DNA of 53,092 bases from positions 1 to 53,092 of the forward strand of contig JAXDQU010000031.1 in assembly GCA_034667685.1 (NCBI GenBank), in the 5' to 3' direction. Below are positions 1 through 53,092 of this stretch, piece after piece. The notes beneath the pieces are model-generated. The model worked only from the letters and a program-made list of their open reading frames with translations, was not told where the DNA came from and searched no databases. This stretch comes from Thermoplasmata archaeon (GTDB lineage Archaea; Thermoplasmatota; SW-10-69-26; JACQPN01; JAJPHT01). The position numbers were made by a program, and so were the translations under genes. Numbering within the stretch: position 1 is the first letter of the stretch; each line of letters opens with the position of its first letter.

Positions 1-49
1 GGACGGGCGAACGGGGGATGGAGTGAGCGAATCGCCGAGTCCGCTCGTC

Positions 50-592
50 CTATTTCAATGCTCCCGCGTCGGGATCGGGCTCGCCGAGGTACTCCCGCAT
101 GTGCGCCACGACCTCGCGGCTGTTGCGGGACGAGGCGTAGTCCGCGAGCGGGTTCGCGTTGGCCGCCAGGAAGTGCTCGCCCCAGCCGAACTTGGACATC
201 AGCATCTGCGCCTGCGCGGGCTCGCCCAGGATCCAGGACGCGGCGGAGAGCGCCTCGGCGGTGCTGAGCATCATCGGCTTGTTGGTGTTCACCGGGTTCA
301 TCGCGAGCAGGTAGGGGAGCGCGCGCGGCACGGTCCGGGCGCGGGCGTGGGGGAACGTCTCCTCCGCCAGCTTCCAGGAGCAGTCCAGCGCCACGAGGCC
401 GCGCTTCTGGGCGTCCAGCGCATCGGCGGGCGAGAGCGCCTGCTCCGCGAAGGGGTCGAGCAGGATCGCGCCGCGCGGCACGCGGTCGACGCGGTCGACG
501 AGCTCGCACAATTCGAACCGGGCGAGCTTGCGCGCGGTGTTCTTCTTCGGGTCGTCCTGCGAGACGTGATACACGACCAGGCGCAGGCTCAC
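50..592 (-). CDS. tsr3: 16S rRNA aminocarboxypropyltransferase Tsr3 (DUF367)
   Basis: Motifs DDPKKNTARKL, LSPAD, LDCSW, RALPYLLAMNPVN, LSTAEALSAA and KFGWGEHFL match the Tsr3 family; TATA-like GTTATA about 25 nt upstream on the minus strand. Confidence 0.93.
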   Translation of the reverse strand: MSLRLVVYHVSQDDPKKNTARKLARFELCELVDRVDRVPRGAILLDPFAEQALSPADALDAQKRGLVALDCSWKLAEETFPHARARTVPRALPYLLAMNPVNTNKPMMLSTAEALSAASWILGEPAQAQMLMSKFGWGEHFLAANANPLADYASSRNSREVVAHMREYLGEPDPDAGALK

Positions 593-613
593 GCGCCGGC
601 CAGGGCGGGGGCG

Positions 614-886
614 CTATAACTTGCCTTCGCCCAGGAACCGGACGATCCAGCGCAGCAGCTCCTCGCGCACGTCCCGCCCCGCCGCGGTCAGGCGCACCGT
701 CTCGCCCACGCTGACGTAGCCCTTCGCCACGAGGAACGCCTCGTAGCGCCGGTAGACGTCGTAGTTGACGCCGGCCGCGGCCTGGAGCTGGGCGCGGCTG
801 AGCGTCTCGTCGGGCCGCGCGAGCGCGTCGAGGAAGCGCGCCACCACGTAGAGGTTCGGCTGCCAGGCGCTCTCCTTCGCGGGCAT
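614..886 (-). CDS. Small winged-helix DNA-binding protein (archaeal predicted transcriptional regulator)
   Basis: 90 aa; LSRAQLQAAAGVNYDVYRRYEAFLVAKGYV...VRLTAAGR is a typical wHTH pattern. Confidence 0.75.
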   Translation of the reverse strand: MPAKESAWQPNLYVVARFLDALARPDETLSRAQLQAAAGVNYDVYRRYEAFLVAKGYVSVGETVRLTAAGRDVREELLRWIVRFLGEGKL

Positions 887-889
887 GCT

Positions 890-1978
890 TCACTCGAGGA
901 TGCGCTGCGTCGTCTCGCGGAATCCCTCCGACACGCGCGCCCAGCGCGCCCGCTCCTCGCGCACGCGGGCGAAGGCGATCAGCCAGAGCCCGATGCCCAC
1001 GATGCCGACGAACGGGGGCATGAGCACGATGGGCACGAGCGGCTCGTCGGCGCCGGGGTAGTGCGCCTGGGACGCGGCGACCAGCGGGGGCACCACGACG
1101 AACGAGATCACCAGGACCGCCGCGCCCACCGCGAGCCCGCCCCAGAGCAGCGAGCGCGAGAGGGCCGCGAGATATCGCTCCGAGAGCGCCACGACGCGCA
1201 GCAGGTCCTCCGTGCCCACGGGCGGCGGGGGCTCGCGCGCGCGGGCGCGGCGGAGCAGCCAGGCCTCGATCGCCCACCAGGCCGCGGCCGCGAGCGTCGC
1301 GCCGCCCAGCCCCAGGATGGCGAAGAAGAGGAGCGGCGCCCAGTCGAGGAGGTTGTGCTCGTTGGAGACGGCGCGCACGAGGATGGGCGCGTCGCCCGTG
1401 GGCGAGCCGGAGGCGTCGAGCGTCCACGCGCCGTGCGTCACGGTCGCGTTGGCCCACGAGGCGCCGCGCATCCAGACGATGGCGGGGCGCGGGTCGTCCT
1501 GGCAGGACGGGCACGCGTAGGGGAACTGGTAGCCGCCGTCCAGGAGCACGTTCTCCACGTGGACCTTCTCGACCTCGACGAAGCCGCGCACCGGGCTGCT
1601 GCGCAGGCTCCAGTACGACTTGTCGCTGGCGTTGGCCGTGTCGCGGAAGACGTGCTCGGGCGCCTGGCCGGCGAAGAGCGCGTCGAGGTCCTGCGCGGCG
1701 ACGACCATGATCCGGTCGGGCGACTTGTTGCCGATGGACGCGCGCCACTCCGCCTCGACGTTGTGGTCGGCGGGCACGTCGAGCACGCTGGCGAGGACGT
1801 AGTCGCCGCCCGCGCCGCGGGCGTACTGGTATTGGCGTCCCGCGTCGGTGGTCGGGGAGGCCAGCATCATCGCCGAGAAGGCCACGAGGGCCAGGAGGGC
1901 GAGCGCCGCGAAGAGCGCGAAGGCGCCGCGCGCGAGGCGCAGACGGAGGGGCACGGAGGACGGGACGCGAAGGCGCAT
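890..1978 (-). CDS. Membrane protein of unknown function (N-terminal anchor, extracytoplasmic domain, 3 C-terminal TMs)
   Basis: Hydrophobic segments, GC3-rich codons, tight packing with neighbours; contains a CPSC motif. Confidence 0.7.
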   Translation of the reverse strand: MRLRVPSSVPLRLRLARGAFALFAALALLALVAFSAMMLASPTTDAGRQYQYARGAGGDYVLASVLDVPADHNVEAEWRASIGNKSPDRIMVVAAQDLDALFAGQAPEHVFRDTANASDKSYWSLRSSPVRGFVEVEKVHVENVLLDGGYQFPYACPSCQDDPRPAIVWMRGASWANATVTHGAWTLDASGSPTGDAPILVRAVSNEHNLLDWAPLLFFAILGLGGATLAAAAWWAIEAWLLRRARAREPPPPVGTEDLLRVVALSERYLAALSRSLLWGGLAVGAAVLVISFVVVPPLVAASQAHYPGADEPLVPIVLMPPFVGIVGIGLWLIAFARVREERARWARVSEGFRETTQRILE

Positions 1979-2002
1979 GATGAAACGTCTCCTGAGGATG
2001 CT

Positions 2003-2536
2003 TCAGTCCGCGGAGACGATCAGGTCGGCCGACACGCCCGGCGCGTACCCTTCCAGGTCGACGATCCAGAGGCCGGCGGCGGGGGCGTCCACGCGCGCGT
2101 CGTAGGGACCCGGCAGCGGCCCAGGCCCGATCGAACTTTCCGCGGCGCGCTTCCCCCCGGGCGTCTTGACGACGATCTCCGCGCCGCCGGGAATCGTGGC
2201 CGCGGCGCCCGTCGCGCTCGACCAGGCGACGTGGACCCGCAGCGCCGCGGTGCCGTTGGGCACGACGAACGCGGCGTGGCCTTCGGTCTCCGAGGCCGGC
2301 GGCGTGTCGAAGTGGATGCGCGTGAGCTTGAGCAGCACCGATGCGTTGGCGGGAGGCGCGGCGGGCTGCGCGGGGTCGGTCCCGTGGCGCGCCGCGGTGG
2401 GCAGGATGGCGGCCGGGGTGACGCAGCCGGAGAGACCCGCAGCGACAGCGAGGGCGACGACGAGCGCCGCCTGAGCCCGAAGGCGACGGCGGCGTTCGTC
2501 GGGGGCAAGCAGGGCGATCAGGACGATGGATCTCAT
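2003..2536 (-). CDS. Putative lipoprotein with a small beta-rich domain
   Basis: Lipobox-like AAGLSGC after a hydrophobic stretch; exact start uncertain. Confidence 0.6.
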   Translation of the reverse strand: MRSIVLIALLAPDERRRRLRAQAALVVALAVAAGLSGCVTPAAILPTAARHGTDPAQPAAPPANASVLLKLTRIHFDTPPASETEGHAAFVVPNGTAALRVHVAWSSATGAAATIPGGAEIVVKTPGGKRAAESSIGPGPLPGPYDARVDAPAAGLWIVDLEGYAPGVSADLIVSAD

Positions 2537-2584
2537 CGCCTCACGATCGCGCTGCCTGCCTTCCGCGTTCCTCCGCGGACGTCG

Positions 2585-3577
2585 TCAGACCCGCGCCACG
2601 ACGATCGCGTGCACCACGCCCGGGCTGAACGTCTTGACGACGCGCGCCTCCAGGATCTCGGCCCGCGGCGCGGCCGCCAGCACCTGCCCGACCAGCTCCT
2701 CGCGCCAGCGCCCGGCGTGCGCGGTGTTGTGCATATGCAACGTGCCCCCAGAGGGCTTCAGGAGCGCGAGCGCCTTGGGCAGGAAGCGCTCGGTGCGCGG
2801 AAAGTAGCCCATCAGCACGCGGTCCGCGAACCCTTCCGCCGGGTGATCGCGGTTGTCGCCGAGCCAGGGCTCGACGATGCCGCCCACGCCGTTGAGCGCG
2901 ACGTTCTCCTGCAGGTAGCGGAAGGAGAGCGGGTTCTTCTCCATCGCGACGACGCGCGCGGGCCGGCCGTGCACGGCGATGGGGAGCGTGAAGTAGCCGA
3001 TGCCCGCGAACATGTCGGCCACCGTCTCGCCGCGGACATTCAGGTCCGCGGCGCGCATCCGTTCGGCGAGGTTCCCGCTGCTGAACATGATGCGGCCCGC
3101 GTCGAAGCGGTAGCGCACGCCGTTCTCGACGTGGAGCGCAACCGGGTCGTCGCCGAAGATGGGGACGGCGCGCATCTCGCGCAGCTCGCCCGCGACGCCG
3201 GCGGGATCGTGCAGCACGGTGCGCAGGCCCATCGCGTCGGCGAACGCGGCGCCCACCTCGGCCGCGTGGGGGAGGAGCGCGTCGGGCAGGCGCAGGACGA
3301 GGACGTCGCCGTGCTGCTCCCACTTGTCGGGGACGAGCGCGTGGAGCGCCTCGGGGAGAGGGCGCAGCACCTGCTCGCGCGGCGTCACGCGCCCCTCCCG
3401 CGCCGGGGCGTCGGCCTCCACGACCTCCGCGCCGTGCTCCCGCGCGATCGCGGCCAGCCGGGGAGAGGCCAGGACCGGGACGGTCACGCGCTCCCCGGAG
3501 ACGATGCGGCGCGCGGGGTCGAGGAGCCCCTCGCGCTGGAGCGCCCGGACCAGCGCTTCCGCGCGGTGGCGTTCCAC
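2585..3577 (-). CDS. taw2: tRNA(Phe) wyosine-pathway aminocarboxypropyltransferase Taw2/TYW2 (Met-10+/Trm5 superfamily)
   Basis: HVENGVRYRFD, MFSSGN, ERMR, DMFAGIGYFTLP, EKNP, and DRVLMGY (Taw2-type rather than the Trm5 MNLP motif). Confidence 0.8.
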   Translation of the reverse strand: MERHRAEALVRALQREGLLDPARRIVSGERVTVPVLASPRLAAIAREHGAEVVEADAPAREGRVTPREQVLRPLPEALHALVPDKWEQHGDVLVLRLPDALLPHAAEVGAAFADAMGLRTVLHDPAGVAGELREMRAVPIFGDDPVALHVENGVRYRFDAGRIMFSSGNLAERMRAADLNVRGETVADMFAGIGYFTLPIAVHGRPARVVAMEKNPLSFRYLQENVALNGVGGIVEPWLGDNRDHPAEGFADRVLMGYFPRTERFLPKALALLKPSGGTLHMHNTAHAGRWREELVGQVLAAAPRAEILEARVVKTFSPGVVHAIVVARV

Positions 3578-3642
3578 CCTTAGCGCAGCCTTCTTATCCG
3601 ACGGCCCGGCATCCAGGCGACCGACCAGCCAGGGTGTCAGGA

Positions 3643-5817
3643 ATGCAGCTTCGCCTCTTGCCCGTTTTCCTCCTTCTTGCCGCCGCGCTGCTGCCCGCCC
3701 TGGCGGCCGCGGAGTCGAACCCGCGCACCTGGGTCGAGGGCACGCTGGACGTCGCGCAGCCCGACCTGCGCAACCTGACGTTCTCGGGCAGCTTCGACGT
3801 GCACCGCTTCACGTTCTCCGTCGGCGGCACCGTGACCGCGGACCAGCTCCGCGACGACTACGCCGCCTTCCCCAGCCAGGCGCAGAAGGACGCGTACGTC
3901 AAGCAGCTCGAGGACGACGCGCGGGCCGCCTTCGAAGGCGACCTGGCCGCCGCGTTCCCCACCGCGAGCCGCGTCGTCTCCGAGCCGGTCGTGGACGCGA
4001 CGACGCTCGACGCCTCGCTCAACGGCGGGGGCACGACGAACCCCGTGAAGATGACCGTCGCCGCCACGATCACCCGCTCCAGCGCCGACGTGGGCCTGGG
4101 CAAGCTCTCCGACGCCGCGGTCGCCGCCGCATTCCACGCCGGCGCGCGCGTCGACGCCACGTTCACGCTCTCCGCCGCCGCGGGCTACGACACGACCTAC
4201 CGCCTCGCGCCGCCGCAGAAACCCGCGGGCCTCGCGTTCGTCGCCACGAGCGTGGGCGCCCTGGCGCCGGACGGAAGCCGGCTCGACGTGCGCGTCGACA
4301 ACGGCGACGGCAACGCGGCCAAGACGCAGCCCGTGCGCGCCTCGGTCGCGGACCGCTCCGCGCACGCGCCCTCCGCCGAGCGCATCGACACGGCCATCGA
4401 CGTGACCGTGGGCGCGCTCCAGCAGGGCGTCACCAAGCTCCCGCTCGCCTCGCAGGTCACGGCCTCGATCCACGCGGTCGACGTCGCCAAGCGCTTCCCG
4501 ACCGCGCTGCCCGCGAACGTGAAGCTCGCGGTGCTCAGCGCCGACGGCCTGCGCGCGCTCCACCAGACGGGCGGCATCACCGACGCGCAGCTCGCCGACG
4601 CCTCCGACGCGCTCGACAAGGAGATCGCGTCCTCGCTCCCCGACGCCACCGTCACGGGCGGGTTCGTCCCCGCCGACCTCGCGGCCGCGCCCGCCTCGCC
4701 CTACGCCAGCGACCCGCCGGTGCGCTACGCGGCCAGCGCCACGAGCACGTACGACATCCCGGGCCGCCACGCGGGCGACGCGGACCTCGCGCTGCGCATC
4801 GGCGCCACCGTCCGGTTCGACGTCAAGCTCGCCGCGAGCGCCGACCGCGCGAACGACTACACGATCCACGCGCCGCCCGGCGCCGTCTTCACGCAGGCCG
4901 CCAACGGGCAGCTCTCCGCCGACGCGAAGAGCGCCGCGTTCCACCTCGCGGCCGGCGGCGGCAACCAGACCGCGACGCTCGCCATGCGCGGCGCCGACGC
5001 GCCCAGCTACGACTCGCAGAAGGCCGACGTCGGCGTCCTCGTGGACCTCAACCGCCTCGACGTCTCGCTGGGCAAGGCGATCAAGGGCGACTTCGGCACG
5101 ATGCACGCTGACATCACCGTGACCGGCCAGCTCGGCGTCGTCAAGATCCCCGACGACGTGAAGTCCTCGCTGGGCCCCAACGTCGACCTCGCGTACCTCA
5201 ACAGCGACGCGATTCGCCTGCTCAAGCAGCGCGGCGTGCTCACCGACGCCAACGTCTCCACGCTGGAGAACGACCTCAAGAAGCAGGTCACCGAAGGGCT
5301 CGCGGGCGCGCTGGGCGGCGACGTTCCCGTGACGGGCGGCCTGGACGCGGACACGCTGGACGCCTCGGGCGTCGGCGCCGTGCTCTCGGCCGACAAGCCG
5401 ATCACGTTCACCGCGCACGCCTCGCTCGACAAGGCGCTCTCGGGCTCCTCCTCGTCCGAGGGCGCGATCGCGCTCTACACGCTGCACCAGACGTTCGACT
5501 TCCCCAAGGTCAACGGCCTCGACACGACGTACACGCTCATCGTGCCCAAGGGGCTCGCCATCACCGGCGCCTCGGTCCCCGCCTCGCAGGGCACCGCGAC
5601 CACCGGCACCGCGCCCGATGGCCGCAGCCAGGTCGTCGTCAAGCCCAGCGGCGACGCGGCCTCGACCCGCCTCGCCATCGCGGTCACGCCGACCTTCATC
5701 GTGGCGAAGTTCTGGCCCGTGCTGCTCCTCGCGGTGATCGTGCTCGTGCTGATCGTGGGCACGCCCATCGCGATCGTGGCGAGCCGGCGCCGCAAGAGCA
5801 AAGGCAAGTCTCCCTGA
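3643..5817 (+). CDS. Secreted surface protein with C-terminal TM anchor and internal repeats
   Basis: Signal peptide MQLRLLPVFLLLAAALLPALAAA; C-terminal TM followed by RRRKSKGK; repeated xxADxLR/SDAIR...VTGG module. Confidence 0.8.
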   Translation: MQLRLLPVFLLLAAALLPALAAAESNPRTWVEGTLDVAQPDLRNLTFSGSFDVHRFTFSVGGTVTADQLRDDYAAFPSQAQKDAYVKQLEDDARAAFEGDLAAAFPTASRVVSEPVVDATTLDASLNGGGTTNPVKMTVAATITRSSADVGLGKLSDAAVAAAFHAGARVDATFTLSAAAGYDTTYRLAPPQKPAGLAFVATSVGALAPDGSRLDVRVDNGDGNAAKTQPVRASVADRSAHAPSAERIDTAIDVTVGALQQGVTKLPLASQVTASIHAVDVAKRFPTALPANVKLAVLSADGLRALHQTGGITDAQLADASDALDKEIASSLPDATVTGGFVPADLAAAPASPYASDPPVRYAASATSTYDIPGRHAGDADLALRIGATVRFDVKLAASADRANDYTIHAPPGAVFTQAANGQLSADAKSAAFHLAAGGGNQTATLAMRGADAPSYDSQKADVGVLVDLNRLDVSLGKAIKGDFGTMHADITVTGQLGVVKIPDDVKSSLGPNVDLAYLNSDAIRLLKQRGVLTDANVSTLENDLKKQVTEGLAGALGGDVPVTGGLDADTLDASGVGAVLSADKPITFTAHASLDKALSGSSSSEGAIALYTLHQTFDFPKVNGLDTTYTLIVPKGLAITGASVPASQGTATTGTAPDGRSQVVVKPSGDAASTRLAIAVTPTFIVAKFWPVLLLAVIVLVLIVGTPIAIVASRRRKSKGKSP

Positions 5818-5829
5818 TGGTGCGGCCCG

Positions 5830-7140
5830 ATGAACCGCCTCGCGCCCGCCCTGCTCCTCGTCGCCCTCCTCGCGGGGTGCGCCACCGTCCCGGGCGCGAC
5901 GCCGGGCGGGAACGGCGCCAACGCCCACGCCGCGATCGTGCCCGCGCCGCTCGTCAACGTGAGCAGCACGCACACCTCGCGCGAGACGAGCATCGCCGTG
6001 AGCCCCGCGAACGACCAGGACGTCTTCCTCTGCGCGCCCTCGGGCGTGCCGGCCGCGCAGAACGGCGAGTCGTACTTCTTCGTCTCGCACGACGGGGGCG
6101 CGATGTGGACCGAGATCAAGGTCGAGACGAGCCCCACGGACCCGCGCCAGGCGACGTTCGAGGGCGGCGACTGCGACGTCGCGTACGACGCCGCGGGCAC
6201 GATGTACGCCGCCGACATCAGCCTCGCGAGCGTCAGCATGGGCGCCTCGCGCGACGGGGGCAAGACGTGGAGCGGCACGCCCGTGGGCGGATCGAGCCCC
6301 GTCGCCGACCGGCCCTGGCTCGTGGGCGGCCCCGCCGGCACCGTCTACATGACCTACCAGGACGTGCAGTTCGGCACGCCCACCATGATCTGGTTCGTCA
6401 AGAGCACGGACTACGGCGCGACGTACTCGCGCGCGGTGCCCGTCGTCACGCCCGACTCGTCCAACCCGTACACCTGGGAAGGCAACCTCGTCGTCTCGCC
6501 CGACGGCAAGGACCTCGCGCAGGCCTACAACCGCCGCAACACCGGCGCCGGGTCGCTGCCCACCGACCAGCAGGCCGAGGACGTCTTCGTCGCGACGAGC
6601 CCCGACGGCGGCGCCACGTGGACGCAGCACCTCGTCTCGCACCGCCCCGACTCGGCGAGCTACCTCTACCCCTCGTTGGCGCGCGACGCCGCGGGCGGCC
6701 TGCACCTCGTCTTCGCGCAGAAGGACGGCGACAAGGGGCAGCCCGTCTGGTACGCCTACAGCGGCGACAAGGGCGCGACGTGGACGAAGCCCATCCCGCT
6801 CTCGCACGGCGTGGGCTATTCGCCCTGGGTCGCCGCGACCCCCGAGGGGACCGCCGTCGTCCAGTGGCTCGGAAGCCCGCAGCCCAACGCGACGCTCAGC
6901 GACGACAGCGACTGGTTCACCTACGTCGCGCTCGTGCGCGGCCACGGCGAGGACGTCACGCTGGGCACCTCCACCGCCGCGCCGATCTTCCACGGCAAGA
7001 TGGGCGGCTGGCCCGAGTTCAACATGGTGCGGCTCGACTCGCACGGGCGCATCCTCCTGGGCGAGAGCGTGCCGACCAACACGAAGTCCGGCGTCACGTA
7101 CACCGAGGTCTTCCAACGGCTTGCTGCGCCCGGCCCATGA
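5830..7140 (+). CDS. Lipoprotein with BNR/Asp-box repeats (sialidase-like beta-propeller)
   Basis: Lipobox LLAGC; Asp-boxes SHDGGAMW, SRDGGKTW, STDYGATY, SPDGGATW, SGDKGATW; DRPW motif. Confidence 0.85.
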   Translation: MNRLAPALLLVALLAGCATVPGATPGGNGANAHAAIVPAPLVNVSSTHTSRETSIAVSPANDQDVFLCAPSGVPAAQNGESYFFVSHDGGAMWTEIKVETSPTDPRQATFEGGDCDVAYDAAGTMYAADISLASVSMGASRDGGKTWSGTPVGGSSPVADRPWLVGGPAGTVYMTYQDVQFGTPTMIWFVKSTDYGATYSRAVPVVTPDSSNPYTWEGNLVVSPDGKDLAQAYNRRNTGAGSLPTDQQAEDVFVATSPDGGATWTQHLVSHRPDSASYLYPSLARDAAGGLHLVFAQKDGDKGQPVWYAYSGDKGATWTKPIPLSHGVGYSPWVAATPEGTAVVQWLGSPQPNATLSDDSDWFTYVALVRGHGEDVTLGTSTAAPIFHGKMGGWPEFNMVRLDSHGRILLGESVPTNTKSGVTYTEVFQRLAAPGP

Positions 7141-7156
7141 TGATCTGCCCGGTTCT

Positions 7157-7229
7157 CCTCCAGCCACAGAGGACACGGAGGTCACAGAGGACGAGAGAAA
7201 GCCGCCTCTGTGTCCTCCGTGGCTGGAGG
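7157..7229. repeat. Intergenic palindromic element with 9-bp CACAGAGGA-type units
   Basis: 25-bp arms 7157-7181 and 7205-7229 with 2 mismatches; tandem units cacagagga/cacggaggt/cacagagga. Confidence 0.8.
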
Positions 7230-7276
7230 CGCGCGGAAGGGCAACCGAGGGCTGAAGATCGGAGGCCGACTACCCC

Positions 7277-7771
7277 ATGACGATGGACCGTCACGTCCAC
7301 GCCGCGCTCCGGAAGCTGAGGCGCCGCGGCGAGATGGACTTCTCCGACTACCTCGAATTGCGCCGGCTGCGCGACCTCGGCGCGAAGAGCCCGCAGCTCG
7401 ACGCCTGGATCGCGCACGCCGAGCGCGCGATGCCGGTGCCCTTCGCCGCCGCGCTGCCCGACCTCGCCACGCTCGCGCCGGGCGCGCAGATCGCGCCGCG
7501 CGACCTGACACACGAGGAGGTGCGCGTCGCCTTCGCCATGCGCGAGGAGTTCGCGGCGCACGGCGCGGCCCGCGCGGGCCTGATGGGCTTCGACCTCCCA
7601 GAGGGGCGCGGGCTCAAGGACTGGCTCGACCTCGTCGAGACCGAGCGCCAGGAGGCCAAGAAGGTGCGCGAGTCGATGCGCCGCTTCGACGCCAAGCTCT
7701 GGGCGCTCTTGACGGGCGAGCGCAAGCGGCTGCCGACGTGCGCGATCCCGCCGCTCGCAGGACCCCAGTAA
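7277..7771 (+). CDS. Hypothetical cytoplasmic helical protein
   Basis: GGAGG upstream; strong GC3 codon bias; no recognisable motif. Confidence 0.7.
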   Translation: MTMDRHVHAALRKLRRRGEMDFSDYLELRRLRDLGAKSPQLDAWIAHAERAMPVPFAAALPDLATLAPGAQIAPRDLTHEEVRVAFAMREEFAAHGAARAGLMGFDLPEGRGLKDWLDLVETERQEAKKVRESMRRFDAKLWALLTGERKRLPTCAIPPLAGPQ

Positions 7772-7946
7772 CCAGGAAATCGCCCCCGGCCGCGGCCCGC
7801 GCCGGCCCGACGGTGTGGAGGCTTCTTGTGACGCCCAAGGGCGCCGATCAACCGTCGTCTTCATGCCCTGCGGTTGTGTTACTCCGCTGGAGAGATTTTG
7901 GAGCGGCGAAGCTCGCTCGAGGCTCCCTCCGGAGACAGCCGATCCC

Positions 7947-8648
7947 ATGAAGAGTCCCCAAGCGCTTCTGGCGCTCCTCGTGCTCGTGGCCCCCTCGGGC
8001 CTCGCCAACCTCGCCGGCGGCACGGCCGCCGCGCTCCAGGCTCCGCAGCGGTGGACTTCGCCGGAAGCGGGGAGGGAACATCTTCTCTTCCCCGCGGGAG
8101 CGAAGCTCGTCGGCACGTTCAGCGCCGGCCACCTTGACCTCAAGGTCGCTTCCCCCGCCGAGAGCGGGAGCGGGACGGACCTCACGGGACCCACCTACGT
8201 CCAGGGAGAAACGGCCGAGTGCGACAACGACATCCCCGACCCCTCCAACAGCGGCATGCATTACGTCAGCCCCGACCCCGCGTATCCGGTCACGGACAAC
8301 AGCGCCAGCGCGGGGCAATGCAACGGGATTCCGTTCGGTTCGTTCGAGGCTTTCCCCACGATGGTCCAATTCCAGACCATCGACGCGAGCGGCAACGCCA
8401 ATGGCGGCTTTTGGATCGGAGACTGGAGCGGCTACGTCGAGCTCGACTGCTACGACGCGAACAGCGCGGGAGGAGGCAGCGGCGTCCTGGCAACGCAGAG
8501 CTGGACGACGTACGAGCAGAACCTCAACGGCGCCTGGCAATCCTGCGAAGAATACTCCTACGGCAATGCCCCCAGCTCCATGACCGATTGGAGCGCGGGC
8601 GCCTGGAACGGCAACATGGACGGCCGAACGACGGTCGTGGTGAACTAG
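7947..8648 (+). CDS. Secreted Cys-containing acidic protein, unknown function
   Basis: Signal peptide MKSPQALLALLVLVAP...; 4 Cys; rich in Asp, Gly and Trp. Confidence 0.7.
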   Translation: MKSPQALLALLVLVAPSGLANLAGGTAAALQAPQRWTSPEAGREHLLFPAGAKLVGTFSAGHLDLKVASPAESGSGTDLTGPTYVQGETAECDNDIPDPSNSGMHYVSPDPAYPVTDNSASAGQCNGIPFGSFEAFPTMVQFQTIDASGNANGGFWIGDWSGYVELDCYDANSAGGGSGVLATQSWTTYEQNLNGAWQSCEEYSYGNAPSSMTDWSAGAWNGNMDGRTTVVVN

Positions 8649-8705
8649 GCGGGACAACCGGGGAACCAAACGATGAGCGCTCGTTACCAAGCCGGACGTG
8701 CCACG

Positions 8706-9485
8706 ATGAAACTTGTTACTCTCCTCCTCCTTGCGGGATGCCTCCTCCTGCCCGCGCTCCCCTTGGGCGAGGGGGCGACGCCGATCCCGCTCACCGGCTT
8801 CCCCACCGTCGCCGCGGGCAACGTGGCGGGCCCCGCGTGGGTCGCCATCCACTTTCACGCCGACGCAGAAGGGAACACGAGCCTGGGCCTCGACCTGCCC
8901 GCGGCTCCCGCCCCCTCCCTCCTTTCGTGGGTGATCTACCACGACGGCGGCATCGATCCCGTGCCGGGCCAGGTGTCGGTGGATGCGAGCGGCGCGAGGC
9001 TCCTCCTGTCCTTCCGCTGCCCTGGCCTTCGCTGCGTGCCTGCCGACGGCACGATCCTGCTTTGGGTCGTGGGTCCGGTCGGCGCGTGGAATTGGACGCT
9101 GCGCGGCGAGGCGGACGCGAGCTTCTACGGCACGACCAACGGCCCCGACGTCGGCGCCGTCATGGCGCCCGACTTCCACGCGCCCACCAGCGTCGTCGCG
9201 GATCTCGACGGCGGCCATGCGACGCTTGTGGACCAAGGCGTGTATGGCTTCTCGCCCGATGGGATCACGGTCGGGTTCGCGCAAGCCCAAGGCATCCGGG
9301 GAACGACCAGGCTCAGCGTGGACATGCCGAACGGCACCACGCGAGCCTGTTACTGTCTCTTCGCCAGCCTTGCCCCCGCCGCGCCGGGCGACGTGTGGAC
9401 GTTCCACCTGACGCAGGCGGACGCGGACCTCGACTCCGCGCCGCCCGTCATCTTCTACGCACGCGACATCCAGCTTCCCGACTAG
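8706..9485 (+). CDS. Secreted beta-rich protein, unknown function
   Basis: Signal peptide MKLVTLLLLAGCLLLPALPLGEG; paired Cys (CPGLRC, CYC). Confidence 0.7.
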   Translation: MKLVTLLLLAGCLLLPALPLGEGATPIPLTGFPTVAAGNVAGPAWVAIHFHADAEGNTSLGLDLPAAPAPSLLSWVIYHDGGIDPVPGQVSVDASGARLLLSFRCPGLRCVPADGTILLWVVGPVGAWNWTLRGEADASFYGTTNGPDVGAVMAPDFHAPTSVVADLDGGHATLVDQGVYGFSPDGITVGFAQAQGIRGTTRLSVDMPNGTTRACYCLFASLAPAAPGDVWTFHLTQADADLDSAPPVIFYARDIQLPD

Positions 9486-9507
9486 GATGAATCGGAGGGA
9501 ATCCACC

Positions 9508-10203
9508 ATGCGAACCCTGTTTGCGCTCCTCTGCCTCGCCGCCCTCGTGGCGCTCCCCGTCCCGACGCGCGCCGCCACGCTCGATTGCTCCAGCGCGAAC
9601 GCGGCCGTGGCGCTCCAGTTTCAGCGCGGCGTCTGGGACGCCGATCTGGCCCACGCCCTCCGAGACGCCTACGCCGCCTGCCAGGGCGCGGACCTCCCCA
9701 CGCCGCAGGCCCCGCGCAGCGGCCCCGAGATCGGCCCCATTCACCCGCCCGTCAACCCCTACTTCCTGCTCGACACGCCCACGGAAAATCTCGTCAATCC
9801 CGCCGGGGCCGAAGGATGCAGGGCGGGCGCCAACACCTACGCGGCCACCTACACGCTGGCCGTCGCGGGTCCCCCCGTTGGCGTCGGCCCGTTCTTCGTG
9901 AGTCCCAGCGCCGCGAACCGCTACAACGTGCCCGGAACGGCGCTGCTCACCTACGATCCGGCATCCTCGCCCCACACGAGCACCAACGGCGAGACGAACG
10001 ATCTCAGCTTCGGCATGTACGCCGACAGCACCCGCGTCGGGTGGGTGTACCTCTACGACGCGCCGATCCCTGCCAGAACGGCCGTCCTCAAGGCGGACTG
10101 CGGCAACCAGGCCAATGCCTACGTCTGCTCCGCCGAGGGCTACTCGGATGCCTGGGCAGGCCTCTACAACGTGATCGTCACCGTGAACGTGGCGGGCTGC
10201 TGA
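9508..10203 (+). CDS. Secreted Cys-containing protein, unknown function
   Basis: GGAGG RBS; signal peptide MRTLFALLCLAALVALPVPTRA; 6 Cys in the mature part including the C-terminal residue. Confidence 0.75.
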   Translation: MRTLFALLCLAALVALPVPTRAATLDCSSANAAVALQFQRGVWDADLAHALRDAYAACQGADLPTPQAPRSGPEIGPIHPPVNPYFLLDTPTENLVNPAGAEGCRAGANTYAATYTLAVAGPPVGVGPFFVSPSAANRYNVPGTALLTYDPASSPHTSTNGETNDLSFGMYADSTRVGWVYLYDAPIPARTAVLKADCGNQANAYVCSAEGYSDAWAGLYNVIVTVNVAGC

Positions 10204-10235
10204 AGGCCCACGCCGTGTACCCCAAGGTCGATGTC

Positions 10236-10853
10236 ATGACCCGCCCTCCCATCGTGAAGCTGCTGCCCGTGCGCACGCTCGCCCTCCTGGTACTTTGCGC
10301 GCTCCTGCTGCCCGCCCTTCCTACGGCAGTCGCCGACGACACGGGCCGCAGCTTCACGCGGGAAGATACGGGCCGTTGCGGCGACTGGCCGCAATCCCTG
10401 TACCCCCACGGCTGTTACACGCGATCTGAAGCGACGCTCACCGTCACGGATTGCGACTCCGACCATTGCGACTTCACCCTGAGCCAGTCAGGAAACGGAA
10501 CGGCCGCAGCGCCCGGCCTCATGTTCTTTGATCTCATCTACATGCGTGCCGACGATGCGGATGGAAGCCGAACAACCGTGCGATTCTGCTCGGAATTTGA
10601 CGAAGTGGAAGCGCTCTCCGAGAGCCTCGATCCGCAAGACTTCAGTTGCCCATACGTTTGCCACGCCGGCTACGCCGTGGCGCAGGCCTTGGGGTGCAGC
10701 GGCACGATCAAGGACCGCGCGCACATCCCGCCCGGCTATTGTTCCTGGATCCTCGATGGCGCGCAGTTCGAGGATGACTTCATCGAGGTCGCGCAGACTG
10801 ACCCCACCTTCAGGATTTGCCGCGACGCCTCGGGCGCCGTGACGGTCTTCTAG
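10236..10853 (+). CDS. Secreted Cys-rich protein, unknown function
   Basis: Signal peptide ...RTLALLVLCALLLPALPTAVA; about 10 Cys; 3' part of listed ORF 9585..10853. Confidence 0.7.
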   Translation: MTRPPIVKLLPVRTLALLVLCALLLPALPTAVADDTGRSFTREDTGRCGDWPQSLYPHGCYTRSEATLTVTDCDSDHCDFTLSQSGNGTAAAPGLMFFDLIYMRADDADGSRTTVRFCSEFDEVEALSESLDPQDFSCPYVCHAGYAVAQALGCSGTIKDRAHIPPGYCSWILDGAQFEDDFIEVAQTDPTFRICRDASGAVTVF

Positions 10854-11070
10854 CGGAGGCTTGGCGCCCGCCATGGGGACCGGCTGGCCGCCGCGGTGCC
10901 TCGATCCGACCGCTCCCGAGTGGTTCTTGGGGACGGGACGCCATTTCGGAGGGTGGGACGGGAAATGGGAGCCAGCCCCGCCCTCGGCGAATCCTTATAG
11001 CGCCGGCAAGCGCGTCCTCGATCCGTGGATGCGGCCGCACGCGCTCGCAAGGCTCGCGCGCCCGGCCTCT

Positions 11071-11092
11071 CCACAAAGATGTGACTTTGTGG
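11071..11092. promoter_or_regulatory. Perfect 8-bp inverted repeat, candidate operator
   Basis: CCACAAAG-atgtga-CTTTGTGG overlapping the probable GTG start of the Lrp-like regulator. Confidence 0.55.
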
Positions 11093-11928
11093 ATGCACGC
11101 GACGTCGAGCTGCTCCGCATCCTCGCGGAGGACCCCCGCGCCCCCGCGCAGCGCGCCGCCCGCAAGCTCGGGCTCTCCGCCAACGCGGTGAAGGCGCGCC
11201 TCGCCAAGCTGCGCGCCGAGGGCGCCCTGCAAGGGTTCGTCGCCACGCCGCGCGCCGCCGCGCTGGGCCTGCGCGAGGCGCTCCTCGTCTTCGAGGGCGT
11301 GCACGACGCCGCCGAGCGCGAGGAGGAGCTGCTCCGCGTCCTCCCCGAGGTCCCCGGCGTGCGCTTCGCCGACGTCGGGCCCGACGCGGTCCACCTGCAC
11401 CTGCTCGCGCGCGACGAGGCCGACTTCGAGCGCATCGAGCGCGCCGCGATCTCGCTCTGCGGCAAGCCGCCCGCGCACCGCGCGCTCGCCCCCGCCGCGC
11501 CCGCCGCCCCGCTCGATCCCGCGGACGCCCGCCTCGCCGCCGCGCTGCTCGCCGACGCGCGCCGCCCGCTCCCCGAGATCGCCAAGGCCGCCGCCCTTTC
11601 GACCAAGACCGCGCGGCGCCGCCTGGAGGCGATGCTCGCGCGCGGCGACCTGCGCATGGACGCCGTGCTGTCCCCCGCCGAGGCGGGCGGCCTCGCGCTC
11701 TGCGGCGTCACCCTGGAGGCCGAAGGCCCGCGCCTCGACCATGCCGTCGTCGCGGGCGAGACGCCCCGCGAAGCGCACGCCCGGGCCCGGACGCTTGCGG
11801 GCGCGGCGCGCGCGTTCCCCCTCGTGGGCGCCAGGCGCGCGGGCGAAGCGTGGCTCCGCGACGCGATCCTTTCGCCGCAGCCCGGCCAGAAGGCGTATCC
11901 GCCGGCCGCGCCGACGGTGCGTCGATGA
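11089..11928 (+). CDS. Lrp/AsnC-family regulator with two HTH domains
   Basis: DARDVELLRILAEDPRAP...ARKLGLSANAVKARLAKL and DPADARLAAALLADARRPLPEIAKAAALSTKTARRRL; alternative ATG at 11029. Confidence 0.85.
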   Translation: MDARDVELLRILAEDPRAPAQRAARKLGLSANAVKARLAKLRAEGALQGFVATPRAAALGLREALLVFEGVHDAAEREEELLRVLPEVPGVRFADVGPDAVHLHLLARDEADFERIERAAISLCGKPPAHRALAPAAPAAPLDPADARLAAALLADARRPLPEIAKAAALSTKTARRRLEAMLARGDLRMDAVLSPAEAGGLALCGVTLEAEGPRLDHAVVAGETPREAHARARTLAGAARAFPLVGARRAGEAWLRDAILSPQPGQKAYPPAAPTVRR

Positions 11929-12317
11929 GGATCACCACGGACGCGTGGGACCCCGAAGGCTTCGAAGCGCGCCTCGCGCGCGAGGAGCGCGTCGTCGTGC
12001 TCTTCCACGCAGGGTGGGACGAGCTGCGCCGCGCGTGGGAGGACGCCGCGCCCGAATTCCCCTACGCCACCGTGCGCGCCGACCTCTCCGATCCCGCCGA
12101 CCCGCGCCGGGAGGCCCATGATATCACGGCGCTTCCCACGCTGGTCTACTTCGAGAAGGGGGAGCCGCTCGACCGCCTCGACGGCGAGCCCGGGGTCGGC
12201 CTCTCGGCCCGCGCGCTGCACGACTTCCTGGAGCACGTCGAGGCGCTCAACGAGGAGGCCGAGCCGATCCCGCGCTGGCTCAAGCGGCGCCGGCAGCCGA
12301 CGTCGCGGCACCCATAG
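11925..12317 (+). CDS. Thioredoxin-fold protein lacking CxxC
   Basis: VVVLFHAGW and ITALPTLVYFEKGEPLDRLDG match the Trx fold; no Cys; ATGA overlap with the upstream gene. Confidence 0.75.
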   Translation: MRITTDAWDPEGFEARLAREERVVVLFHAGWDELRRAWEDAAPEFPYATVRADLSDPADPRREAHDITALPTLVYFEKGEPLDRLDGEPGVGLSARALHDFLEHVEALNEEAEPIPRWLKRRRQPTSRHP

Positions 12318-12326
12318 GCTCCTCTG

Positions 12327-12519
12327 CGATATCGTTTTCGTCCGGGTCGGGGGGAAGCGTCCCCCCGAACCCCCCTCCGATGCGATGCGCGCGGCGAGCG
12401 CGGAGCGCGCAAAGGGCGGTTTTTCTCGTCGCTTCGCGCGCTCCGCGCCCCTCGCGCGCTCCGCATCGCGGGGGTCTGGGGGCGGCAGCCCCCAGCCGGA
12501 GCCACACGAAACGATATCG
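12327..12519. repeat. ~190 bp symmetric MITE/REPIN-like element between convergent genes
   Basis: Terminal IRs CGATATCGTTT(T)CGT / ACGAAACGATATCG; internal hairpins at 12348-12367 and 12476-12495; central GCGGAGCGCG / CGCGCTCCGC inverted units. Confidence 0.7.
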
Positions 12520-12538
12520 AGCGAGGGGGCGCGTGCCC

Positions 12539-12907
12539 TCACCGCACGCTCGCCTTGAGGAGCGTCACCAGCGTCATGACCGCGAGGAGGGAGATGCCCT
12601 CCGCCGTCCAGTGGAGCAGCGGCCCGACCTTGAACAGGAACGCGACCGCGGCGCCCAGGAAGAGGATGCCCTGGTAGACGTGGCGCCTCGCCTCGCGCTG
12701 CGCCGCCATGCGCGGGAAGAAGAGCTGCTGCATCCAGGGGACGCGCGCCGCGCGGTTGCCCAGGAAGCCGAGGACGAGCAGCGTGAGCAGGATCAGCCAC
12801 CACGCCCAGTCGCTCTGCCAGAGCTTGATCGTCAGGTAGACCTGGAGCGGGAAGAAGACCAGGAACACGAGCCAGCCGGGGAGCCGGAGCACGCGGCGCA
12901 CTCGCAC
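12539..12907 (-). CDS. Small 4-TM membrane protein
   Basis: Four hydrophobic helices; GC3 bias; GTG start chosen by eye. Confidence 0.7.
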   Translation of the reverse strand: MRVRRVLRLPGWLVFLVFFPLQVYLTIKLWQSDWAWWLILLTLLVLGFLGNRAARVPWMQQLFFPRMAAQREARRHVYQGILFLGAAVAFLFKVGPLLHWTAEGISLLAVMTLVTLLKASVR

Positions 12908-13138
12908 GCCTTCGGCTTGAGCGTTTCTCGCGGCGCCTGCGGCGGGCCGACCCGCGCTTCTCACACGAATGCGCGGCCGGAGCCTCCGAAGCCATGTTGC
13001 GGGCAGGCCGCCTCCGGCGGGAGGAATCCCGGATCATCTCCTAACGTGACCTCTTCGGGCGCTCCGGCCGCCAGCCTTGGTCCCGGGCGCGACCGGACTC
13101 CCGGAACCTCGGGCGCCTCGGGGGAAGCCGCGCAGCGC

Positions 13139-14275
13139 TCAGGGAGCCGCGCGCATCTTGGCCTCGATCGCCATGACGTGCATCGCGACGCTCCAGCCCA
13201 GGGGCGTGTTCGGCCCGACCTCGTCGCTCCCGGCGAAGTACAGCTCGGGCAGGTTGCCCAGCCCCTTGAGCACGCGCGCGGTCCACTGGAGGTAATGGTC
13301 CGCCTTGGCGGCGTGCCCCATCTCGCGGTGGACCAGCGAGAGCCACGGCAGGCCGAAGCACCACTCGGCCTCGGTCCCGAAGTAGAACTCCCAGGGCTTG
13401 TCGCGGCCGTGGTCGTCGGCGAGCGTGCTGTAGTACGAGTCGCCCTGATATCGGATGACGCCGCGCGTGCGCAGGAGGCGCCGCTCGACGTTCTTGACGA
13501 TGCGCTCGCGCTGCTCGCCGGTGACGACGCGGTAGGGCCAGCAGAGCGAGAGGAGCGCGAGGTCCACCGGCTTCGTGGCGCTCTCGCGCGGCAGGAGGCG
13601 ATCCAGCGCGGCGCGGCCCGGGTGGATCAGGTCGTCGGGCACGTCGAACCCCTGGCGGCGGAGGGCGAGCAGGCCGCCCAGGCAGGCGCCGACGCTGGAG
13701 GCGTGCAGCTCCTCGGCCTCCTCCCACATGCCGTTGTCCGGGTCTTCCCAGTAGCGCAGCGCGCCGAGCATGCGCACGAGCTTGGCGAGCACGCGCCGGT
13801 CGCGCTCGTCGCGCAGCACGGGCTTCCCCACGCGCAGGCCCTCGGCGATGGCGAAGAGGATGGCGCCCGTGGCGTCGTTCTGCTTGTTGCCCCAGGGCTC
13901 CTGGAACTCGCGGAGCGACTCGGGGTGGAAGCGCGCGTGGATGTAGCCGTCCGAGTGGAGGGGCTTCTCGCGGATGGCGCGGTCGATCTTGAACTCGTGG
14001 CGGCGCAGGATGTCGAGCAGCGACCAGATCGTGCGCTGGTAGTGCGTGCCCGGCTTGTCGAGGTAGGGCATCACCTCGTAGACGGTGTCGCGCAGCCAGA
14101 CCTTGCTGTAGTCAGCGCTGGGGCTCGCGATGTAGAGCCCGTTGGGAAGGCGCAGCCGCTCCAGGGTCGCGTAGCCGGCCTCCACGACGGCCTCGACGGG
14201 GTGGTCGCGGGGCTCGAAGGTGGCGGCTGTCGCGTGCGCGGGCAGTCCCGGAGGAGGTGCGGTCGTCATGGCCAT
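13139..14275 (-). CDS. Glycoside hydrolase family 15 / phosphorylase-kinase alpha-beta-like (alpha/alpha)6 protein
   Basis: VWLRD, QNDATG, DNGMWEE, ASSVG, GVIRYQGDSY, EAEW, LPELY, NTPLGWS motifs. Confidence 0.85.
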   Translation of the reverse strand: MAMTTAPPPGLPAHATAATFEPRDHPVEAVVEAGYATLERLRLPNGLYIASPSADYSKVWLRDTVYEVMPYLDKPGTHYQRTIWSLLDILRRHEFKIDRAIREKPLHSDGYIHARFHPESLREFQEPWGNKQNDATGAILFAIAEGLRVGKPVLRDERDRRVLAKLVRMLGALRYWEDPDNGMWEEAEELHASSVGACLGGLLALRRQGFDVPDDLIHPGRAALDRLLPRESATKPVDLALLSLCWPYRVVTGEQRERIVKNVERRLLRTRGVIRYQGDSYYSTLADDHGRDKPWEFYFGTEAEWCFGLPWLSLVHREMGHAAKADHYLQWTARVLKGLGNLPELYFAGSDEVGPNTPLGWSVAMHVMAIEAKMRAAP

Positions 14276-14548
14276 TCAACGGAAGGAGGAGGCGGCAGTC
14301 GTCGAGCGCTCGCGCGAGGGCGCGCGGCGCGTGCCCCGCGGCGCGGAGCTGGTCGAGCAGCTCGCCCCATTCGGCGAGGCTGAGCGTGCCCGCCCGGCGA
14401 CCATGCCGGATCCGCGAAAGGAGCGGATGGTCGCGAGGCAGGCAGGGCACGATGGAGCATCTGCCGCCAGATGGAAAACTCGGTTCTGGAGCACCGGTGG
14501 AAGTCCTCGCCTCCGTCATGGAGGCGTGAGGGACTTCAACGCTGGGGT

Positions 14549-15223
14549 TCAGTCCTTCCGGCGCTTCGCGGCGGCGCGCTGGCCCTCGGCAGCCCGCTCC
14601 AGGAGCTTGCGCTCCTTCGCCGCCTCGCCGGGGTAGCCGGTGATGCGGAAGACCACGTGGCTGTGCGGGCCCATCGTCACGGCGATCGTGCCGGCGCCGT
14701 CGTACGCGACGGTCGCGTTGCCGTGCAGCGTCAGCTTCGCGGTGTGGTCGCCGGAGGTCAGGAGCGCGCCCGCCGGGCTCCAGCCGGGCTGCTTCCCGAA
14801 GGCCTGCACCGAGACGCCCGCGGGCACCTTCAGCGTCACGACGTTGCCCTGCGCCGAGGTCACGAGGAACGCGGCGTTGCGCGCGTCGAAGGCGACGAAG
14901 CTGAAGTCCGGCGCGTCGCGCTCGACGTACACCGGCCCGCGCGTCTTCTCCGAGAGCGAGGTCGCGTTGGAGGCCGCGAACGAGATGCTCTCGAAGATCG
15001 CCGCGTCGCCCCACGGCCCGCGGCTCGTGTAATTGGCGACGTCGCCGTTCGCGTCGACGGAGAAGCCGACGTTGCGGCCCGACACGACGCCGTCCTTCAG
15101 GATCAGCCCGGCGGCGGCGCTCGTCGAGGGGCTGGCGTTCGCTTGCACGTCCGCCGCCGCGAGGCCGACGCCCAGGAGGGCGAGGACCGCGAGGCCGGCG
15201 AGGAGGATCTTCTTGGAGATCAT
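14549..15223 (-). CDS. Secreted protein, unknown function
   Basis: Signal peptide MISKKILLAGLAVLALLGVGLAAA; beta-rich body; basic helical tail. Confidence 0.75.
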   Translation of the reverse strand: MISKKILLAGLAVLALLGVGLAAADVQANASPSTSAAAGLILKDGVVSGRNVGFSVDANGDVANYTSRGPWGDAAIFESISFAASNATSLSEKTRGPVYVERDAPDFSFVAFDARNAAFLVTSAQGNVVTLKVPAGVSVQAFGKQPGWSPAGALLTSGDHTAKLTLHGNATVAYDGAGTIAVTMGPHSHVVFRITGYPGEAAKERKLLERAAEGQRAAAKRRKD

Positions 15224-15354
15224 GGGACTCACCGAGGCGGAGGTGGGCCGGCGTGGGGCATAGGGTTCGGCCGACTTGCGGTCCCAGGTTGGCCTCAGGC
15301 TCACCCAAATCTGGCACAACAAGGCTTATTCGGCCGCTCGGTGGGCTCCGGCGC

Positions 15355-16536
15355 GTGCGCCTCGCCCTTGTCCTTGCCGCCCTGGTCCTCGCCGGCTGCG
15401 CCTCGCAGGCGCCCGCCGCGCGGCACGAGACCGAGAACGCGACGGCCGCCATCCCCGCCTACAACCTGACGCGCGAGAACGTCACGGTGCCGCCCGCCGA
15501 GATCCAGAACGCGACGCTGGGCGGCGAGCACGTCCACGACCTCTGGAAGGGGCGCGAGCAGATCGTGCTCCTCGACGCCACGGTGCAGGCCGGGCTCTGC
15601 GAAGGGCCCAGCGACGCGGCGCTCCAGCTCGCCCAGGAGGTCCTCGCCGAGGGCGGCGCGGCGGATGGCTGCGCGCGGCTCTTCCTGCCCGACGGCGTCG
15701 TCGTCCCCGAAGGAACCGGCGACCTCGAGGTCAGCGCCGACGCGTCCGCCGCGATGAAGGGCACGGGCGGGATGGAGCTGAACTTCCGCGACAAGGCGCG
15801 CGAGGGCACGGCCGAGCCCACGACCGACGCGACGCACGTCTGGCACCTCAACCTCACGGAGGCGGACTGGGACCTGCCCCACGCGAACGCCACGACGTGG
15901 GTCCTCTACGTCCAGGGGCACGGCTCGGCCACGCTGCTCGATGGCGACGTCCACGCGCGCATCGTCGCGCACCGCATCCCCGGCTGGCAGCCGATCCTCG
16001 CCGTGGCGCACGTCGACCACTGGAAGCTGCCGCACCTGCACGACTTCGCCGCGCCCGACGTGATGCGCCTCTTCGAGGGGAACCTGAGCGTCACCAACAT
16101 CGACCCCGCGCGCCTCCAGGGGCAGAATCTACCTCAGACGTACCCGCTCCAGGACATCGTGGCGCCCGGCGCGAAGTGGATCACGCTCGTGGTGGACGAC
16201 AAGTCGAGCGACTGCGCGCCCGTCCTCGAATGCCACCTCGTGCCCGCCCTCGTCGTGGGCGGCTTCGAGCGCGAGCGCTTCGGCAACCTGACGTTCCACG
16301 ATGGCGCGCGCCGCGTCTACACGTTCGCCGTCCCGACCGAGGTCCCCGAGGACAGCGTCTACGCGAACCGGAGCACGACGCAGATCGACCCGCGCATCGA
16401 GGGGTGCGCGCCCAACGGCGACGAGACGAGCTGCGGCGTGCTGAGCATCGCGTCGACCACCGTGACCGCCCGCGTGCTCGTGCTGGCCTGGCACGGCGAC
16501 GTGGACAACGCGGTGCTCAAGAAGATCGCGGGCTGA
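15355..16536 (+). CDS. Lipoprotein, unknown function
   Basis: Lipobox VLAGC; TATA-like GCTTATT about 30 nt upstream; several N-x-S/T sequons and Cys pairs. Confidence 0.8.
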   Translation: MRLALVLAALVLAGCASQAPAARHETENATAAIPAYNLTRENVTVPPAEIQNATLGGEHVHDLWKGREQIVLLDATVQAGLCEGPSDAALQLAQEVLAEGGAADGCARLFLPDGVVVPEGTGDLEVSADASAAMKGTGGMELNFRDKAREGTAEPTTDATHVWHLNLTEADWDLPHANATTWVLYVQGHGSATLLDGDVHARIVAHRIPGWQPILAVAHVDHWKLPHLHDFAAPDVMRLFEGNLSVTNIDPARLQGQNLPQTYPLQDIVAPGAKWITLVVDDKSSDCAPVLECHLVPALVVGGFERERFGNLTFHDGARRVYTFAVPTEVPEDSVYANRSTTQIDPRIEGCAPNGDETSCGVLSIASTTVTARVLVLAWHGDVDNAVLKKIAG

Positions 16537-16981
16537 GCCTCGGCGCGTCGCGTGCGCACAGCTTCGCCGCTCCGCGCCACGCCCTCGGGTACGACTTGCG
16601 CGCGTAGCGCAGGAACGCGGGGCGCGCGAGCCGACCCACGAGGTTGCGCGGGCGGACCGTGACCTGGATCGTGACGCGCGTGCCCGTGGGCGTCGGCGCG
16701 AGCGTGAAGACGTCGCGCTGCGCGAGGCCGAAGGGAAGGCGGACGTCGACGTCCCAGCCGTCTTCGCGGAACGTGAACGTCTCCGGGATGCGCAGGTTGC
16801 GCAGCGGCGGCACGCGCCAGTAGGTCAGCGTCTCCCACGTGCGCCCGTCGCGGCGCAGCGTGACGATGCGGTGCGGCTGCTCGCGGGGGTCGGAAGCGCG
16901 GTAGTCCGCGGGCGCGTCGAGCCACCACGCGCGCACTTCCGCGGGCGGGCGCGGGATCTTCAGGACGACTTCGAGGTCCAC
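16517..16981 (-). CDS. SRPBCC/START-like domain protein
   Basis: IPRPPAEVRAWW start, FTLAPTPTGTRVTI strand and C-terminal helix typical of SRPBCC; 3' part of ORF 16517..17845. Confidence 0.65.
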   Translation of the reverse strand: MDLEVVLKIPRPPAEVRAWWLDAPADYRASDPREQPHRIVTLRRDGRTWETLTYWRVPPLRNLRIPETFTFREDGWDVDVRLPFGLAQRDVFTLAPTPTGTRVTIQVTVRPRNLVGRLARPAFLRYARKSYPRAWRGAAKLCARDAPRLSPRSS

Positions 16982-17028
16982 GCTGCGCCAGTGGTACGGG
17001 GCTCCTTGTGGCCTCCGGTTGCCGAACG

Positions 17029-17772
17029 TCAAACGGCGGAGATGGTGGCGTTCGTGAGGTCTGACGCAGCGACCGAGACGAGGACGGGGATGCGCGCGGC
17101 GCCGTAGAGCCTCGCCGGGACGCTCCCGGGCGGGACGTCGGCGTACCCGGTGCCCACCGCGGGCTGCCGCTGCGCGAGCGTCGCGTCCCAGGCGAAGAGG
17201 CCGCCGCTCCGGGTCGTGAACTCGCGCAGCTTGACCGAGCCGCCGCCGGGCGTCTGCGCCAATGGACCCAGCGTGATCGAGACGTCGCCCACGCCCTCCC
17301 ACGCGATGGAGCACGTGGTGCCGCCCTGCGGAAGCGGGGTCGCGTCGGCGAACGACACGCGGCCCGCGCGCGCCGTCGCCCCCTGCCGCGCGAGGGCCTC
17401 CCGCGTCGCGGCGTCGGCCAGCAGCGGGTCCCACTTCACGTACCAGCTCGTGGCGTTGCCCTTGAGCGCGGCGGGGGGCGTGACGGCGGCCCAGAACGAG
17501 GCGTACGAGGCCGCCCCCTGGCAGAGGAAGGCGTCGATGCCCATGGGCGACTTGCCGGGCGTCCGGCCCGCGGCGGCGGTGAAGCCCGCCGGAAGCTGCG
17601 CCTGGAGCGCGGAGGCGTCCACCTCGAACTGCGCCGTGACCTCGCGGCAGCCCGCGAGGCCCCAGGAGAGCGGCGCCGCGGCGGGGGTCGCGGGCGAAGG
17701 GACGAGCGGCGCGGCGCAGCCGGAGAGCGCGGCGACCAGGGCGCCGACGAGCGCGAGGCGGGGAAGACCCAT
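17029..17772 (-). CDS. Lipoprotein, possibly with an acetoacetate-decarboxylase-like fold
   Basis: Lipobox ALSGC; FEVDASALQAQLPAGF resembles the ADC-like N-terminal motif. Confidence 0.65.
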   Translation of the reverse strand: MGLPRLALVGALVAALSGCAAPLVPSPATPAAAPLSWGLAGCREVTAQFEVDASALQAQLPAGFTAAAGRTPGKSPMGIDAFLCQGAASYASFWAAVTPPAALKGNATSWYVKWDPLLADAATREALARQGATARAGRVSFADATPLPQGGTTCSIAWEGVGDVSITLGPLAQTPGGGSVKLREFTTRSGGLFAWDATLAQRQPAVGTGYADVPPGSVPARLYGAARIPVLVSVAASDLTNATISAV

Positions 17773-17920
17773 CGCGCGGGCAACGCGGCGGCCCGCGATG
17801 CGCGTTGTGGACGGGTCGTAACAACGGCCTGTGCGGCCCGGCCATCCGCGCCGGACCCTGGCCGCCGCACCCAAGCGCTTATCGACGCCGCGCGCGCTGG
17901 AGCGCCCGGAGGCCCTTGCC

Positions 17921-18589
17921 ATGAACGTCCGCATCCTCGCGGGGCTCGCGCTCGTCGCGTGCTCCTTCCTCGCCCAGCCCGCCCACGCCGACTGCCAGAC
18001 CGCCACCCTCGACGCGTACCCCGATATCAATTACGTCACGGCGTGCGCGCTCGACCAGAACAGCGTCGGCGACCCGAGCCAGACTACGAGCAACGCCTAC
18101 GTGCTCCACCTCGCGCAGGCCTTCGAGGCCGACCCGGCGTTCGCGTACAGCCACGCGCAGGCGCAGCAGTCGGCCTGGCAGTACGACGACGGCACGACGC
18201 AGCAGGACCGCCACCAGACGGACCTCGGCGCGGGCGCGTTCGAAGGCGCGCGCGGCCTCGTGGGCACCGGCTTCCAGGCCGACGTCAACCAGCGCGACCA
18301 GACCGTGCCCGAGGACGACGGATCGAGCGGCGCCTGCTCGTGGTACGTCGGTCACAGCACGTGCGCGGGCGCGAGCGGCTGGCTCACCGTGCAGGACGTC
18401 GCCAGCGTCGGCGTGGGTGGCTACTGGTCGCAGACCGGCACGGGCAGCGCGTGCACCGAGAGCTACGAGGTGGACGTCGACGCGGCCGTCACGTTCCTGC
18501 CGATCACGACCGGACCGATGGCGTGCGCGCAGCAGGCGCCCGACCTCAACGACGGCGTGGACTTCTGGTCGCTGCCCGTGCTGCCCTGA
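17921..18589 (+). CDS. Secreted acidic beta-rich protein with 6 Cys
   Basis: Signal peptide ending AHA; GGAGG RBS and GCTTATC upstream. Confidence 0.8.
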   Translation: MNVRILAGLALVACSFLAQPAHADCQTATLDAYPDINYVTACALDQNSVGDPSQTTSNAYVLHLAQAFEADPAFAYSHAQAQQSAWQYDDGTTQQDRHQTDLGAGAFEGARGLVGTGFQADVNQRDQTVPEDDGSSGACSWYVGHSTCAGASGWLTVQDVASVGVGGYWSQTGTGSACTESYEVDVDAAVTFLPITTGPMACAQQAPDLNDGVDFWSLPVLP

Positions 18590-18632
18590 TCGGCTCGCAA
18601 CGGCTTTGCGGCGGCGCGCGCCTGGCGCGGCC

Positions 18633-19259
18633 ATGCCCGCCTACTTCAGCCGCGAGACGATGCGCTTCCTCGCCGACCTCGCGAAGCACAACGAGCGCGC
18701 GTGGTTCGAGCCCAACAAGGCGCGCTACGAGGCGCTCGTGAAGGAGCCCGCCGGGCGGCTCGTGGCGGAGGTGGGCTCGCGCCTGCGGATGGAGGGGAAG
18801 GTCATGCGCATCTACCGCGACACGCGCTTCTCCAAGGACAAGACGCCCTACAAGACCAACGTCGGCCTCTCGTGGCACCCGCCGGGCCCGCCGCGCGGCC
18901 CGCTGCTCGGAGGCGTGTACCTGCACGTGTCGCCCCGGGAGAGCTTCGTCGCGGCCGGCGCCTGGCACCCCGAGCGCGACGTGCTGGGCAAGATCCGCGA
19001 CGCCATCGTGGAGAAGCCCGCCGCGTGGGCCAAGGCGCGCAAGGTGGGCCTCGACGAGGACGAGGATACGCTCGCCCGGGCGCCGCGCGGCTTCGATCCC
19101 GAGCACAAGCTCATCGACGACCTCAAGCGGCGCAACTTCACCGCCAGCGTCGACCTCACCGACGCGCAGGTGACCAGCGACGCGCTGCCGAAGCTCGTGG
19201 TGGACGCCGAGAAGAGGCTGCGCCCGCTCAACGCGTTCCTGGTCGACGCGGCGCGGTGA
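18633..19259 (+). CDS. DUF2461 / TIGR02453 family protein
   Basis: FLADLAKHNERAWF, RIYRDTRFSKDKTPYKT, APRGFDPEH motifs. Confidence 0.9.
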   Translation: MPAYFSRETMRFLADLAKHNERAWFEPNKARYEALVKEPAGRLVAEVGSRLRMEGKVMRIYRDTRFSKDKTPYKTNVGLSWHPPGPPRGPLLGGVYLHVSPRESFVAAGAWHPERDVLGKIRDAIVEKPAAWAKARKVGLDEDEDTLARAPRGFDPEHKLIDDLKRRNFTASVDLTDAQVTSDALPKLVVDAEKRLRPLNAFLVDAAR

Positions 19260-19265
19260 TCCCCG

Positions 19266-20036
19266 CTGCCCGAGCTTCCCGAGGTCGAGGCGTACCGGCG
19301 CGCCTTCGAGCGGCTGGCGCGCGGGCGCACCGTCCTGCGCGCGGAGGTGGACGCCCGCGGGCGGATGCTGCTCGCCCCCTCGCGCGCCATCGTCGCGGCG
19401 CTGCAGGGCCGCAGGATCGGCGAGGCGCGCCGCATCGGCAAGTGGCTCTTCCTTCGCGCGGGCCGCGAGGCCTGGCTGGTGCTGCACTTCGGCATGACCG
19501 GCGACGTCGAGGCCTTCGACGAGGAGCCGCCGCGCCACAGCCGGCTCGCGCTGCGCTTCCGCAGCGGAGGCGGCGGCGTGGCGTTCACCGACCCGCGCCG
19601 CTTCGGCAAGATCGGCCTCGCGACGAGCCCCGAGGATTTCGCCCGCGAGCACGACCTGGGCCCGGACGCGCTCGACCTGCCGCAGCGCGACTTCCTTCGC
19701 CGGCTCGCCGGCCGCCGCGGCGCCGTGAAGGCGGCTCTGCTCGACCAGTCGGTGGTTGCGGGCGTGGGCAACCTGTGGGCCGACGAGTCGCTCTGGCGCG
19801 CGAAGATCCATCCCACCGCGCCAGTGGGAGAGGCGGACCTGAAGGCGCTGCACCGCGCGATGATCGCGACGCTACGCGCGGGCGTCAAGCGCGGCTGGGG
19901 CCCGGTGCCGGAGTCGTGGCTCTACGCGGCGCGCGAACGAGGCGGGAAGTGCCCGCGCTGCGGGACGCGGCTCGCCGTCGCCACCATCGCGGGGCGCACG
20001 ACGTACTGGTGTCCGGAGGAGCAGCGGCAGCGTTAG
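19266..20036 (+). CDS. mutM: Fpg/Nei DNA glycosylase (MutM-like), CTG start
   Basis: PELPEVE, RRIGKWL, HFGMTG, DPRRFG, LGPDAL, LLDQSVVAGVGNLWADESL, zinc finger CPRC...YWCPEEQ. Confidence 0.9.
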   Translation: MPELPEVEAYRRAFERLARGRTVLRAEVDARGRMLLAPSRAIVAALQGRRIGEARRIGKWLFLRAGREAWLVLHFGMTGDVEAFDEEPPRHSRLALRFRSGGGGVAFTDPRRFGKIGLATSPEDFAREHDLGPDALDLPQRDFLRRLAGRRGAVKAALLDQSVVAGVGNLWADESLWRAKIHPTAPVGEADLKALHRAMIATLRAGVKRGWGPVPESWLYAARERGGKCPRCGTRLAVATIAGRTTYWCPEEQRQR

Positions 20037-20059
20037 CCGATGCTTCCCGTCATCTGCCA

Positions 20060-20123
20060 GCCGCTGGCGTACCAGCGGCGCAATACGCCCTGCACGCCCC
20101 GCTCCGCCGCGCTGAAGCGCGGC
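20060..20123. terminator. Two short GC hairpins between convergent fpg and sufB
   Basis: GCCGCTGG-cgta-CCAGCGGC (20060-20079) and GCCGCGCT-ga-AGCGCGGC (20106-20123). Confidence 0.45.
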
Positions 20124-20146
20124 TCCGGGGGCGACAAGTCAACGCC

Positions 20147-21574
20147 TCACCCGATCGAGCCCGTCATCTCAAGCTCGATCAAGCGATTCAACTCGACCGC
20201 GTATTCGAGCGGCAATTCCTTGGTGATCGGCTCGATGAAGCCGTTCACGATCATGACGTTGGCCTGCTCCTCGGTCAGGCCGCGCGACATCAGGTAGAAG
20301 ATCTGGTCCGTCGAGATCTTGCCGACGGTCGCCTCGTGCGCGATCTCGACCTGCTCCTGCGCGATCTGCATGTCGGGGATCGTGAAGTTCTTCGACTTGT
20401 CGTCGAGGAGCAGCGCGTCGCACTCGACCTTGACCTTCGCGCCGCGGGCCGCGGGGCCGACCTTGACGAGGCCGCGGTACGTGGTGATGCCGCCGCCGGT
20501 GGCGAGCGACTTGGAGACGATGTTGCACGAGGTGTTCGGCGCGAGGAGCTGGACCTTGCTGCCGGTGTCCTGGTTCTGGCCGGGACCCGCGAAGGCGATG
20601 CCGGTCATGTCGCTGCGGGCGTTCTCGCCCTTGAGGATCGACATCGGGTAGAGCATCGTGACGCCGCTGCCCAGGTTGCCATTCACCCACTCCATGAAGC
20701 CGTTCTTCTCGACGATCGCGCGCTTCGTGTTGAGGTTGTAGGTCTGGCGGCTCCAGTTCTCGACGCTGGAGTAACGGGCGCGCGCGCCCTCCTTCACGTA
20801 GACCTCGACGCAGCCGGCGTGGATGCTGCTGTTCTCGTACTTCGGCGCGGAGCAGCCCTCGATGTAGTGGACCTGCGCGCCCTCCTCGACGACGATGAGC
20901 GTGTGCTCGAACTGGCCGAATCCCTCGGCGTTCATGCGGAAGTACGCCTGGACCGGCGCGTCCATCTTCACGCCCTTCGGGACGTGGAGGAACGTGCCGC
21001 CCGACCACACCGCGCCGTGGAGCGCCGCGAACTTGTGGTCGGTGGGCGGGACCGCCTTCATGAAATATTTGCGGAAGAGATCCTCGTGGGTCTTCAGCGC
21101 CTCGTCGCAGTTGACGAACGTGATGCCCATGTCCGCCCACTCCTTCGCGAGGTTGTGGTAGACCATCTCGGACTCGTACTGAGCACCGGCGCCCGCGAGG
21201 TACGCGCGCTCGGCCTTGGGGATGCCGAGCTTCTCGAAGGTGTCCTTGATGTCCTGGGGCACCTCCTCCCAGTTCTTCGTCTCCTTGACGCCCGGATCGC
21301 CGTAGTAGGTGATCTTGCTCAGGTCGAGCTTCGTGAGGTCCGCGCCCCACATGGGCAGCGGCTTCTCGTGGAAGATGCGCAGCGAGCGGAGGCGGAACTC
21401 GCGCATCCAGTCGGGCTCCTTCTTCCGGTCGGAGATCTTGTGGACGAGCTCCTCGGTGAGACCCTGCGCGGCGCGGAAGGCGAAGCGCTCCTCGTTGGCG
21501 TGGTCGAACATCTCGCGGTTGACGACGCCGCGGTCGATGCCCATCTGCTTGCTTTCCAGCTCGGGAGCAGCCAT
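20147..21574 (-). CDS. sufB: Fe-S cluster assembly protein SufB
   Basis: KKEPDWM, GAGAQYESE, AVWSGG, GQFEHTLI, YIEGCSAP, HEATVGKISTDQIFYLMSRG, ELPLEYAVE. Confidence 0.97.
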   Translation of the reverse strand: MAAPELESKQMGIDRGVVNREMFDHANEERFAFRAAQGLTEELVHKISDRKKEPDWMREFRLRSLRIFHEKPLPMWGADLTKLDLSKITYYGDPGVKETKNWEEVPQDIKDTFEKLGIPKAERAYLAGAGAQYESEMVYHNLAKEWADMGITFVNCDEALKTHEDLFRKYFMKAVPPTDHKFAALHGAVWSGGTFLHVPKGVKMDAPVQAYFRMNAEGFGQFEHTLIVVEEGAQVHYIEGCSAPKYENSSIHAGCVEVYVKEGARARYSSVENWSRQTYNLNTKRAIVEKNGFMEWVNGNLGSGVTMLYPMSILKGENARSDMTGIAFAGPGQNQDTGSKVQLLAPNTSCNIVSKSLATGGGITTYRGLVKVGPAARGAKVKVECDALLLDDKSKNFTIPDMQIAQEQVEIAHEATVGKISTDQIFYLMSRGLTEEQANVMIVNGFIEPITKELPLEYAVELNRLIELEMTGSIG

Positions 21575-21627
21575 GAGGAACGCACCTGGTGAGGGACTCC
21601 GCCCTTTCAACGTTGCGGGCGCCCGAC

Positions 21628-21636
21628 TATTTAAGG
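21628..21636. promoter_or_regulatory. TATA-like box in the divergent sufB / secreted-gene spacer
   Basis: TATTTAAGG (TTAAATA on the minus strand), the only AT-rich island in the spacer. Confidence 0.5.
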
Positions 21637-21709
21637 CGATCATACCGGCAAAACCCGATTGCCGGAATCCCCCAATCAAGGGATGTCAGGGCCTGCGCTC
21701 CTTGGGGCG

Positions 21710-22156
21710 ATGAAAGCCCTCGCGCTCCTCGCCCTGCTGCTCGTCCCGGTCGCGCTCGCCCTGCCCCACGCCGCCGCGCCGCGCGCCACGCCCGCCGTGC
21801 CCACCGAGGTCTCGTTCACGTCCGAGTCGGGCGGCGGCCCGGACCACCTGCTGCGCGTGCGCCTCAACAACACCGGCGGCGCGGGCAGCGCGATCCTGGA
21901 GGTCAAGACGAAGGACGGCTCGGTGCTGATGCTTCAGAAGCTCGACCTCGCCGCGGGCGAGCAACGCACCTTCGAGCTGGCCGGCAACCCGACCACCTAC
22001 ACCGTCGACTACCGACTCCCCCTGGCCGAGTCGATCTCCACGATCGACCTGGGCGCGTGCCCCCGGATCGCGGGCGAGGTGGACATCGAATCGAGCGCGT
22101 CGCTCCTCCAGGAGATGGTCGGCGGCGGCCACCACTGCCTCGCGGGCAAGGCTTGA
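21710..22156 (+). CDS. Small secreted Ig-like/beta-sandwich protein
   Basis: Signal peptide MKALALLALLLVPVALA; VRLNNTGG...LDLAAGEQRTF pattern resembles CARDB-like domains; one Cys pair. Confidence 0.7.
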   Translation: MKALALLALLLVPVALALPHAAAPRATPAVPTEVSFTSESGGGPDHLLRVRLNNTGGAGSAILEVKTKDGSVLMLQKLDLAAGEQRTFELAGNPTTYTVDYRLPLAESISTIDLGACPRIAGEVDIESSASLLQEMVGGGHHCLAGKA

Positions 22157-22190
22157 TGAGGCGCGGGTGGGACTCGCCGTGCGAGGAGGC

Positions 22191-24137
22191 ATGCGGGCGC
22201 TCGTCGCGCTGCTCGTCGTGTTGCTCGTGACGCCCAGCGCGGGCGCCGCGCCGGCCCCCGAGACCGTGCGCGTGCCGCTTCCCGGCCTGGGCGACCTGGG
22301 TCGCTACGAGGTGAACGGTTCGGGCGGCTCGCGCGACAACGCGAGCTTCGCCTGGAAGGCCGAGCGCTTCCCCGACGCCTGGGGCATCCTGCGCGACGGC
22401 GCGGCGCTCGAGACGGACGCGTGGGGCGGCGGGTGCTCGTTCCGCGTCTCGACCTCGCAGACCGCGGCCACCGCGCAGACGCTCCCGGCGTTCGGATGGT
22501 TCGCGGAGGGCGAGGCGCCCGTCGCCACCGCGCGCCCGACCGACTCGATGTGCGGCATCTTCGTCGGCACCGGCTCCTCCGTCGTGGGAGGCCGTGGCGT
22601 GATGCGCATCACCTACGGCGCGGCGCCGGACGTCGCGTGCCTCTTCCGGGGCGCGGCGCAGGGCGCGACGCTCGCCGTGGGCGACGAGGTCGCCTTTTGC
22701 CCCACGTGGAACGCGACCTGGCGCGTCGCGCAGATCGCCCCGTGGCGCGGCTTCCACGCGGCGCGCCTCGAAGCCACGACCCCGCACGGCGCGGCGAGCG
22801 CGTGGCTCGCGGAGGGCGTGCCCTACCCGCTCGACGTCGTCGTGCCCGGGAAGGACGGCAGCGCGAGCTATCATCTGGCCGCGCTCACGATCGCCGGCCC
22901 CGCCATCCCCCGGCCGCGCGTGGACGGCGCGCCCGCGCTGACGCCCGTCGATCCGCTGCTCGGCCCCGCCGAGGGCGACGCGACGCTGCCACTCCCGCTC
23001 TCCGTCGCGGCGCGCAGCGCGACGACGGACCCGACGCTCCTCGACCTCCAGGCGCTCCTCGCGAAGCCGGGCGCCGCGCTCGCGACGGGAGTCATGCGCG
23101 CGAGCGGCCCGAGCGCCGCGTGGACGCTCCTCTTCGCCGCGCCGGGCGTCTCGCCGGTGGGCGTCGTTTGCCAGGGCGCGGCGTCCGTCGCGCGCTGCCG
23201 CCCCGCCGCGGAAGGCACGGGGCTCGACGCGCCGCCCGCGGGCTTCGGCGCGCAGGCCGTCCCGCGCGCGGGCGCGTCGTTCGCGCAGGCGCTCGCGCGC
23301 TGGCGCGCCATGGACCCCAACGCGACCGCGCCCGTGGACGCGAGCTATCGTTCCTGGGCGAGCGCGACCGCGCCGGCCTCGATCCTGGTGGGCGATCTTG
23401 CGAGCGATCCCGCCGCCGGCGCCCCGGGCCCCGCGGGCCGCGAGCCTTCGACCGTCACGCTCGCGCTCGCGGACGCGCGCACGACCGAGGCCATCCGCAC
23501 CGCGACGGCGCCCTTCGCCGTCTCGGGCTTCCCCGCCGGGCTCCAGCCGCCGGGGACGACGCCGGCCGACGCGCGCGCGGAGCCCTCGCCGCTCCGGGAC
23601 GCGCTCGGCTCGCCGATCGTCGTGGGCGCCGGCGCGCTCGCCGCCCTCGTGGTGCTGGCGCTCCTCCTGAAGTCGAGCCTCGTGGGGCTCTACGCGCGTC
23701 TCACAGGCCGCGCCGTGCTGGAGAGCGCCGCGCGCCAGCGGATCCTCGCGCGCGTGGCCGCCGACCCGGGCATCCACGCCGCGCCGCTCCTGGCCGAGCT
23801 GGGGCGCGGGAACGGCCTGGGCGAGCACCACCTCGCGGTCCTCGTGCGCGAAGGCCACCTCGCGTGCGTGGCGACGCCCGGCTTCCGGCGCTACTTCGTC
23901 GCGGGGAGCCTGGAGCCCCGCGCGATGCGGCGCGCCGCGTTCCTGCGCGACGGCCCCTGCGCGCGCGTGTACGAGGCCGCCCGCGCGCATCCTGATATCA
24001 GCCTCTCCGACGCGGCGCGCGAGGCGGGCCTGTCGCTGCCATACGCCTCGCGCACGGCGAAGCGTCTCGCGCAGGCGGGCCTCCTGGAGCGGAGGCGCGA
24101 GGGCGGCGGCGTGCGGCTGCGCGTCGCGGAAGGCTAA
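22191..24137 (+). CDS. Transmembrane regulator: signal peptide, large extracellular domain, one TM, cytoplasmic tandem wHTH
   Basis: AGGAGG RBS; TM IVVGAGALAALVVLALLL; RQRILARVAADPGIH...HHLAVLVREG and HPDISLSDAAREAGLSLPYASRTAKRLAQAGLL. Confidence 0.8.
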   Translation: MRALVALLVVLLVTPSAGAAPAPETVRVPLPGLGDLGRYEVNGSGGSRDNASFAWKAERFPDAWGILRDGAALETDAWGGGCSFRVSTSQTAATAQTLPAFGWFAEGEAPVATARPTDSMCGIFVGTGSSVVGGRGVMRITYGAAPDVACLFRGAAQGATLAVGDEVAFCPTWNATWRVAQIAPWRGFHAARLEATTPHGAASAWLAEGVPYPLDVVVPGKDGSASYHLAALTIAGPAIPRPRVDGAPALTPVDPLLGPAEGDATLPLPLSVAARSATTDPTLLDLQALLAKPGAALATGVMRASGPSAAWTLLFAAPGVSPVGVVCQGAASVARCRPAAEGTGLDAPPAGFGAQAVPRAGASFAQALARWRAMDPNATAPVDASYRSWASATAPASILVGDLASDPAAGAPGPAGREPSTVTLALADARTTEAIRTATAPFAVSGFPAGLQPPGTTPADARAEPSPLRDALGSPIVVGAGALAALVVLALLLKSSLVGLYARLTGRAVLESAARQRILARVAADPGIHAAPLLAELGRGNGLGEHHLAVLVREGHLACVATPGFRRYFVAGSLEPRAMRRAAFLRDGPCARVYEAARAHPDISLSDAAREAGLSLPYASRTAKRLAQAGLLERRREGGGVRLRVAEG

Positions 24138-24162
24138 ATCACGCGCGGCCGCTTCCGCCCGC

Positions 24163-24513
24163 GTGGCCAAGCGCACCGGCGTGTTCCTCAAGGAGTTCGT
24201 CGTCCTCTTCGGCTTCCTCAACGGCGTCTGGATCGCCGTGGGCGTGAACCCGGGGCGCGAGTTCCTCGGCATCGTGCAGGGGCTCGTCGAGAGCGCGACC
24301 GGCGGCAACGGCTGGGTCAAGCTCCTGTTCACGTGGGTGCCTGTCGCGCTGGCGATCGCGGCGCTCGTCGCCATCTTCCGCAAGGGGGGCTGGCTCGGCT
24401 TCGTCGCGGTGCTCGCGGGCTTCCTCTCGGGCCTTTACGTCCTCGCCGACCCGCGGCTTTCGCTTGGGCTCCTCGTGGTGGCGCTGGCGCTCGGGTGGTT
24501 CGCGGCGCGCTGA
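24163..24513 (+). CDS. Small 4-TM membrane protein
   Basis: 116 aa, four hydrophobic segments, GC3 bias. Confidence 0.75.
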   Translation: MAKRTGVFLKEFVVLFGFLNGVWIAVGVNPGREFLGIVQGLVESATGGNGWVKLLFTWVPVALAIAALVAIFRKGGWLGFVAVLAGFLSGLYVLADPRLSLGLLVVALALGWFAAR

Positions 24514-26595
24514 CTACCTGCGGCGGCGGAGGGCGATCAAGCCGACCGCGATCGCAGCCGCGCCCAGCACGGCGACACCCTCGAAGCCCGGCGACTTCTT
24601 GGCGTCGTTCTTGGCGGCCAGGAAGATCTTGGACTCGTCCTTGGTCGCGTTGCCGGTGGTGGCGACGAGCGTCTTCGTGCGCTGGAGCGCCATCTTCGAG
24701 GGGTCGCTCTTGGCGTGCGCGAAGAGGATGACCTCGAGGCTCTGGCTGTCCTTGTAGTCGGAGGGGATCGCCACGCCCAGCGTGATCTGCTTGGTCTCCT
24801 TGGGCTGGAGGTTGATCTCGCCGCCGGGCACGACGCTGCCGTACTTGGCATCGCCGCCCGCCGCCTCGACCACGAAGGTGTCGGCGGTGAAGCCCGTGTT
24901 CTGGAGCTGGAACGTGTACGTCATCAGCGTGCCGGGGCGGCCCGCCTTCTCGACGGGGCCCTCGGCGCGCAGCTCGATGGCGCTGGCGGCCTCGCTGATG
25001 CCGGTGAGCTGGTCCGCGTACTCGTTGAGCGGCAGGACCATCTTGAAGCCGTCCACCTTGAGGGTGGGCGACGTCGCGGAGTCGACGTTGATGCAGCAGG
25101 GCGGCACGCCGTCGGTGCTCTCCAGCGTCAGCGAGAGCACCATGTTCTGGTGCGGCTCGTAGGGGACGTAGTCGGACTGCTCGGTGGGCGTCAGCTGCAT
25201 GCTGAACGCGGCCTGGCCGTTGGCGGAGAGCGAGATGTCCTGGCCCTTGGCGGCGGCGAGCAGGATGGGCTTCGCGTTGCCGTTGCCGGCGGCGGAGACG
25301 AGGTACAGCTTCGGGACGAGCTTGACGTTGCCGACCATCGCGTGGGCCGAGATCGTGCCGGCGATGGTGCCCACGCGCGAGAGGTCGAAGTCGAGCCCCA
25401 TCTGGAGCTGCGGGTTGAGCGGGATCCACCAGCCGTTGCCGTCGCGCGTTCCGGTCATGCTCATCTCCTGCGTCGTCTCGTCGGCCTTGGGCGCCTCCGT
25501 GTTCATGGCGCCCGTCGTGTAGGGCGCGACCTTCTCGAAGAGGCTCCCGGTCTGGACGTCGGGGTGCAGGTAGAGCGTGTCGTGGTGGCCCGCGGGCTGC
25601 GGGATGGGGGTGTGGAGGACGCCCATGTTGAGGATGGCGTAGGAGTTCCGGTCGTTCTGGCTCGCGGCGGTCAGGTTGAACGCGCTGAAGCCGCCGTGCA
25701 CGTGCGCGAAGGGGACGCTGGCGAGCACGGTCATCGTCTTCTGGCCGTGGCCGGGCACCTTCACGGGCGTCTGCACCGTGCCGTTCCAGTTGGCCGGCAG
25801 GTCGCGCAGCGCGAGGTCCACCGTGTCCTCGTTGTCGCCGTTGTTCTGGATCGTGACGCTGTAGACGAAGGTCGCCGCGCCGCCGTTCGAGACGCGCACG
25901 CGGTCCGGGCTCTGGAGGCGCAGGTGGCCGTGCGACTCGTCGCCGATGGTGATCGTGAGCTTCGCGCCCTCGGCGTCGGGCATGCGGTCGCGCACCTCGA
26001 CGCCGCCGGTGAGGAGCGTGGCCTCGTCCGCGCTCTCGACGTAGACGTTGGTGAGGTTGTCGCCGCGGTTGGGCATGCGCTTCAGGCCGTCGAGGACGTA
26101 CGCCTTCGGGATCTCGAAGCTGAACGTGCCCTTCGCGCCGTCCACCTTCACGTCGAAGTTCGAGACGTAGGAGCCGTAGGAGGAGTAGTAGTCCGACTTG
26201 TCGTCGTTGGCGACCACCGTGAGCGAGCCGCTGTCGGACTGGCCCGAGGGGAGGGCGCTGTGGTAGATCCAGGCCGTGTACGACATGTTCCGCCAGTCGA
26301 AGTGGATGGCGTACTGGTCGAACGAGACCGCGTCGGCCAGGCCCGCGACGCCCATCTTGAAGAGGAGGGAGGTGTCCGATTCGGCGATCGCGAGCGACGT
26401 CAGGTCGGCGCTGCTGGTCTGGCCCGTCGCGGGCGCGGGCGCCCCCACGGGGCTCCCGCCGCCGAGCACCGAGACCGTGGTGTCGCCGGTGGCGTCGGAG
26501 AGGAGCGGCTTGTCCGCGGCGGCCGCGTGGGCGCCGGGGGCAGCCACGAGGTTCGCAGCGAGCAGGGTCAGCGTGAGGATCCAAGCGGAGCGCAT
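24514..26595 (-). CDS. PGF-CTERM cell-surface glycoprotein with Ig-like domains (archaeosortase A substrate)
   Basis: Signal peptide; C-terminal KKSPGFEGVAVLGAAAIAVGLIALRRRR; two YxxTxQNxGxxxDT Ig-like modules. Confidence 0.88.
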   Translation of the reverse strand: MRSAWILTLTLLAANLVAAPGAHAAAADKPLLSDATGDTTVSVLGGGSPVGAPAPATGQTSSADLTSLAIAESDTSLLFKMGVAGLADAVSFDQYAIHFDWRNMSYTAWIYHSALPSGQSDSGSLTVVANDDKSDYYSSYGSYVSNFDVKVDGAKGTFSFEIPKAYVLDGLKRMPNRGDNLTNVYVESADEATLLTGGVEVRDRMPDAEGAKLTITIGDESHGHLRLQSPDRVRVSNGGAATFVYSVTIQNNGDNEDTVDLALRDLPANWNGTVQTPVKVPGHGQKTMTVLASVPFAHVHGGFSAFNLTAASQNDRNSYAILNMGVLHTPIPQPAGHHDTLYLHPDVQTGSLFEKVAPYTTGAMNTEAPKADETTQEMSMTGTRDGNGWWIPLNPQLQMGLDFDLSRVGTIAGTISAHAMVGNVKLVPKLYLVSAAGNGNAKPILLAAAKGQDISLSANGQAAFSMQLTPTEQSDYVPYEPHQNMVLSLTLESTDGVPPCCINVDSATSPTLKVDGFKMVLPLNEYADQLTGISEAASAIELRAEGPVEKAGRPGTLMTYTFQLQNTGFTADTFVVEAAGGDAKYGSVVPGGEINLQPKETKQITLGVAIPSDYKDSQSLEVILFAHAKSDPSKMALQRTKTLVATTGNATKDESKIFLAAKNDAKKSPGFEGVAVLGAAAIAVGLIALRRRR

Positions 26596-26721
26596 GGGAC
26601 CAGCCTTGATGGCAACGCGAGTCCGGCCTGGTATAATAGCCCGATTGTATCATTCCTTGAACGGAGAGGAAGGCTCCAGGCCCCGGCAACGCTTATGAAC
26701 GGTCCGTTCGTCGGGCGTGCC

Positions 26722-28113
26722 ATGAGCACGCGGTGGGCCCTCCTCGCGCTGCTCCTCGTCCTCTCCGCCCCCCTCGCCGCCGCATCCTACGCCGTCCGCC
26801 TGGAGGCCGCGGGCGACGCCTGGAACGGACAGACCACCGCCACCCCCGCGGGCGGGAGCGCCGACCTGTGGGTCCCGGCCACTGCGCGCATCCACGAGGT
26901 CGTCGCGCAGACGCCCACCGGCAACCAGACCGCCTCGTGGCGCGCCCAGGGCTCCGACCTCCTGCGCGTCCAGGCGCCGCCCAACGCCACGAGCCTCGCA
27001 GTGGGCTACGACTTCGTCGCCTCGCCCTACCTCGTCGCCGCCGTCGCTCTGCCCGCGGGCGCCACGCTCGACGTCCTCCCGCCGCCCGGCCTCGCCATCC
27101 AGAGCGACGACGCGGCCTTCGCCCAGCAGCCCGACGGCGCCTGGCGCGCCACGCTCCAGGCCCCCGCCACCGTGCGCGTCCACGCCGTCGACCCCGACCG
27201 CGTCGGCGAGGTCCCCATCCTCGTCACCGTCGTCGCCGTCGCCCTGCTATCATTCCTGGGCACGCTGCTCTGGCACAAGCTCCGCCCGCCGCTCCAGGGC
27301 AAGCCCGCCGAGCGCTTCCTGGAGCACCTCGTCGAGCTCCAGCAGCGCCTCATGCCGCCCGTCGTCGTCTTCGCCTTCCTCAACTTCTGGTACTTCGCCA
27401 GCGGCCTGCGCCTCGTGCGCTGGCACGGGTACACGCTCGTCGCGCCCACCTTCAGCCTGGAGGGCAGCCTCGCCGCGCGCGCCTTCCAGGCCTTCGCCGA
27501 GCGCCTCGTGCCGGCGGGCGTCCAGCTCGTCGTCCTGCGGCCCGCCGACGCCGTGCTCGCCCAGGTCCAGATGACGCTCTTCCTCGCTTTCGTGAGCGTC
27601 CTGCCCGTCCTGCTCTACGAGCTCTCCGTCTTCATCGCGCCGGCCATGCGCGAGCGCGAGCGCCGCGTCGCCACGCGCAGCATCCCGCTCGTCACGCTCC
27701 TCTTCCTCGCCGGCGCCGCCTTCGGCTACCTCGTCATGACGCCGCTCATGATCCGCGCGCTCTACGGCTTCGCCCCCGCCACCGGCGCCGCGCCGCTCCT
27801 CGTCGTGGGCGACCTCATCAGCTTCGGCCTCATCGTCATCTGCGCCTTCGGCCTCGCCTTCGAGCTCCCCGTCCTGATGTACGTGACCAGCCGGCTCGGC
27901 CTCGTCCAGGCGCGCACGTACCGGCGCTACCTCCGCCACGCCATCGTCGCCATCGTCATCCTCGCGGGCATCGTCACGCCCGACCCGAGCGTCGTGAGCC
28001 AGTTGCTCGTCGCGATCCCCGTGACCACACTCTACCTCATCGGCATGGGCGCCGCCGCGTGGGGCGAGCGCAAGCGGGCGCGGATGCAGGATGCGCGGGC
28101 CGCGGGTGCCTAG
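26722..28113 (+). CDS. tatC: Twin-arginine translocase TatC with an extra N-terminal exported domain
   Basis: FLEHLVELQQRL, YELSVFIAPAMRERERR, FELP, RHAIVAIVILAGIVTPDPSVVSQLLVAIPVTTLY; TATA-like GCTTATG about 28 nt upstream. Confidence 0.88.
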   Translation: MSTRWALLALLLVLSAPLAAASYAVRLEAAGDAWNGQTTATPAGGSADLWVPATARIHEVVAQTPTGNQTASWRAQGSDLLRVQAPPNATSLAVGYDFVASPYLVAAVALPAGATLDVLPPPGLAIQSDDAAFAQQPDGAWRATLQAPATVRVHAVDPDRVGEVPILVTVVAVALLSFLGTLLWHKLRPPLQGKPAERFLEHLVELQQRLMPPVVVFAFLNFWYFASGLRLVRWHGYTLVAPTFSLEGSLAARAFQAFAERLVPAGVQLVVLRPADAVLAQVQMTLFLAFVSVLPVLLYELSVFIAPAMRERERRVATRSIPLVTLLFLAGAAFGYLVMTPLMIRALYGFAPATGAAPLLVVGDLISFGLIVICAFGLAFELPVLMYVTSRLGLVQARTYRRYLRHAIVAIVILAGIVTPDPSVVSQLLVAIPVTTLYLIGMGAAAWGERKRARMQDARAAGA

Positions 28114-28131
28114 AGCTCGACCACCTTGCGG

Positions 28132-28226
28132 CGCTTCGCCATCCGCCAACACGCCAGGACGCCAACACGCCAGCGTTCCGTGTCTTGGCGTGTTGGCGTC
28201 CTGGCGTGTTGGCGGATGGCGAAGCG
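28132..28226. repeat. Perfect 41-bp-arm palindrome built from 8-bp ACGCCARS units
   Basis: Arms 28132-28172 and 28186-28226 are exact reverse complements with a 13-nt loop; located between convergent tatC and vapC. Confidence 0.92.
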
Positions 28227-28247
28227 AGGCGGGACGAGGGACAGATT

Positions 28248-28625
28248 CTAGGCGCGGCGCCCGAGGTCCACGATCTTCTCGCGGGGCAGCCCCAGCGCGG
28301 CGAAGTCCTTCGCGTTGTACGTCCAGAGCACGTCGGCCGGGCCCACGTGCCCCGCGATGATCGCGTCGCGCGCGAGCTTCAGCCAGGCCTTGTCGTCGAG
28401 CGGCGCCTGGAGCGCGCTGCGCAGCGCGTGCTCGGCGTCGTAGGGCTCGATGCGCCAGCCGAGGCGCTCGAAGGCGTGCAGCAGCTCGGCCGGGTCCGCG
28501 CCGCGCTGGCGAAGCTGCCGGCAGCGCTCCAGCACCACCAGCGCGGGGACGATGACGTCCTCGTCCTCCAGCAGGTCGAGCGCCTCCGGGTGCCAGAGGA
28601 CGTTGGTGTCGAGGACGACGGCCAT
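28248..28625 (-). CDS. vapC: PIN-domain toxin (VapC-like)
   Basis: VVLDTNVL, VLE, RDAIIA, LWTYNAKDF. Confidence 0.85.
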   Translation of the reverse strand: MAVVLDTNVLWHPEALDLLEDEDVIVPALVVLERCRQLRQRGADPAELLHAFERLGWRIEPYDAEHALRSALQAPLDDKAWLKLARDAIIAGHVGPADVLWTYNAKDFAALGLPREKIVDLGRRA

Positions 28626-28628
28626 GCG

Positions 28629-28847
28629 CTACTCGAGCTTGAACCGGAGCTTCTTGGACCGCGGCTGCTCCGCCGCCATGCGCTTGAGCATGTCCAACGC
28701 CATCCGCTTCTCGCGCTTCTCGCGGAGCGCCAGGATGCCCGCGCGGAGCACCTCGCTCTTGCTCTTGCCCATCTCGGCGGCGAGGGCCTCCACCTCCTGG
28801 AGCAGCGCGTCCTCCAGGCGGATCTTGATCTCCGCCGACTTCGTCAT
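28629..28847 (-). CDS. vapB: Ribbon-helix-helix (CopG-type) antitoxin
   Basis: EIKIRLEDALLQEVEALAAEMGKSKSEVLRAGI; 3 nt upstream of the PIN gene; TTTATG about 25 nt upstream. Confidence 0.8.
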   Translation of the reverse strand: MTKSAEIKIRLEDALLQEVEALAAEMGKSKSEVLRAGILALREKREKRMALDMLKRMAAEQPRSKKLRFKLE

Positions 28848-28916
28848 CGTTTCCCGATGGCAGCCCATGCACATAAACATGGTGCACAAACGGGGTGCAA
28901 ATGTACCCACAACGGC

Positions 28917-29648
28917 TCAGCGGCCCCTCTCGGCCACGAAGAGCACCACCGCGCCGCGCAGCATCGGCCGCGCCTCGACGCGCGCGAAGCCGGCGTCCGC
29001 CATGCGCTTCGCGATCACCTCGGGCGGGTCGACGCGCGCGACGCTGTCGGCCAGGTAGGCGTAGGCCTGCGGGTTGCCGGAGAGGCCGCGCATCAGGCGG
29101 GGCATCAGGCGCAGGAAGTAGAGGCGGTAGAGCGGGCCGAAGACCTTGCCTGGCGGCCGGTTGATCTCCAGGCTCACGAGACGGCCGCCGGGCTGGAGCG
29201 CGCGGTGGGCCTCGCGGAAGAAGGCGGGCTGGTCGGCGAGGTTGCGCAGGACGAAGGCGTTGGTGATGCCCTCGAACGTCGCGTCGGCGGCGGGCAGCGC
29301 GAGGCCGCTGGCGTGGACCATCCCCATCCGGGTCCGGTCGTACCCCTTCTTGCGCGGCGCGAGCGCGATCATGCCGCGCGCCAGGTCGAGGCCGAGCACG
29401 CGCGCGTCGGGGGCGGCCTTGTGCAGCGCGAGCGTGAGGTCGCCGGTGCCCGCGCCCACGTCGAGGTAGGGGCCTTGCCCGCGGCCGCGCGCCTCGCGGG
29501 CCGCCAGGCGGCGCCAGCGCTGGTCGAGGTTGGCGGCCATCAGCCGGTTGAGGAGGTCGTAGCGCGGGGCGATGCTGTCGAACATGTCCTGGACGTAGGC
29601 CTCCTTGGCCTTGGGGTCCGCGAACTGGGATGGCGCGCGCCGCTCCAC
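28917..29648 (-). CDS. menG: UbiE/MenG quinone biosynthesis methyltransferase
   Basis: MFDSIAPRYDLLN, DQRWR, LDVGAGTGD, FVLRN, LQPGG, AYAYLADS. Confidence 0.9.
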   Translation of the reverse strand: MERRAPSQFADPKAKEAYVQDMFDSIAPRYDLLNRLMAANLDQRWRRLAAREARGRGQGPYLDVGAGTGDLTLALHKAAPDARVLGLDLARGMIALAPRKKGYDRTRMGMVHASGLALPAADATFEGITNAFVLRNLADQPAFFREAHRALQPGGRLVSLEINRPPGKVFGPLYRLYFLRLMPRLMRGLSGNPQAYAYLADSVARVDPPEVIAKRMADAGFARVEARPMLRGAVVLFVAERGR

Positions 29649-29810
29649 GACGAGGCGATGCGGCCCTCCCTGAAATGCGTTTTTCTGCCGTTTTCCCTGC
29701 GAACGGATCGAGGAATGGTCCGAGTATTCGCGAAACGCTCAAACCGTGTCGCGTTGCTGGCGAAGGCGAAGGCCGCTATCTCGCTATCATCCGGCCTGGG
29801 TGGAACTGAC

Positions 29811-32288
29811 ATGAGTCGCATGCTGAGCGTGGCGATCGTGGCCCTCTTCGTGGGCATGGCTATCGCGGGTTGCACCGGCAACAACACCAACAACCCCACC
29901 GGCGGGAACCAGACGTCCACGCCCACGGGCGGCGGGGCGCCCTCCGCGTCCTGGACCTACTCGCCCACGACCGTCGAGCAGGGGCAAGCTGTGACCTTCG
30001 GCGCCAGCGGCGCCACGTCGGGCCAGACGGCCGCGTGGAACTTCGGCGACGGAACGAACGGCACGGGCACGACGACGCAGCACACGTTCCAGGACCCCGG
30101 CCGCTACATCGTGCGGCTGACCGTCACGTCGGGCAGCCAGTCCACGACGAACGACGCGGACCTGATCTACGTCAACGTGGGACCCAGCTTCAACATCACG
30201 ACGACGACGAACGCCTCCGACCTCGCGCCGGTGGCGGACATCTCGACGTCGCAGTCGGTGCTCCAGGCGGGCGGCTCCGTGCAGGCGAACGGCACGGGCT
30301 CCTACGGCTGGACGCCCAACGCGAAATTCGCCCCCGAGAAGGGCGTCACGCCGGAGAACACGCCGGTGCAGCGCTCCTCCGCGGCGGTCACCAACTTCTC
30401 GTGGGACTTCGGGGACGGCTCGGCCCCGGCCAGCGGCGACGCGACCTCCGCGGGCGCCGTGAACCACACGTACGCCAACCCAGGCACGTACGCGCTGAAG
30501 CTCACGGTCTCGGACGGCAACAAGACGTCCTCCGCCGTCGCGACCATCGTCGTCCTCTCGACGCCCCCGACGGTGGGCGGCTACAAGCAGAAGGACGTGT
30601 TCGTCACGGCCACCATCAGCGGCCCCCAGTCCTTCGACCCCGGCTTCGACTACGAGACGGCGGGCGGCACGGTCATCGAGGCGACGTACGACCGCCTCTT
30701 CTCCTACGACCACGGCGACACGACGAAGCCCATCGGCATGCTCGCCGCGAACGTCCCCTCCGTCGCCAACGGCGAGATCAAGAGCAACGGCCTGCGCTAC
30801 GAGATCCCGCTGCGCGCGGACGCGAAGTTCCAGGACGGCACGGCCGTCGACGCGGCCGCGGTCAAGTTCTCGCTCGACCGCCTCATCCTCATGGGCGACC
30901 CCTCGTCCGCGGCGCTCCCCGTGCTCGCCCCCATCATCAAGGGCGGCGTGGAGTACCTCACCAAGGGCAACGCGCACTACCTGGACCGCGCCTGGTACCT
31001 CTCGCAGAACGGCATCGAGGTCATCGACGCCTCGCACGTCGCGATCAACCTGCCCAACGCCGACCCCTCGGTCGTGGCGCGCCTGGCCTACGCGGCGTGC
31101 TCCATCGTGAGCCCCACGGCGGTCAAGGCCGCGCACAACGAGCGCGTGCCGCTCTGGGGCGTCGCCTCGACGCCGGATGGCCTGCCGCCCGCGGGCAAGT
31201 CGACGCGCGACCCGTGGATGGACGCGAACACGGCCGGCAGCGGCCCCTTCAAGCTCCGCGTCTGGCTGCCCAACGACCGCGTGGTCATGGACCGCAACGA
31301 CGGCTGGTGGGGCAACGCCGCCTTCGGCCAGATCAAGATGAAGACGGTCATCATCCAGTACGTCGACGACCTCAACACGCGCATCCTGATGCTGAAGAAC
31401 GGCGACGCGGACGAGATCTACGTCCCGGTCTCGCAGATCGCGCGCGTGCAGCCGCAGATCCAGAGCCTCGCGGACGTCGTGAACTCGCAGACGCTCACCA
31501 TCGGCGCCGGCTTCTTCAACTACAACGTGAACGGGAACGACAACTGCCCGCAGGTCGACGGCGCGCCCGACTGCACGATGTTCGCGGACCAGCACGTCCG
31601 CAAGTTCATCGTCGACGCCTTCGACTACACGGACTTCTTCACGAACGTCTCGAAGGGCAACAATCTGCCCCTCAACGGCGTGATCCCGCGCGGCCTGGCT
31701 GGCTACGATCCCTCGGAGGAGACGCTCACGCAGGACCTCCAGGCCGCGGCGCAGGAGCTCGCGGCGTCGCACGTCGCGGGCAAGACGGTCTCCTTCGACG
31801 TCTCGTGGAACACCGGCAACGCGGTGCGCGAGGGCGCGGCCAACATCCTGAAGCGCACCGTGGAGAGCGTGTCCAATGGCAAGGTCAGCGTGAACCTGAA
31901 GCCCATCAAGTTCAACGACCTGCTGACGAACACGCAGCACCAGCAGGTGGCCTTCTGGTTCTTCGGCTGGGCGCCGGACTACGTCGCGACGGACGACTAC
32001 GTCAAGCCGTTCCTGCAGACGGGCAACAACTACCCGTTCAACCAGGTGTTCTCGGACCCGGCGATCGACGCGAAGATCAACGCGGCGATCAACATGACGG
32101 ACCCGACGGCGCAGGCGAACGCCTGGAAGGAGATCAACGCGATGGGCGTCACGAAGAACGTGGACCTCTTCCTCTACCAGGCGAAGCAGGTGCACGTGCA
32201 GCGCAAGTACGTGACGGGCTACTACTTCAGCCCCGTCCACACGGGCCAGCCCAACGTCGGTGACTACACCGCCATCGGCAAGGCCTGA
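29811..32288 (+). CDS. Peptide/nickel ABC transporter substrate-binding lipoprotein (family 5) with two PKD domains
   Basis: Lipobox IAGC; PKD motifs WNFGDG and WDFGDG; DPGFDYET, KFQDGTAVDAAAVKFSLDR, GSGPF, GWAPDY. Confidence 0.92.
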   Translation: MSRMLSVAIVALFVGMAIAGCTGNNTNNPTGGNQTSTPTGGGAPSASWTYSPTTVEQGQAVTFGASGATSGQTAAWNFGDGTNGTGTTTQHTFQDPGRYIVRLTVTSGSQSTTNDADLIYVNVGPSFNITTTTNASDLAPVADISTSQSVLQAGGSVQANGTGSYGWTPNAKFAPEKGVTPENTPVQRSSAAVTNFSWDFGDGSAPASGDATSAGAVNHTYANPGTYALKLTVSDGNKTSSAVATIVVLSTPPTVGGYKQKDVFVTATISGPQSFDPGFDYETAGGTVIEATYDRLFSYDHGDTTKPIGMLAANVPSVANGEIKSNGLRYEIPLRADAKFQDGTAVDAAAVKFSLDRLILMGDPSSAALPVLAPIIKGGVEYLTKGNAHYLDRAWYLSQNGIEVIDASHVAINLPNADPSVVARLAYAACSIVSPTAVKAAHNERVPLWGVASTPDGLPPAGKSTRDPWMDANTAGSGPFKLRVWLPNDRVVMDRNDGWWGNAAFGQIKMKTVIIQYVDDLNTRILMLKNGDADEIYVPVSQIARVQPQIQSLADVVNSQTLTIGAGFFNYNVNGNDNCPQVDGAPDCTMFADQHVRKFIVDAFDYTDFFTNVSKGNNLPLNGVIPRGLAGYDPSEETLTQDLQAAAQELAASHVAGKTVSFDVSWNTGNAVREGAANILKRTVESVSNGKVSVNLKPIKFNDLLTNTQHQQVAFWFFGWAPDYVATDDYVKPFLQTGNNYPFNQVFSDPAIDAKINAAINMTDPTAQANAWKEINAMGVTKNVDLFLYQAKQVHVQRKYVTGYYFSPVHTGQPNVGDYTAIGKA

Positions 32289-32353
32289 TCCGGTCTCCCC
32301 TCGGCCGGCGCGGACGCAGGCCCGCGCCGGCCCCCTCCGTTTCCTCGTGGAGC

Positions 32354-33790
32354 GTGACGATGAACCTCTGGGCGTACCTGGTGCGGCGGCTGGTCCTGGC
32401 GATCCCCGTCATCGTGGGCGTCACGATCCTCACGTTCGGCATCTCGTGGGAAGCCAACCAGGGCGACATGGCGCGCGCGTACATCAGCGCGAAGATGACG
32501 CCCGAGCAGGTCGAGGAGATCCGCGTCTCCCACGGCTTCGACAAGCCGTTCTACGTCCAGTATCTCACGTACCTCAAGGGGCTCGTGAAGGGGGACCTGG
32601 GCCTCTCGCGCACGCAGGGCGACCTGCCCATCTCCCAGGTGTTCAAGGCGTTCTTCCCCGCGACGCTCGAGCTGACCATCGTCGCGGTCATCCTCGCCGT
32701 GGTGGGCGGCGTGTTCTTCGGCACGCTCTCCGCGGTGCGGAAGGACCGGCCCATCGACCACGCCACGCGCGTCTTCGCGTTGGCCGGCGTGAGCGTGCCC
32801 ATCTTCTGGCTGGGCCTGATCCTCAAGTTCATCTTCGCCACGACCTACCCGAAGGACCTCTTCGACTCGTCGGGCCCCGTGATCCGCGGCGTCTTCCTCG
32901 CGCTCGTGGTGGGCGTGCCCCTCGCGGTGGGCCTCTTCGTGGCGGACGGCCTCGACCCGCGGCACCTCACGTGGAGGCGCCTGGCGGTGCACCTCGCCAT
33001 CCTCGCCGCGATGCTCGGCCTCCTCGCGCTCCTCCACTGGTGGTTCGCGCTGATGGTCCTGGGCGGCATCGCGCTCGTCGCGTACGTCACCGCGCTCGCC
33101 ATGCGCCTCGCGGGGCGCGGCCGCGTCCCGGGCCGCGTGGTGCAGGTCGTGCTCGGCCTCGCGCTCGTCGCGGTCGTCGCGCTCACCCTCGCGGGCCAGG
33201 CGCCCAGCATCGTGGACCCGGTGCTCCAGCAGGTGCCGCAGATGCCGCTGGGCGGCCGCATCAGCAACGAGATCCTCAACCCGCCCGAGGCGCATCCCTC
33301 CGTGACTCACGGCAGGACCGGCTTCCTCCTCGTCGACACCGTCCTCGCGCGCGACTGGGTGGCGCTGGGCGACGTCGTCATGCACCTGATCCTGCCCGCG
33401 ATCACGCTGGGCTACTTCTCGCTCGCCATCATCACGCGCATCATGCGCGCGAGCATGCTCGACGTGCTCCAGCTCGACTTCGTGCGGACCGCGCGCGCCA
33501 AGGGGCTGCCCGAGCGCGAGGTCGTCCGCGCGCACGCGCGCCGCAACGCATTGATCCCCATCGCGACCGTGATCGGCCTGACCTTCGGCAGCCTGCTGGG
33601 CGGCGCCGTCCTGACCGAGACGATCTTCCAGTGGCCGGGCCTGGGCCGGTGGAGCACGCAGGCCATCGGCGCGGGCGACGCGCAGAGCATCATGGCCTTC
33701 ACGCTCTTCGTGGTCATCGTCTACCTCGTCGTGAACTTCGTCGTCGACGTCGTCTACAGCCTGATCGACCCGAGGGTGAGGCTCTCATGA
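32354..33790 (+). CDS. dppB: Peptide ABC permease OppB/DppB with a hydrophobic insertion
   Basis: YLVRRL, GDLGLS, PATLEL, PIFWLG, DFVRTARAKGL, HARRNA, ETIFQWPGLG, IDPRV. Confidence 0.92.
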   Translation: MTMNLWAYLVRRLVLAIPVIVGVTILTFGISWEANQGDMARAYISAKMTPEQVEEIRVSHGFDKPFYVQYLTYLKGLVKGDLGLSRTQGDLPISQVFKAFFPATLELTIVAVILAVVGGVFFGTLSAVRKDRPIDHATRVFALAGVSVPIFWLGLILKFIFATTYPKDLFDSSGPVIRGVFLALVVGVPLAVGLFVADGLDPRHLTWRRLAVHLAILAAMLGLLALLHWWFALMVLGGIALVAYVTALAMRLAGRGRVPGRVVQVVLGLALVAVVALTLAGQAPSIVDPVLQQVPQMPLGGRISNEILNPPEAHPSVTHGRTGFLLVDTVLARDWVALGDVVMHLILPAITLGYFSLAIITRIMRASMLDVLQLDFVRTARAKGLPEREVVRAHARRNALIPIATVIGLTFGSLLGGAVLTETIFQWPGLGRWSTQAIGAGDAQSIMAFTLFVVIVYLVVNFVVDVVYSLIDPRVRLS

Positions 33791-34803
33791 CGACGCTCAC
33801 CGGCCCCACGCCGCCGGAGCTCACCGAGGCGCCCGCCTCGCCGCAGCCCGCGCGCGGCCTGCGCTATCTCTGGTACCGCACGCGCTCCAGCCCGCTCACC
33901 ATCGCCGGCGCGGTCATCATCCTGCTCTACCTCGTCGTCGCCCTCTGCGCGCCGCTCCTGGCGCCCGTGCCCGCCGAGCAGCGCGGCAATCCCTACTCGC
34001 CGGTGGGCCACGAGGGCGAGGACGTGCTCCCCGCGCCGTGGTTCACGACGCAGCTCGATCCCACGCCCTGCACCGCGCAGTGGCCCGTGCCCGTCGTGGG
34101 CTGGTTCAACCACGCGACGATGCAATGCCCGCTGGGCACGAGCAACCACGGCGCGGACGTCTACTACGGCATCGTCTGGGGCGCGCGCATCAGCGTGCTC
34201 ATGGGCGTGGGCGTCACGGCGACCGGCGTCGTCGTGGGCATGATCCTCGGCCTCATCGCCGGCTGGTACGGCGGCTGGATCGACGAGCTGCTCCTGCGCA
34301 TCACCGACATCTTCCTCTCGCTGCCGCTCCTGGTGCTCGCGATCGCCGTCATCGTCGCGCTGCACAACCCGAGCCTCCTGTCGGTGGGCCTCGCGCTCGC
34401 GGTCGTCTGGTGGCCCACGTACACGCGCCTCGTGCGCGGCCAGGTGCTCGCCATCCGCGAGTCGCAGTACGTCGAGGCCGCGCGTGCCTCCGGGCTGCCC
34501 GACTGGTACATCATGGTCCGGCACGTCGCGCCCAACACGCTCTCGCCCGTCGTCGTGCAGGCGACGCTGGACATCGGGAGCGTGGTGCTCATCGCGGCCT
34601 CGCTCTCCTTCATCGGATTCACGAGCAACTCGCCGCTCCTGCCCGAATGGGGGCGCCTCGTCGCGCTCGGGCAGGAGTACATCGCGACGGGCCAGTGGTG
34701 GACCGTCGTCTTCCCGGGCCTCGCGATCTTCGGCTTCGTCCTCGGGTTCAACCTCCTGGGCGACGGGCTGCGCGACGTGCTCGATCCGCGGGGGGCGCGC
34801 TGA
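33787..34803 (+). CDS. dppC: Peptide ABC permease OppC/DppC
   Basis: PLGTSNHGAD, GARIS, YVEAARASG, PEWG, FNLLGDGLRDVLDPR; ATGA coupling with dppB. Confidence 0.92.
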   Translation: MTTLTGPTPPELTEAPASPQPARGLRYLWYRTRSSPLTIAGAVIILLYLVVALCAPLLAPVPAEQRGNPYSPVGHEGEDVLPAPWFTTQLDPTPCTAQWPVPVVGWFNHATMQCPLGTSNHGADVYYGIVWGARISVLMGVGVTATGVVVGMILGLIAGWYGGWIDELLLRITDIFLSLPLLVLAIAVIVALHNPSLLSVGLALAVVWWPTYTRLVRGQVLAIRESQYVEAARASGLPDWYIMVRHVAPNTLSPVVVQATLDIGSVVLIAASLSFIGFTSNSPLLPEWGRLVALGQEYIATGQWWTVVFPGLAIFGFVLGFNLLGDGLRDVLDPRGAR

Positions 34804-35913
34804 GTGGCGCCCGAGGACGCCGTCCTGGAGATCCGGGACCTCGCGCTCAACTTCAAGACGTACGGGGGCGACGTGCAGGCGCTCGAAGGCGTCGACCTCG
34901 AGCTGCTCCGCAACGAGACGCTCGGCCTCGTGGGCGAGTCGGGCTGCGGGAAGACCGTGACCGCGATGAGCGTCATGCGCCTGATCTCGACGCCGCCCGC
35001 GCACTACCTGCGCGGCAGGATCCTCTTCAAGCCCTCCGCCGACCCGGCGACGCACGTCGACCTGCTGGAGGCGGACGCGGAGGCCATGTCGAGCATCCGC
35101 GGCAACCAGATCGGCATGATCTTCCAGGAGCCGATGACGTCGCTCAACCCCGTCATGCCGCTGGGCAAGCAGCTTCGCGAGGTGCTGCTCCAGCACGACT
35201 CCGTGGGCCGGCCCATCACGTCCATCGAGCGGTGGCTGGAGCGCCGCGGCCTCCGCGTCACCTCGCGCGTGCGCGAGCGCCACCGCCTCGCCAACGCGCG
35301 CTCCGTCGAGACCCTGCGCCGCATCGGCATCGCGGACCCCGAGGAGATGCTCGGGCGCTATCCCCACGAGCTTTCCGGCGGCATGCGCCAGCGCATCATG
35401 ATCGCGATGGCGCTCTCGTGCAAGCCGCACCTGCTCATCGCCGACGAGCCCACCACCGCGCTGGACGTCACCATCCAGGCGCAGATCATGGACCTGATGA
35501 AGGAGCTCAAGCGCGAGGAGGAGGCGAGCATCCTCCTGATCACGCACCACCTGGGCCTCGTGGCCGAGATGTGCGACCGCGTCGCGGTGATGTACGCGGG
35601 CGCCGTCGTCGAGAAGGGCACGACCCATGATATCTTCCACGAGCCGCGCCACCCGTACACGGTGGGCCTCTTGCGCGCGATCCCGAAGCTCACCGGCGAG
35701 CGCCACGACCTGCCCGTGATCCCGGGGCGCATCCCCGACCTCATCCGCCCGCCCGCAGGGTGCCGCTTCCATCCGCGCTGCCCGTACGCGATGGTCGAGT
35801 GCACGCAGGCCCGGCCGCCGCTCTACGAGCTGGGGAACGGGCACCGCGTCGCGTGCGTGCTCTACGACGGCCAGCACGAGGTCCCCGCGGCGCTCCTGGA
35901 GGCGCGCCCGTGA
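34804..35913 (+). CDS. dppD: Peptide ABC ATPase OppD/DppD
   Basis: [42 protein letters not shown]. Confidence 0.95.
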
Positions 35914-36938
35914 GCGACGCCGGGTGGCTCGTGGAGGCGCGCGACCTGCGCAAGGAGTTCCCGATCCGCGGCGGCTTCGTCTCGCGCACCGTCGCCAGCG
36001 TGCACGCGGTCGACGGCGTCTCGTTCGGCGTGCGCGAGGGGCAGACGCTCGGCCTCGTGGGCGAGAGCGGCTGCGGCAAGACCACCGTGGGCCGGACGCT
36101 CGTGCGCCTCACCGACGCGACGGGCGGCCGGATCCTCTACCGCGGAAAAGATATCACGAACCTGCGCGGGGGCGAGCTTCGCGCGCTGCGGCGGAAGATC
36201 CAGATCGTCTTCCAGGACCCGCAGTCGAGCCTCAACCCACGCATGCGCGTGCGCGACATCATCGCGGAGCCGCTGCGCTTCACCGCCGGCAAGTCGCGCA
36301 AGGAGGCGCGCGCCAAGGTGCTCGACCTCCTGGAGCGCGTCGGCCTCAAGCCCGACCACGCGGAGCGTTACCCGCACGAGTTCTCCGGGGGCCAGCGCCA
36401 GCGCATCGGCATCGCGCGCGCCCTCGCGACGGACCCCGAGTTCGTCATCCTCGACGAGCCCACGAGCGCGCTCGACGTCTCCGTGCAGGCGCGCCTCCTG
36501 AACCTGCTGCGGCAGCTCCAGGACGAGCTGAAGCTCACGTACCTCTTCATCAGCCACGACCTCAGCGTCATCCGCTACATGTGCGACGAGGTCGCCGTGA
36601 TGTACCTGGGCCGCATCGTGGAGCGCGCGCCGGTGGACGACCTCTTCGCCAACCCGCAGCACCCCTACACGCAGGCTTTGCTATCGGCCGTCCCGCTGCC
36701 CGATCCCGACACGAAGGCGAAGCGCATCATCCTGACCGGCGACGTGCCCAGCCCCGTCAACCCGCCGCAGGCGTGCCGGTTCCACCCGCGCTGCCCGCGC
36801 GCCCAGGCCGTCTGCCACGAGATCGACCCGCCCCTGGAGCCCAAGCGCCCGAACCACCTCGCCGCGTGCCACTTCCCCGGCCCCCAGGAGAAGTGGCCCA
36901 CCACGCAGACGCGCGAGGTCAAGCTCAGCCAGGAATAG
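35910..36938 (+). CDS. dppF: Peptide ABC ATPase OppF/DppF
   Basis: [44 protein letters not shown] coupling with dppD. Confidence 0.95.
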
Positions 36939-38220
36939 GCTGCAGCGTGGCGCTCCAGGTCGCGCTCGTCGAGGCGGGTCCGTCCGCGTCCGTCGCGTCG
37001 GACGCGATGCGCAGCGCGACCGTCGCGCCGGCTCCCACGAAGATCACGCCCGCGGCGCGGCAGCTCGTCTGGGGTCCCCACACGCTGCACGAGAGTCCCG
37101 TGGAAGACCCGTCGACGTCCACGGTGAAGGTCCAGTGGTGGACGCCGCCGCCCGTCGCGTTGCCCGGCGGCGCCGCGAGGTGGACGAACAGGCCGCTGAG
37201 GTTGCCCATGGGGAAGGGCGTCGCGACGTCGCTCTCGCGGGTCGTGGGCGACGCGAACGCGCCGAACGCCCCGAACTGCGGGACGCCCGCCGCGCCGGTC
37301 ATGGGCGACGCGCCGGTGCCGCCGCCGAGCATGGTCCCGCCCTGCGGGCCGCTCGATCCCTGCGGACCTTGCGCGCCCTGCTGACCCACAGGTCCCTGCG
37401 GCCCTGCGGGCCCCTGCGGTCCAGCCGGGCCTTGCGGGCCGGCCGTCCCGTTCACGCCTTGCGGGCCCGCGGGACCCTGGGGGCCGGCTGGACCCTTGGC
37501 GCCTTGCGCGCCGGGGGCGCCGGCAGGTCCCTGCGGGCCGGCGGGACCTTGCGCGCCAGCGGGCCCCGAGGGACCGGCCGCCCCGTCGGCGCCGGCCGGC
37601 CCGGCAGGACCTTGGGGTCCCACGGCGCCCGCAGGCCCCTGTGGACCGGCCGGGCCTTGCGTTCCAGCGGGTCCCTGCGGACCGGCTGCGCCGTCCGCGC
37701 CTGCGGGACCCGTCGGACCGGCGGGCCCGGGAAGACCGTCCGCCCCGGGGGCGCCCTGTGCGCCAGCCAGCCCCTGCAGACCCGCGGGTCCCTGCGGTCC
37801 TTGGGGCCCGGTGGCGCCGGCCGGGCCTTGCGGGCCGGCTGCGCCATCGCTCCCCCGCGGTCCGGCGGGTCCCTGCGGGCCCGCGGGACCTTGTGGGCCG
37901 GCCGTTCCGTTCACGCCCTGCGGGCCCGCGGGACCCGGGACGCCGCAGCCGGTCTGGTTCGCGAGGCACACGACGCGCCCCCCGAACGTGAGCGCCCCGC
38001 CCGCGGACGCCCCGAGCGCGCCCCCGTCGAAGACGAGGTGGCGGGGACCGAGGGCGAGATCGCCCGTCACGTTGTCGCCGCCCACGCGGACCCACGGCTC
38101 GGGGTGGTCGGGAGCCGAGAGCGGAGCGGAGGGCGCGGCGAGGCCATGGCCGACGTCGATCGTGGCGCCGGCGGCGAACGCCAGGATCGCCACGAGGGCG
38201 ATGGTGGTGGTGGAAGCCAT
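36925..38220 (-). CDS. Secreted collagen-like protein
   Basis: N-terminal hydrophobic signal, about 67 uninterrupted Gly-X-Y triplets, C-terminal beta-rich globular domain with a Cys pair. Confidence 0.9.
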
Positions 38221-38321
38221 CGGCAGGTCGAGATGCGGGACCCTCAAGAAGGTGGGCAAGCCGTGGCTTGCGCGCTCCCGCCCACGTCAACGGATATGAG
38301 CCGCGAGCCCGGTGGAGGCGC

Positions 38322-39026
38322 GTGGAAGCCGACCCCGTCGCGCAGCAGGACGGCGCGCTCGCGCGGGCGCTCGAAGCGCTCGCCAGCGTGCCGCGCCTCT
38401 CCCTTCTGCGCCAGCTCCAGACGCCCCGGATCCTCCGCGAGATCCGCGTGCGCTCCAGCGCGGACGACGACCGCGCGGGGAGCATCTCGCGCCAGGCGAT
38501 CCGCGAGCACCTCGACAGGCTCCTGGAGATCGGCGTCATCCACGCGCGCGAAACCGAGCGCGACCACGGGGGGACGATCGAGTACATGATCAACCACCAG
38601 GCGCTCTTCGCGCTCGCGGAGGAGTTCCGGGCGCTCGCGAAGCTGAAGCCCCACGAGGAGCCCAACGCCGAGACGGTGCGCGCGCCCGCGCCCTCGCGCC
38701 CGGCGGAGGTCGCGGGACCCTCCCTCGTGCTGGTGCACGGCCTCGACGAAGGACGAAGGTTCGACCTGACGCCCGGGCCCTCGCGCCAGACGTGGACCAT
38801 CGGGCGGCGCCGCGGCACGGACGTGCCGATCGACTTCGATCCCTTCGCGAGCAGCCACCACGCGCGGATCGACTGGCGCGACGGGGCGCACTGGCTCACC
38901 GACCTCGAGGACAGCCGCAACGGGACGACGCTCAACTTCCGCGAGATCCCGAAGGCGACGCCCGTCCGGCTCGCCCCGGCTGATATCATCGGCGTGGGCC
39001 GGACCCTGTTCGTGTTCAGGGCGTGA
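38322..39026 (+). CDS. ArsR-like wHTH fused to an FHA domain
   Basis: LEALASVPRLSLL...ISRQAIREHLDRLLEIGVI; FHA motifs TIGRR, ASSHHA, DSRNGT, DIIGVG; GGAGG before the GTG. Confidence 0.88.
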   Translation: MEADPVAQQDGALARALEALASVPRLSLLRQLQTPRILREIRVRSSADDDRAGSISRQAIREHLDRLLEIGVIHARETERDHGGTIEYMINHQALFALAEEFRALAKLKPHEEPNAETVRAPAPSRPAEVAGPSLVLVHGLDEGRRFDLTPGPSRQTWTIGRRRGTDVPIDFDPFASSHHARIDWRDGAHWLTDLEDSRNGTTLNFREIPKATPVRLAPADIIGVGRTLFVFRA

Positions 39027-40830
39027 GCGTGGCCTGGCGCAGCGCCGCGCGCATGGCGCCCGCGTCCGGATAGCGCTGGAGCGGATCGTCCGCCGTGGCC
39101 TTCTCGACGATCGCGACGAGGGCCGGCGGGAGCGGCGGGACCGCGATCGCCCGCAGGAGGCGCCCCGCCGCGTAGACGTCGGTCGCGGGCGTGACGGGCT
39201 CTCCGCGCCGCTGCTCGGGCGCCATGAAGGCGGGCGTTCCCGCGAAGACGCCGGGGTCGTGGAAGCCCGCGGTCGTGGACTCGCGCAGCCACGCGATGCC
39301 GAAGTCGGCGACCTTGGGCGAGCCGTCGGCCGCGACGAGGACGTTCGCCGCCTTGAGGTCGCGGTGGACGATCCCGCGCGCATGCGCCGCCTCGAGCCCG
39401 GCGAGGACGCCCTCGAGCATGCGGACCGCCTCGCCCGCCTCGAGGGGCGCGCGCTCCGCGAGGGTGCCGCCCGGGACGTGCTCCATGACGAGCACGGAGC
39501 TTCCCAGGAGCGGAAGGACGTCGTGCACGACGACCACGTTGGGGTGCGCGATCTGGCCCGCCGCCCTGGCCTCGCGCACGCCCCGGGCGTCCGCGTCCTC
39601 CGCCACCTCCTTGAGCACCACGGCCCGGTCGATCCGCGAGTCCTGGGCGAGGAACGCGTGCCCCTCGCCGCCGCGGCCGATGCGCCGGACGACGCGATAA
39701 CGCTCGGCCAGCACGGCGCCTTCGCGCAGCGGGCCTTCCTCGGCGGCCGCGCCGGGCGAGGCGCCCGGGATCCCGTACGCGCGGCTCGCCACCGCGTCGA
39801 GGAAGGCGCGGAACGCCTGCGAGGCCGCCACCGCGAGGCCGAGGACGACCGCGTCGATCAGCGTGAACGATCCCGAGCCGGGGAGCGTCACCTGCACGAG
39901 GAAGAGGAGGAACGCGACGGCGCCGAACGTCGAGATGCCCAGGAGCACGCGCGCCGCCCGCCGCCGCCGGACGACGCCCATGTCGAGCACGTCGTGGCGA
40001 AGGACCGCCGTGGATGCGAGCGCCCCCACGATCAGCCAGCGCACCGACGCCGTCCCCTTCCCGAGCGCGAGCGCCCAGGGCGGCGCGGCCCCGCCCCCCA
40101 ACGCCGCCTGGATCAAGGTGGGCGCGAGCGTCGTGGAGAGCGTGACGAGGACGCCGGCAAGGGGACCCACGAGCCGGTAGGCGCGCGAGGAGGGCGCCAG
40201 CGCGAGGAGCGCCGCGGCCGCGAGGGTCGCGACGACGCCGATGGGCAGCCCCGGCAGCGTCGTGGGATCGCGGATCGCGGCTCCGGCGAGGTCGTACGCC
40301 GCGGCGCTCCAGAGGGGAATCGCGGCGACGCACATCGCCACGAAGAGCGGCGCGATGGCGCGGTCCGGGGGGCTCCCGCGCAGCCGCCGCGCGAGCGTGA
40401 ACGCGACGAACGAGTAGACCAGCGTGGCCTCGACCAGCGGCAGGTAGTTCGGGGCGTCGAACGCGCCGCCGACCTTGGCGCGCGAGAGCTCGACGACGAC
40501 CACGACCGCGGCCACGGCGCGGAGCGCCCATGCGCCGGCCCGCCAGGCTCGGCGCCGCCCGAGGAGCTCGGCCGCCAGCGCGAGCAGGACGACCGGATCG
40601 AGCGCCGAGCAGATCGAAGCGGCCTTCAAGAGAAGAAGCGGATCGAGGGGCGGTGGGGCCAGCGCCCGCGCCGTCTCGAACGCCTGGTTGAGGAAGATCA
40701 GCCCGAGGAAGAACGCCAGGAGACGGCCCGCGCGTCGCTGGCGCGCGCCCACGAGCGCGAGCAGCGCGAACGCGCCGGTCACGATCGCGGCGGCGGCCTT
40801 CAGGAAGACGTCGAGGGCCACGCTTGCCAC
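39016..40830 (-). CDS. Multi-pass membrane Hanks-type Ser/Thr protein kinase
   Basis: About 11 hydrophobic segments, then IGRGGEG, VVLK, REA, HPNV, HRDLKAANVL, DFG, GTPAFMAPE, DVYAAG. Confidence 0.92.
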   Translation of the reverse strand: MASVALDVFLKAAAAIVTGAFALLALVGARQRRAGRLLAFFLGLIFLNQAFETARALAPPPLDPLLLLKAASICSALDPVVLLALAAELLGRRRAWRAGAWALRAVAAVVVVVELSRAKVGGAFDAPNYLPLVEATLVYSFVAFTLARRLRGSPPDRAIAPLFVAMCVAAIPLWSAAAYDLAGAAIRDPTTLPGLPIGVVATLAAAALLALAPSSRAYRLVGPLAGVLVTLSTTLAPTLIQAALGGGAAPPWALALGKGTASVRWLIVGALASTAVLRHDVLDMGVVRRRRAARVLLGISTFGAVAFLLFLVQVTLPGSGSFTLIDAVVLGLAVAASQAFRAFLDAVASRAYGIPGASPGAAAEEGPLREGAVLAERYRVVRRIGRGGEGHAFLAQDSRIDRAVVLKEVAEDADARGVREARAAGQIAHPNVVVVHDVLPLLGSSVLVMEHVPGGTLAERAPLEAGEAVRMLEGVLAGLEAAHARGIVHRDLKAANVLVAADGSPKVADFGIAWLRESTTAGFHDPGVFAGTPAFMAPEQRRGEPVTPATDVYAAGRLLRAIAVPPLPPALVAIVEKATADDPLQRYPDAGAMRAALRQATLTP

Positions 40831-40872
40831 AGCCGGCCTCGCGTCATCAAGCTTTTCGGGCCACGCCCGGCC

Positions 40873-41163
40873 TCAGAGCCCGCCGTCGCAGTCGGGACCC
40901 GCGTCGGAGTTCACGAACACGCCGGTGCACGCGTGCGCGCCGTCGTTGTAGACCCCCACGCACGCGTAGGGAGGCACGCCGCCGGGCACGTACTCCTGCG
41001 CGCCCGTGCACGAGACGGAGCCGGTGTTGTTCGAGAAGACGCCCACGCAGGCGTAGCTCACGGCGCTCACCTGGACGCCGGCGCACCCGGCGGCGGAGGC
41101 GAGACCCGCGAAGGAGACGAAAGCAGTCAGGAGGCTGAGCGTCACGAGGAGGATGGTTCTCAT
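40873..41163 (-). CDS. Small secreted Cys-rich peptide with six CxG motifs
   Basis: Signal peptide MRTILLVTLSLLTAFVSFAGLASA; about 72 aa mature part with CAGV, CVGV, CTGA, CVGV, CTGV, CDGG. Confidence 0.75.
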   Translation of the reverse strand: MRTILLVTLSLLTAFVSFAGLASAAGCAGVQVSAVSYACVGVFSNNTGSVSCTGAQEYVPGGVPPYACVGVYNDGAHACTGVFVNSDAGPDCDGGL

Positions 41164-41315
41164 GGTTCCCACTTGCGCCGAAGCGCGCACGGTAACACAC
41201 CCCTTCCCCGCAAAGAGTTGGGCAAGCTTGGGCTTGCGCGTCGACGGGACCTTCCGGCCGATCGCGCGGCGCGGGGGATCGCAACCCCCAAGAGGAGGCA
41301 CGCCTAGGCCGATCC

Positions 41316-42233
41316 GTGCGCCGCGCCGCGCTGCTGCTTGTCCTCGTCGCCCTGAGCGGGTGCACGCACGCGGGCGCCCCGCCCCTCCTCGGGGGCACGC
41401 CCACGCCCACCGACGCGACGCCCGGGAGCGACCCGCGCTTCCCGCCGCTGCGCTTCGGTGGCACGGTCCTCGATGCGCTCAGCGGCCAGGCGCTCGACGA
41501 CGCCACCGTGATCCTCGACCTCGCGGCCACCGCGCCCTGCCGCAACGAAGGCATCCTCTGGCAGCAGTCGAACGTGCCCACCACGGGCCTCGACGGCCGC
41601 TTCGGCCCGCACGTCGCCGAGCGCCCGCGCACCAACGACTTCGCCTACTTCCTCCACGTCACCGCGCCCGGCTACGCGGAGAACGTCACGTTCATCGGCC
41701 CCGCCGAAGCGCAAGGCGACCTGGGCAACCTCACCATCGTCCTGCACCCCGACCGCAGCGTCAGCGGCACCGCGCCGCCTGGCACCGTCGTCGCCCTCGA
41801 CGCGCCCGGCTTCCCCCGCCTCGCCGCCGCCGACGCCAACGGCACCTTCGAGATCGACCACGCCCGCGTCCTCCCCGCCTCCTTCGTCGCGGACCTCGAC
41901 GAACCCTACCTGGACACCCTCGCCGCCCCCGCCAACCTCACCCTCGCCGCGCCCGCTGGCAACGCCACCGGCTGGCCGCTCCAAGGCACCGTCCGCGGCC
42001 CCGGCGGCGCCGCGCTCGTCGCGGACGTCGTCGCGCGCAACCACAACGGCACGCTGATCGGCGCGGCTCGATCCTCCGACGACGGGCTGTTCACCATGTG
42101 GGTGCCGCGGACGCCTGGTGATATCACGCTGCAGGCGCGGACCGCCGATGGGCACTACGGGGCTTCCCTGCCGACGACGTTGAATGGGGCTCCTGCCACG
42201 CGGTTTGGGTTGGTGGCAAGGGCGTTGTGCTGA
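41316..42233 (+). CDS. Lipoprotein with carboxypeptidase-regulatory-like (prealbumin-fold) repeats
   Basis: Lipobox LSGC; GTVLDALSGQALDDATV, TGLDGRF, VTAPGY, ADANGTF, SSDDGLF. Confidence 0.8.
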   Translation: MRRAALLLVLVALSGCTHAGAPPLLGGTPTPTDATPGSDPRFPPLRFGGTVLDALSGQALDDATVILDLAATAPCRNEGILWQQSNVPTTGLDGRFGPHVAERPRTNDFAYFLHVTAPGYAENVTFIGPAEAQGDLGNLTIVLHPDRSVSGTAPPGTVVALDAPGFPRLAAADANGTFEIDHARVLPASFVADLDEPYLDTLAAPANLTLAAPAGNATGWPLQGTVRGPGGAALVADVVARNHNGTLIGAARSSDDGLFTMWVPRTPGDITLQARTADGHYGASLPTTLNGAPATRFGLVARALC

Positions 42234-42368
42234 GAGGGGAGAGGCGACGGTGCTCTCGCCAAAACGTCAACGGCCTCGACACGCCACCGGCATGCGTTGG
42301 CATGGCGTGTGCAGTGGCGGGGTTGCATTCCGGCAATCGTTCTATGGGAATCATCCCTGCGGCGAACG

Positions 42369-43397
42369 ATGAAAACGCCTCAGATCATCCTCGTTGCGTG
42401 CCTCGTCGCGCTACCCATCCTGGCCGGACTCCCCCTTGCGAGCGCCGCATCTTCGTCCTGCCGTGCATCTTCTGGCAATGATGCCGCCCCACAACCCTGC
42501 ACGTTCGATTGCGCATTCGGAGAAACAATTGTCGTGACGGTCGACACCTGGGACCTTGCTCCCGCAACCGGGACTGCTCAGTGTGGAACATCGACAGCAA
42601 CCTGCTCCGCGCAATCCCCCGATGAAACGGAGAGGAACTGCACGGGCTCGAGCCTCCCGACCCTGGCCGCGGGGACTGGCGTCTGTAGCGTGAGCGTTCC
42701 AAGCGACATCTACAAGGGTAACTACGTGACGTGCAGCACGACGACTGGCCTGATACTCCAGGTCCCTTCCGAGTCAGTCGGTATTGGCGAGCAGTCGACG
42801 CCCGCGGTAGGTGGCGACACCATCACGGTCTATCCAGGAGGCAGCACGCCCGCAATCGACCCGATTGCGTCTCCTGGAGTGGGGATTCCCGCGACATGCA
42901 CGGTCAATGTGTGCGACAACCCGACGCCCTATGGCCCCATCGTGGTTCCGACCGTCGGGAAAACGTGCGCCCCTCTGAACGTCGTCTGCTTGGGCCCGAC
43001 CGACCCAGTCACCGTGCTTCCCTCCGGCTCGGTCCCTCCGGCTTGCGCAGTGCTCGGCCCCGCCTGCATTCCGGCTGGCCCTGAAATCATCCCTTCCGAC
43101 ATCGTCGAGACGCCCGCGATCCCGTCGGTTCCCATTTCCCCCGTGCAAACCCAGGAACCTGCCCTTGGGCCCCAGTTGACTCCCGGCGTAGTCGTCTACG
43201 TCAACAGCACCCCCATCCCCGTGACGCCACCCTCGACGTCGCCAAGCACGATCGGCCCGTACCCCGTCTTGGGCCCACCCGTTCCGATCACGCTGTGCGA
43301 TCCGAATTGTAGCGTCCCCGTCACAATCGGCGGCGGGGCCGTTGAGGTTGCGGCGAGCGTTGCTGGGCGCAACGTCGACTACTGGTTCACCGTGTAG
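42369..43397 (+). CDS. Secreted Cys/Pro/Thr-rich protein (atypical codon usage)
   Basis: Signal peptide; more than a dozen Cys in pairs; Pro-rich C-terminal half; many A/T-ending codons. Confidence 0.72.
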   Translation: MKTPQIILVACLVALPILAGLPLASAASSSCRASSGNDAAPQPCTFDCAFGETIVVTVDTWDLAPATGTAQCGTSTATCSAQSPDETERNCTGSSLPTLAAGTGVCSVSVPSDIYKGNYVTCSTTTGLILQVPSESVGIGEQSTPAVGGDTITVYPGGSTPAIDPIASPGVGIPATCTVNVCDNPTPYGPIVVPTVGKTCAPLNVVCLGPTDPVTVLPSGSVPPACAVLGPACIPAGPEIIPSDIVETPAIPSVPISPVQTQEPALGPQLTPGVVVYVNSTPIPVTPPSTSPSTIGPYPVLGPPVPITLCDPNCSVPVTIGGGAVEVAASVAGRNVDYWFTV

Positions 43398-43427
43398 TCC
43401 AAGCGAGAGGAAACCGACCGCGGCCCA

Positions 43428-43527
43428 TCACCGGCTCGAACTCCACCGTCCGGTCACGTAGACGTCCATGAGCCGGTTGAGCAGCTCGTCGTAGGTCTCG
43501 CCTTTCTTGCCGAGCGACCGGAGCCGG
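43428..43527 (-). pseudogene. Degenerate copy of the 3' part of the small gene at 45006..45155
   Basis: About 95% identical to 45011..45111 (4 substitutions, 1-bp deletion); the 5' end is missing. Confidence 0.8.
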
Positions 43528-43898
43528 AGCGGCGCCTTCCGCGCCCTTGTCCTCCCGCGCCGCGCGTGACCCTCTTCACGGTCGTCTTCCGAAAGAAGCG
43601 CAATGGCGACTACGACGTCGCGATCCAGCCCACGACAAGCGCATCGCGGCGCAAGGGCCACCGCTGGACGGATACCTCGGCCGCGGATGACGAGGTGGCG
43701 AAACGGCTCGTGGCGATGGCGCGGGCGCTGTGCTGAGGGTGAAAACGAAAACTCGCGTCGATCCCGCATTTGCACGCGCGAGACTCAAGCTCGCTTCGCG
43801 AAAACAGTGCTCAACCGAGCCTTGTGTCTAACGCAACCTATAATGCTGAACGCCTCGGGTTCTGCCGCGCCCGAACCTGTCGGGCGGGTGTAAGTGAA

Positions 43899-44894
43899 AT
43901 GAGACCAGTCCTCGTCCTCCTCGTGATCGCGGGATCAACAATTGCATTCGCAGGCACGACCAAGGCGGCTGGCCTTCAGACGCTCTGCTCGAATGAGGGA
44001 CCCATTGACACGAACGGCCCCAACTCGGCATCGGGGACTCTTTGGACATGCGACTTCGACGTTCAGGCCGGCGGTGTTGTGGATGTCAGCTATCTCTACT
44101 GCTACGATGCCGCCACCCATGGCAGGATCGCCTCCATTACAACATATGCGCGAATGGATGGCACGCCTGTGATGGTCGACACTCTGCCATTCACCACCCC
44201 CTACTCGGGGGATGGCTCGTGTACCGTGGATGACCCGAGCACATACGCGCTGCATACCTTCGTTGTGCCAGCCGTCGCCTTCGACGAGTTCCAATGGACA
44301 TACACGAACGGCGACTACGGAATCTCAGTTGCCAACATCCAGGTCATGGGCGTTGCTGCGCCCGGGGTCGACGCACCAACAGGCGTCAAGTCCTGCCAAG
44401 TCTACAACCAGGAGTATTCCCCCTCGCCCTATCCGGGTCAGGACAATGGCTTCGTGGTCGAGAACAATCCTTCCGGACCAGAGGGGGATCAGGCATTCTG
44501 CTTCGGAGCCGCCACCGGCGCACCGTGCCAGCCTGGCGAACCTGGCGTCATCTTCGATAATGCACCGATATGCCTTGCAGATCCATGCCCGCAATCGATT
44601 GATCCGAACACGGTCGCGGCTTGCGGTGTCGGTCCCGAATGTCCCTCGGGCCTAACGAGCCCACCGGCTCCTGGCCAACTCCTCGTCGTATGTGGAAAAG
44701 CCGTCTCCGGTTGCAGCTTGAGCGGCGCGGGTCCCGGCCCGGGCTGGGGCATCGGCGCAGCGGGGGTCTGTATCGGTCTTCCCTGGGTGGAACAAGGTGC
44801 TGCGCCTTGCCCAGGCGCGACGATCAATGAGCGCGTCTTTTGGGGGACGACTCCCGGCTTCGCGCCAGGGAGCACCACGGATGTCTGCGTCTAG
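43899..44894 (+). CDS. Secreted Cys-rich protein (atypical codon usage)
   Basis: Signal peptide MRPVLVLLVIAGSTIAFAGTTKA; about 16 Cys; CTATAAT about 55 nt upstream. Confidence 0.75.
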   Translation: MRPVLVLLVIAGSTIAFAGTTKAAGLQTLCSNEGPIDTNGPNSASGTLWTCDFDVQAGGVVDVSYLYCYDAATHGRIASITTYARMDGTPVMVDTLPFTTPYSGDGSCTVDDPSTYALHTFVVPAVAFDEFQWTYTNGDYGISVANIQVMGVAAPGVDAPTGVKSCQVYNQEYSPSPYPGQDNGFVVENNPSGPEGDQAFCFGAATGAPCQPGEPGVIFDNAPICLADPCPQSIDPNTVAACGVGPECPSGLTSPPAPGQLLVVCGKAVSGCSLSGAGPGPGWGIGAAGVCIGLPWVEQGAAPCPGATINERVFWGTTPGFAPGSTTDVCV

Positions 44895-45005
44895 AGGCGA
44901 CGGGGTGAACACTAAGCGAGCGCACAACATCCAGGACGGCCACCGTAGGACGCAACTTCAGCGTCACTTGGTTGGAGCCTGAGTCACCTACGGGTAAGGG
45001 CTTGA

Positions 45006-45155
45006 CTACTTCACGGGCTCGAACTCCACCGTCCGGTTCACGTAGACGTCCATGAGCCGGTTGAGCAGCTCATCGTAGGTCTCTCCTTTCTTGCCGAGCG
45101 ACCGGAGGCGGTCGCGTGTCGCCTTGGTCAGCGGAATCGTGGTGATGTCGCCCAA
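45006..45155 (-). CDS. Small RHH-like/antitoxin-like DNA-binding protein
   Basis: TTIPLTKATRDRLRSLGKKGETYDELLNRLM matches the archaeal TTI...TxxxL...GETYDxxxxRL small-protein pattern; TTG start inferred. Confidence 0.75.
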   Translation of the reverse strand: MGDITTIPLTKATRDRLRSLGKKGETYDELLNRLMDVYVNRTVEFEPVK

Positions 45156-45324
45156 CCAGGGCACCTTCCAGGGGAACAGGCAGGCTTTGACAGTTATGAG
45201 TTTCGATAAGAGCCTCATCACGACGGGCTGTCGGAGTGGCAGTTCGGTTCAAAAGCCACTCCGGAAGCTTGAATACGTCCCGTCTCTTCGAGCCGAAGCA
45301 TACCCCACGCGGGGAGGTTGCCGC

Positions 45325-48300
45325 ATGCTTGGACGCCGGTCGATGGCATTCGTGTTCGCTGGACTCATGCTCGGTTCGGCACTGGCTTTGATCACCCCCC
45401 CCTCAGGTGCGGCGCCGGGCGACAACGGCCCTCCGTCAAAGGGTGGATGGATCGAATCCGCGACGGCGACGCCGTCGTGCAACAATCCCTGCCGCCACGC
45501 TGTCGACGGCCCGAACACCTACAACATCGCGAAGATTGGGGACACGATTTCGACGACGGTCAGCGGCTGGGTAACCAGTGACGGCTGCACACCTCAGAGC
45601 GGCGTTGCTCCGAGTGTGTTCGTAGACGTTGACTTCACTGCAGTCGACGGCTCCCATACAAACCAGACGGCATCGACCACGGCGAACTCGACCACGAATC
45701 CGTTTGACACGGCAGGTTACACGTTCACCGCGACGATTTCCCATCAGCTTCTTCCCGCGAATCTTGACACAGTCGGAACGGCGAACCCGCTCGTCACGAT
45801 TCCGCTGGGCCTCTTCGTTCGATGTGGTGGGAGCCTTGCGCCCGTCGGTTCATTCACCATGAACCGCACCGCGACGTCTGGGGCCCCCATCGTCATCGAC
45901 GTCACGCCCCCGACCACCGCCTTCACGTTGGCCACCACCGGCACCGGCGGGTTCGGCACCACGACGTTCTCGATCACGGGCCCCACGGTCTTCGCGAAGA
46001 ACCCCGTCGAGAGCGTGACGTTCGACCTCTCCCAGATCAACAGCGCGATCGGCACGATCACCACGGGTGGCACGCTCACTCAGATCCAGCAGAATCTCAC
46101 GAAGTACTTCACCAACAACGTCACGACGAACACGGGCGTTCCCTTCCCGAAGGCTGCGATCACCGTCACCGACACGTCGGGCAACGTCCTCCCTGCGGAC
46201 GTGACCTACGTGGGCCACGCGCTGGACCTCAAGGCGCCTGGGAATTTCCCCGGGCCCCTGGCGCTTGACCGCGCGGCGCCGCCCGGCATAAACATCACCT
46301 ACCAGGTCCCCACGGGCTCTGAGTACACGAACCTCAGCGTGAATCTAACCGACATCACGCTCGGGGCGAGCTATCTCGTCGAGTGCGACTACCAATGGGT
46401 CGTCACGACGTTCGCAGACGGCTGCGGCCTCGTCGTGAACGCCACGAGCCAGGCCAACAAGTCCGTCGTCTTCGGCCTCCGCCCCACGGCCATGCTGCCG
46501 CTGATGCCCGACCATGTCTACCAGGCGACCGTCGCGCTCCATGACGGCGTCAACAACTCCAACGCCTGGACGCAGACCGGCACCGTCCACACCTGGCCCA
46601 ATCCGACGGCCAGCGTCGAGGTCCTCCTGCCTCCTGGCAAGACGGTGGCCGCCGTGGGCGACACGGTCACGCTCGTTCCGATCCCCTCGTCGATCTCGGG
46701 CACGAACCACGACACGTACAAGATCGTCGCCGACACGAGCGCGTTCTCCTCGCAGACCTCGCCGTTCTGGATCTGGACCGCGTCGACGAACTCGTGGAAC
46801 TACACGACGCCCGCGACGGTGACCATCCAGAACACAAGCTTCTCGCGCAGCGTCAGCGCGAGCGTGCTGCCCATCCCGCTCTACGGCAACACGACGTTCG
46901 GGTACGGCAACGTCGTCGACGCCAACGGCAATCCCTTCGCCGTCTTCCCCATCGATCCCCGCGCTCCCGACGTCATCACGAATGAGAAGCTCACGCCGCT
47001 CACGGGCGGCGCGATCAAGGTCGAGTTCACGCCGCCAGCGGACGCGGACGTCGACCACTACGTGCTACACGCGGTCGACACGACCACGAACACGCCGATC
47101 AACGCGGACCAGTCGTGCGCGGCGTCGGGCTGCACGTGGACGCACGCGCCCGACGACCACGTCTATCAGATCTCGGTCGCGGGCGTCGACACGGCCGGAA
47201 ACCAGGGCCAGTTCAACACGAACCCGCCCTCGGCGCCCAGCAGCGCGAACCCGGACGCGCTCCTTGTCACGACGCCGCAGGGCACGTACAGCCTGCCGCC
47301 GGTCGTGGCGGGCACGTGGTCCGGCGCGACGATTCCCGCCGGCACGACGAACCTGACGATGACGTTCCAGAGCGCGCCGAACAACACGGCGCAGCCCGGC
47401 AAGTACTGGACCGCGCAGAGCGGCGCCGCGGCGTGGTCGAGCAGCCCCTATGTCTTCTACGGAACGCTCCAGGCCAACGGCCAGTTCTCCGTCGACAACT
47501 TCACGCGGCAGGCCAACGCCTCCGCGCTCGCGAGCCTTCCCGAGGGCTTCTACAACGTGCAGCTCACGCTGACGGACTCGCCGCACAACATCGCGTTCCC
47601 GGCGACCTTCAGCTACACGCTCAATTACAACGTCGCCGCCCACGTGACGCCCATCGCGGGCGCGGGCAGCCCGCCCGTCATCAAGGGCTTCGGGAACTTC
47701 TCGGGCCCCTGGACCGGCAGCGTCGTCCCTGCGACGACCGACGCGACGAAGTTCCCGACGGGCACGAACGTCACGGTCGCGCTGGTGCGCAACGACACCG
47801 GCGGCACGAAGTACTGGACCGGGGCCGCGCCGACCTCGACGTCGGATCCGTTCACGAGCACGCCGAAGTGGATGGGCGCGTGGGCGTACGCCAGCAACGG
47901 CACGTGGGTCTCGTGGAACCTGACGTCCGGCTTCGGCGCGGAGTCGGCGAACGCGGCGAAGCTGCCCAGCGGGAGCAGCTACGCGTTGGCCGTCCAGATC
48001 CAGGACCCCACGCACGGCATCACGAGCACGGACTTCTATCCGTTCATCCTCGACCGCGACGCGCCCGCGATCGACACGACGGCGACGTCGTTCTCGATCG
48101 TGCCCAGCGCTGCCTCGCCGACCCAGTACATGCAGGGCTTCTCGACCCTCGTCGTGCAGACGAAGGCGACGGACGCAGGCACGGGCCTGACGGGCTTCAC
48201 GTACACCCTCAAGCGCGCGGACGGCAGCGCCGCGCCCACGGTGGCGGGCGGCGTGGCGAGCGTATCGTGCCCCTCGGCGGCCTGCTCGCTCTCGCCGCCG

Positions 48301-51300
48301 CTCTCGGCGGGCGCGCTCGGCTACTGGGGCAACGCGACGATCACCATGGCGACGCCCGTCTCGGGCGACTTCGCGCTCATCGTGAACGCCACGGACGGCG
48401 CCCAGAACGTCGGCACGTCGCCCAGCATCGGCACGGTCAACGTGCGGCCGCGCGTGGCGATCGATCTCAACAACCCGCCGACGGTCGACGCCACGAACAA
48501 CATGACCATCGCGATCTACGCGGCGATCGATCGCTCGGACGCCGACGGCGGCACGAGCTGCGCGGTGCGCGACGTGTGCAAGGTCTCGCAGGTGCAGATC
48601 CTCGCCCGCACGCGGGGCTCCGGCGCCGCGGGCACGCCCCTGGGCACCGTGACGTTCCCCTTCAGCTCGCTGCCGAGCCGCGCGTATGATCCCAACGGCC
48701 CGCTGATGTACGACTACACGCCCAACGGCCGCGTGAGCCTGGGCGGCTTCGACCGCAACAACACGGAGGTGTCGGCGGTCGCGACGGCCACGGACGCGGC
48801 CGGCAACACGGTGACCTCGCCGACCACGTGGATCCAGGTCTCCACGACCGACCAGATCCTCTCGGGCCTGACGATCCTCGCGCCGTCCGACAATGCGACG
48901 ACCGTCATGCCCAACGCGTCGAACGCGGTCAACGTCAGCATCCGGTTCGACCGCGCGAACGTCGCGGGCCAGCCGCGTCTCCTCTACTGGCTCAACAACA
49001 CGCTGGCGCATTCGACCGTCACGGCGGCTTCCTGCGCCGCCTCGCCCAACGCGGACGGCACGCTCAGCCAGGGCCCGACGTACTACTTCAACACGACCGC
49101 GGGCTGCGAGGGCCTCCAGTCGCACGCGGGGACCTTCCCCTCGCCCGGCGAGTACACGCTCGAGGTCCGCGCGCTCTCGGCCGACAACGCGACGTTCTAC
49201 AAGTGGGCCGGCCGCTTCTTCGGCCTTGAGCAGCTCGGTCCCGTGATCTCGTTCCCGCAGTCGATGCAGACCGACGTGGTGCCCGGCAACTTCGCGCCGC
49301 GCGTGTTCAACGTCAGCGCGAACGTGCGCACGGGCTACGCGAACCTCACGGCGTCGGGCGTCAGGCTCACGCTGCGCGGCGAGAGCGCGCTGCCCACCGA
49401 CGCGTCGGTGAGCCTGGGCAGCCTCGTGGTCACGCAGGACCCGACGACGCACGTGAAGGACTACAACCTCACGGCGCACGTGGTGCTTCCGGGCGCGGCC
49501 GTCGATGGCAACCGCTTCAGCGTCTCGTTCAACGTGTCGACCGACGGCTACGCCACGGGCGGCTTCGCGGCCAACATGAGCCAGTCGCCCAACTTCGTGC
49601 TCGACCTGCTGCCGCCGGCGGGCAACGTGTCCGTCGCGGACTCGCAGGCCACGGTCGTGGGCGGCATCGCCAACGAGCAGATCCTCGGCGTCTCCAGCGA
49701 CACGGAGTCCGGCACGAAGCGCGTCGACGTCAATCTCTACGACGTGGACCTCGACCAGACCTTCGCGTGGGACGCCGGCCCCGGCGCTCCCTCGGGCACG
49801 TTCGTCTCGGGCGACACGGGCGACTTCATGACGAGCGACCTCGTCCGCGTCCCCGGCACGCCCTACTACGTGCGCAACGTGTGGCTCCAGCAGGCCGGCG
49901 GGGTCCACAACGACCAGACCCTCTGGTCCGTCAACGACTCGAACCGCCAGATCTTCAGCTCCGCCGGCGCGACCACCGGCGCTACGTTCAACCGGATCGG
50001 CATCGACCCGGGCCACCTCTACCGCGTCCGCGTCCGCATGGTCGACGCGCTGGGCCACGTGTCCCTCGCCGAGACGACGCTGCGCCTCGACGCGCAGGCG
50101 CCCTCGCTGACGACCGCGTTCGCGGTGCCCGGCAACGGCGCGATCCCGGGCGTGGGCGCGGAGGACTGGCCGATCCAGGCCAACGTCACCGACAACTGGT
50201 GCGTGGGCCGCGTGATCCTCCACGGCCTCTCGCCGCTGACGCAGACGAGCCAGAGCGCCGACTTCGCGGCGCCCTCGGGCTACTCGTGCGTCGGGCACCC
50301 CGGCCCCGCCTCGCAGTGGGTCCTCCACCTGGCCGACGCGCCGCAGATGCGCTACGAGCCGGGCGTCTGGAGCTACTGGCTCGAGGTGCGCGACACCGCG
50401 GGCAACAACGTCACGACGGCTCACCAGCCCGTCTACGTGCAGGACGACATGGCGCCCGTGGTGCGCAACGTCACGCTCGAGCCCGCGACGGTGGGCGAGG
50501 GCAGCTCGGCGCGCATCGTGGCCGACGTGCTGGAGAACTGGCGCGTCGCCAACGTCAGCGCGACCATCACGCGCCAGGGCTCCTCGACGGTCCTGGCGAG
50601 CGGCGCGTTGAGCGCGGACGACAACGACCCGCCCGCGGCCAACGGCACCGGCCGCTACCTCGTGGACCTCCAGTCGGACTTCCACCTCAACCTGACGCTG
50701 GGCACCTACACGGTGACGGTCAAGGCGCTCGACGGCAACCGCAGCAGCGCGGCGTGCCCCGAGTGCGTGCTCGGCTCCGCGACGCTCCACGTCGTCACCG
50801 AGGCGCCGCCCGACGTCCGCTTCGACCGCCCCGGCGACACCGCGACGTACGTCAACGCCTCGCCCTCGATCAGCCTGCGCATCACCGGCAAGAACCTCAC
50901 GACCTCCGGCGTCACGATCCGCGCGGGCACGAGCCCCACCGCGCTCGTCACGGTAACGCCCACCCTGGCGTTCCAGCCGGGCAGCGAGGGCACGGTGCTC
51001 CTGGCGACGTTCGACCAGGGCCCGCTCGCCGCCGGCGACAACCTCACCGTGGACGTCAGCGTCACGACCTCGTCGGGCTTCAGCGGCCACGCGGCGCGCA
51101 CGTGGGCCGTGGACGCCACGCCGCCCACCGCCAACGCCACCGTGGCGGGCGACCTCGTCCTCAACGGCGTGGACTGGCTGGGCCGCGGCGCGACGATCAC
51201 GCTCACCGCGGACGACGGCCTCTCGGGCGTCGCGGCGCGCACGTACAGCGTGAACGGCGGCGCCCAGCAGACGTACCGCGCGCCGATCACGGTCACGCCG

Positions 51301-52410
51301 CTCGACGGTCCCTTCGCGCTCGTCTACGGCGCGACGGACCGCGCGGGCAACGCCGCGACGCCCCGGACGCTCACCGCCACGGTGGACGCCACGGGCCCCG
51401 CGATGAGCGTGCTCCAGGCGGGCGCGTCGGTCAACGTCACGGTCAACGACCACGGCGTGGGCCTCGACAACGCCAGCGTGCGCCTCTACTACCGCCTGCA
51501 GGGCGGCTCGGTCTTCGCCAACGTCGCCATGCAGCAGGTCTCCGGCACGAGCGTCTTCACCGCGACGCCGCCGGGCGACCTCTCCGCGGGCTACGCGTAC
51601 TACGTGGTCGCCAGCGACCTGCTCCACAACGACAACTCCGACGGCACGGCCGACTCGCCGCACGCCGTCGCCGCCACCAACGGCGGCGGAGGGGGCACCG
51701 CGAACACGCCGCCCACGGTGAAGATCAACCAGCCCGCGAACGGCGACTCCGTGCGCGGCAGCGTGGACGTGCAGTATCTGGCGCGCGACGCCGAGACCGC
51801 GGCCGAGCAGCTCAAGGTCACGATCTCGCTGCGCGGCGTCACGACCAACCAGGTGCTCGTCACCGACGGCGCCAACGACGGCTCGTACGCCCTCAACGCC
51901 AGCGGGCTCCCCGCGGGCGCCTACACGCTCGTGGTGCGCGCCAGCGACGGCGACCTCGCGGGCACGGACAGCGTGACCTTCACGGTCGAGGCCGGACCCG
52001 CGGTCGAGACGACGGTCCCGCCACCGGCCTCGGTCAACGCCGACTCGCCGGTCAACTTCGCCGTGAAGTTCAACCCGACGGGCAAGACCGTCGTGCAGGC
52101 CACGTGGACCGCCTACAAGGACGGCGCGCTCTACACGAGCGGCGTCCTCACCGCGGGCTCCGGCCAGTACGGCGCGGTCTTCACGCCCAAGGACGCGGGC
52201 ACCTACACGATCAAGGTGCAGGCGACCTACAACGACGGCACGACCGATCCGCAGGCCACGCAGGTCGCGGCCTTCGACGTGGCGCCCGCGCCCGGCGGCG
52301 GTGGCGCGGCCGGTGGCGGCACGCCCGCCTCCTTCCTGGTCCTCGTGGGCCTGGCGGCGGCGACGATCGCTCTGGCCGGCTACGGCGCCTTCGTGAGGTG
52401 GCGAAAGTGA
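45325..52410 (+). CDS. Giant (~2360 aa) Thr/Ser-rich surface protein with tandem Ig/FnIII-like domains and C-terminal TM anchor
   Basis: GGAGGT RBS; signal peptide; repeated DxxGN and IDxxxP motifs; many N-x-S/T sequons; C-terminal TM followed by RWRK. Confidence 0.88.
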   Translation: MLGRRSMAFVFAGLMLGSALALITPPSGAAPGDNGPPSKGGWIESATATPSCNNPCRHAVDGPNTYNIAKIGDTISTTVSGWVTSDGCTPQSGVAPSVFVDVDFTAVDGSHTNQTASTTANSTTNPFDTAGYTFTATISHQLLPANLDTVGTANPLVTIPLGLFVRCGGSLAPVGSFTMNRTATSGAPIVIDVTPPTTAFTLATTGTGGFGTTTFSITGPTVFAKNPVESVTFDLSQINSAIGTITTGGTLTQIQQNLTKYFTNNVTTNTGVPFPKAAITVTDTSGNVLPADVTYVGHALDLKAPGNFPGPLALDRAAPPGINITYQVPTGSEYTNLSVNLTDITLGASYLVECDYQWVVTTFADGCGLVVNATSQANKSVVFGLRPTAMLPLMPDHVYQATVALHDGVNNSNAWTQTGTVHTWPNPTASVEVLLPPGKTVAAVGDTVTLVPIPSSISGTNHDTYKIVADTSAFSSQTSPFWIWTASTNSWNYTTPATVTIQNTSFSRSVSASVLPIPLYGNTTFGYGNVVDANGNPFAVFPIDPRAPDVITNEKLTPLTGGAIKVEFTPPADADVDHYVLHAVDTTTNTPINADQSCAASGCTWTHAPDDHVYQISVAGVDTAGNQGQFNTNPPSAPSSANPDALLVTTPQGTYSLPPVVAGTWSGATIPAGTTNLTMTFQSAPNNTAQPGKYWTAQSGAAAWSSSPYVFYGTLQANGQFSVDNFTRQANASALASLPEGFYNVQLTLTDSPHNIAFPATFSYTLNYNVAAHVTPIAGAGSPPVIKGFGNFSGPWTGSVVPATTDATKFPTGTNVTVALVRNDTGGTKYWTGAAPTSTSDPFTSTPKWMGAWAYASNGTWVSWNLTSGFGAESANAAKLPSGSSYALAVQIQDPTHGITSTDFYPFILDRDAPAIDTTATSFSIVPSAASPTQYMQGFSTLVVQTKATDAGTGLTGFTYTLKRADGSAAPTVAGGVASVSCPSAACSLSPPLSAGALGYWGNATITMATPVSGDFALIVNATDGAQNVGTSPSIGTVNVRPRVAIDLNNPPTVDATNNMTIAIYAAIDRSDADGGTSCAVRDVCKVSQVQILARTRGSGAAGTPLGTVTFPFSSLPSRAYDPNGPLMYDYTPNGRVSLGGFDRNNTEVSAVATATDAAGNTVTSPTTWIQVSTTDQILSGLTILAPSDNATTVMPNASNAVNVSIRFDRANVAGQPRLLYWLNNTLAHSTVTAASCAASPNADGTLSQGPTYYFNTTAGCEGLQSHAGTFPSPGEYTLEVRALSADNATFYKWAGRFFGLEQLGPVISFPQSMQTDVVPGNFAPRVFNVSANVRTGYANLTASGVRLTLRGESALPTDASVSLGSLVVTQDPTTHVKDYNLTAHVVLPGAAVDGNRFSVSFNVSTDGYATGGFAANMSQSPNFVLDLLPPAGNVSVADSQATVVGGIANEQILGVSSDTESGTKRVDVNLYDVDLDQTFAWDAGPGAPSGTFVSGDTGDFMTSDLVRVPGTPYYVRNVWLQQAGGVHNDQTLWSVNDSNRQIFSSAGATTGATFNRIGIDPGHLYRVRVRMVDALGHVSLAETTLRLDAQAPSLTTAFAVPGNGAIPGVGAEDWPIQANVTDNWCVGRVILHGLSPLTQTSQSADFAAPSGYSCVGHPGPASQWVLHLADAPQMRYEPGVWSYWLEVRDTAGNNVTTAHQPVYVQDDMAPVVRNVTLEPATVGEGSSARIVADVLENWRVANVSATITRQGSSTVLASGALSADDNDPPAANGTGRYLVDLQSDFHLNLTLGTYTVTVKALDGNRSSAACPECVLGSATLHVVTEAPPDVRFDRPGDTATYVNASPSISLRITGKNLTTSGVTIRAGTSPTALVTVTPTLAFQPGSEGTVLLATFDQGPLAAGDNLTVDVSVTTSSGFSGHAARTWAVDATPPTANATVAGDLVLNGVDWLGRGATITLTADDGLSGVAARTYSVNGGAQQTYRAPITVTPLDGPFALVYGATDRAGNAATPRTLTATVDATGPAMSVLQAGASVNVTVNDHGVGLDNASVRLYYRLQGGSVFANVAMQQVSGTSVFTATPPGDLSAGYAYYVVASDLLHNDNSDGTADSPHAVAATNGGGGGTANTPPTVKINQPANGDSVRGSVDVQYLARDAETAAEQLKVTISLRGVTTNQVLVTDGANDGSYALNASGLPAGAYTLVVRASDGDLAGTDSVTFTVEAGPAVETTVPPPASVNADSPVNFAVKFNPTGKTVVQATWTAYKDGALYTSGVLTAGSGQYGAVFTPKDAGTYTIKVQATYNDGTTDPQATQVAAFDVAPAPGGGGAAGGGTPASFLVLVGLAAATIALAGYGAFVRWRK

Positions 52411-53030
52411 GCCCCGAGGTCATGGGCGTCGAGCTCGAAGGCAACCCGCGCGACTGGGGCAATGCCCAGCGCCGCGTGGGCAGCCTGATCGCCCTGGGCG
52501 TCGCGGTCGCCTTCCTCGTCGCGGCCCTCGTCGCCTACGTCCTCAGCTCGCCCTCGTGGGTCTACTGGGCCTTCGTGGTCGTCGTCGTGCTGGCGCTCCT
52601 CTTCGAGGTCGCGCTGCTGGCGCTCCAGCCCAGCCGCGCCCGCCCGATGGCCGTCGCTCCCCAGCCTCAGCCTCAGCCCCAGCCCGAGCCCCAGGCGTCG
52701 TGGGCCCCGCCGCCCGCGCCCGAGCCCGCCCCGCAGGGCGTCCGCACGCTCACGCTGCGCTGCTCGGACTGCGGCACCGTCTTCGACATCCAGGACACCG
52801 GCGAGCGCCCGCTGCGGCACGTCTGCCCCGGCTGCGGCGCCGAGGGCACGCTGCGCGACGAGGCCGAGCCCGAGCCTCAGCCTGAGCCCCAGCCTCCCGC
52901 GGCGCCCGCCGTGAAGAAGCTGAAGCTGCGCTGCGGCGGCTGCAAGGAGGTCTTCGTCATCGAGGACACCGGCGAGCGCCCGCTGCGCCGGCCCTGCCCG
53001 TACTGCGGGCGGACGGGCGAAGTGCGCTGA
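52407..53030 (+). CDS. 2-TM membrane protein with two zinc-ribbon domains and PQ/PE linkers
   Basis: CSDC...CPGC and CGGC...CPYC with a shared IxDTGERPLR; GTGA overlap with the giant gene. Confidence 0.8.
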   Translation: MSPEVMGVELEGNPRDWGNAQRRVGSLIALGVAVAFLVAALVAYVLSSPSWVYWAFVVVVVLALLFEVALLALQPSRARPMAVAPQPQPQPQPEPQASWAPPPAPEPAPQGVRTLTLRCSDCGTVFDIQDTGERPLRHVCPGCGAEGTLRDEAEPEPQPEPQPPAAPAVKKLKLRCGGCKEVFVIEDTGERPLRRPCPYCGRTGEVR

Positions 53031-53036
53031 TCCTCC

Positions 53037-53079
53037 GACGGGAAGACGGGAAGCGAGGGAAGACGGGAACTGGGGAAGA
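53037..53079. repeat. Tandem 8-bp GACGGGAA units, possibly one arm of another palindromic element cut by the window edge
   Basis: gacgggaa gacgggaa gcgagggaa gacgggaa immediately after the stop codon. Confidence 0.5.
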
Positions 53080-53092
53080 AGGGGTCGCCACC

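Follow-up and report, generated by a model that had tools for sequence, protein, structure and literature searches.

The window, a stretch of 53,092 nt from an uncultured archaeal group, contains a locus that probably encodes a cognate pair, a Hanks-type Ser/Thr kinase and an FHA-domain transcription factor, regulating itself along with variable genes for surface and secreted proteins. We found no paper in the literature that describes such a module. The genes and candidate operators of the locus are listed here.

36925 to 38220, minus strand: collagen-like gene (431 aa from ATG; Pfam Collagen, E 2.5e-29) for a candidate secreted or anchored protein
38256 to 38271, no strand: site 1 of the palindrome GCAAGC-N4-GCTTGC, a candidate operator within the divergent collagen/regulator spacer
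38322 to 39026, plus strand: candidate wHTH-FHA regulator (234 aa from GTG; FHA, E 5.7e-15)
39016 to 40830, minus strand: polytopic Hanks-type Ser/Thr kinase (604 aa; Pkinase, E 1e-31)
40873 to 41163, minus strand: orphan secreted-peptide gene (96-aa precursor, ~72 aa mature; six Cys)
41222 to 41237, no strand: site 2 of the same palindrome, a candidate operator between the peptide gene and the divergent gene at 41316
41316 to 42233, plus strand: gene for a lipoprotein-like secreted protein, divergent from the peptide gene

The preliminary description of this DNA had proposed a signaling module of four genes, and the layout that it gave was reproduced: all four ORFs are present, the convergent regulator and kinase genes overlap by 11 bp at their 3′ ends, the peptide gene stops 42 bp ahead of the kinase start with the peptide upstream and both in the same orientation, and the divergent collagen-like and regulator genes are separated by 101 bp. 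The longest ORF of the regulator starts at 38268. The translated ORF at 41316 has an N-terminal signal peptide that ends in Cys and a weak match to CarboxypepD_reg (Pfam E 2.3e-7, just below the cut-off). Site 2 lies in the spacer between this gene and the peptide gene, and the gene is possibly a further member of the regulon.

The domain assignments for the regulator and the kinase held up as well. As had been claimed, the regulator joins an ArsR-like winged helix to an intact FHA domain. Its FHA domain (PF00498) is identified by profile, by fold, and by the residues that bind pThr (G161, R162, S177, N200, G201, and T202), which are invariant in 64 sequences. In the AF2 model (pLDDT 94.5), the top Foldseek matches of this domain are the FHA domains of GarA, OdhI, DgcB, and EmbR, with a TM score to target of up to 0.95 (GarA). 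Judged by these residues the pThr-binding pocket is intact, with actual binding of pThr being putative. The ArsR/SmtB-type winged helix (PF12840, PF01022) is assigned on family evidence and is visible only at that level: by itself, the regulator's own N-terminal domain is below every Pfam HTH threshold, many homologues carry PF12840 (HTH_20), and the family profile matches ArsR-family chains in the PDB (2oqg, E 1.6e-4; PH1932, 0.0038; NolR, 0.0087). The whole protein has no Cys. Of 129 regulators, 119 have a Thr at one position of the linker between the two domains (T118 here) and four more have Ser there, amid variable flanking residues. A phospho-acceptor accounts for such a lone conserved Thr in a variable linker more readily than a structural residue would, and T118 is the most likely candidate for this role.

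The kinase had been described as carrying about 11 TM segments and all catalytic motifs. In its AF2 model, about 350 aa with 11–12 membrane helices and short loops are followed by a compact catalytic domain, and no sizeable extracellular domain is seen. The Pkinase match is above the cut-off and the core motifs expected of a Hanks-type kinase are complete (Gly-rich loop, VAIK Lys, alpha-C Glu, HRD Asp, Asn, DFG, APE, and subdomain XI Arg), with G387, K407, E420, H489, D491, N496, D509, G511, P538, E539, and R586 invariant in 17 homologous sequences. The C-lobe is short, since only positions 1–189 of the 263 in the Pkinase profile are matched. The membrane domain has no Pfam match of its own at E up to 10; among the 17 homologues, three match HisKA_7TM (best E 2.7e-4) and one matches 7TMR-DISM. 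Compared with a HisKA_7TM cluster in the Atlas, the domain has a features score of 0.90 and structural TM scores of 0.60/0.76, and it may be related to this 7TM-receptor-like family. The further claim that the locus works without His/Asp relays holds for the four proteins, among which Pfam finds no HisKA, HATPase_c, or receiver domain and which therefore fall outside the definition of a two-component system, but not for the genome, where receiver domains have 27 matches elsewhere.

The proposed link between the kinase and the wHTH-FHA regulator extends well beyond this locus. The 3.48-Mb genome has about 11 copies of the pair. A Hanks kinase catalytic domain is encoded no more than about 1.3 kb from 10 of its 11 wHTH-FHA genes, the contigs with these ten pairs carry 10 of its 12 Pfam Pkinase matches, and all eight of its Pfam FHA matches fall inside wHTH-FHA genes. 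PP2C_2, the phosphatase family searched, gave no match in the genome. We sampled 127 loci (about 1.73 Mb) from 21 genomes with 129 unique wHTH-FHA genes, and 88 of these have a kinase within 3 kb, in convergent (45), tandem (36), or divergent (7) orientation. Among the 41 that do not, 19 are less than 3 kb from a contig end, and the other 22 have intact flanks. All 20 genomes sampled from this genome's own class within Thermoplasmatota have the pair, at about 5–16 copies each, and it was found in none of 20 sampled from other classes of the phylum. Within genomes, the identity between regulators correlates with the identity between their partner kinases (r = 0.78, 218 paralogue pairs), whereas shuffled partners give a mean r of 0.155 and none of 2000 shuffles reaches the observed value. 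Kinase and regulator co-diversify, and their pairing is far beyond chance.

The rest of the proposed module does not recur in the same way. The preliminary description expected the small secreted peptide to cluster in related genomes together with the kinase and the regulator; the latter two do, whereas the peptide has no homologue in the 126 other wHTH-FHA loci, and neither have the N- and C-terminal domains of the collagen-like protein. In the two closest orthologous loci the neighbors are different and there is no such peptide. The peptide has a signal-peptide-like N-terminus, all six Cys in a C-x-G context, and strong coding periodicity in its ORF (GC3 0.94 versus 0.72 upstream of the ATG). 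It has no Pfam match, a word-indexed search gave no homologue, and a single, spurious repeat match was returned from 1.84 billion representatives. The collagen-like protein has a hydrophobic N-terminal segment, 68 uninterrupted G-X-Y triplets (residues 93–296, with Pro at X in 40), and a globular C-terminal domain of roughly 125 aa. The long G-X-Y run places it among collagen repeat proteins with a putative triple helix; its C-terminal domain matches no named family and is carried by none of 20 relatives. Because neither gene has homologues in the 126 loci or the 20 relatives, neither of their products belongs to a conserved module, and a conserved four-gene unit is not supported. Our results suggest that the two proteins are cargo specific to this locus, attached to a conserved core, much like the secreted Cys-rich proteins at paralogous pairs. 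Beside pairs, the first kb has 0.084 secreted Cys-rich ORFs per kb, compared with about 0.018 per kb at 2–6 kb.

A shared 16-bp palindrome suggests how the peptide and collagen-like genes could be tied to the pair in this locus. GCAAGC-N4-GCTTGC has three copies in the genome, two of them in promoter regions flanking this pair, and the window has two matches versus a shuffle mean of 0.23, an enrichment that is partly post hoc because the motif was first noticed in these same regions and counted afterwards. Site 1 is 35–51 bp from the collagen ATG and 50–66 bp from the regulator GTG; site 2 is 58–74 bp upstream of the peptide ATG and 78–94 bp upstream of the gene at 41316. Since the palindrome is present in both divergent promoter regions around the pair, we propose that the flanking genes form a regulon, with the collagen-like gene a probable member specific to this locus. 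Related motifs recur near other wHTH-FHA genes. In this genome, GCARG-N6-CYTGC has 24 sites, six of which fall in the 2.3% of the sequence that lies no more than 3.5 kb from such a gene (0.56 expected), compared with 10 of 358 sites for eight control palindromes together (8.4 expected). For GCAGG-N6-CCTGC, 5 of 12 sites are at −75 to −92 of a regulator (0.08 expected), where six controls give 0. Motif sites are non-coding in 27 of 32 cases versus 19 of 122 for controls. At one locus of another genome (G003:C21), one candidate operator is present in three copies: the first ahead of the regulator, the others each ahead of a gene for a secreted protein, of which one is Cys-rich. The motif family is carried by only 5 of the 11 wHTH-FHA loci of this genome, the closest orthologues have different palindromes with one copy each, and regulators show no general excess of palindromes upstream (39 of 127 at −130 to −61 versus 26–36 of 127–129 in other intervals).

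We hypothesize that the membrane domain would perceive a signal at the membrane or cell surface and activate the kinase, which would autophosphorylate an activation-loop Thr and then phosphorylate the regulator, most likely at T118. The FHA domain would read pThr, either in the linker, as in a GarA/OdhI-like switch, or on the kinase, and this reading would alter the binding of an ArsR-type wHTH dimer to GCAAGC-N4-GCTTGC. The regulator would be the palindrome-binding protein and would repress or activate the collagen-like gene and the peptide-kinase operon along with its own gene; the lipoprotein gene at 41316 may also be under its control.

The preliminary description went further, to a linear pathway in which the six-Cys peptide is the ligand of the kinase membrane domain, the FHA regulator relays the signal, and a collagen fiber is the output, which we consider unlikely. 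The peptide gene is directly upstream of the kinase with site 2 ahead of it, and the kinase, like peptide-sensing polytopic kinases, has no sizeable extracellular domain. A Cys-rich secreted ORF is immediately upstream of and co-oriented with 6 of the 88 kinases, three of these ORFs being homologous to one another (G000:C97 and G000:C25, from the genome under study here, and G003:C15), and 6 of the 13 kinase loci in this genome have a Cys-rich secreted ORF within 1.5 kb versus 1.63 at random. However, an upstream, co-oriented ORF of this kind is missing from 82 of the 88 kinases. The peptide itself is an orphan, both among the other loci and in two database searches, and it has no counterpart beside the closest orthologous pairs. 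The cluster shows no gene dedicated to processing or export, and we know of no pheromone like this 72-aa disulfide-rich product. As the palindrome precedes the peptide-kinase operon, a linear pathway would become an autoinducing, quorum-sensing-like loop. Such a circuit of wholly eukaryote-like parts, from peptide to 7TM-like receptor kinase to FHA factor to operon and collagen fiber, is a doubtful reading. If true, the locus would be a self-contained cell-cell or surface-sensing circuit switched through one palindrome, and the ~11 paralogous pairs in each genome would serve as an archaeal equivalent of two-component systems, with secreted cargo recruited separately by each pair.

It is also improbable that the pair alone functions as a unit, with the peptide and collagen-like genes being recent, unrelated neighbors and the palindromes belonging to another regulator or carried in by an insertion. 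The relatives lack both genes, the Atlas look-alikes of the collagen C-terminal domain are mostly phage and collagen-bearing proteins (a lead only), and a stretch at 42–46 kb, 1–2 kb downstream of the cluster, has a GC content of 0.62–0.65 versus about 0.72. The palindrome's third genomic copy precedes a canonical ArsR operon, and the protein that binds the palindrome could therefore be a different one of the ArsR type. Nevertheless, two of only three copies flank this pair, related palindromes recur in other genomes at a fixed spot before paralogous regulators and also ahead of neighboring secreted-protein genes, and the first kb beside pairs holds secreted-protein ORFs at 2–5 times the density found further out. 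We regard as very unlikely a scaffold in which the regulator is not a substrate but is tethered at the membrane through docking of its FHA domain on the autophosphorylated kinase, with the linker Thr playing a structural part. The activation-loop residues T520 and T532 are invariant in the 17 kinase homologues, the FHA pocket is intact, and docking of an FHA protein on its own kinase is known for PknB-GarA (PDB 6i2p, from its title). Against this are the one Thr kept within an otherwise variable linker and the confident modeling of linker residues 101–130 (AF2 block pLDDT means of 87–92).

Several known systems share parts of the proposed cognate kinase/FHA pair and its cargo. Like the collagen-like surface proteins of bacteria and phages (Scl1/Scl2, Lcl, BclA), the collagen-like protein has a long G-X-Y run followed by a globular C-terminal domain, but its host is archaeal and it lacks both LPXTG and a matched head domain. 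Of its sequence, only the repeats align to the NCBIfam Scl and Lcl models, with scores far short of the cut-offs. Two-component systems and the peptide quorum-sensing cassettes ComCDE and Agr offer a further comparison. Common to these systems and the present one are cognate pairs that duplicate and co-diversify, autoregulatory operators (candidates here), and, at this locus, a polytopic kinase gene immediately preceded by a gene for a small secreted peptide. The adjacency and the upstream palindrome fit such a cassette; the orphan peptide and the lack of a visible processing or export gene do not. Unlike in two-component systems, Ser/Thr phosphorylation would be read by an FHA domain, with no histidine kinase or receiver. 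In GarA and OdhI, a pThr outside the FHA domain folds back to bind that domain. These actinobacterial proteins are the best structural matches of the regulator FHA domain (profile E about 1e-10), and the conserved Thr could fold back likewise ('Rv1827 pThr 22', title of 2kfu). However, GarA and OdhI regulate enzymes, lack a DNA-binding domain, and have an N-terminal Thr motif, whereas the Thr here is in the wHTH-FHA linker.

In Sulfolobales, as PMC5007285 describes for ArnA/ArnB, the kinases ArnC/ArnD, and ST0829/ST1565, Hanks kinases phosphorylate an archaeal FHA protein that represses archaellum genes, and thus a surface structure. ArnA is a zinc-finger-FHA protein with the vWA partner ArnB, whereas the regulator is an ArsR-type wHTH protein; without Cys, with a weak ArnA match (5a8i, E 0.095), and with no vWA gene in the cluster, it was not placed in the ArnA family. 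Nor was it placed in the EmbR/SARP-FHA family, as only the FHA domain matches (profile positions 117–229), the N-terminus is ArsR-type, and 234 aa is too short for a BTA domain. To our knowledge, the Arn kinases have no one-to-one pairing with an FHA gene. The EmbR FHA domain of M. tuberculosis reads pThr. The kinase PknH spans the membrane with a single TM helix and carries an extracellular sensor, in contrast to the 11–12 helices and short loops found here. EmbR has a SARP/OmpR-type wHTH and a BTA domain, and PknH/EmbR is unlike the archaeal pair with its multiple copies per genome. Both systems place a membrane Hanks kinase beside a winged-helix regulator with a C-terminal FHA domain (PDB 2fez, 2ff4), and the FHA domains match by fold and by profile (E 4e-6). 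The module is a variant of PknH/EmbR logic.

The four genes described in the preliminary account lie where it placed them. The convergent regulator and kinase overlap by 11 bp at their ends, 42 bp separate the peptide from the kinase, and the divergent collagen/regulator spacer measures 101 bp. The genes and two copies of a palindrome found beside them are as follows.

36925-38220, minus strand: collagen-like gene, 431 aa from the ATG; Pfam Collagen 2.5e-29
38256-38271: GCAAGC-N4-GCTTGC site 1, in the spacer from which the collagen and regulator genes diverge
38322-39026, plus strand: wHTH-FHA regulator, 234 aa; FHA 5.7e-15
39016-40830, minus strand: kinase, 604 aa; Pkinase 1e-31
40873-41163, minus strand: peptide ORF, 96 aa, with a signal-peptide-like N-terminus and six Cys
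41222-41237: GCAAGC-N4-GCTTGC site 2, 58-74 bp upstream of the peptide ATG

The source genome is 3.48 Mb, with a GC content of about 72% and 99% completeness. The 234-aa form of the regulator is an exact entry in a protein collection, and the labels of its named relatives are all Thermoplasmatota or Thermoplasmata archaeon. The collagen-like protein has 68 consecutive G-X-Y triplets without a break, preceded by a hydrophobic N-terminus. In the peptide, every one of the six Cys is followed by x-G; the third-position GC of its ORF is 0.94, as in proven genes, and the periodicity ends upstream of the ATG. The mature form of the peptide is put at residues 25-96, about 72 aa. Neither of two protein collections returned the peptide itself when searched, so the ORF appears to be a small gene that was never called; its coding signal is strong.

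Several neighboring features of the window were also recorded. At 32354-36938 lie genes of an Opp/Dpp-type oligopeptide ABC transporter, coding for one permease and for two ATPases that carry oligo_HPY; they run toward the collagen-like gene, with which they share a 14-bp overlap. On the other side, 42297-44894 encodes two secreted Cys-rich proteins (about 342-366 aa and 374 aa) with zero matches in Pfam and NCBIfam searches, within a stretch of lower GC (0.62-0.65 versus about 0.72 elsewhere). A 2439-aa ORF at 45091-52410 has a hydrophobic segment at each end and a Y_Y_Y domain near its C-terminus as the sole Pfam match above cut-off; its product is probably a giant surface protein.

The part of this arrangement that recurs is the kinase-regulator pair. 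This genome holds 11 full-length copies of the regulator, and in 10 cases a Hanks kinase domain lies no more than about 1.3 kb away. All eight of its Pfam FHA matches fall in wHTH-FHA genes, and 10 of its 12 Pfam Pkinase matches are on the contigs of the ten pairs. Among 41 sampled genomes, on which the range rests, regulator matches occur in 20 of 20 same-class relatives (1-16 each) and in 0 of 20 genomes from other classes of the phylum. Joining the two search tables gave a kinase for at least 85 of 130 wHTH-FHA copies. We then took 116 regions of at most 20 kb around copies in the 20 relatives, together with the 11 loci of this genome (127 loci in all), and counted pairs with HMMs built from the search hits. 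The preliminary description had linked the kinase to the wHTH-FHA protein and proposed looking for their clustering in related genomes; such clustering was found, with a kinase domain within 3 kb of 88 of 129 unique wHTH-FHA genes. With about 13 kinase loci spread over the 3.48-Mb genome, we estimate that a random gene would lie that close to a kinase about 2-3% of the time. The 88 pairs are convergent (45), tandem with the kinase first (20), tandem with the regulator first (16) or divergent (7). For 19 of the 41 regulators with no kinase at this distance, the contig ends less than 3 kb away.

The partners have also diverged together. Within genomes, the identity of paralogous regulators correlates with that of their partner kinases (Pearson r 0.78, 218 paralogue pairs); when partners were shuffled within genomes the mean r was 0.155, and 0 of 2000 shuffles attained 0.78. 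The nearest paralogue was the same for regulator and kinase in 41 of 73 cases. Because the identities correlate in this way, the pairs behave like cognate sensor/regulator pairs that duplicate and diverge as units. On this sampling, a whole class of Thermoplasmatota carries the wHTH-FHA regulator, mostly one-to-one with a polytopic kinase.

The preliminary description had called the FHA domain intact, and in an alignment of 64 regulator homologues its loop residues G161, R162, S177, N200, G201 and T202 are all invariant, with R25, Q58 and H63 of the N-terminal domain likewise kept. The AlphaFold2 model of the regulator is confident (pLDDT 94.5, pTM 0.83), including the linker. With Foldseek, the FHA domains of GarA, OdhI and DgcB came out on top and EmbR lower; FHA matches dominated this search and left the wHTH unresolved, so that domain was identified by the family profile, which matches ArsR-family winged-helix chains (2oqg at 1.6e-4, then PH1932, NolR and HlyU). 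PF12840 is present in many homologues. Within the linker, which is rich in Pro/Ala/Gly/Glu, position 118 (234-aa numbering) is Thr in 119 of 129 family members and Ser in 4. The residues adjacent to it are freely variable; at +3, 69 of 129 members have Leu, Ala or Val. GarA works by a phospho-switch mechanism, and by analogy T118 is likely the phospho-acceptor of a GarA/OdhI-like switch.

For the kinase, the multi-TM architecture with catalytic motifs was also confirmed: every catalytic residue is invariant among 17 aligned homologues, as are T520 and T532 of the activation loop, and the model (pLDDT 77) has 11-12 membrane helices. The loops connecting these helices are short, and therefore the protein has no sizeable extracellular domain. 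An iterated HMM detects the membrane domain in 42 of the 101 kinase ORFs that the fetched loci contain, a few ORFs being counted twice where loci overlap; a word-indexed search with the domain returned itself and one partial match, nothing else. Its Atlas look-alikes point toward HisKA_7TM (features 0.90, structure TM 0.60/0.76). Pfam gives a weak HisKA_7TM match in 3 of the 17 homologues (best E 2.7e-4) and none in the window's own membrane domain, and we regard the resemblance as a lead. Between the membrane and kinase domains, 15 of the aligned homologues share a conserved stretch of about 60 juxtamembrane residues, which the window kinase and the one on contig C21 of the relative G003 lack.

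The preliminary description went further and treated all four genes as a single module. As a conserved unit, this does not hold: by tblastn against the 127 loci, the peptide and the collagen-like protein, the latter queried with its N- and C-terminal parts outside the repeat, match the window itself only, and neither has a further match in this genome. The best 12 orthologous loci yielded a single 27-residue signal-peptide match and nothing more. In two same-genus orthologous loci, whose regulators are 55-58% identical, a thiolase gene lies upstream of the kinase, in one case with a 2-TM protein between them, and the genes upstream of the regulator are unrelated. The peptide had zero matches in a word-indexed search, and its sole match among 1.84 billion representatives, P0123, proved to be a repeat artefact. 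A search of 20 relatives for the collagen C-terminal domain found it in 0 of them. Most of the domain's look-alikes in the Atlas come from phages or bear collagen repeats, a resemblance that we note as a lead. Thus, the peptide and collagen-like genes are not conserved parts of the module. Other long G-X-Y-run ORFs of this genome (C62:17707-19386, C106:78538-80529 and C76:29917-30780) all lack the N- and C-terminal domains of the window's collagen-like protein. A candidate second collagen-like gene, beside the pair on contig C25, encodes a Gly-rich GGxGG protein, not a G-X-Y collagen.

What the pairs share is a tendency toward exported neighbors. Within 1 kb of the 88 pairs, secreted Cys-rich ORFs have a density of 0.084 per kb versus about 0.018 at 2-6 kb, and other secreted-like ORFs at 0.52 versus about 0.25. 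In an all-ORF scan of this genome, a secreted Cys-rich ORF lies within 1.5 kb of 6 of 13 kinase loci, compared with 1.63 for random placements (P about 0.0025). A co-oriented ORF of this kind stands immediately upstream of only 6 of 88 kinases. From these densities and the few upstream peptides, we conclude that pairs tend to adjoin variable exported-protein genes and that no particular peptide belongs to the module. Homologous 8-Cys secreted proteins are encoded at C97:9698-10279 (plus strand, 193 aa) and C25:64463-64984 (minus strand, 173 aa) of this genome, both ending CPPP-x-CC, and in locus L092 of G003 (contig C15, 196 aa); in each case the next gene downstream, in the same orientation, encodes a polytopic kinase that has a wHTH-FHA partner gene.

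In this locus, the peptide and collagen-like genes are tied to the pair by a candidate operator, as read from the sequence. The 6+4+6 palindrome was detected by script; a general repeat search of the spacer, at its settings, reported no inverted repeat. Site 2 also lies 78-94 bp upstream of a divergent lipoprotein-like gene at 41316. Shuffles of the window averaged 0.23 matches, with 3 of 100 attaining 2. Genome-wide there are three sites, and a reversed control pattern has zero. The third and only other copy (C8:42754-42769) is upstream of an operon for an SRPBCC-like protein and a canonical ArsR-family regulator.

Because the motif was noticed before counting, the figures for it are in part post hoc. 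Of 12 GCAGG-N6-CCTGC sites in the 127 loci, 5 fall at -75 to -92 of the regulator's wHTH anchor, where 0.08 are expected by area, and the relaxed GCARG-N6-CYTGC places 7 of 26 sites there, the window included. Six control palindromes place 0 in that interval. Coding periodicity is lacking at 27 of 32 unique motif sites versus 19 of 122 control sites. Across this whole genome, 6 of 24 motif sites are no more than 3.5 kb away from a regulator gene (0.56 expected from 2.3% of the genome), compared with 10 of 358 sites of control palindromes (8.4 expected). Palindromes in general show no significant enrichment upstream of regulators; this specific motif family alone is enriched. Neighboring genes are given for hand-checked cases only, the automated neighbor table being noisy. 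On contig C97, a site lies ~70-80 bp before the gene immediately upstream of the kinase, which encodes a Cys-rich secreted protein. Contig C21 of G003 (locus L049) carries GCAGGG-N4-CCCTGC three times, at 10377, 11236 and 12351; there the 16-mer precedes the regulator, a 14-Cys secreted protein gene (~85 bp) and an 86-aa secreted protein gene (~42 bp).

We propose, as the most likely reading, that the pair consists of a receptor kinase and a dedicated transcription factor that reads pThr. The kinase would phosphorylate the regulator, and the FHA domain would read the pThr. The transcription factor would then autoregulate through the palindromic candidate operator and control adjoining surface or secreted genes through the same element; we infer both which protein binds the operator and in which direction it regulates. 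Here, the regulon would comprise the gene for the collagen-like protein, the operon of peptide and kinase, and possibly the lipoprotein gene. From its position, the peptide is a possible ligand. The preliminary description set this pathway apart from His/Asp relays, which it does not replace genome-wide: with about 27 receiver domains in the genome, the system acts beside them. A search of this genome for the PP2C_2 phosphatase family found none.

To our knowledge, the only archaeal FHA proteins studied are the ArnA family of Thermoprotei, and very little is known of routes from archaeal Ser/Thr kinases to gene expression. With a candidate operator and a candidate phospho-site, a simple archaeal receptor-kinase-to-transcription-factor pathway therefore becomes testable in vitro. 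In the available excerpts, FHA proteins are missing from most archaeal genomes analysed (PMC6509490), and the ArnA/ST0829 family alone is described among archaeal FHA proteins (PMC5007285, PMC6509490). Searches of full-text literature yielded no ArsR-FHA regulator paired with kinases in Thermoplasmatota. The pairs co-diversify much as histidine kinase/response regulator pairs do. The ArnA network is a more distant likeness in logic; the regulator falls outside it by its DNA-binding and accessory domains, and ArnA matches the regulator family profile weakly (E 0.095). PknH/EmbR has its logic in common with the pair. DNA-binding and accessory domains exclude the regulator from the EmbR family, and EmbR-like logic would have had an independent origin here, with a different DNA-binding domain.
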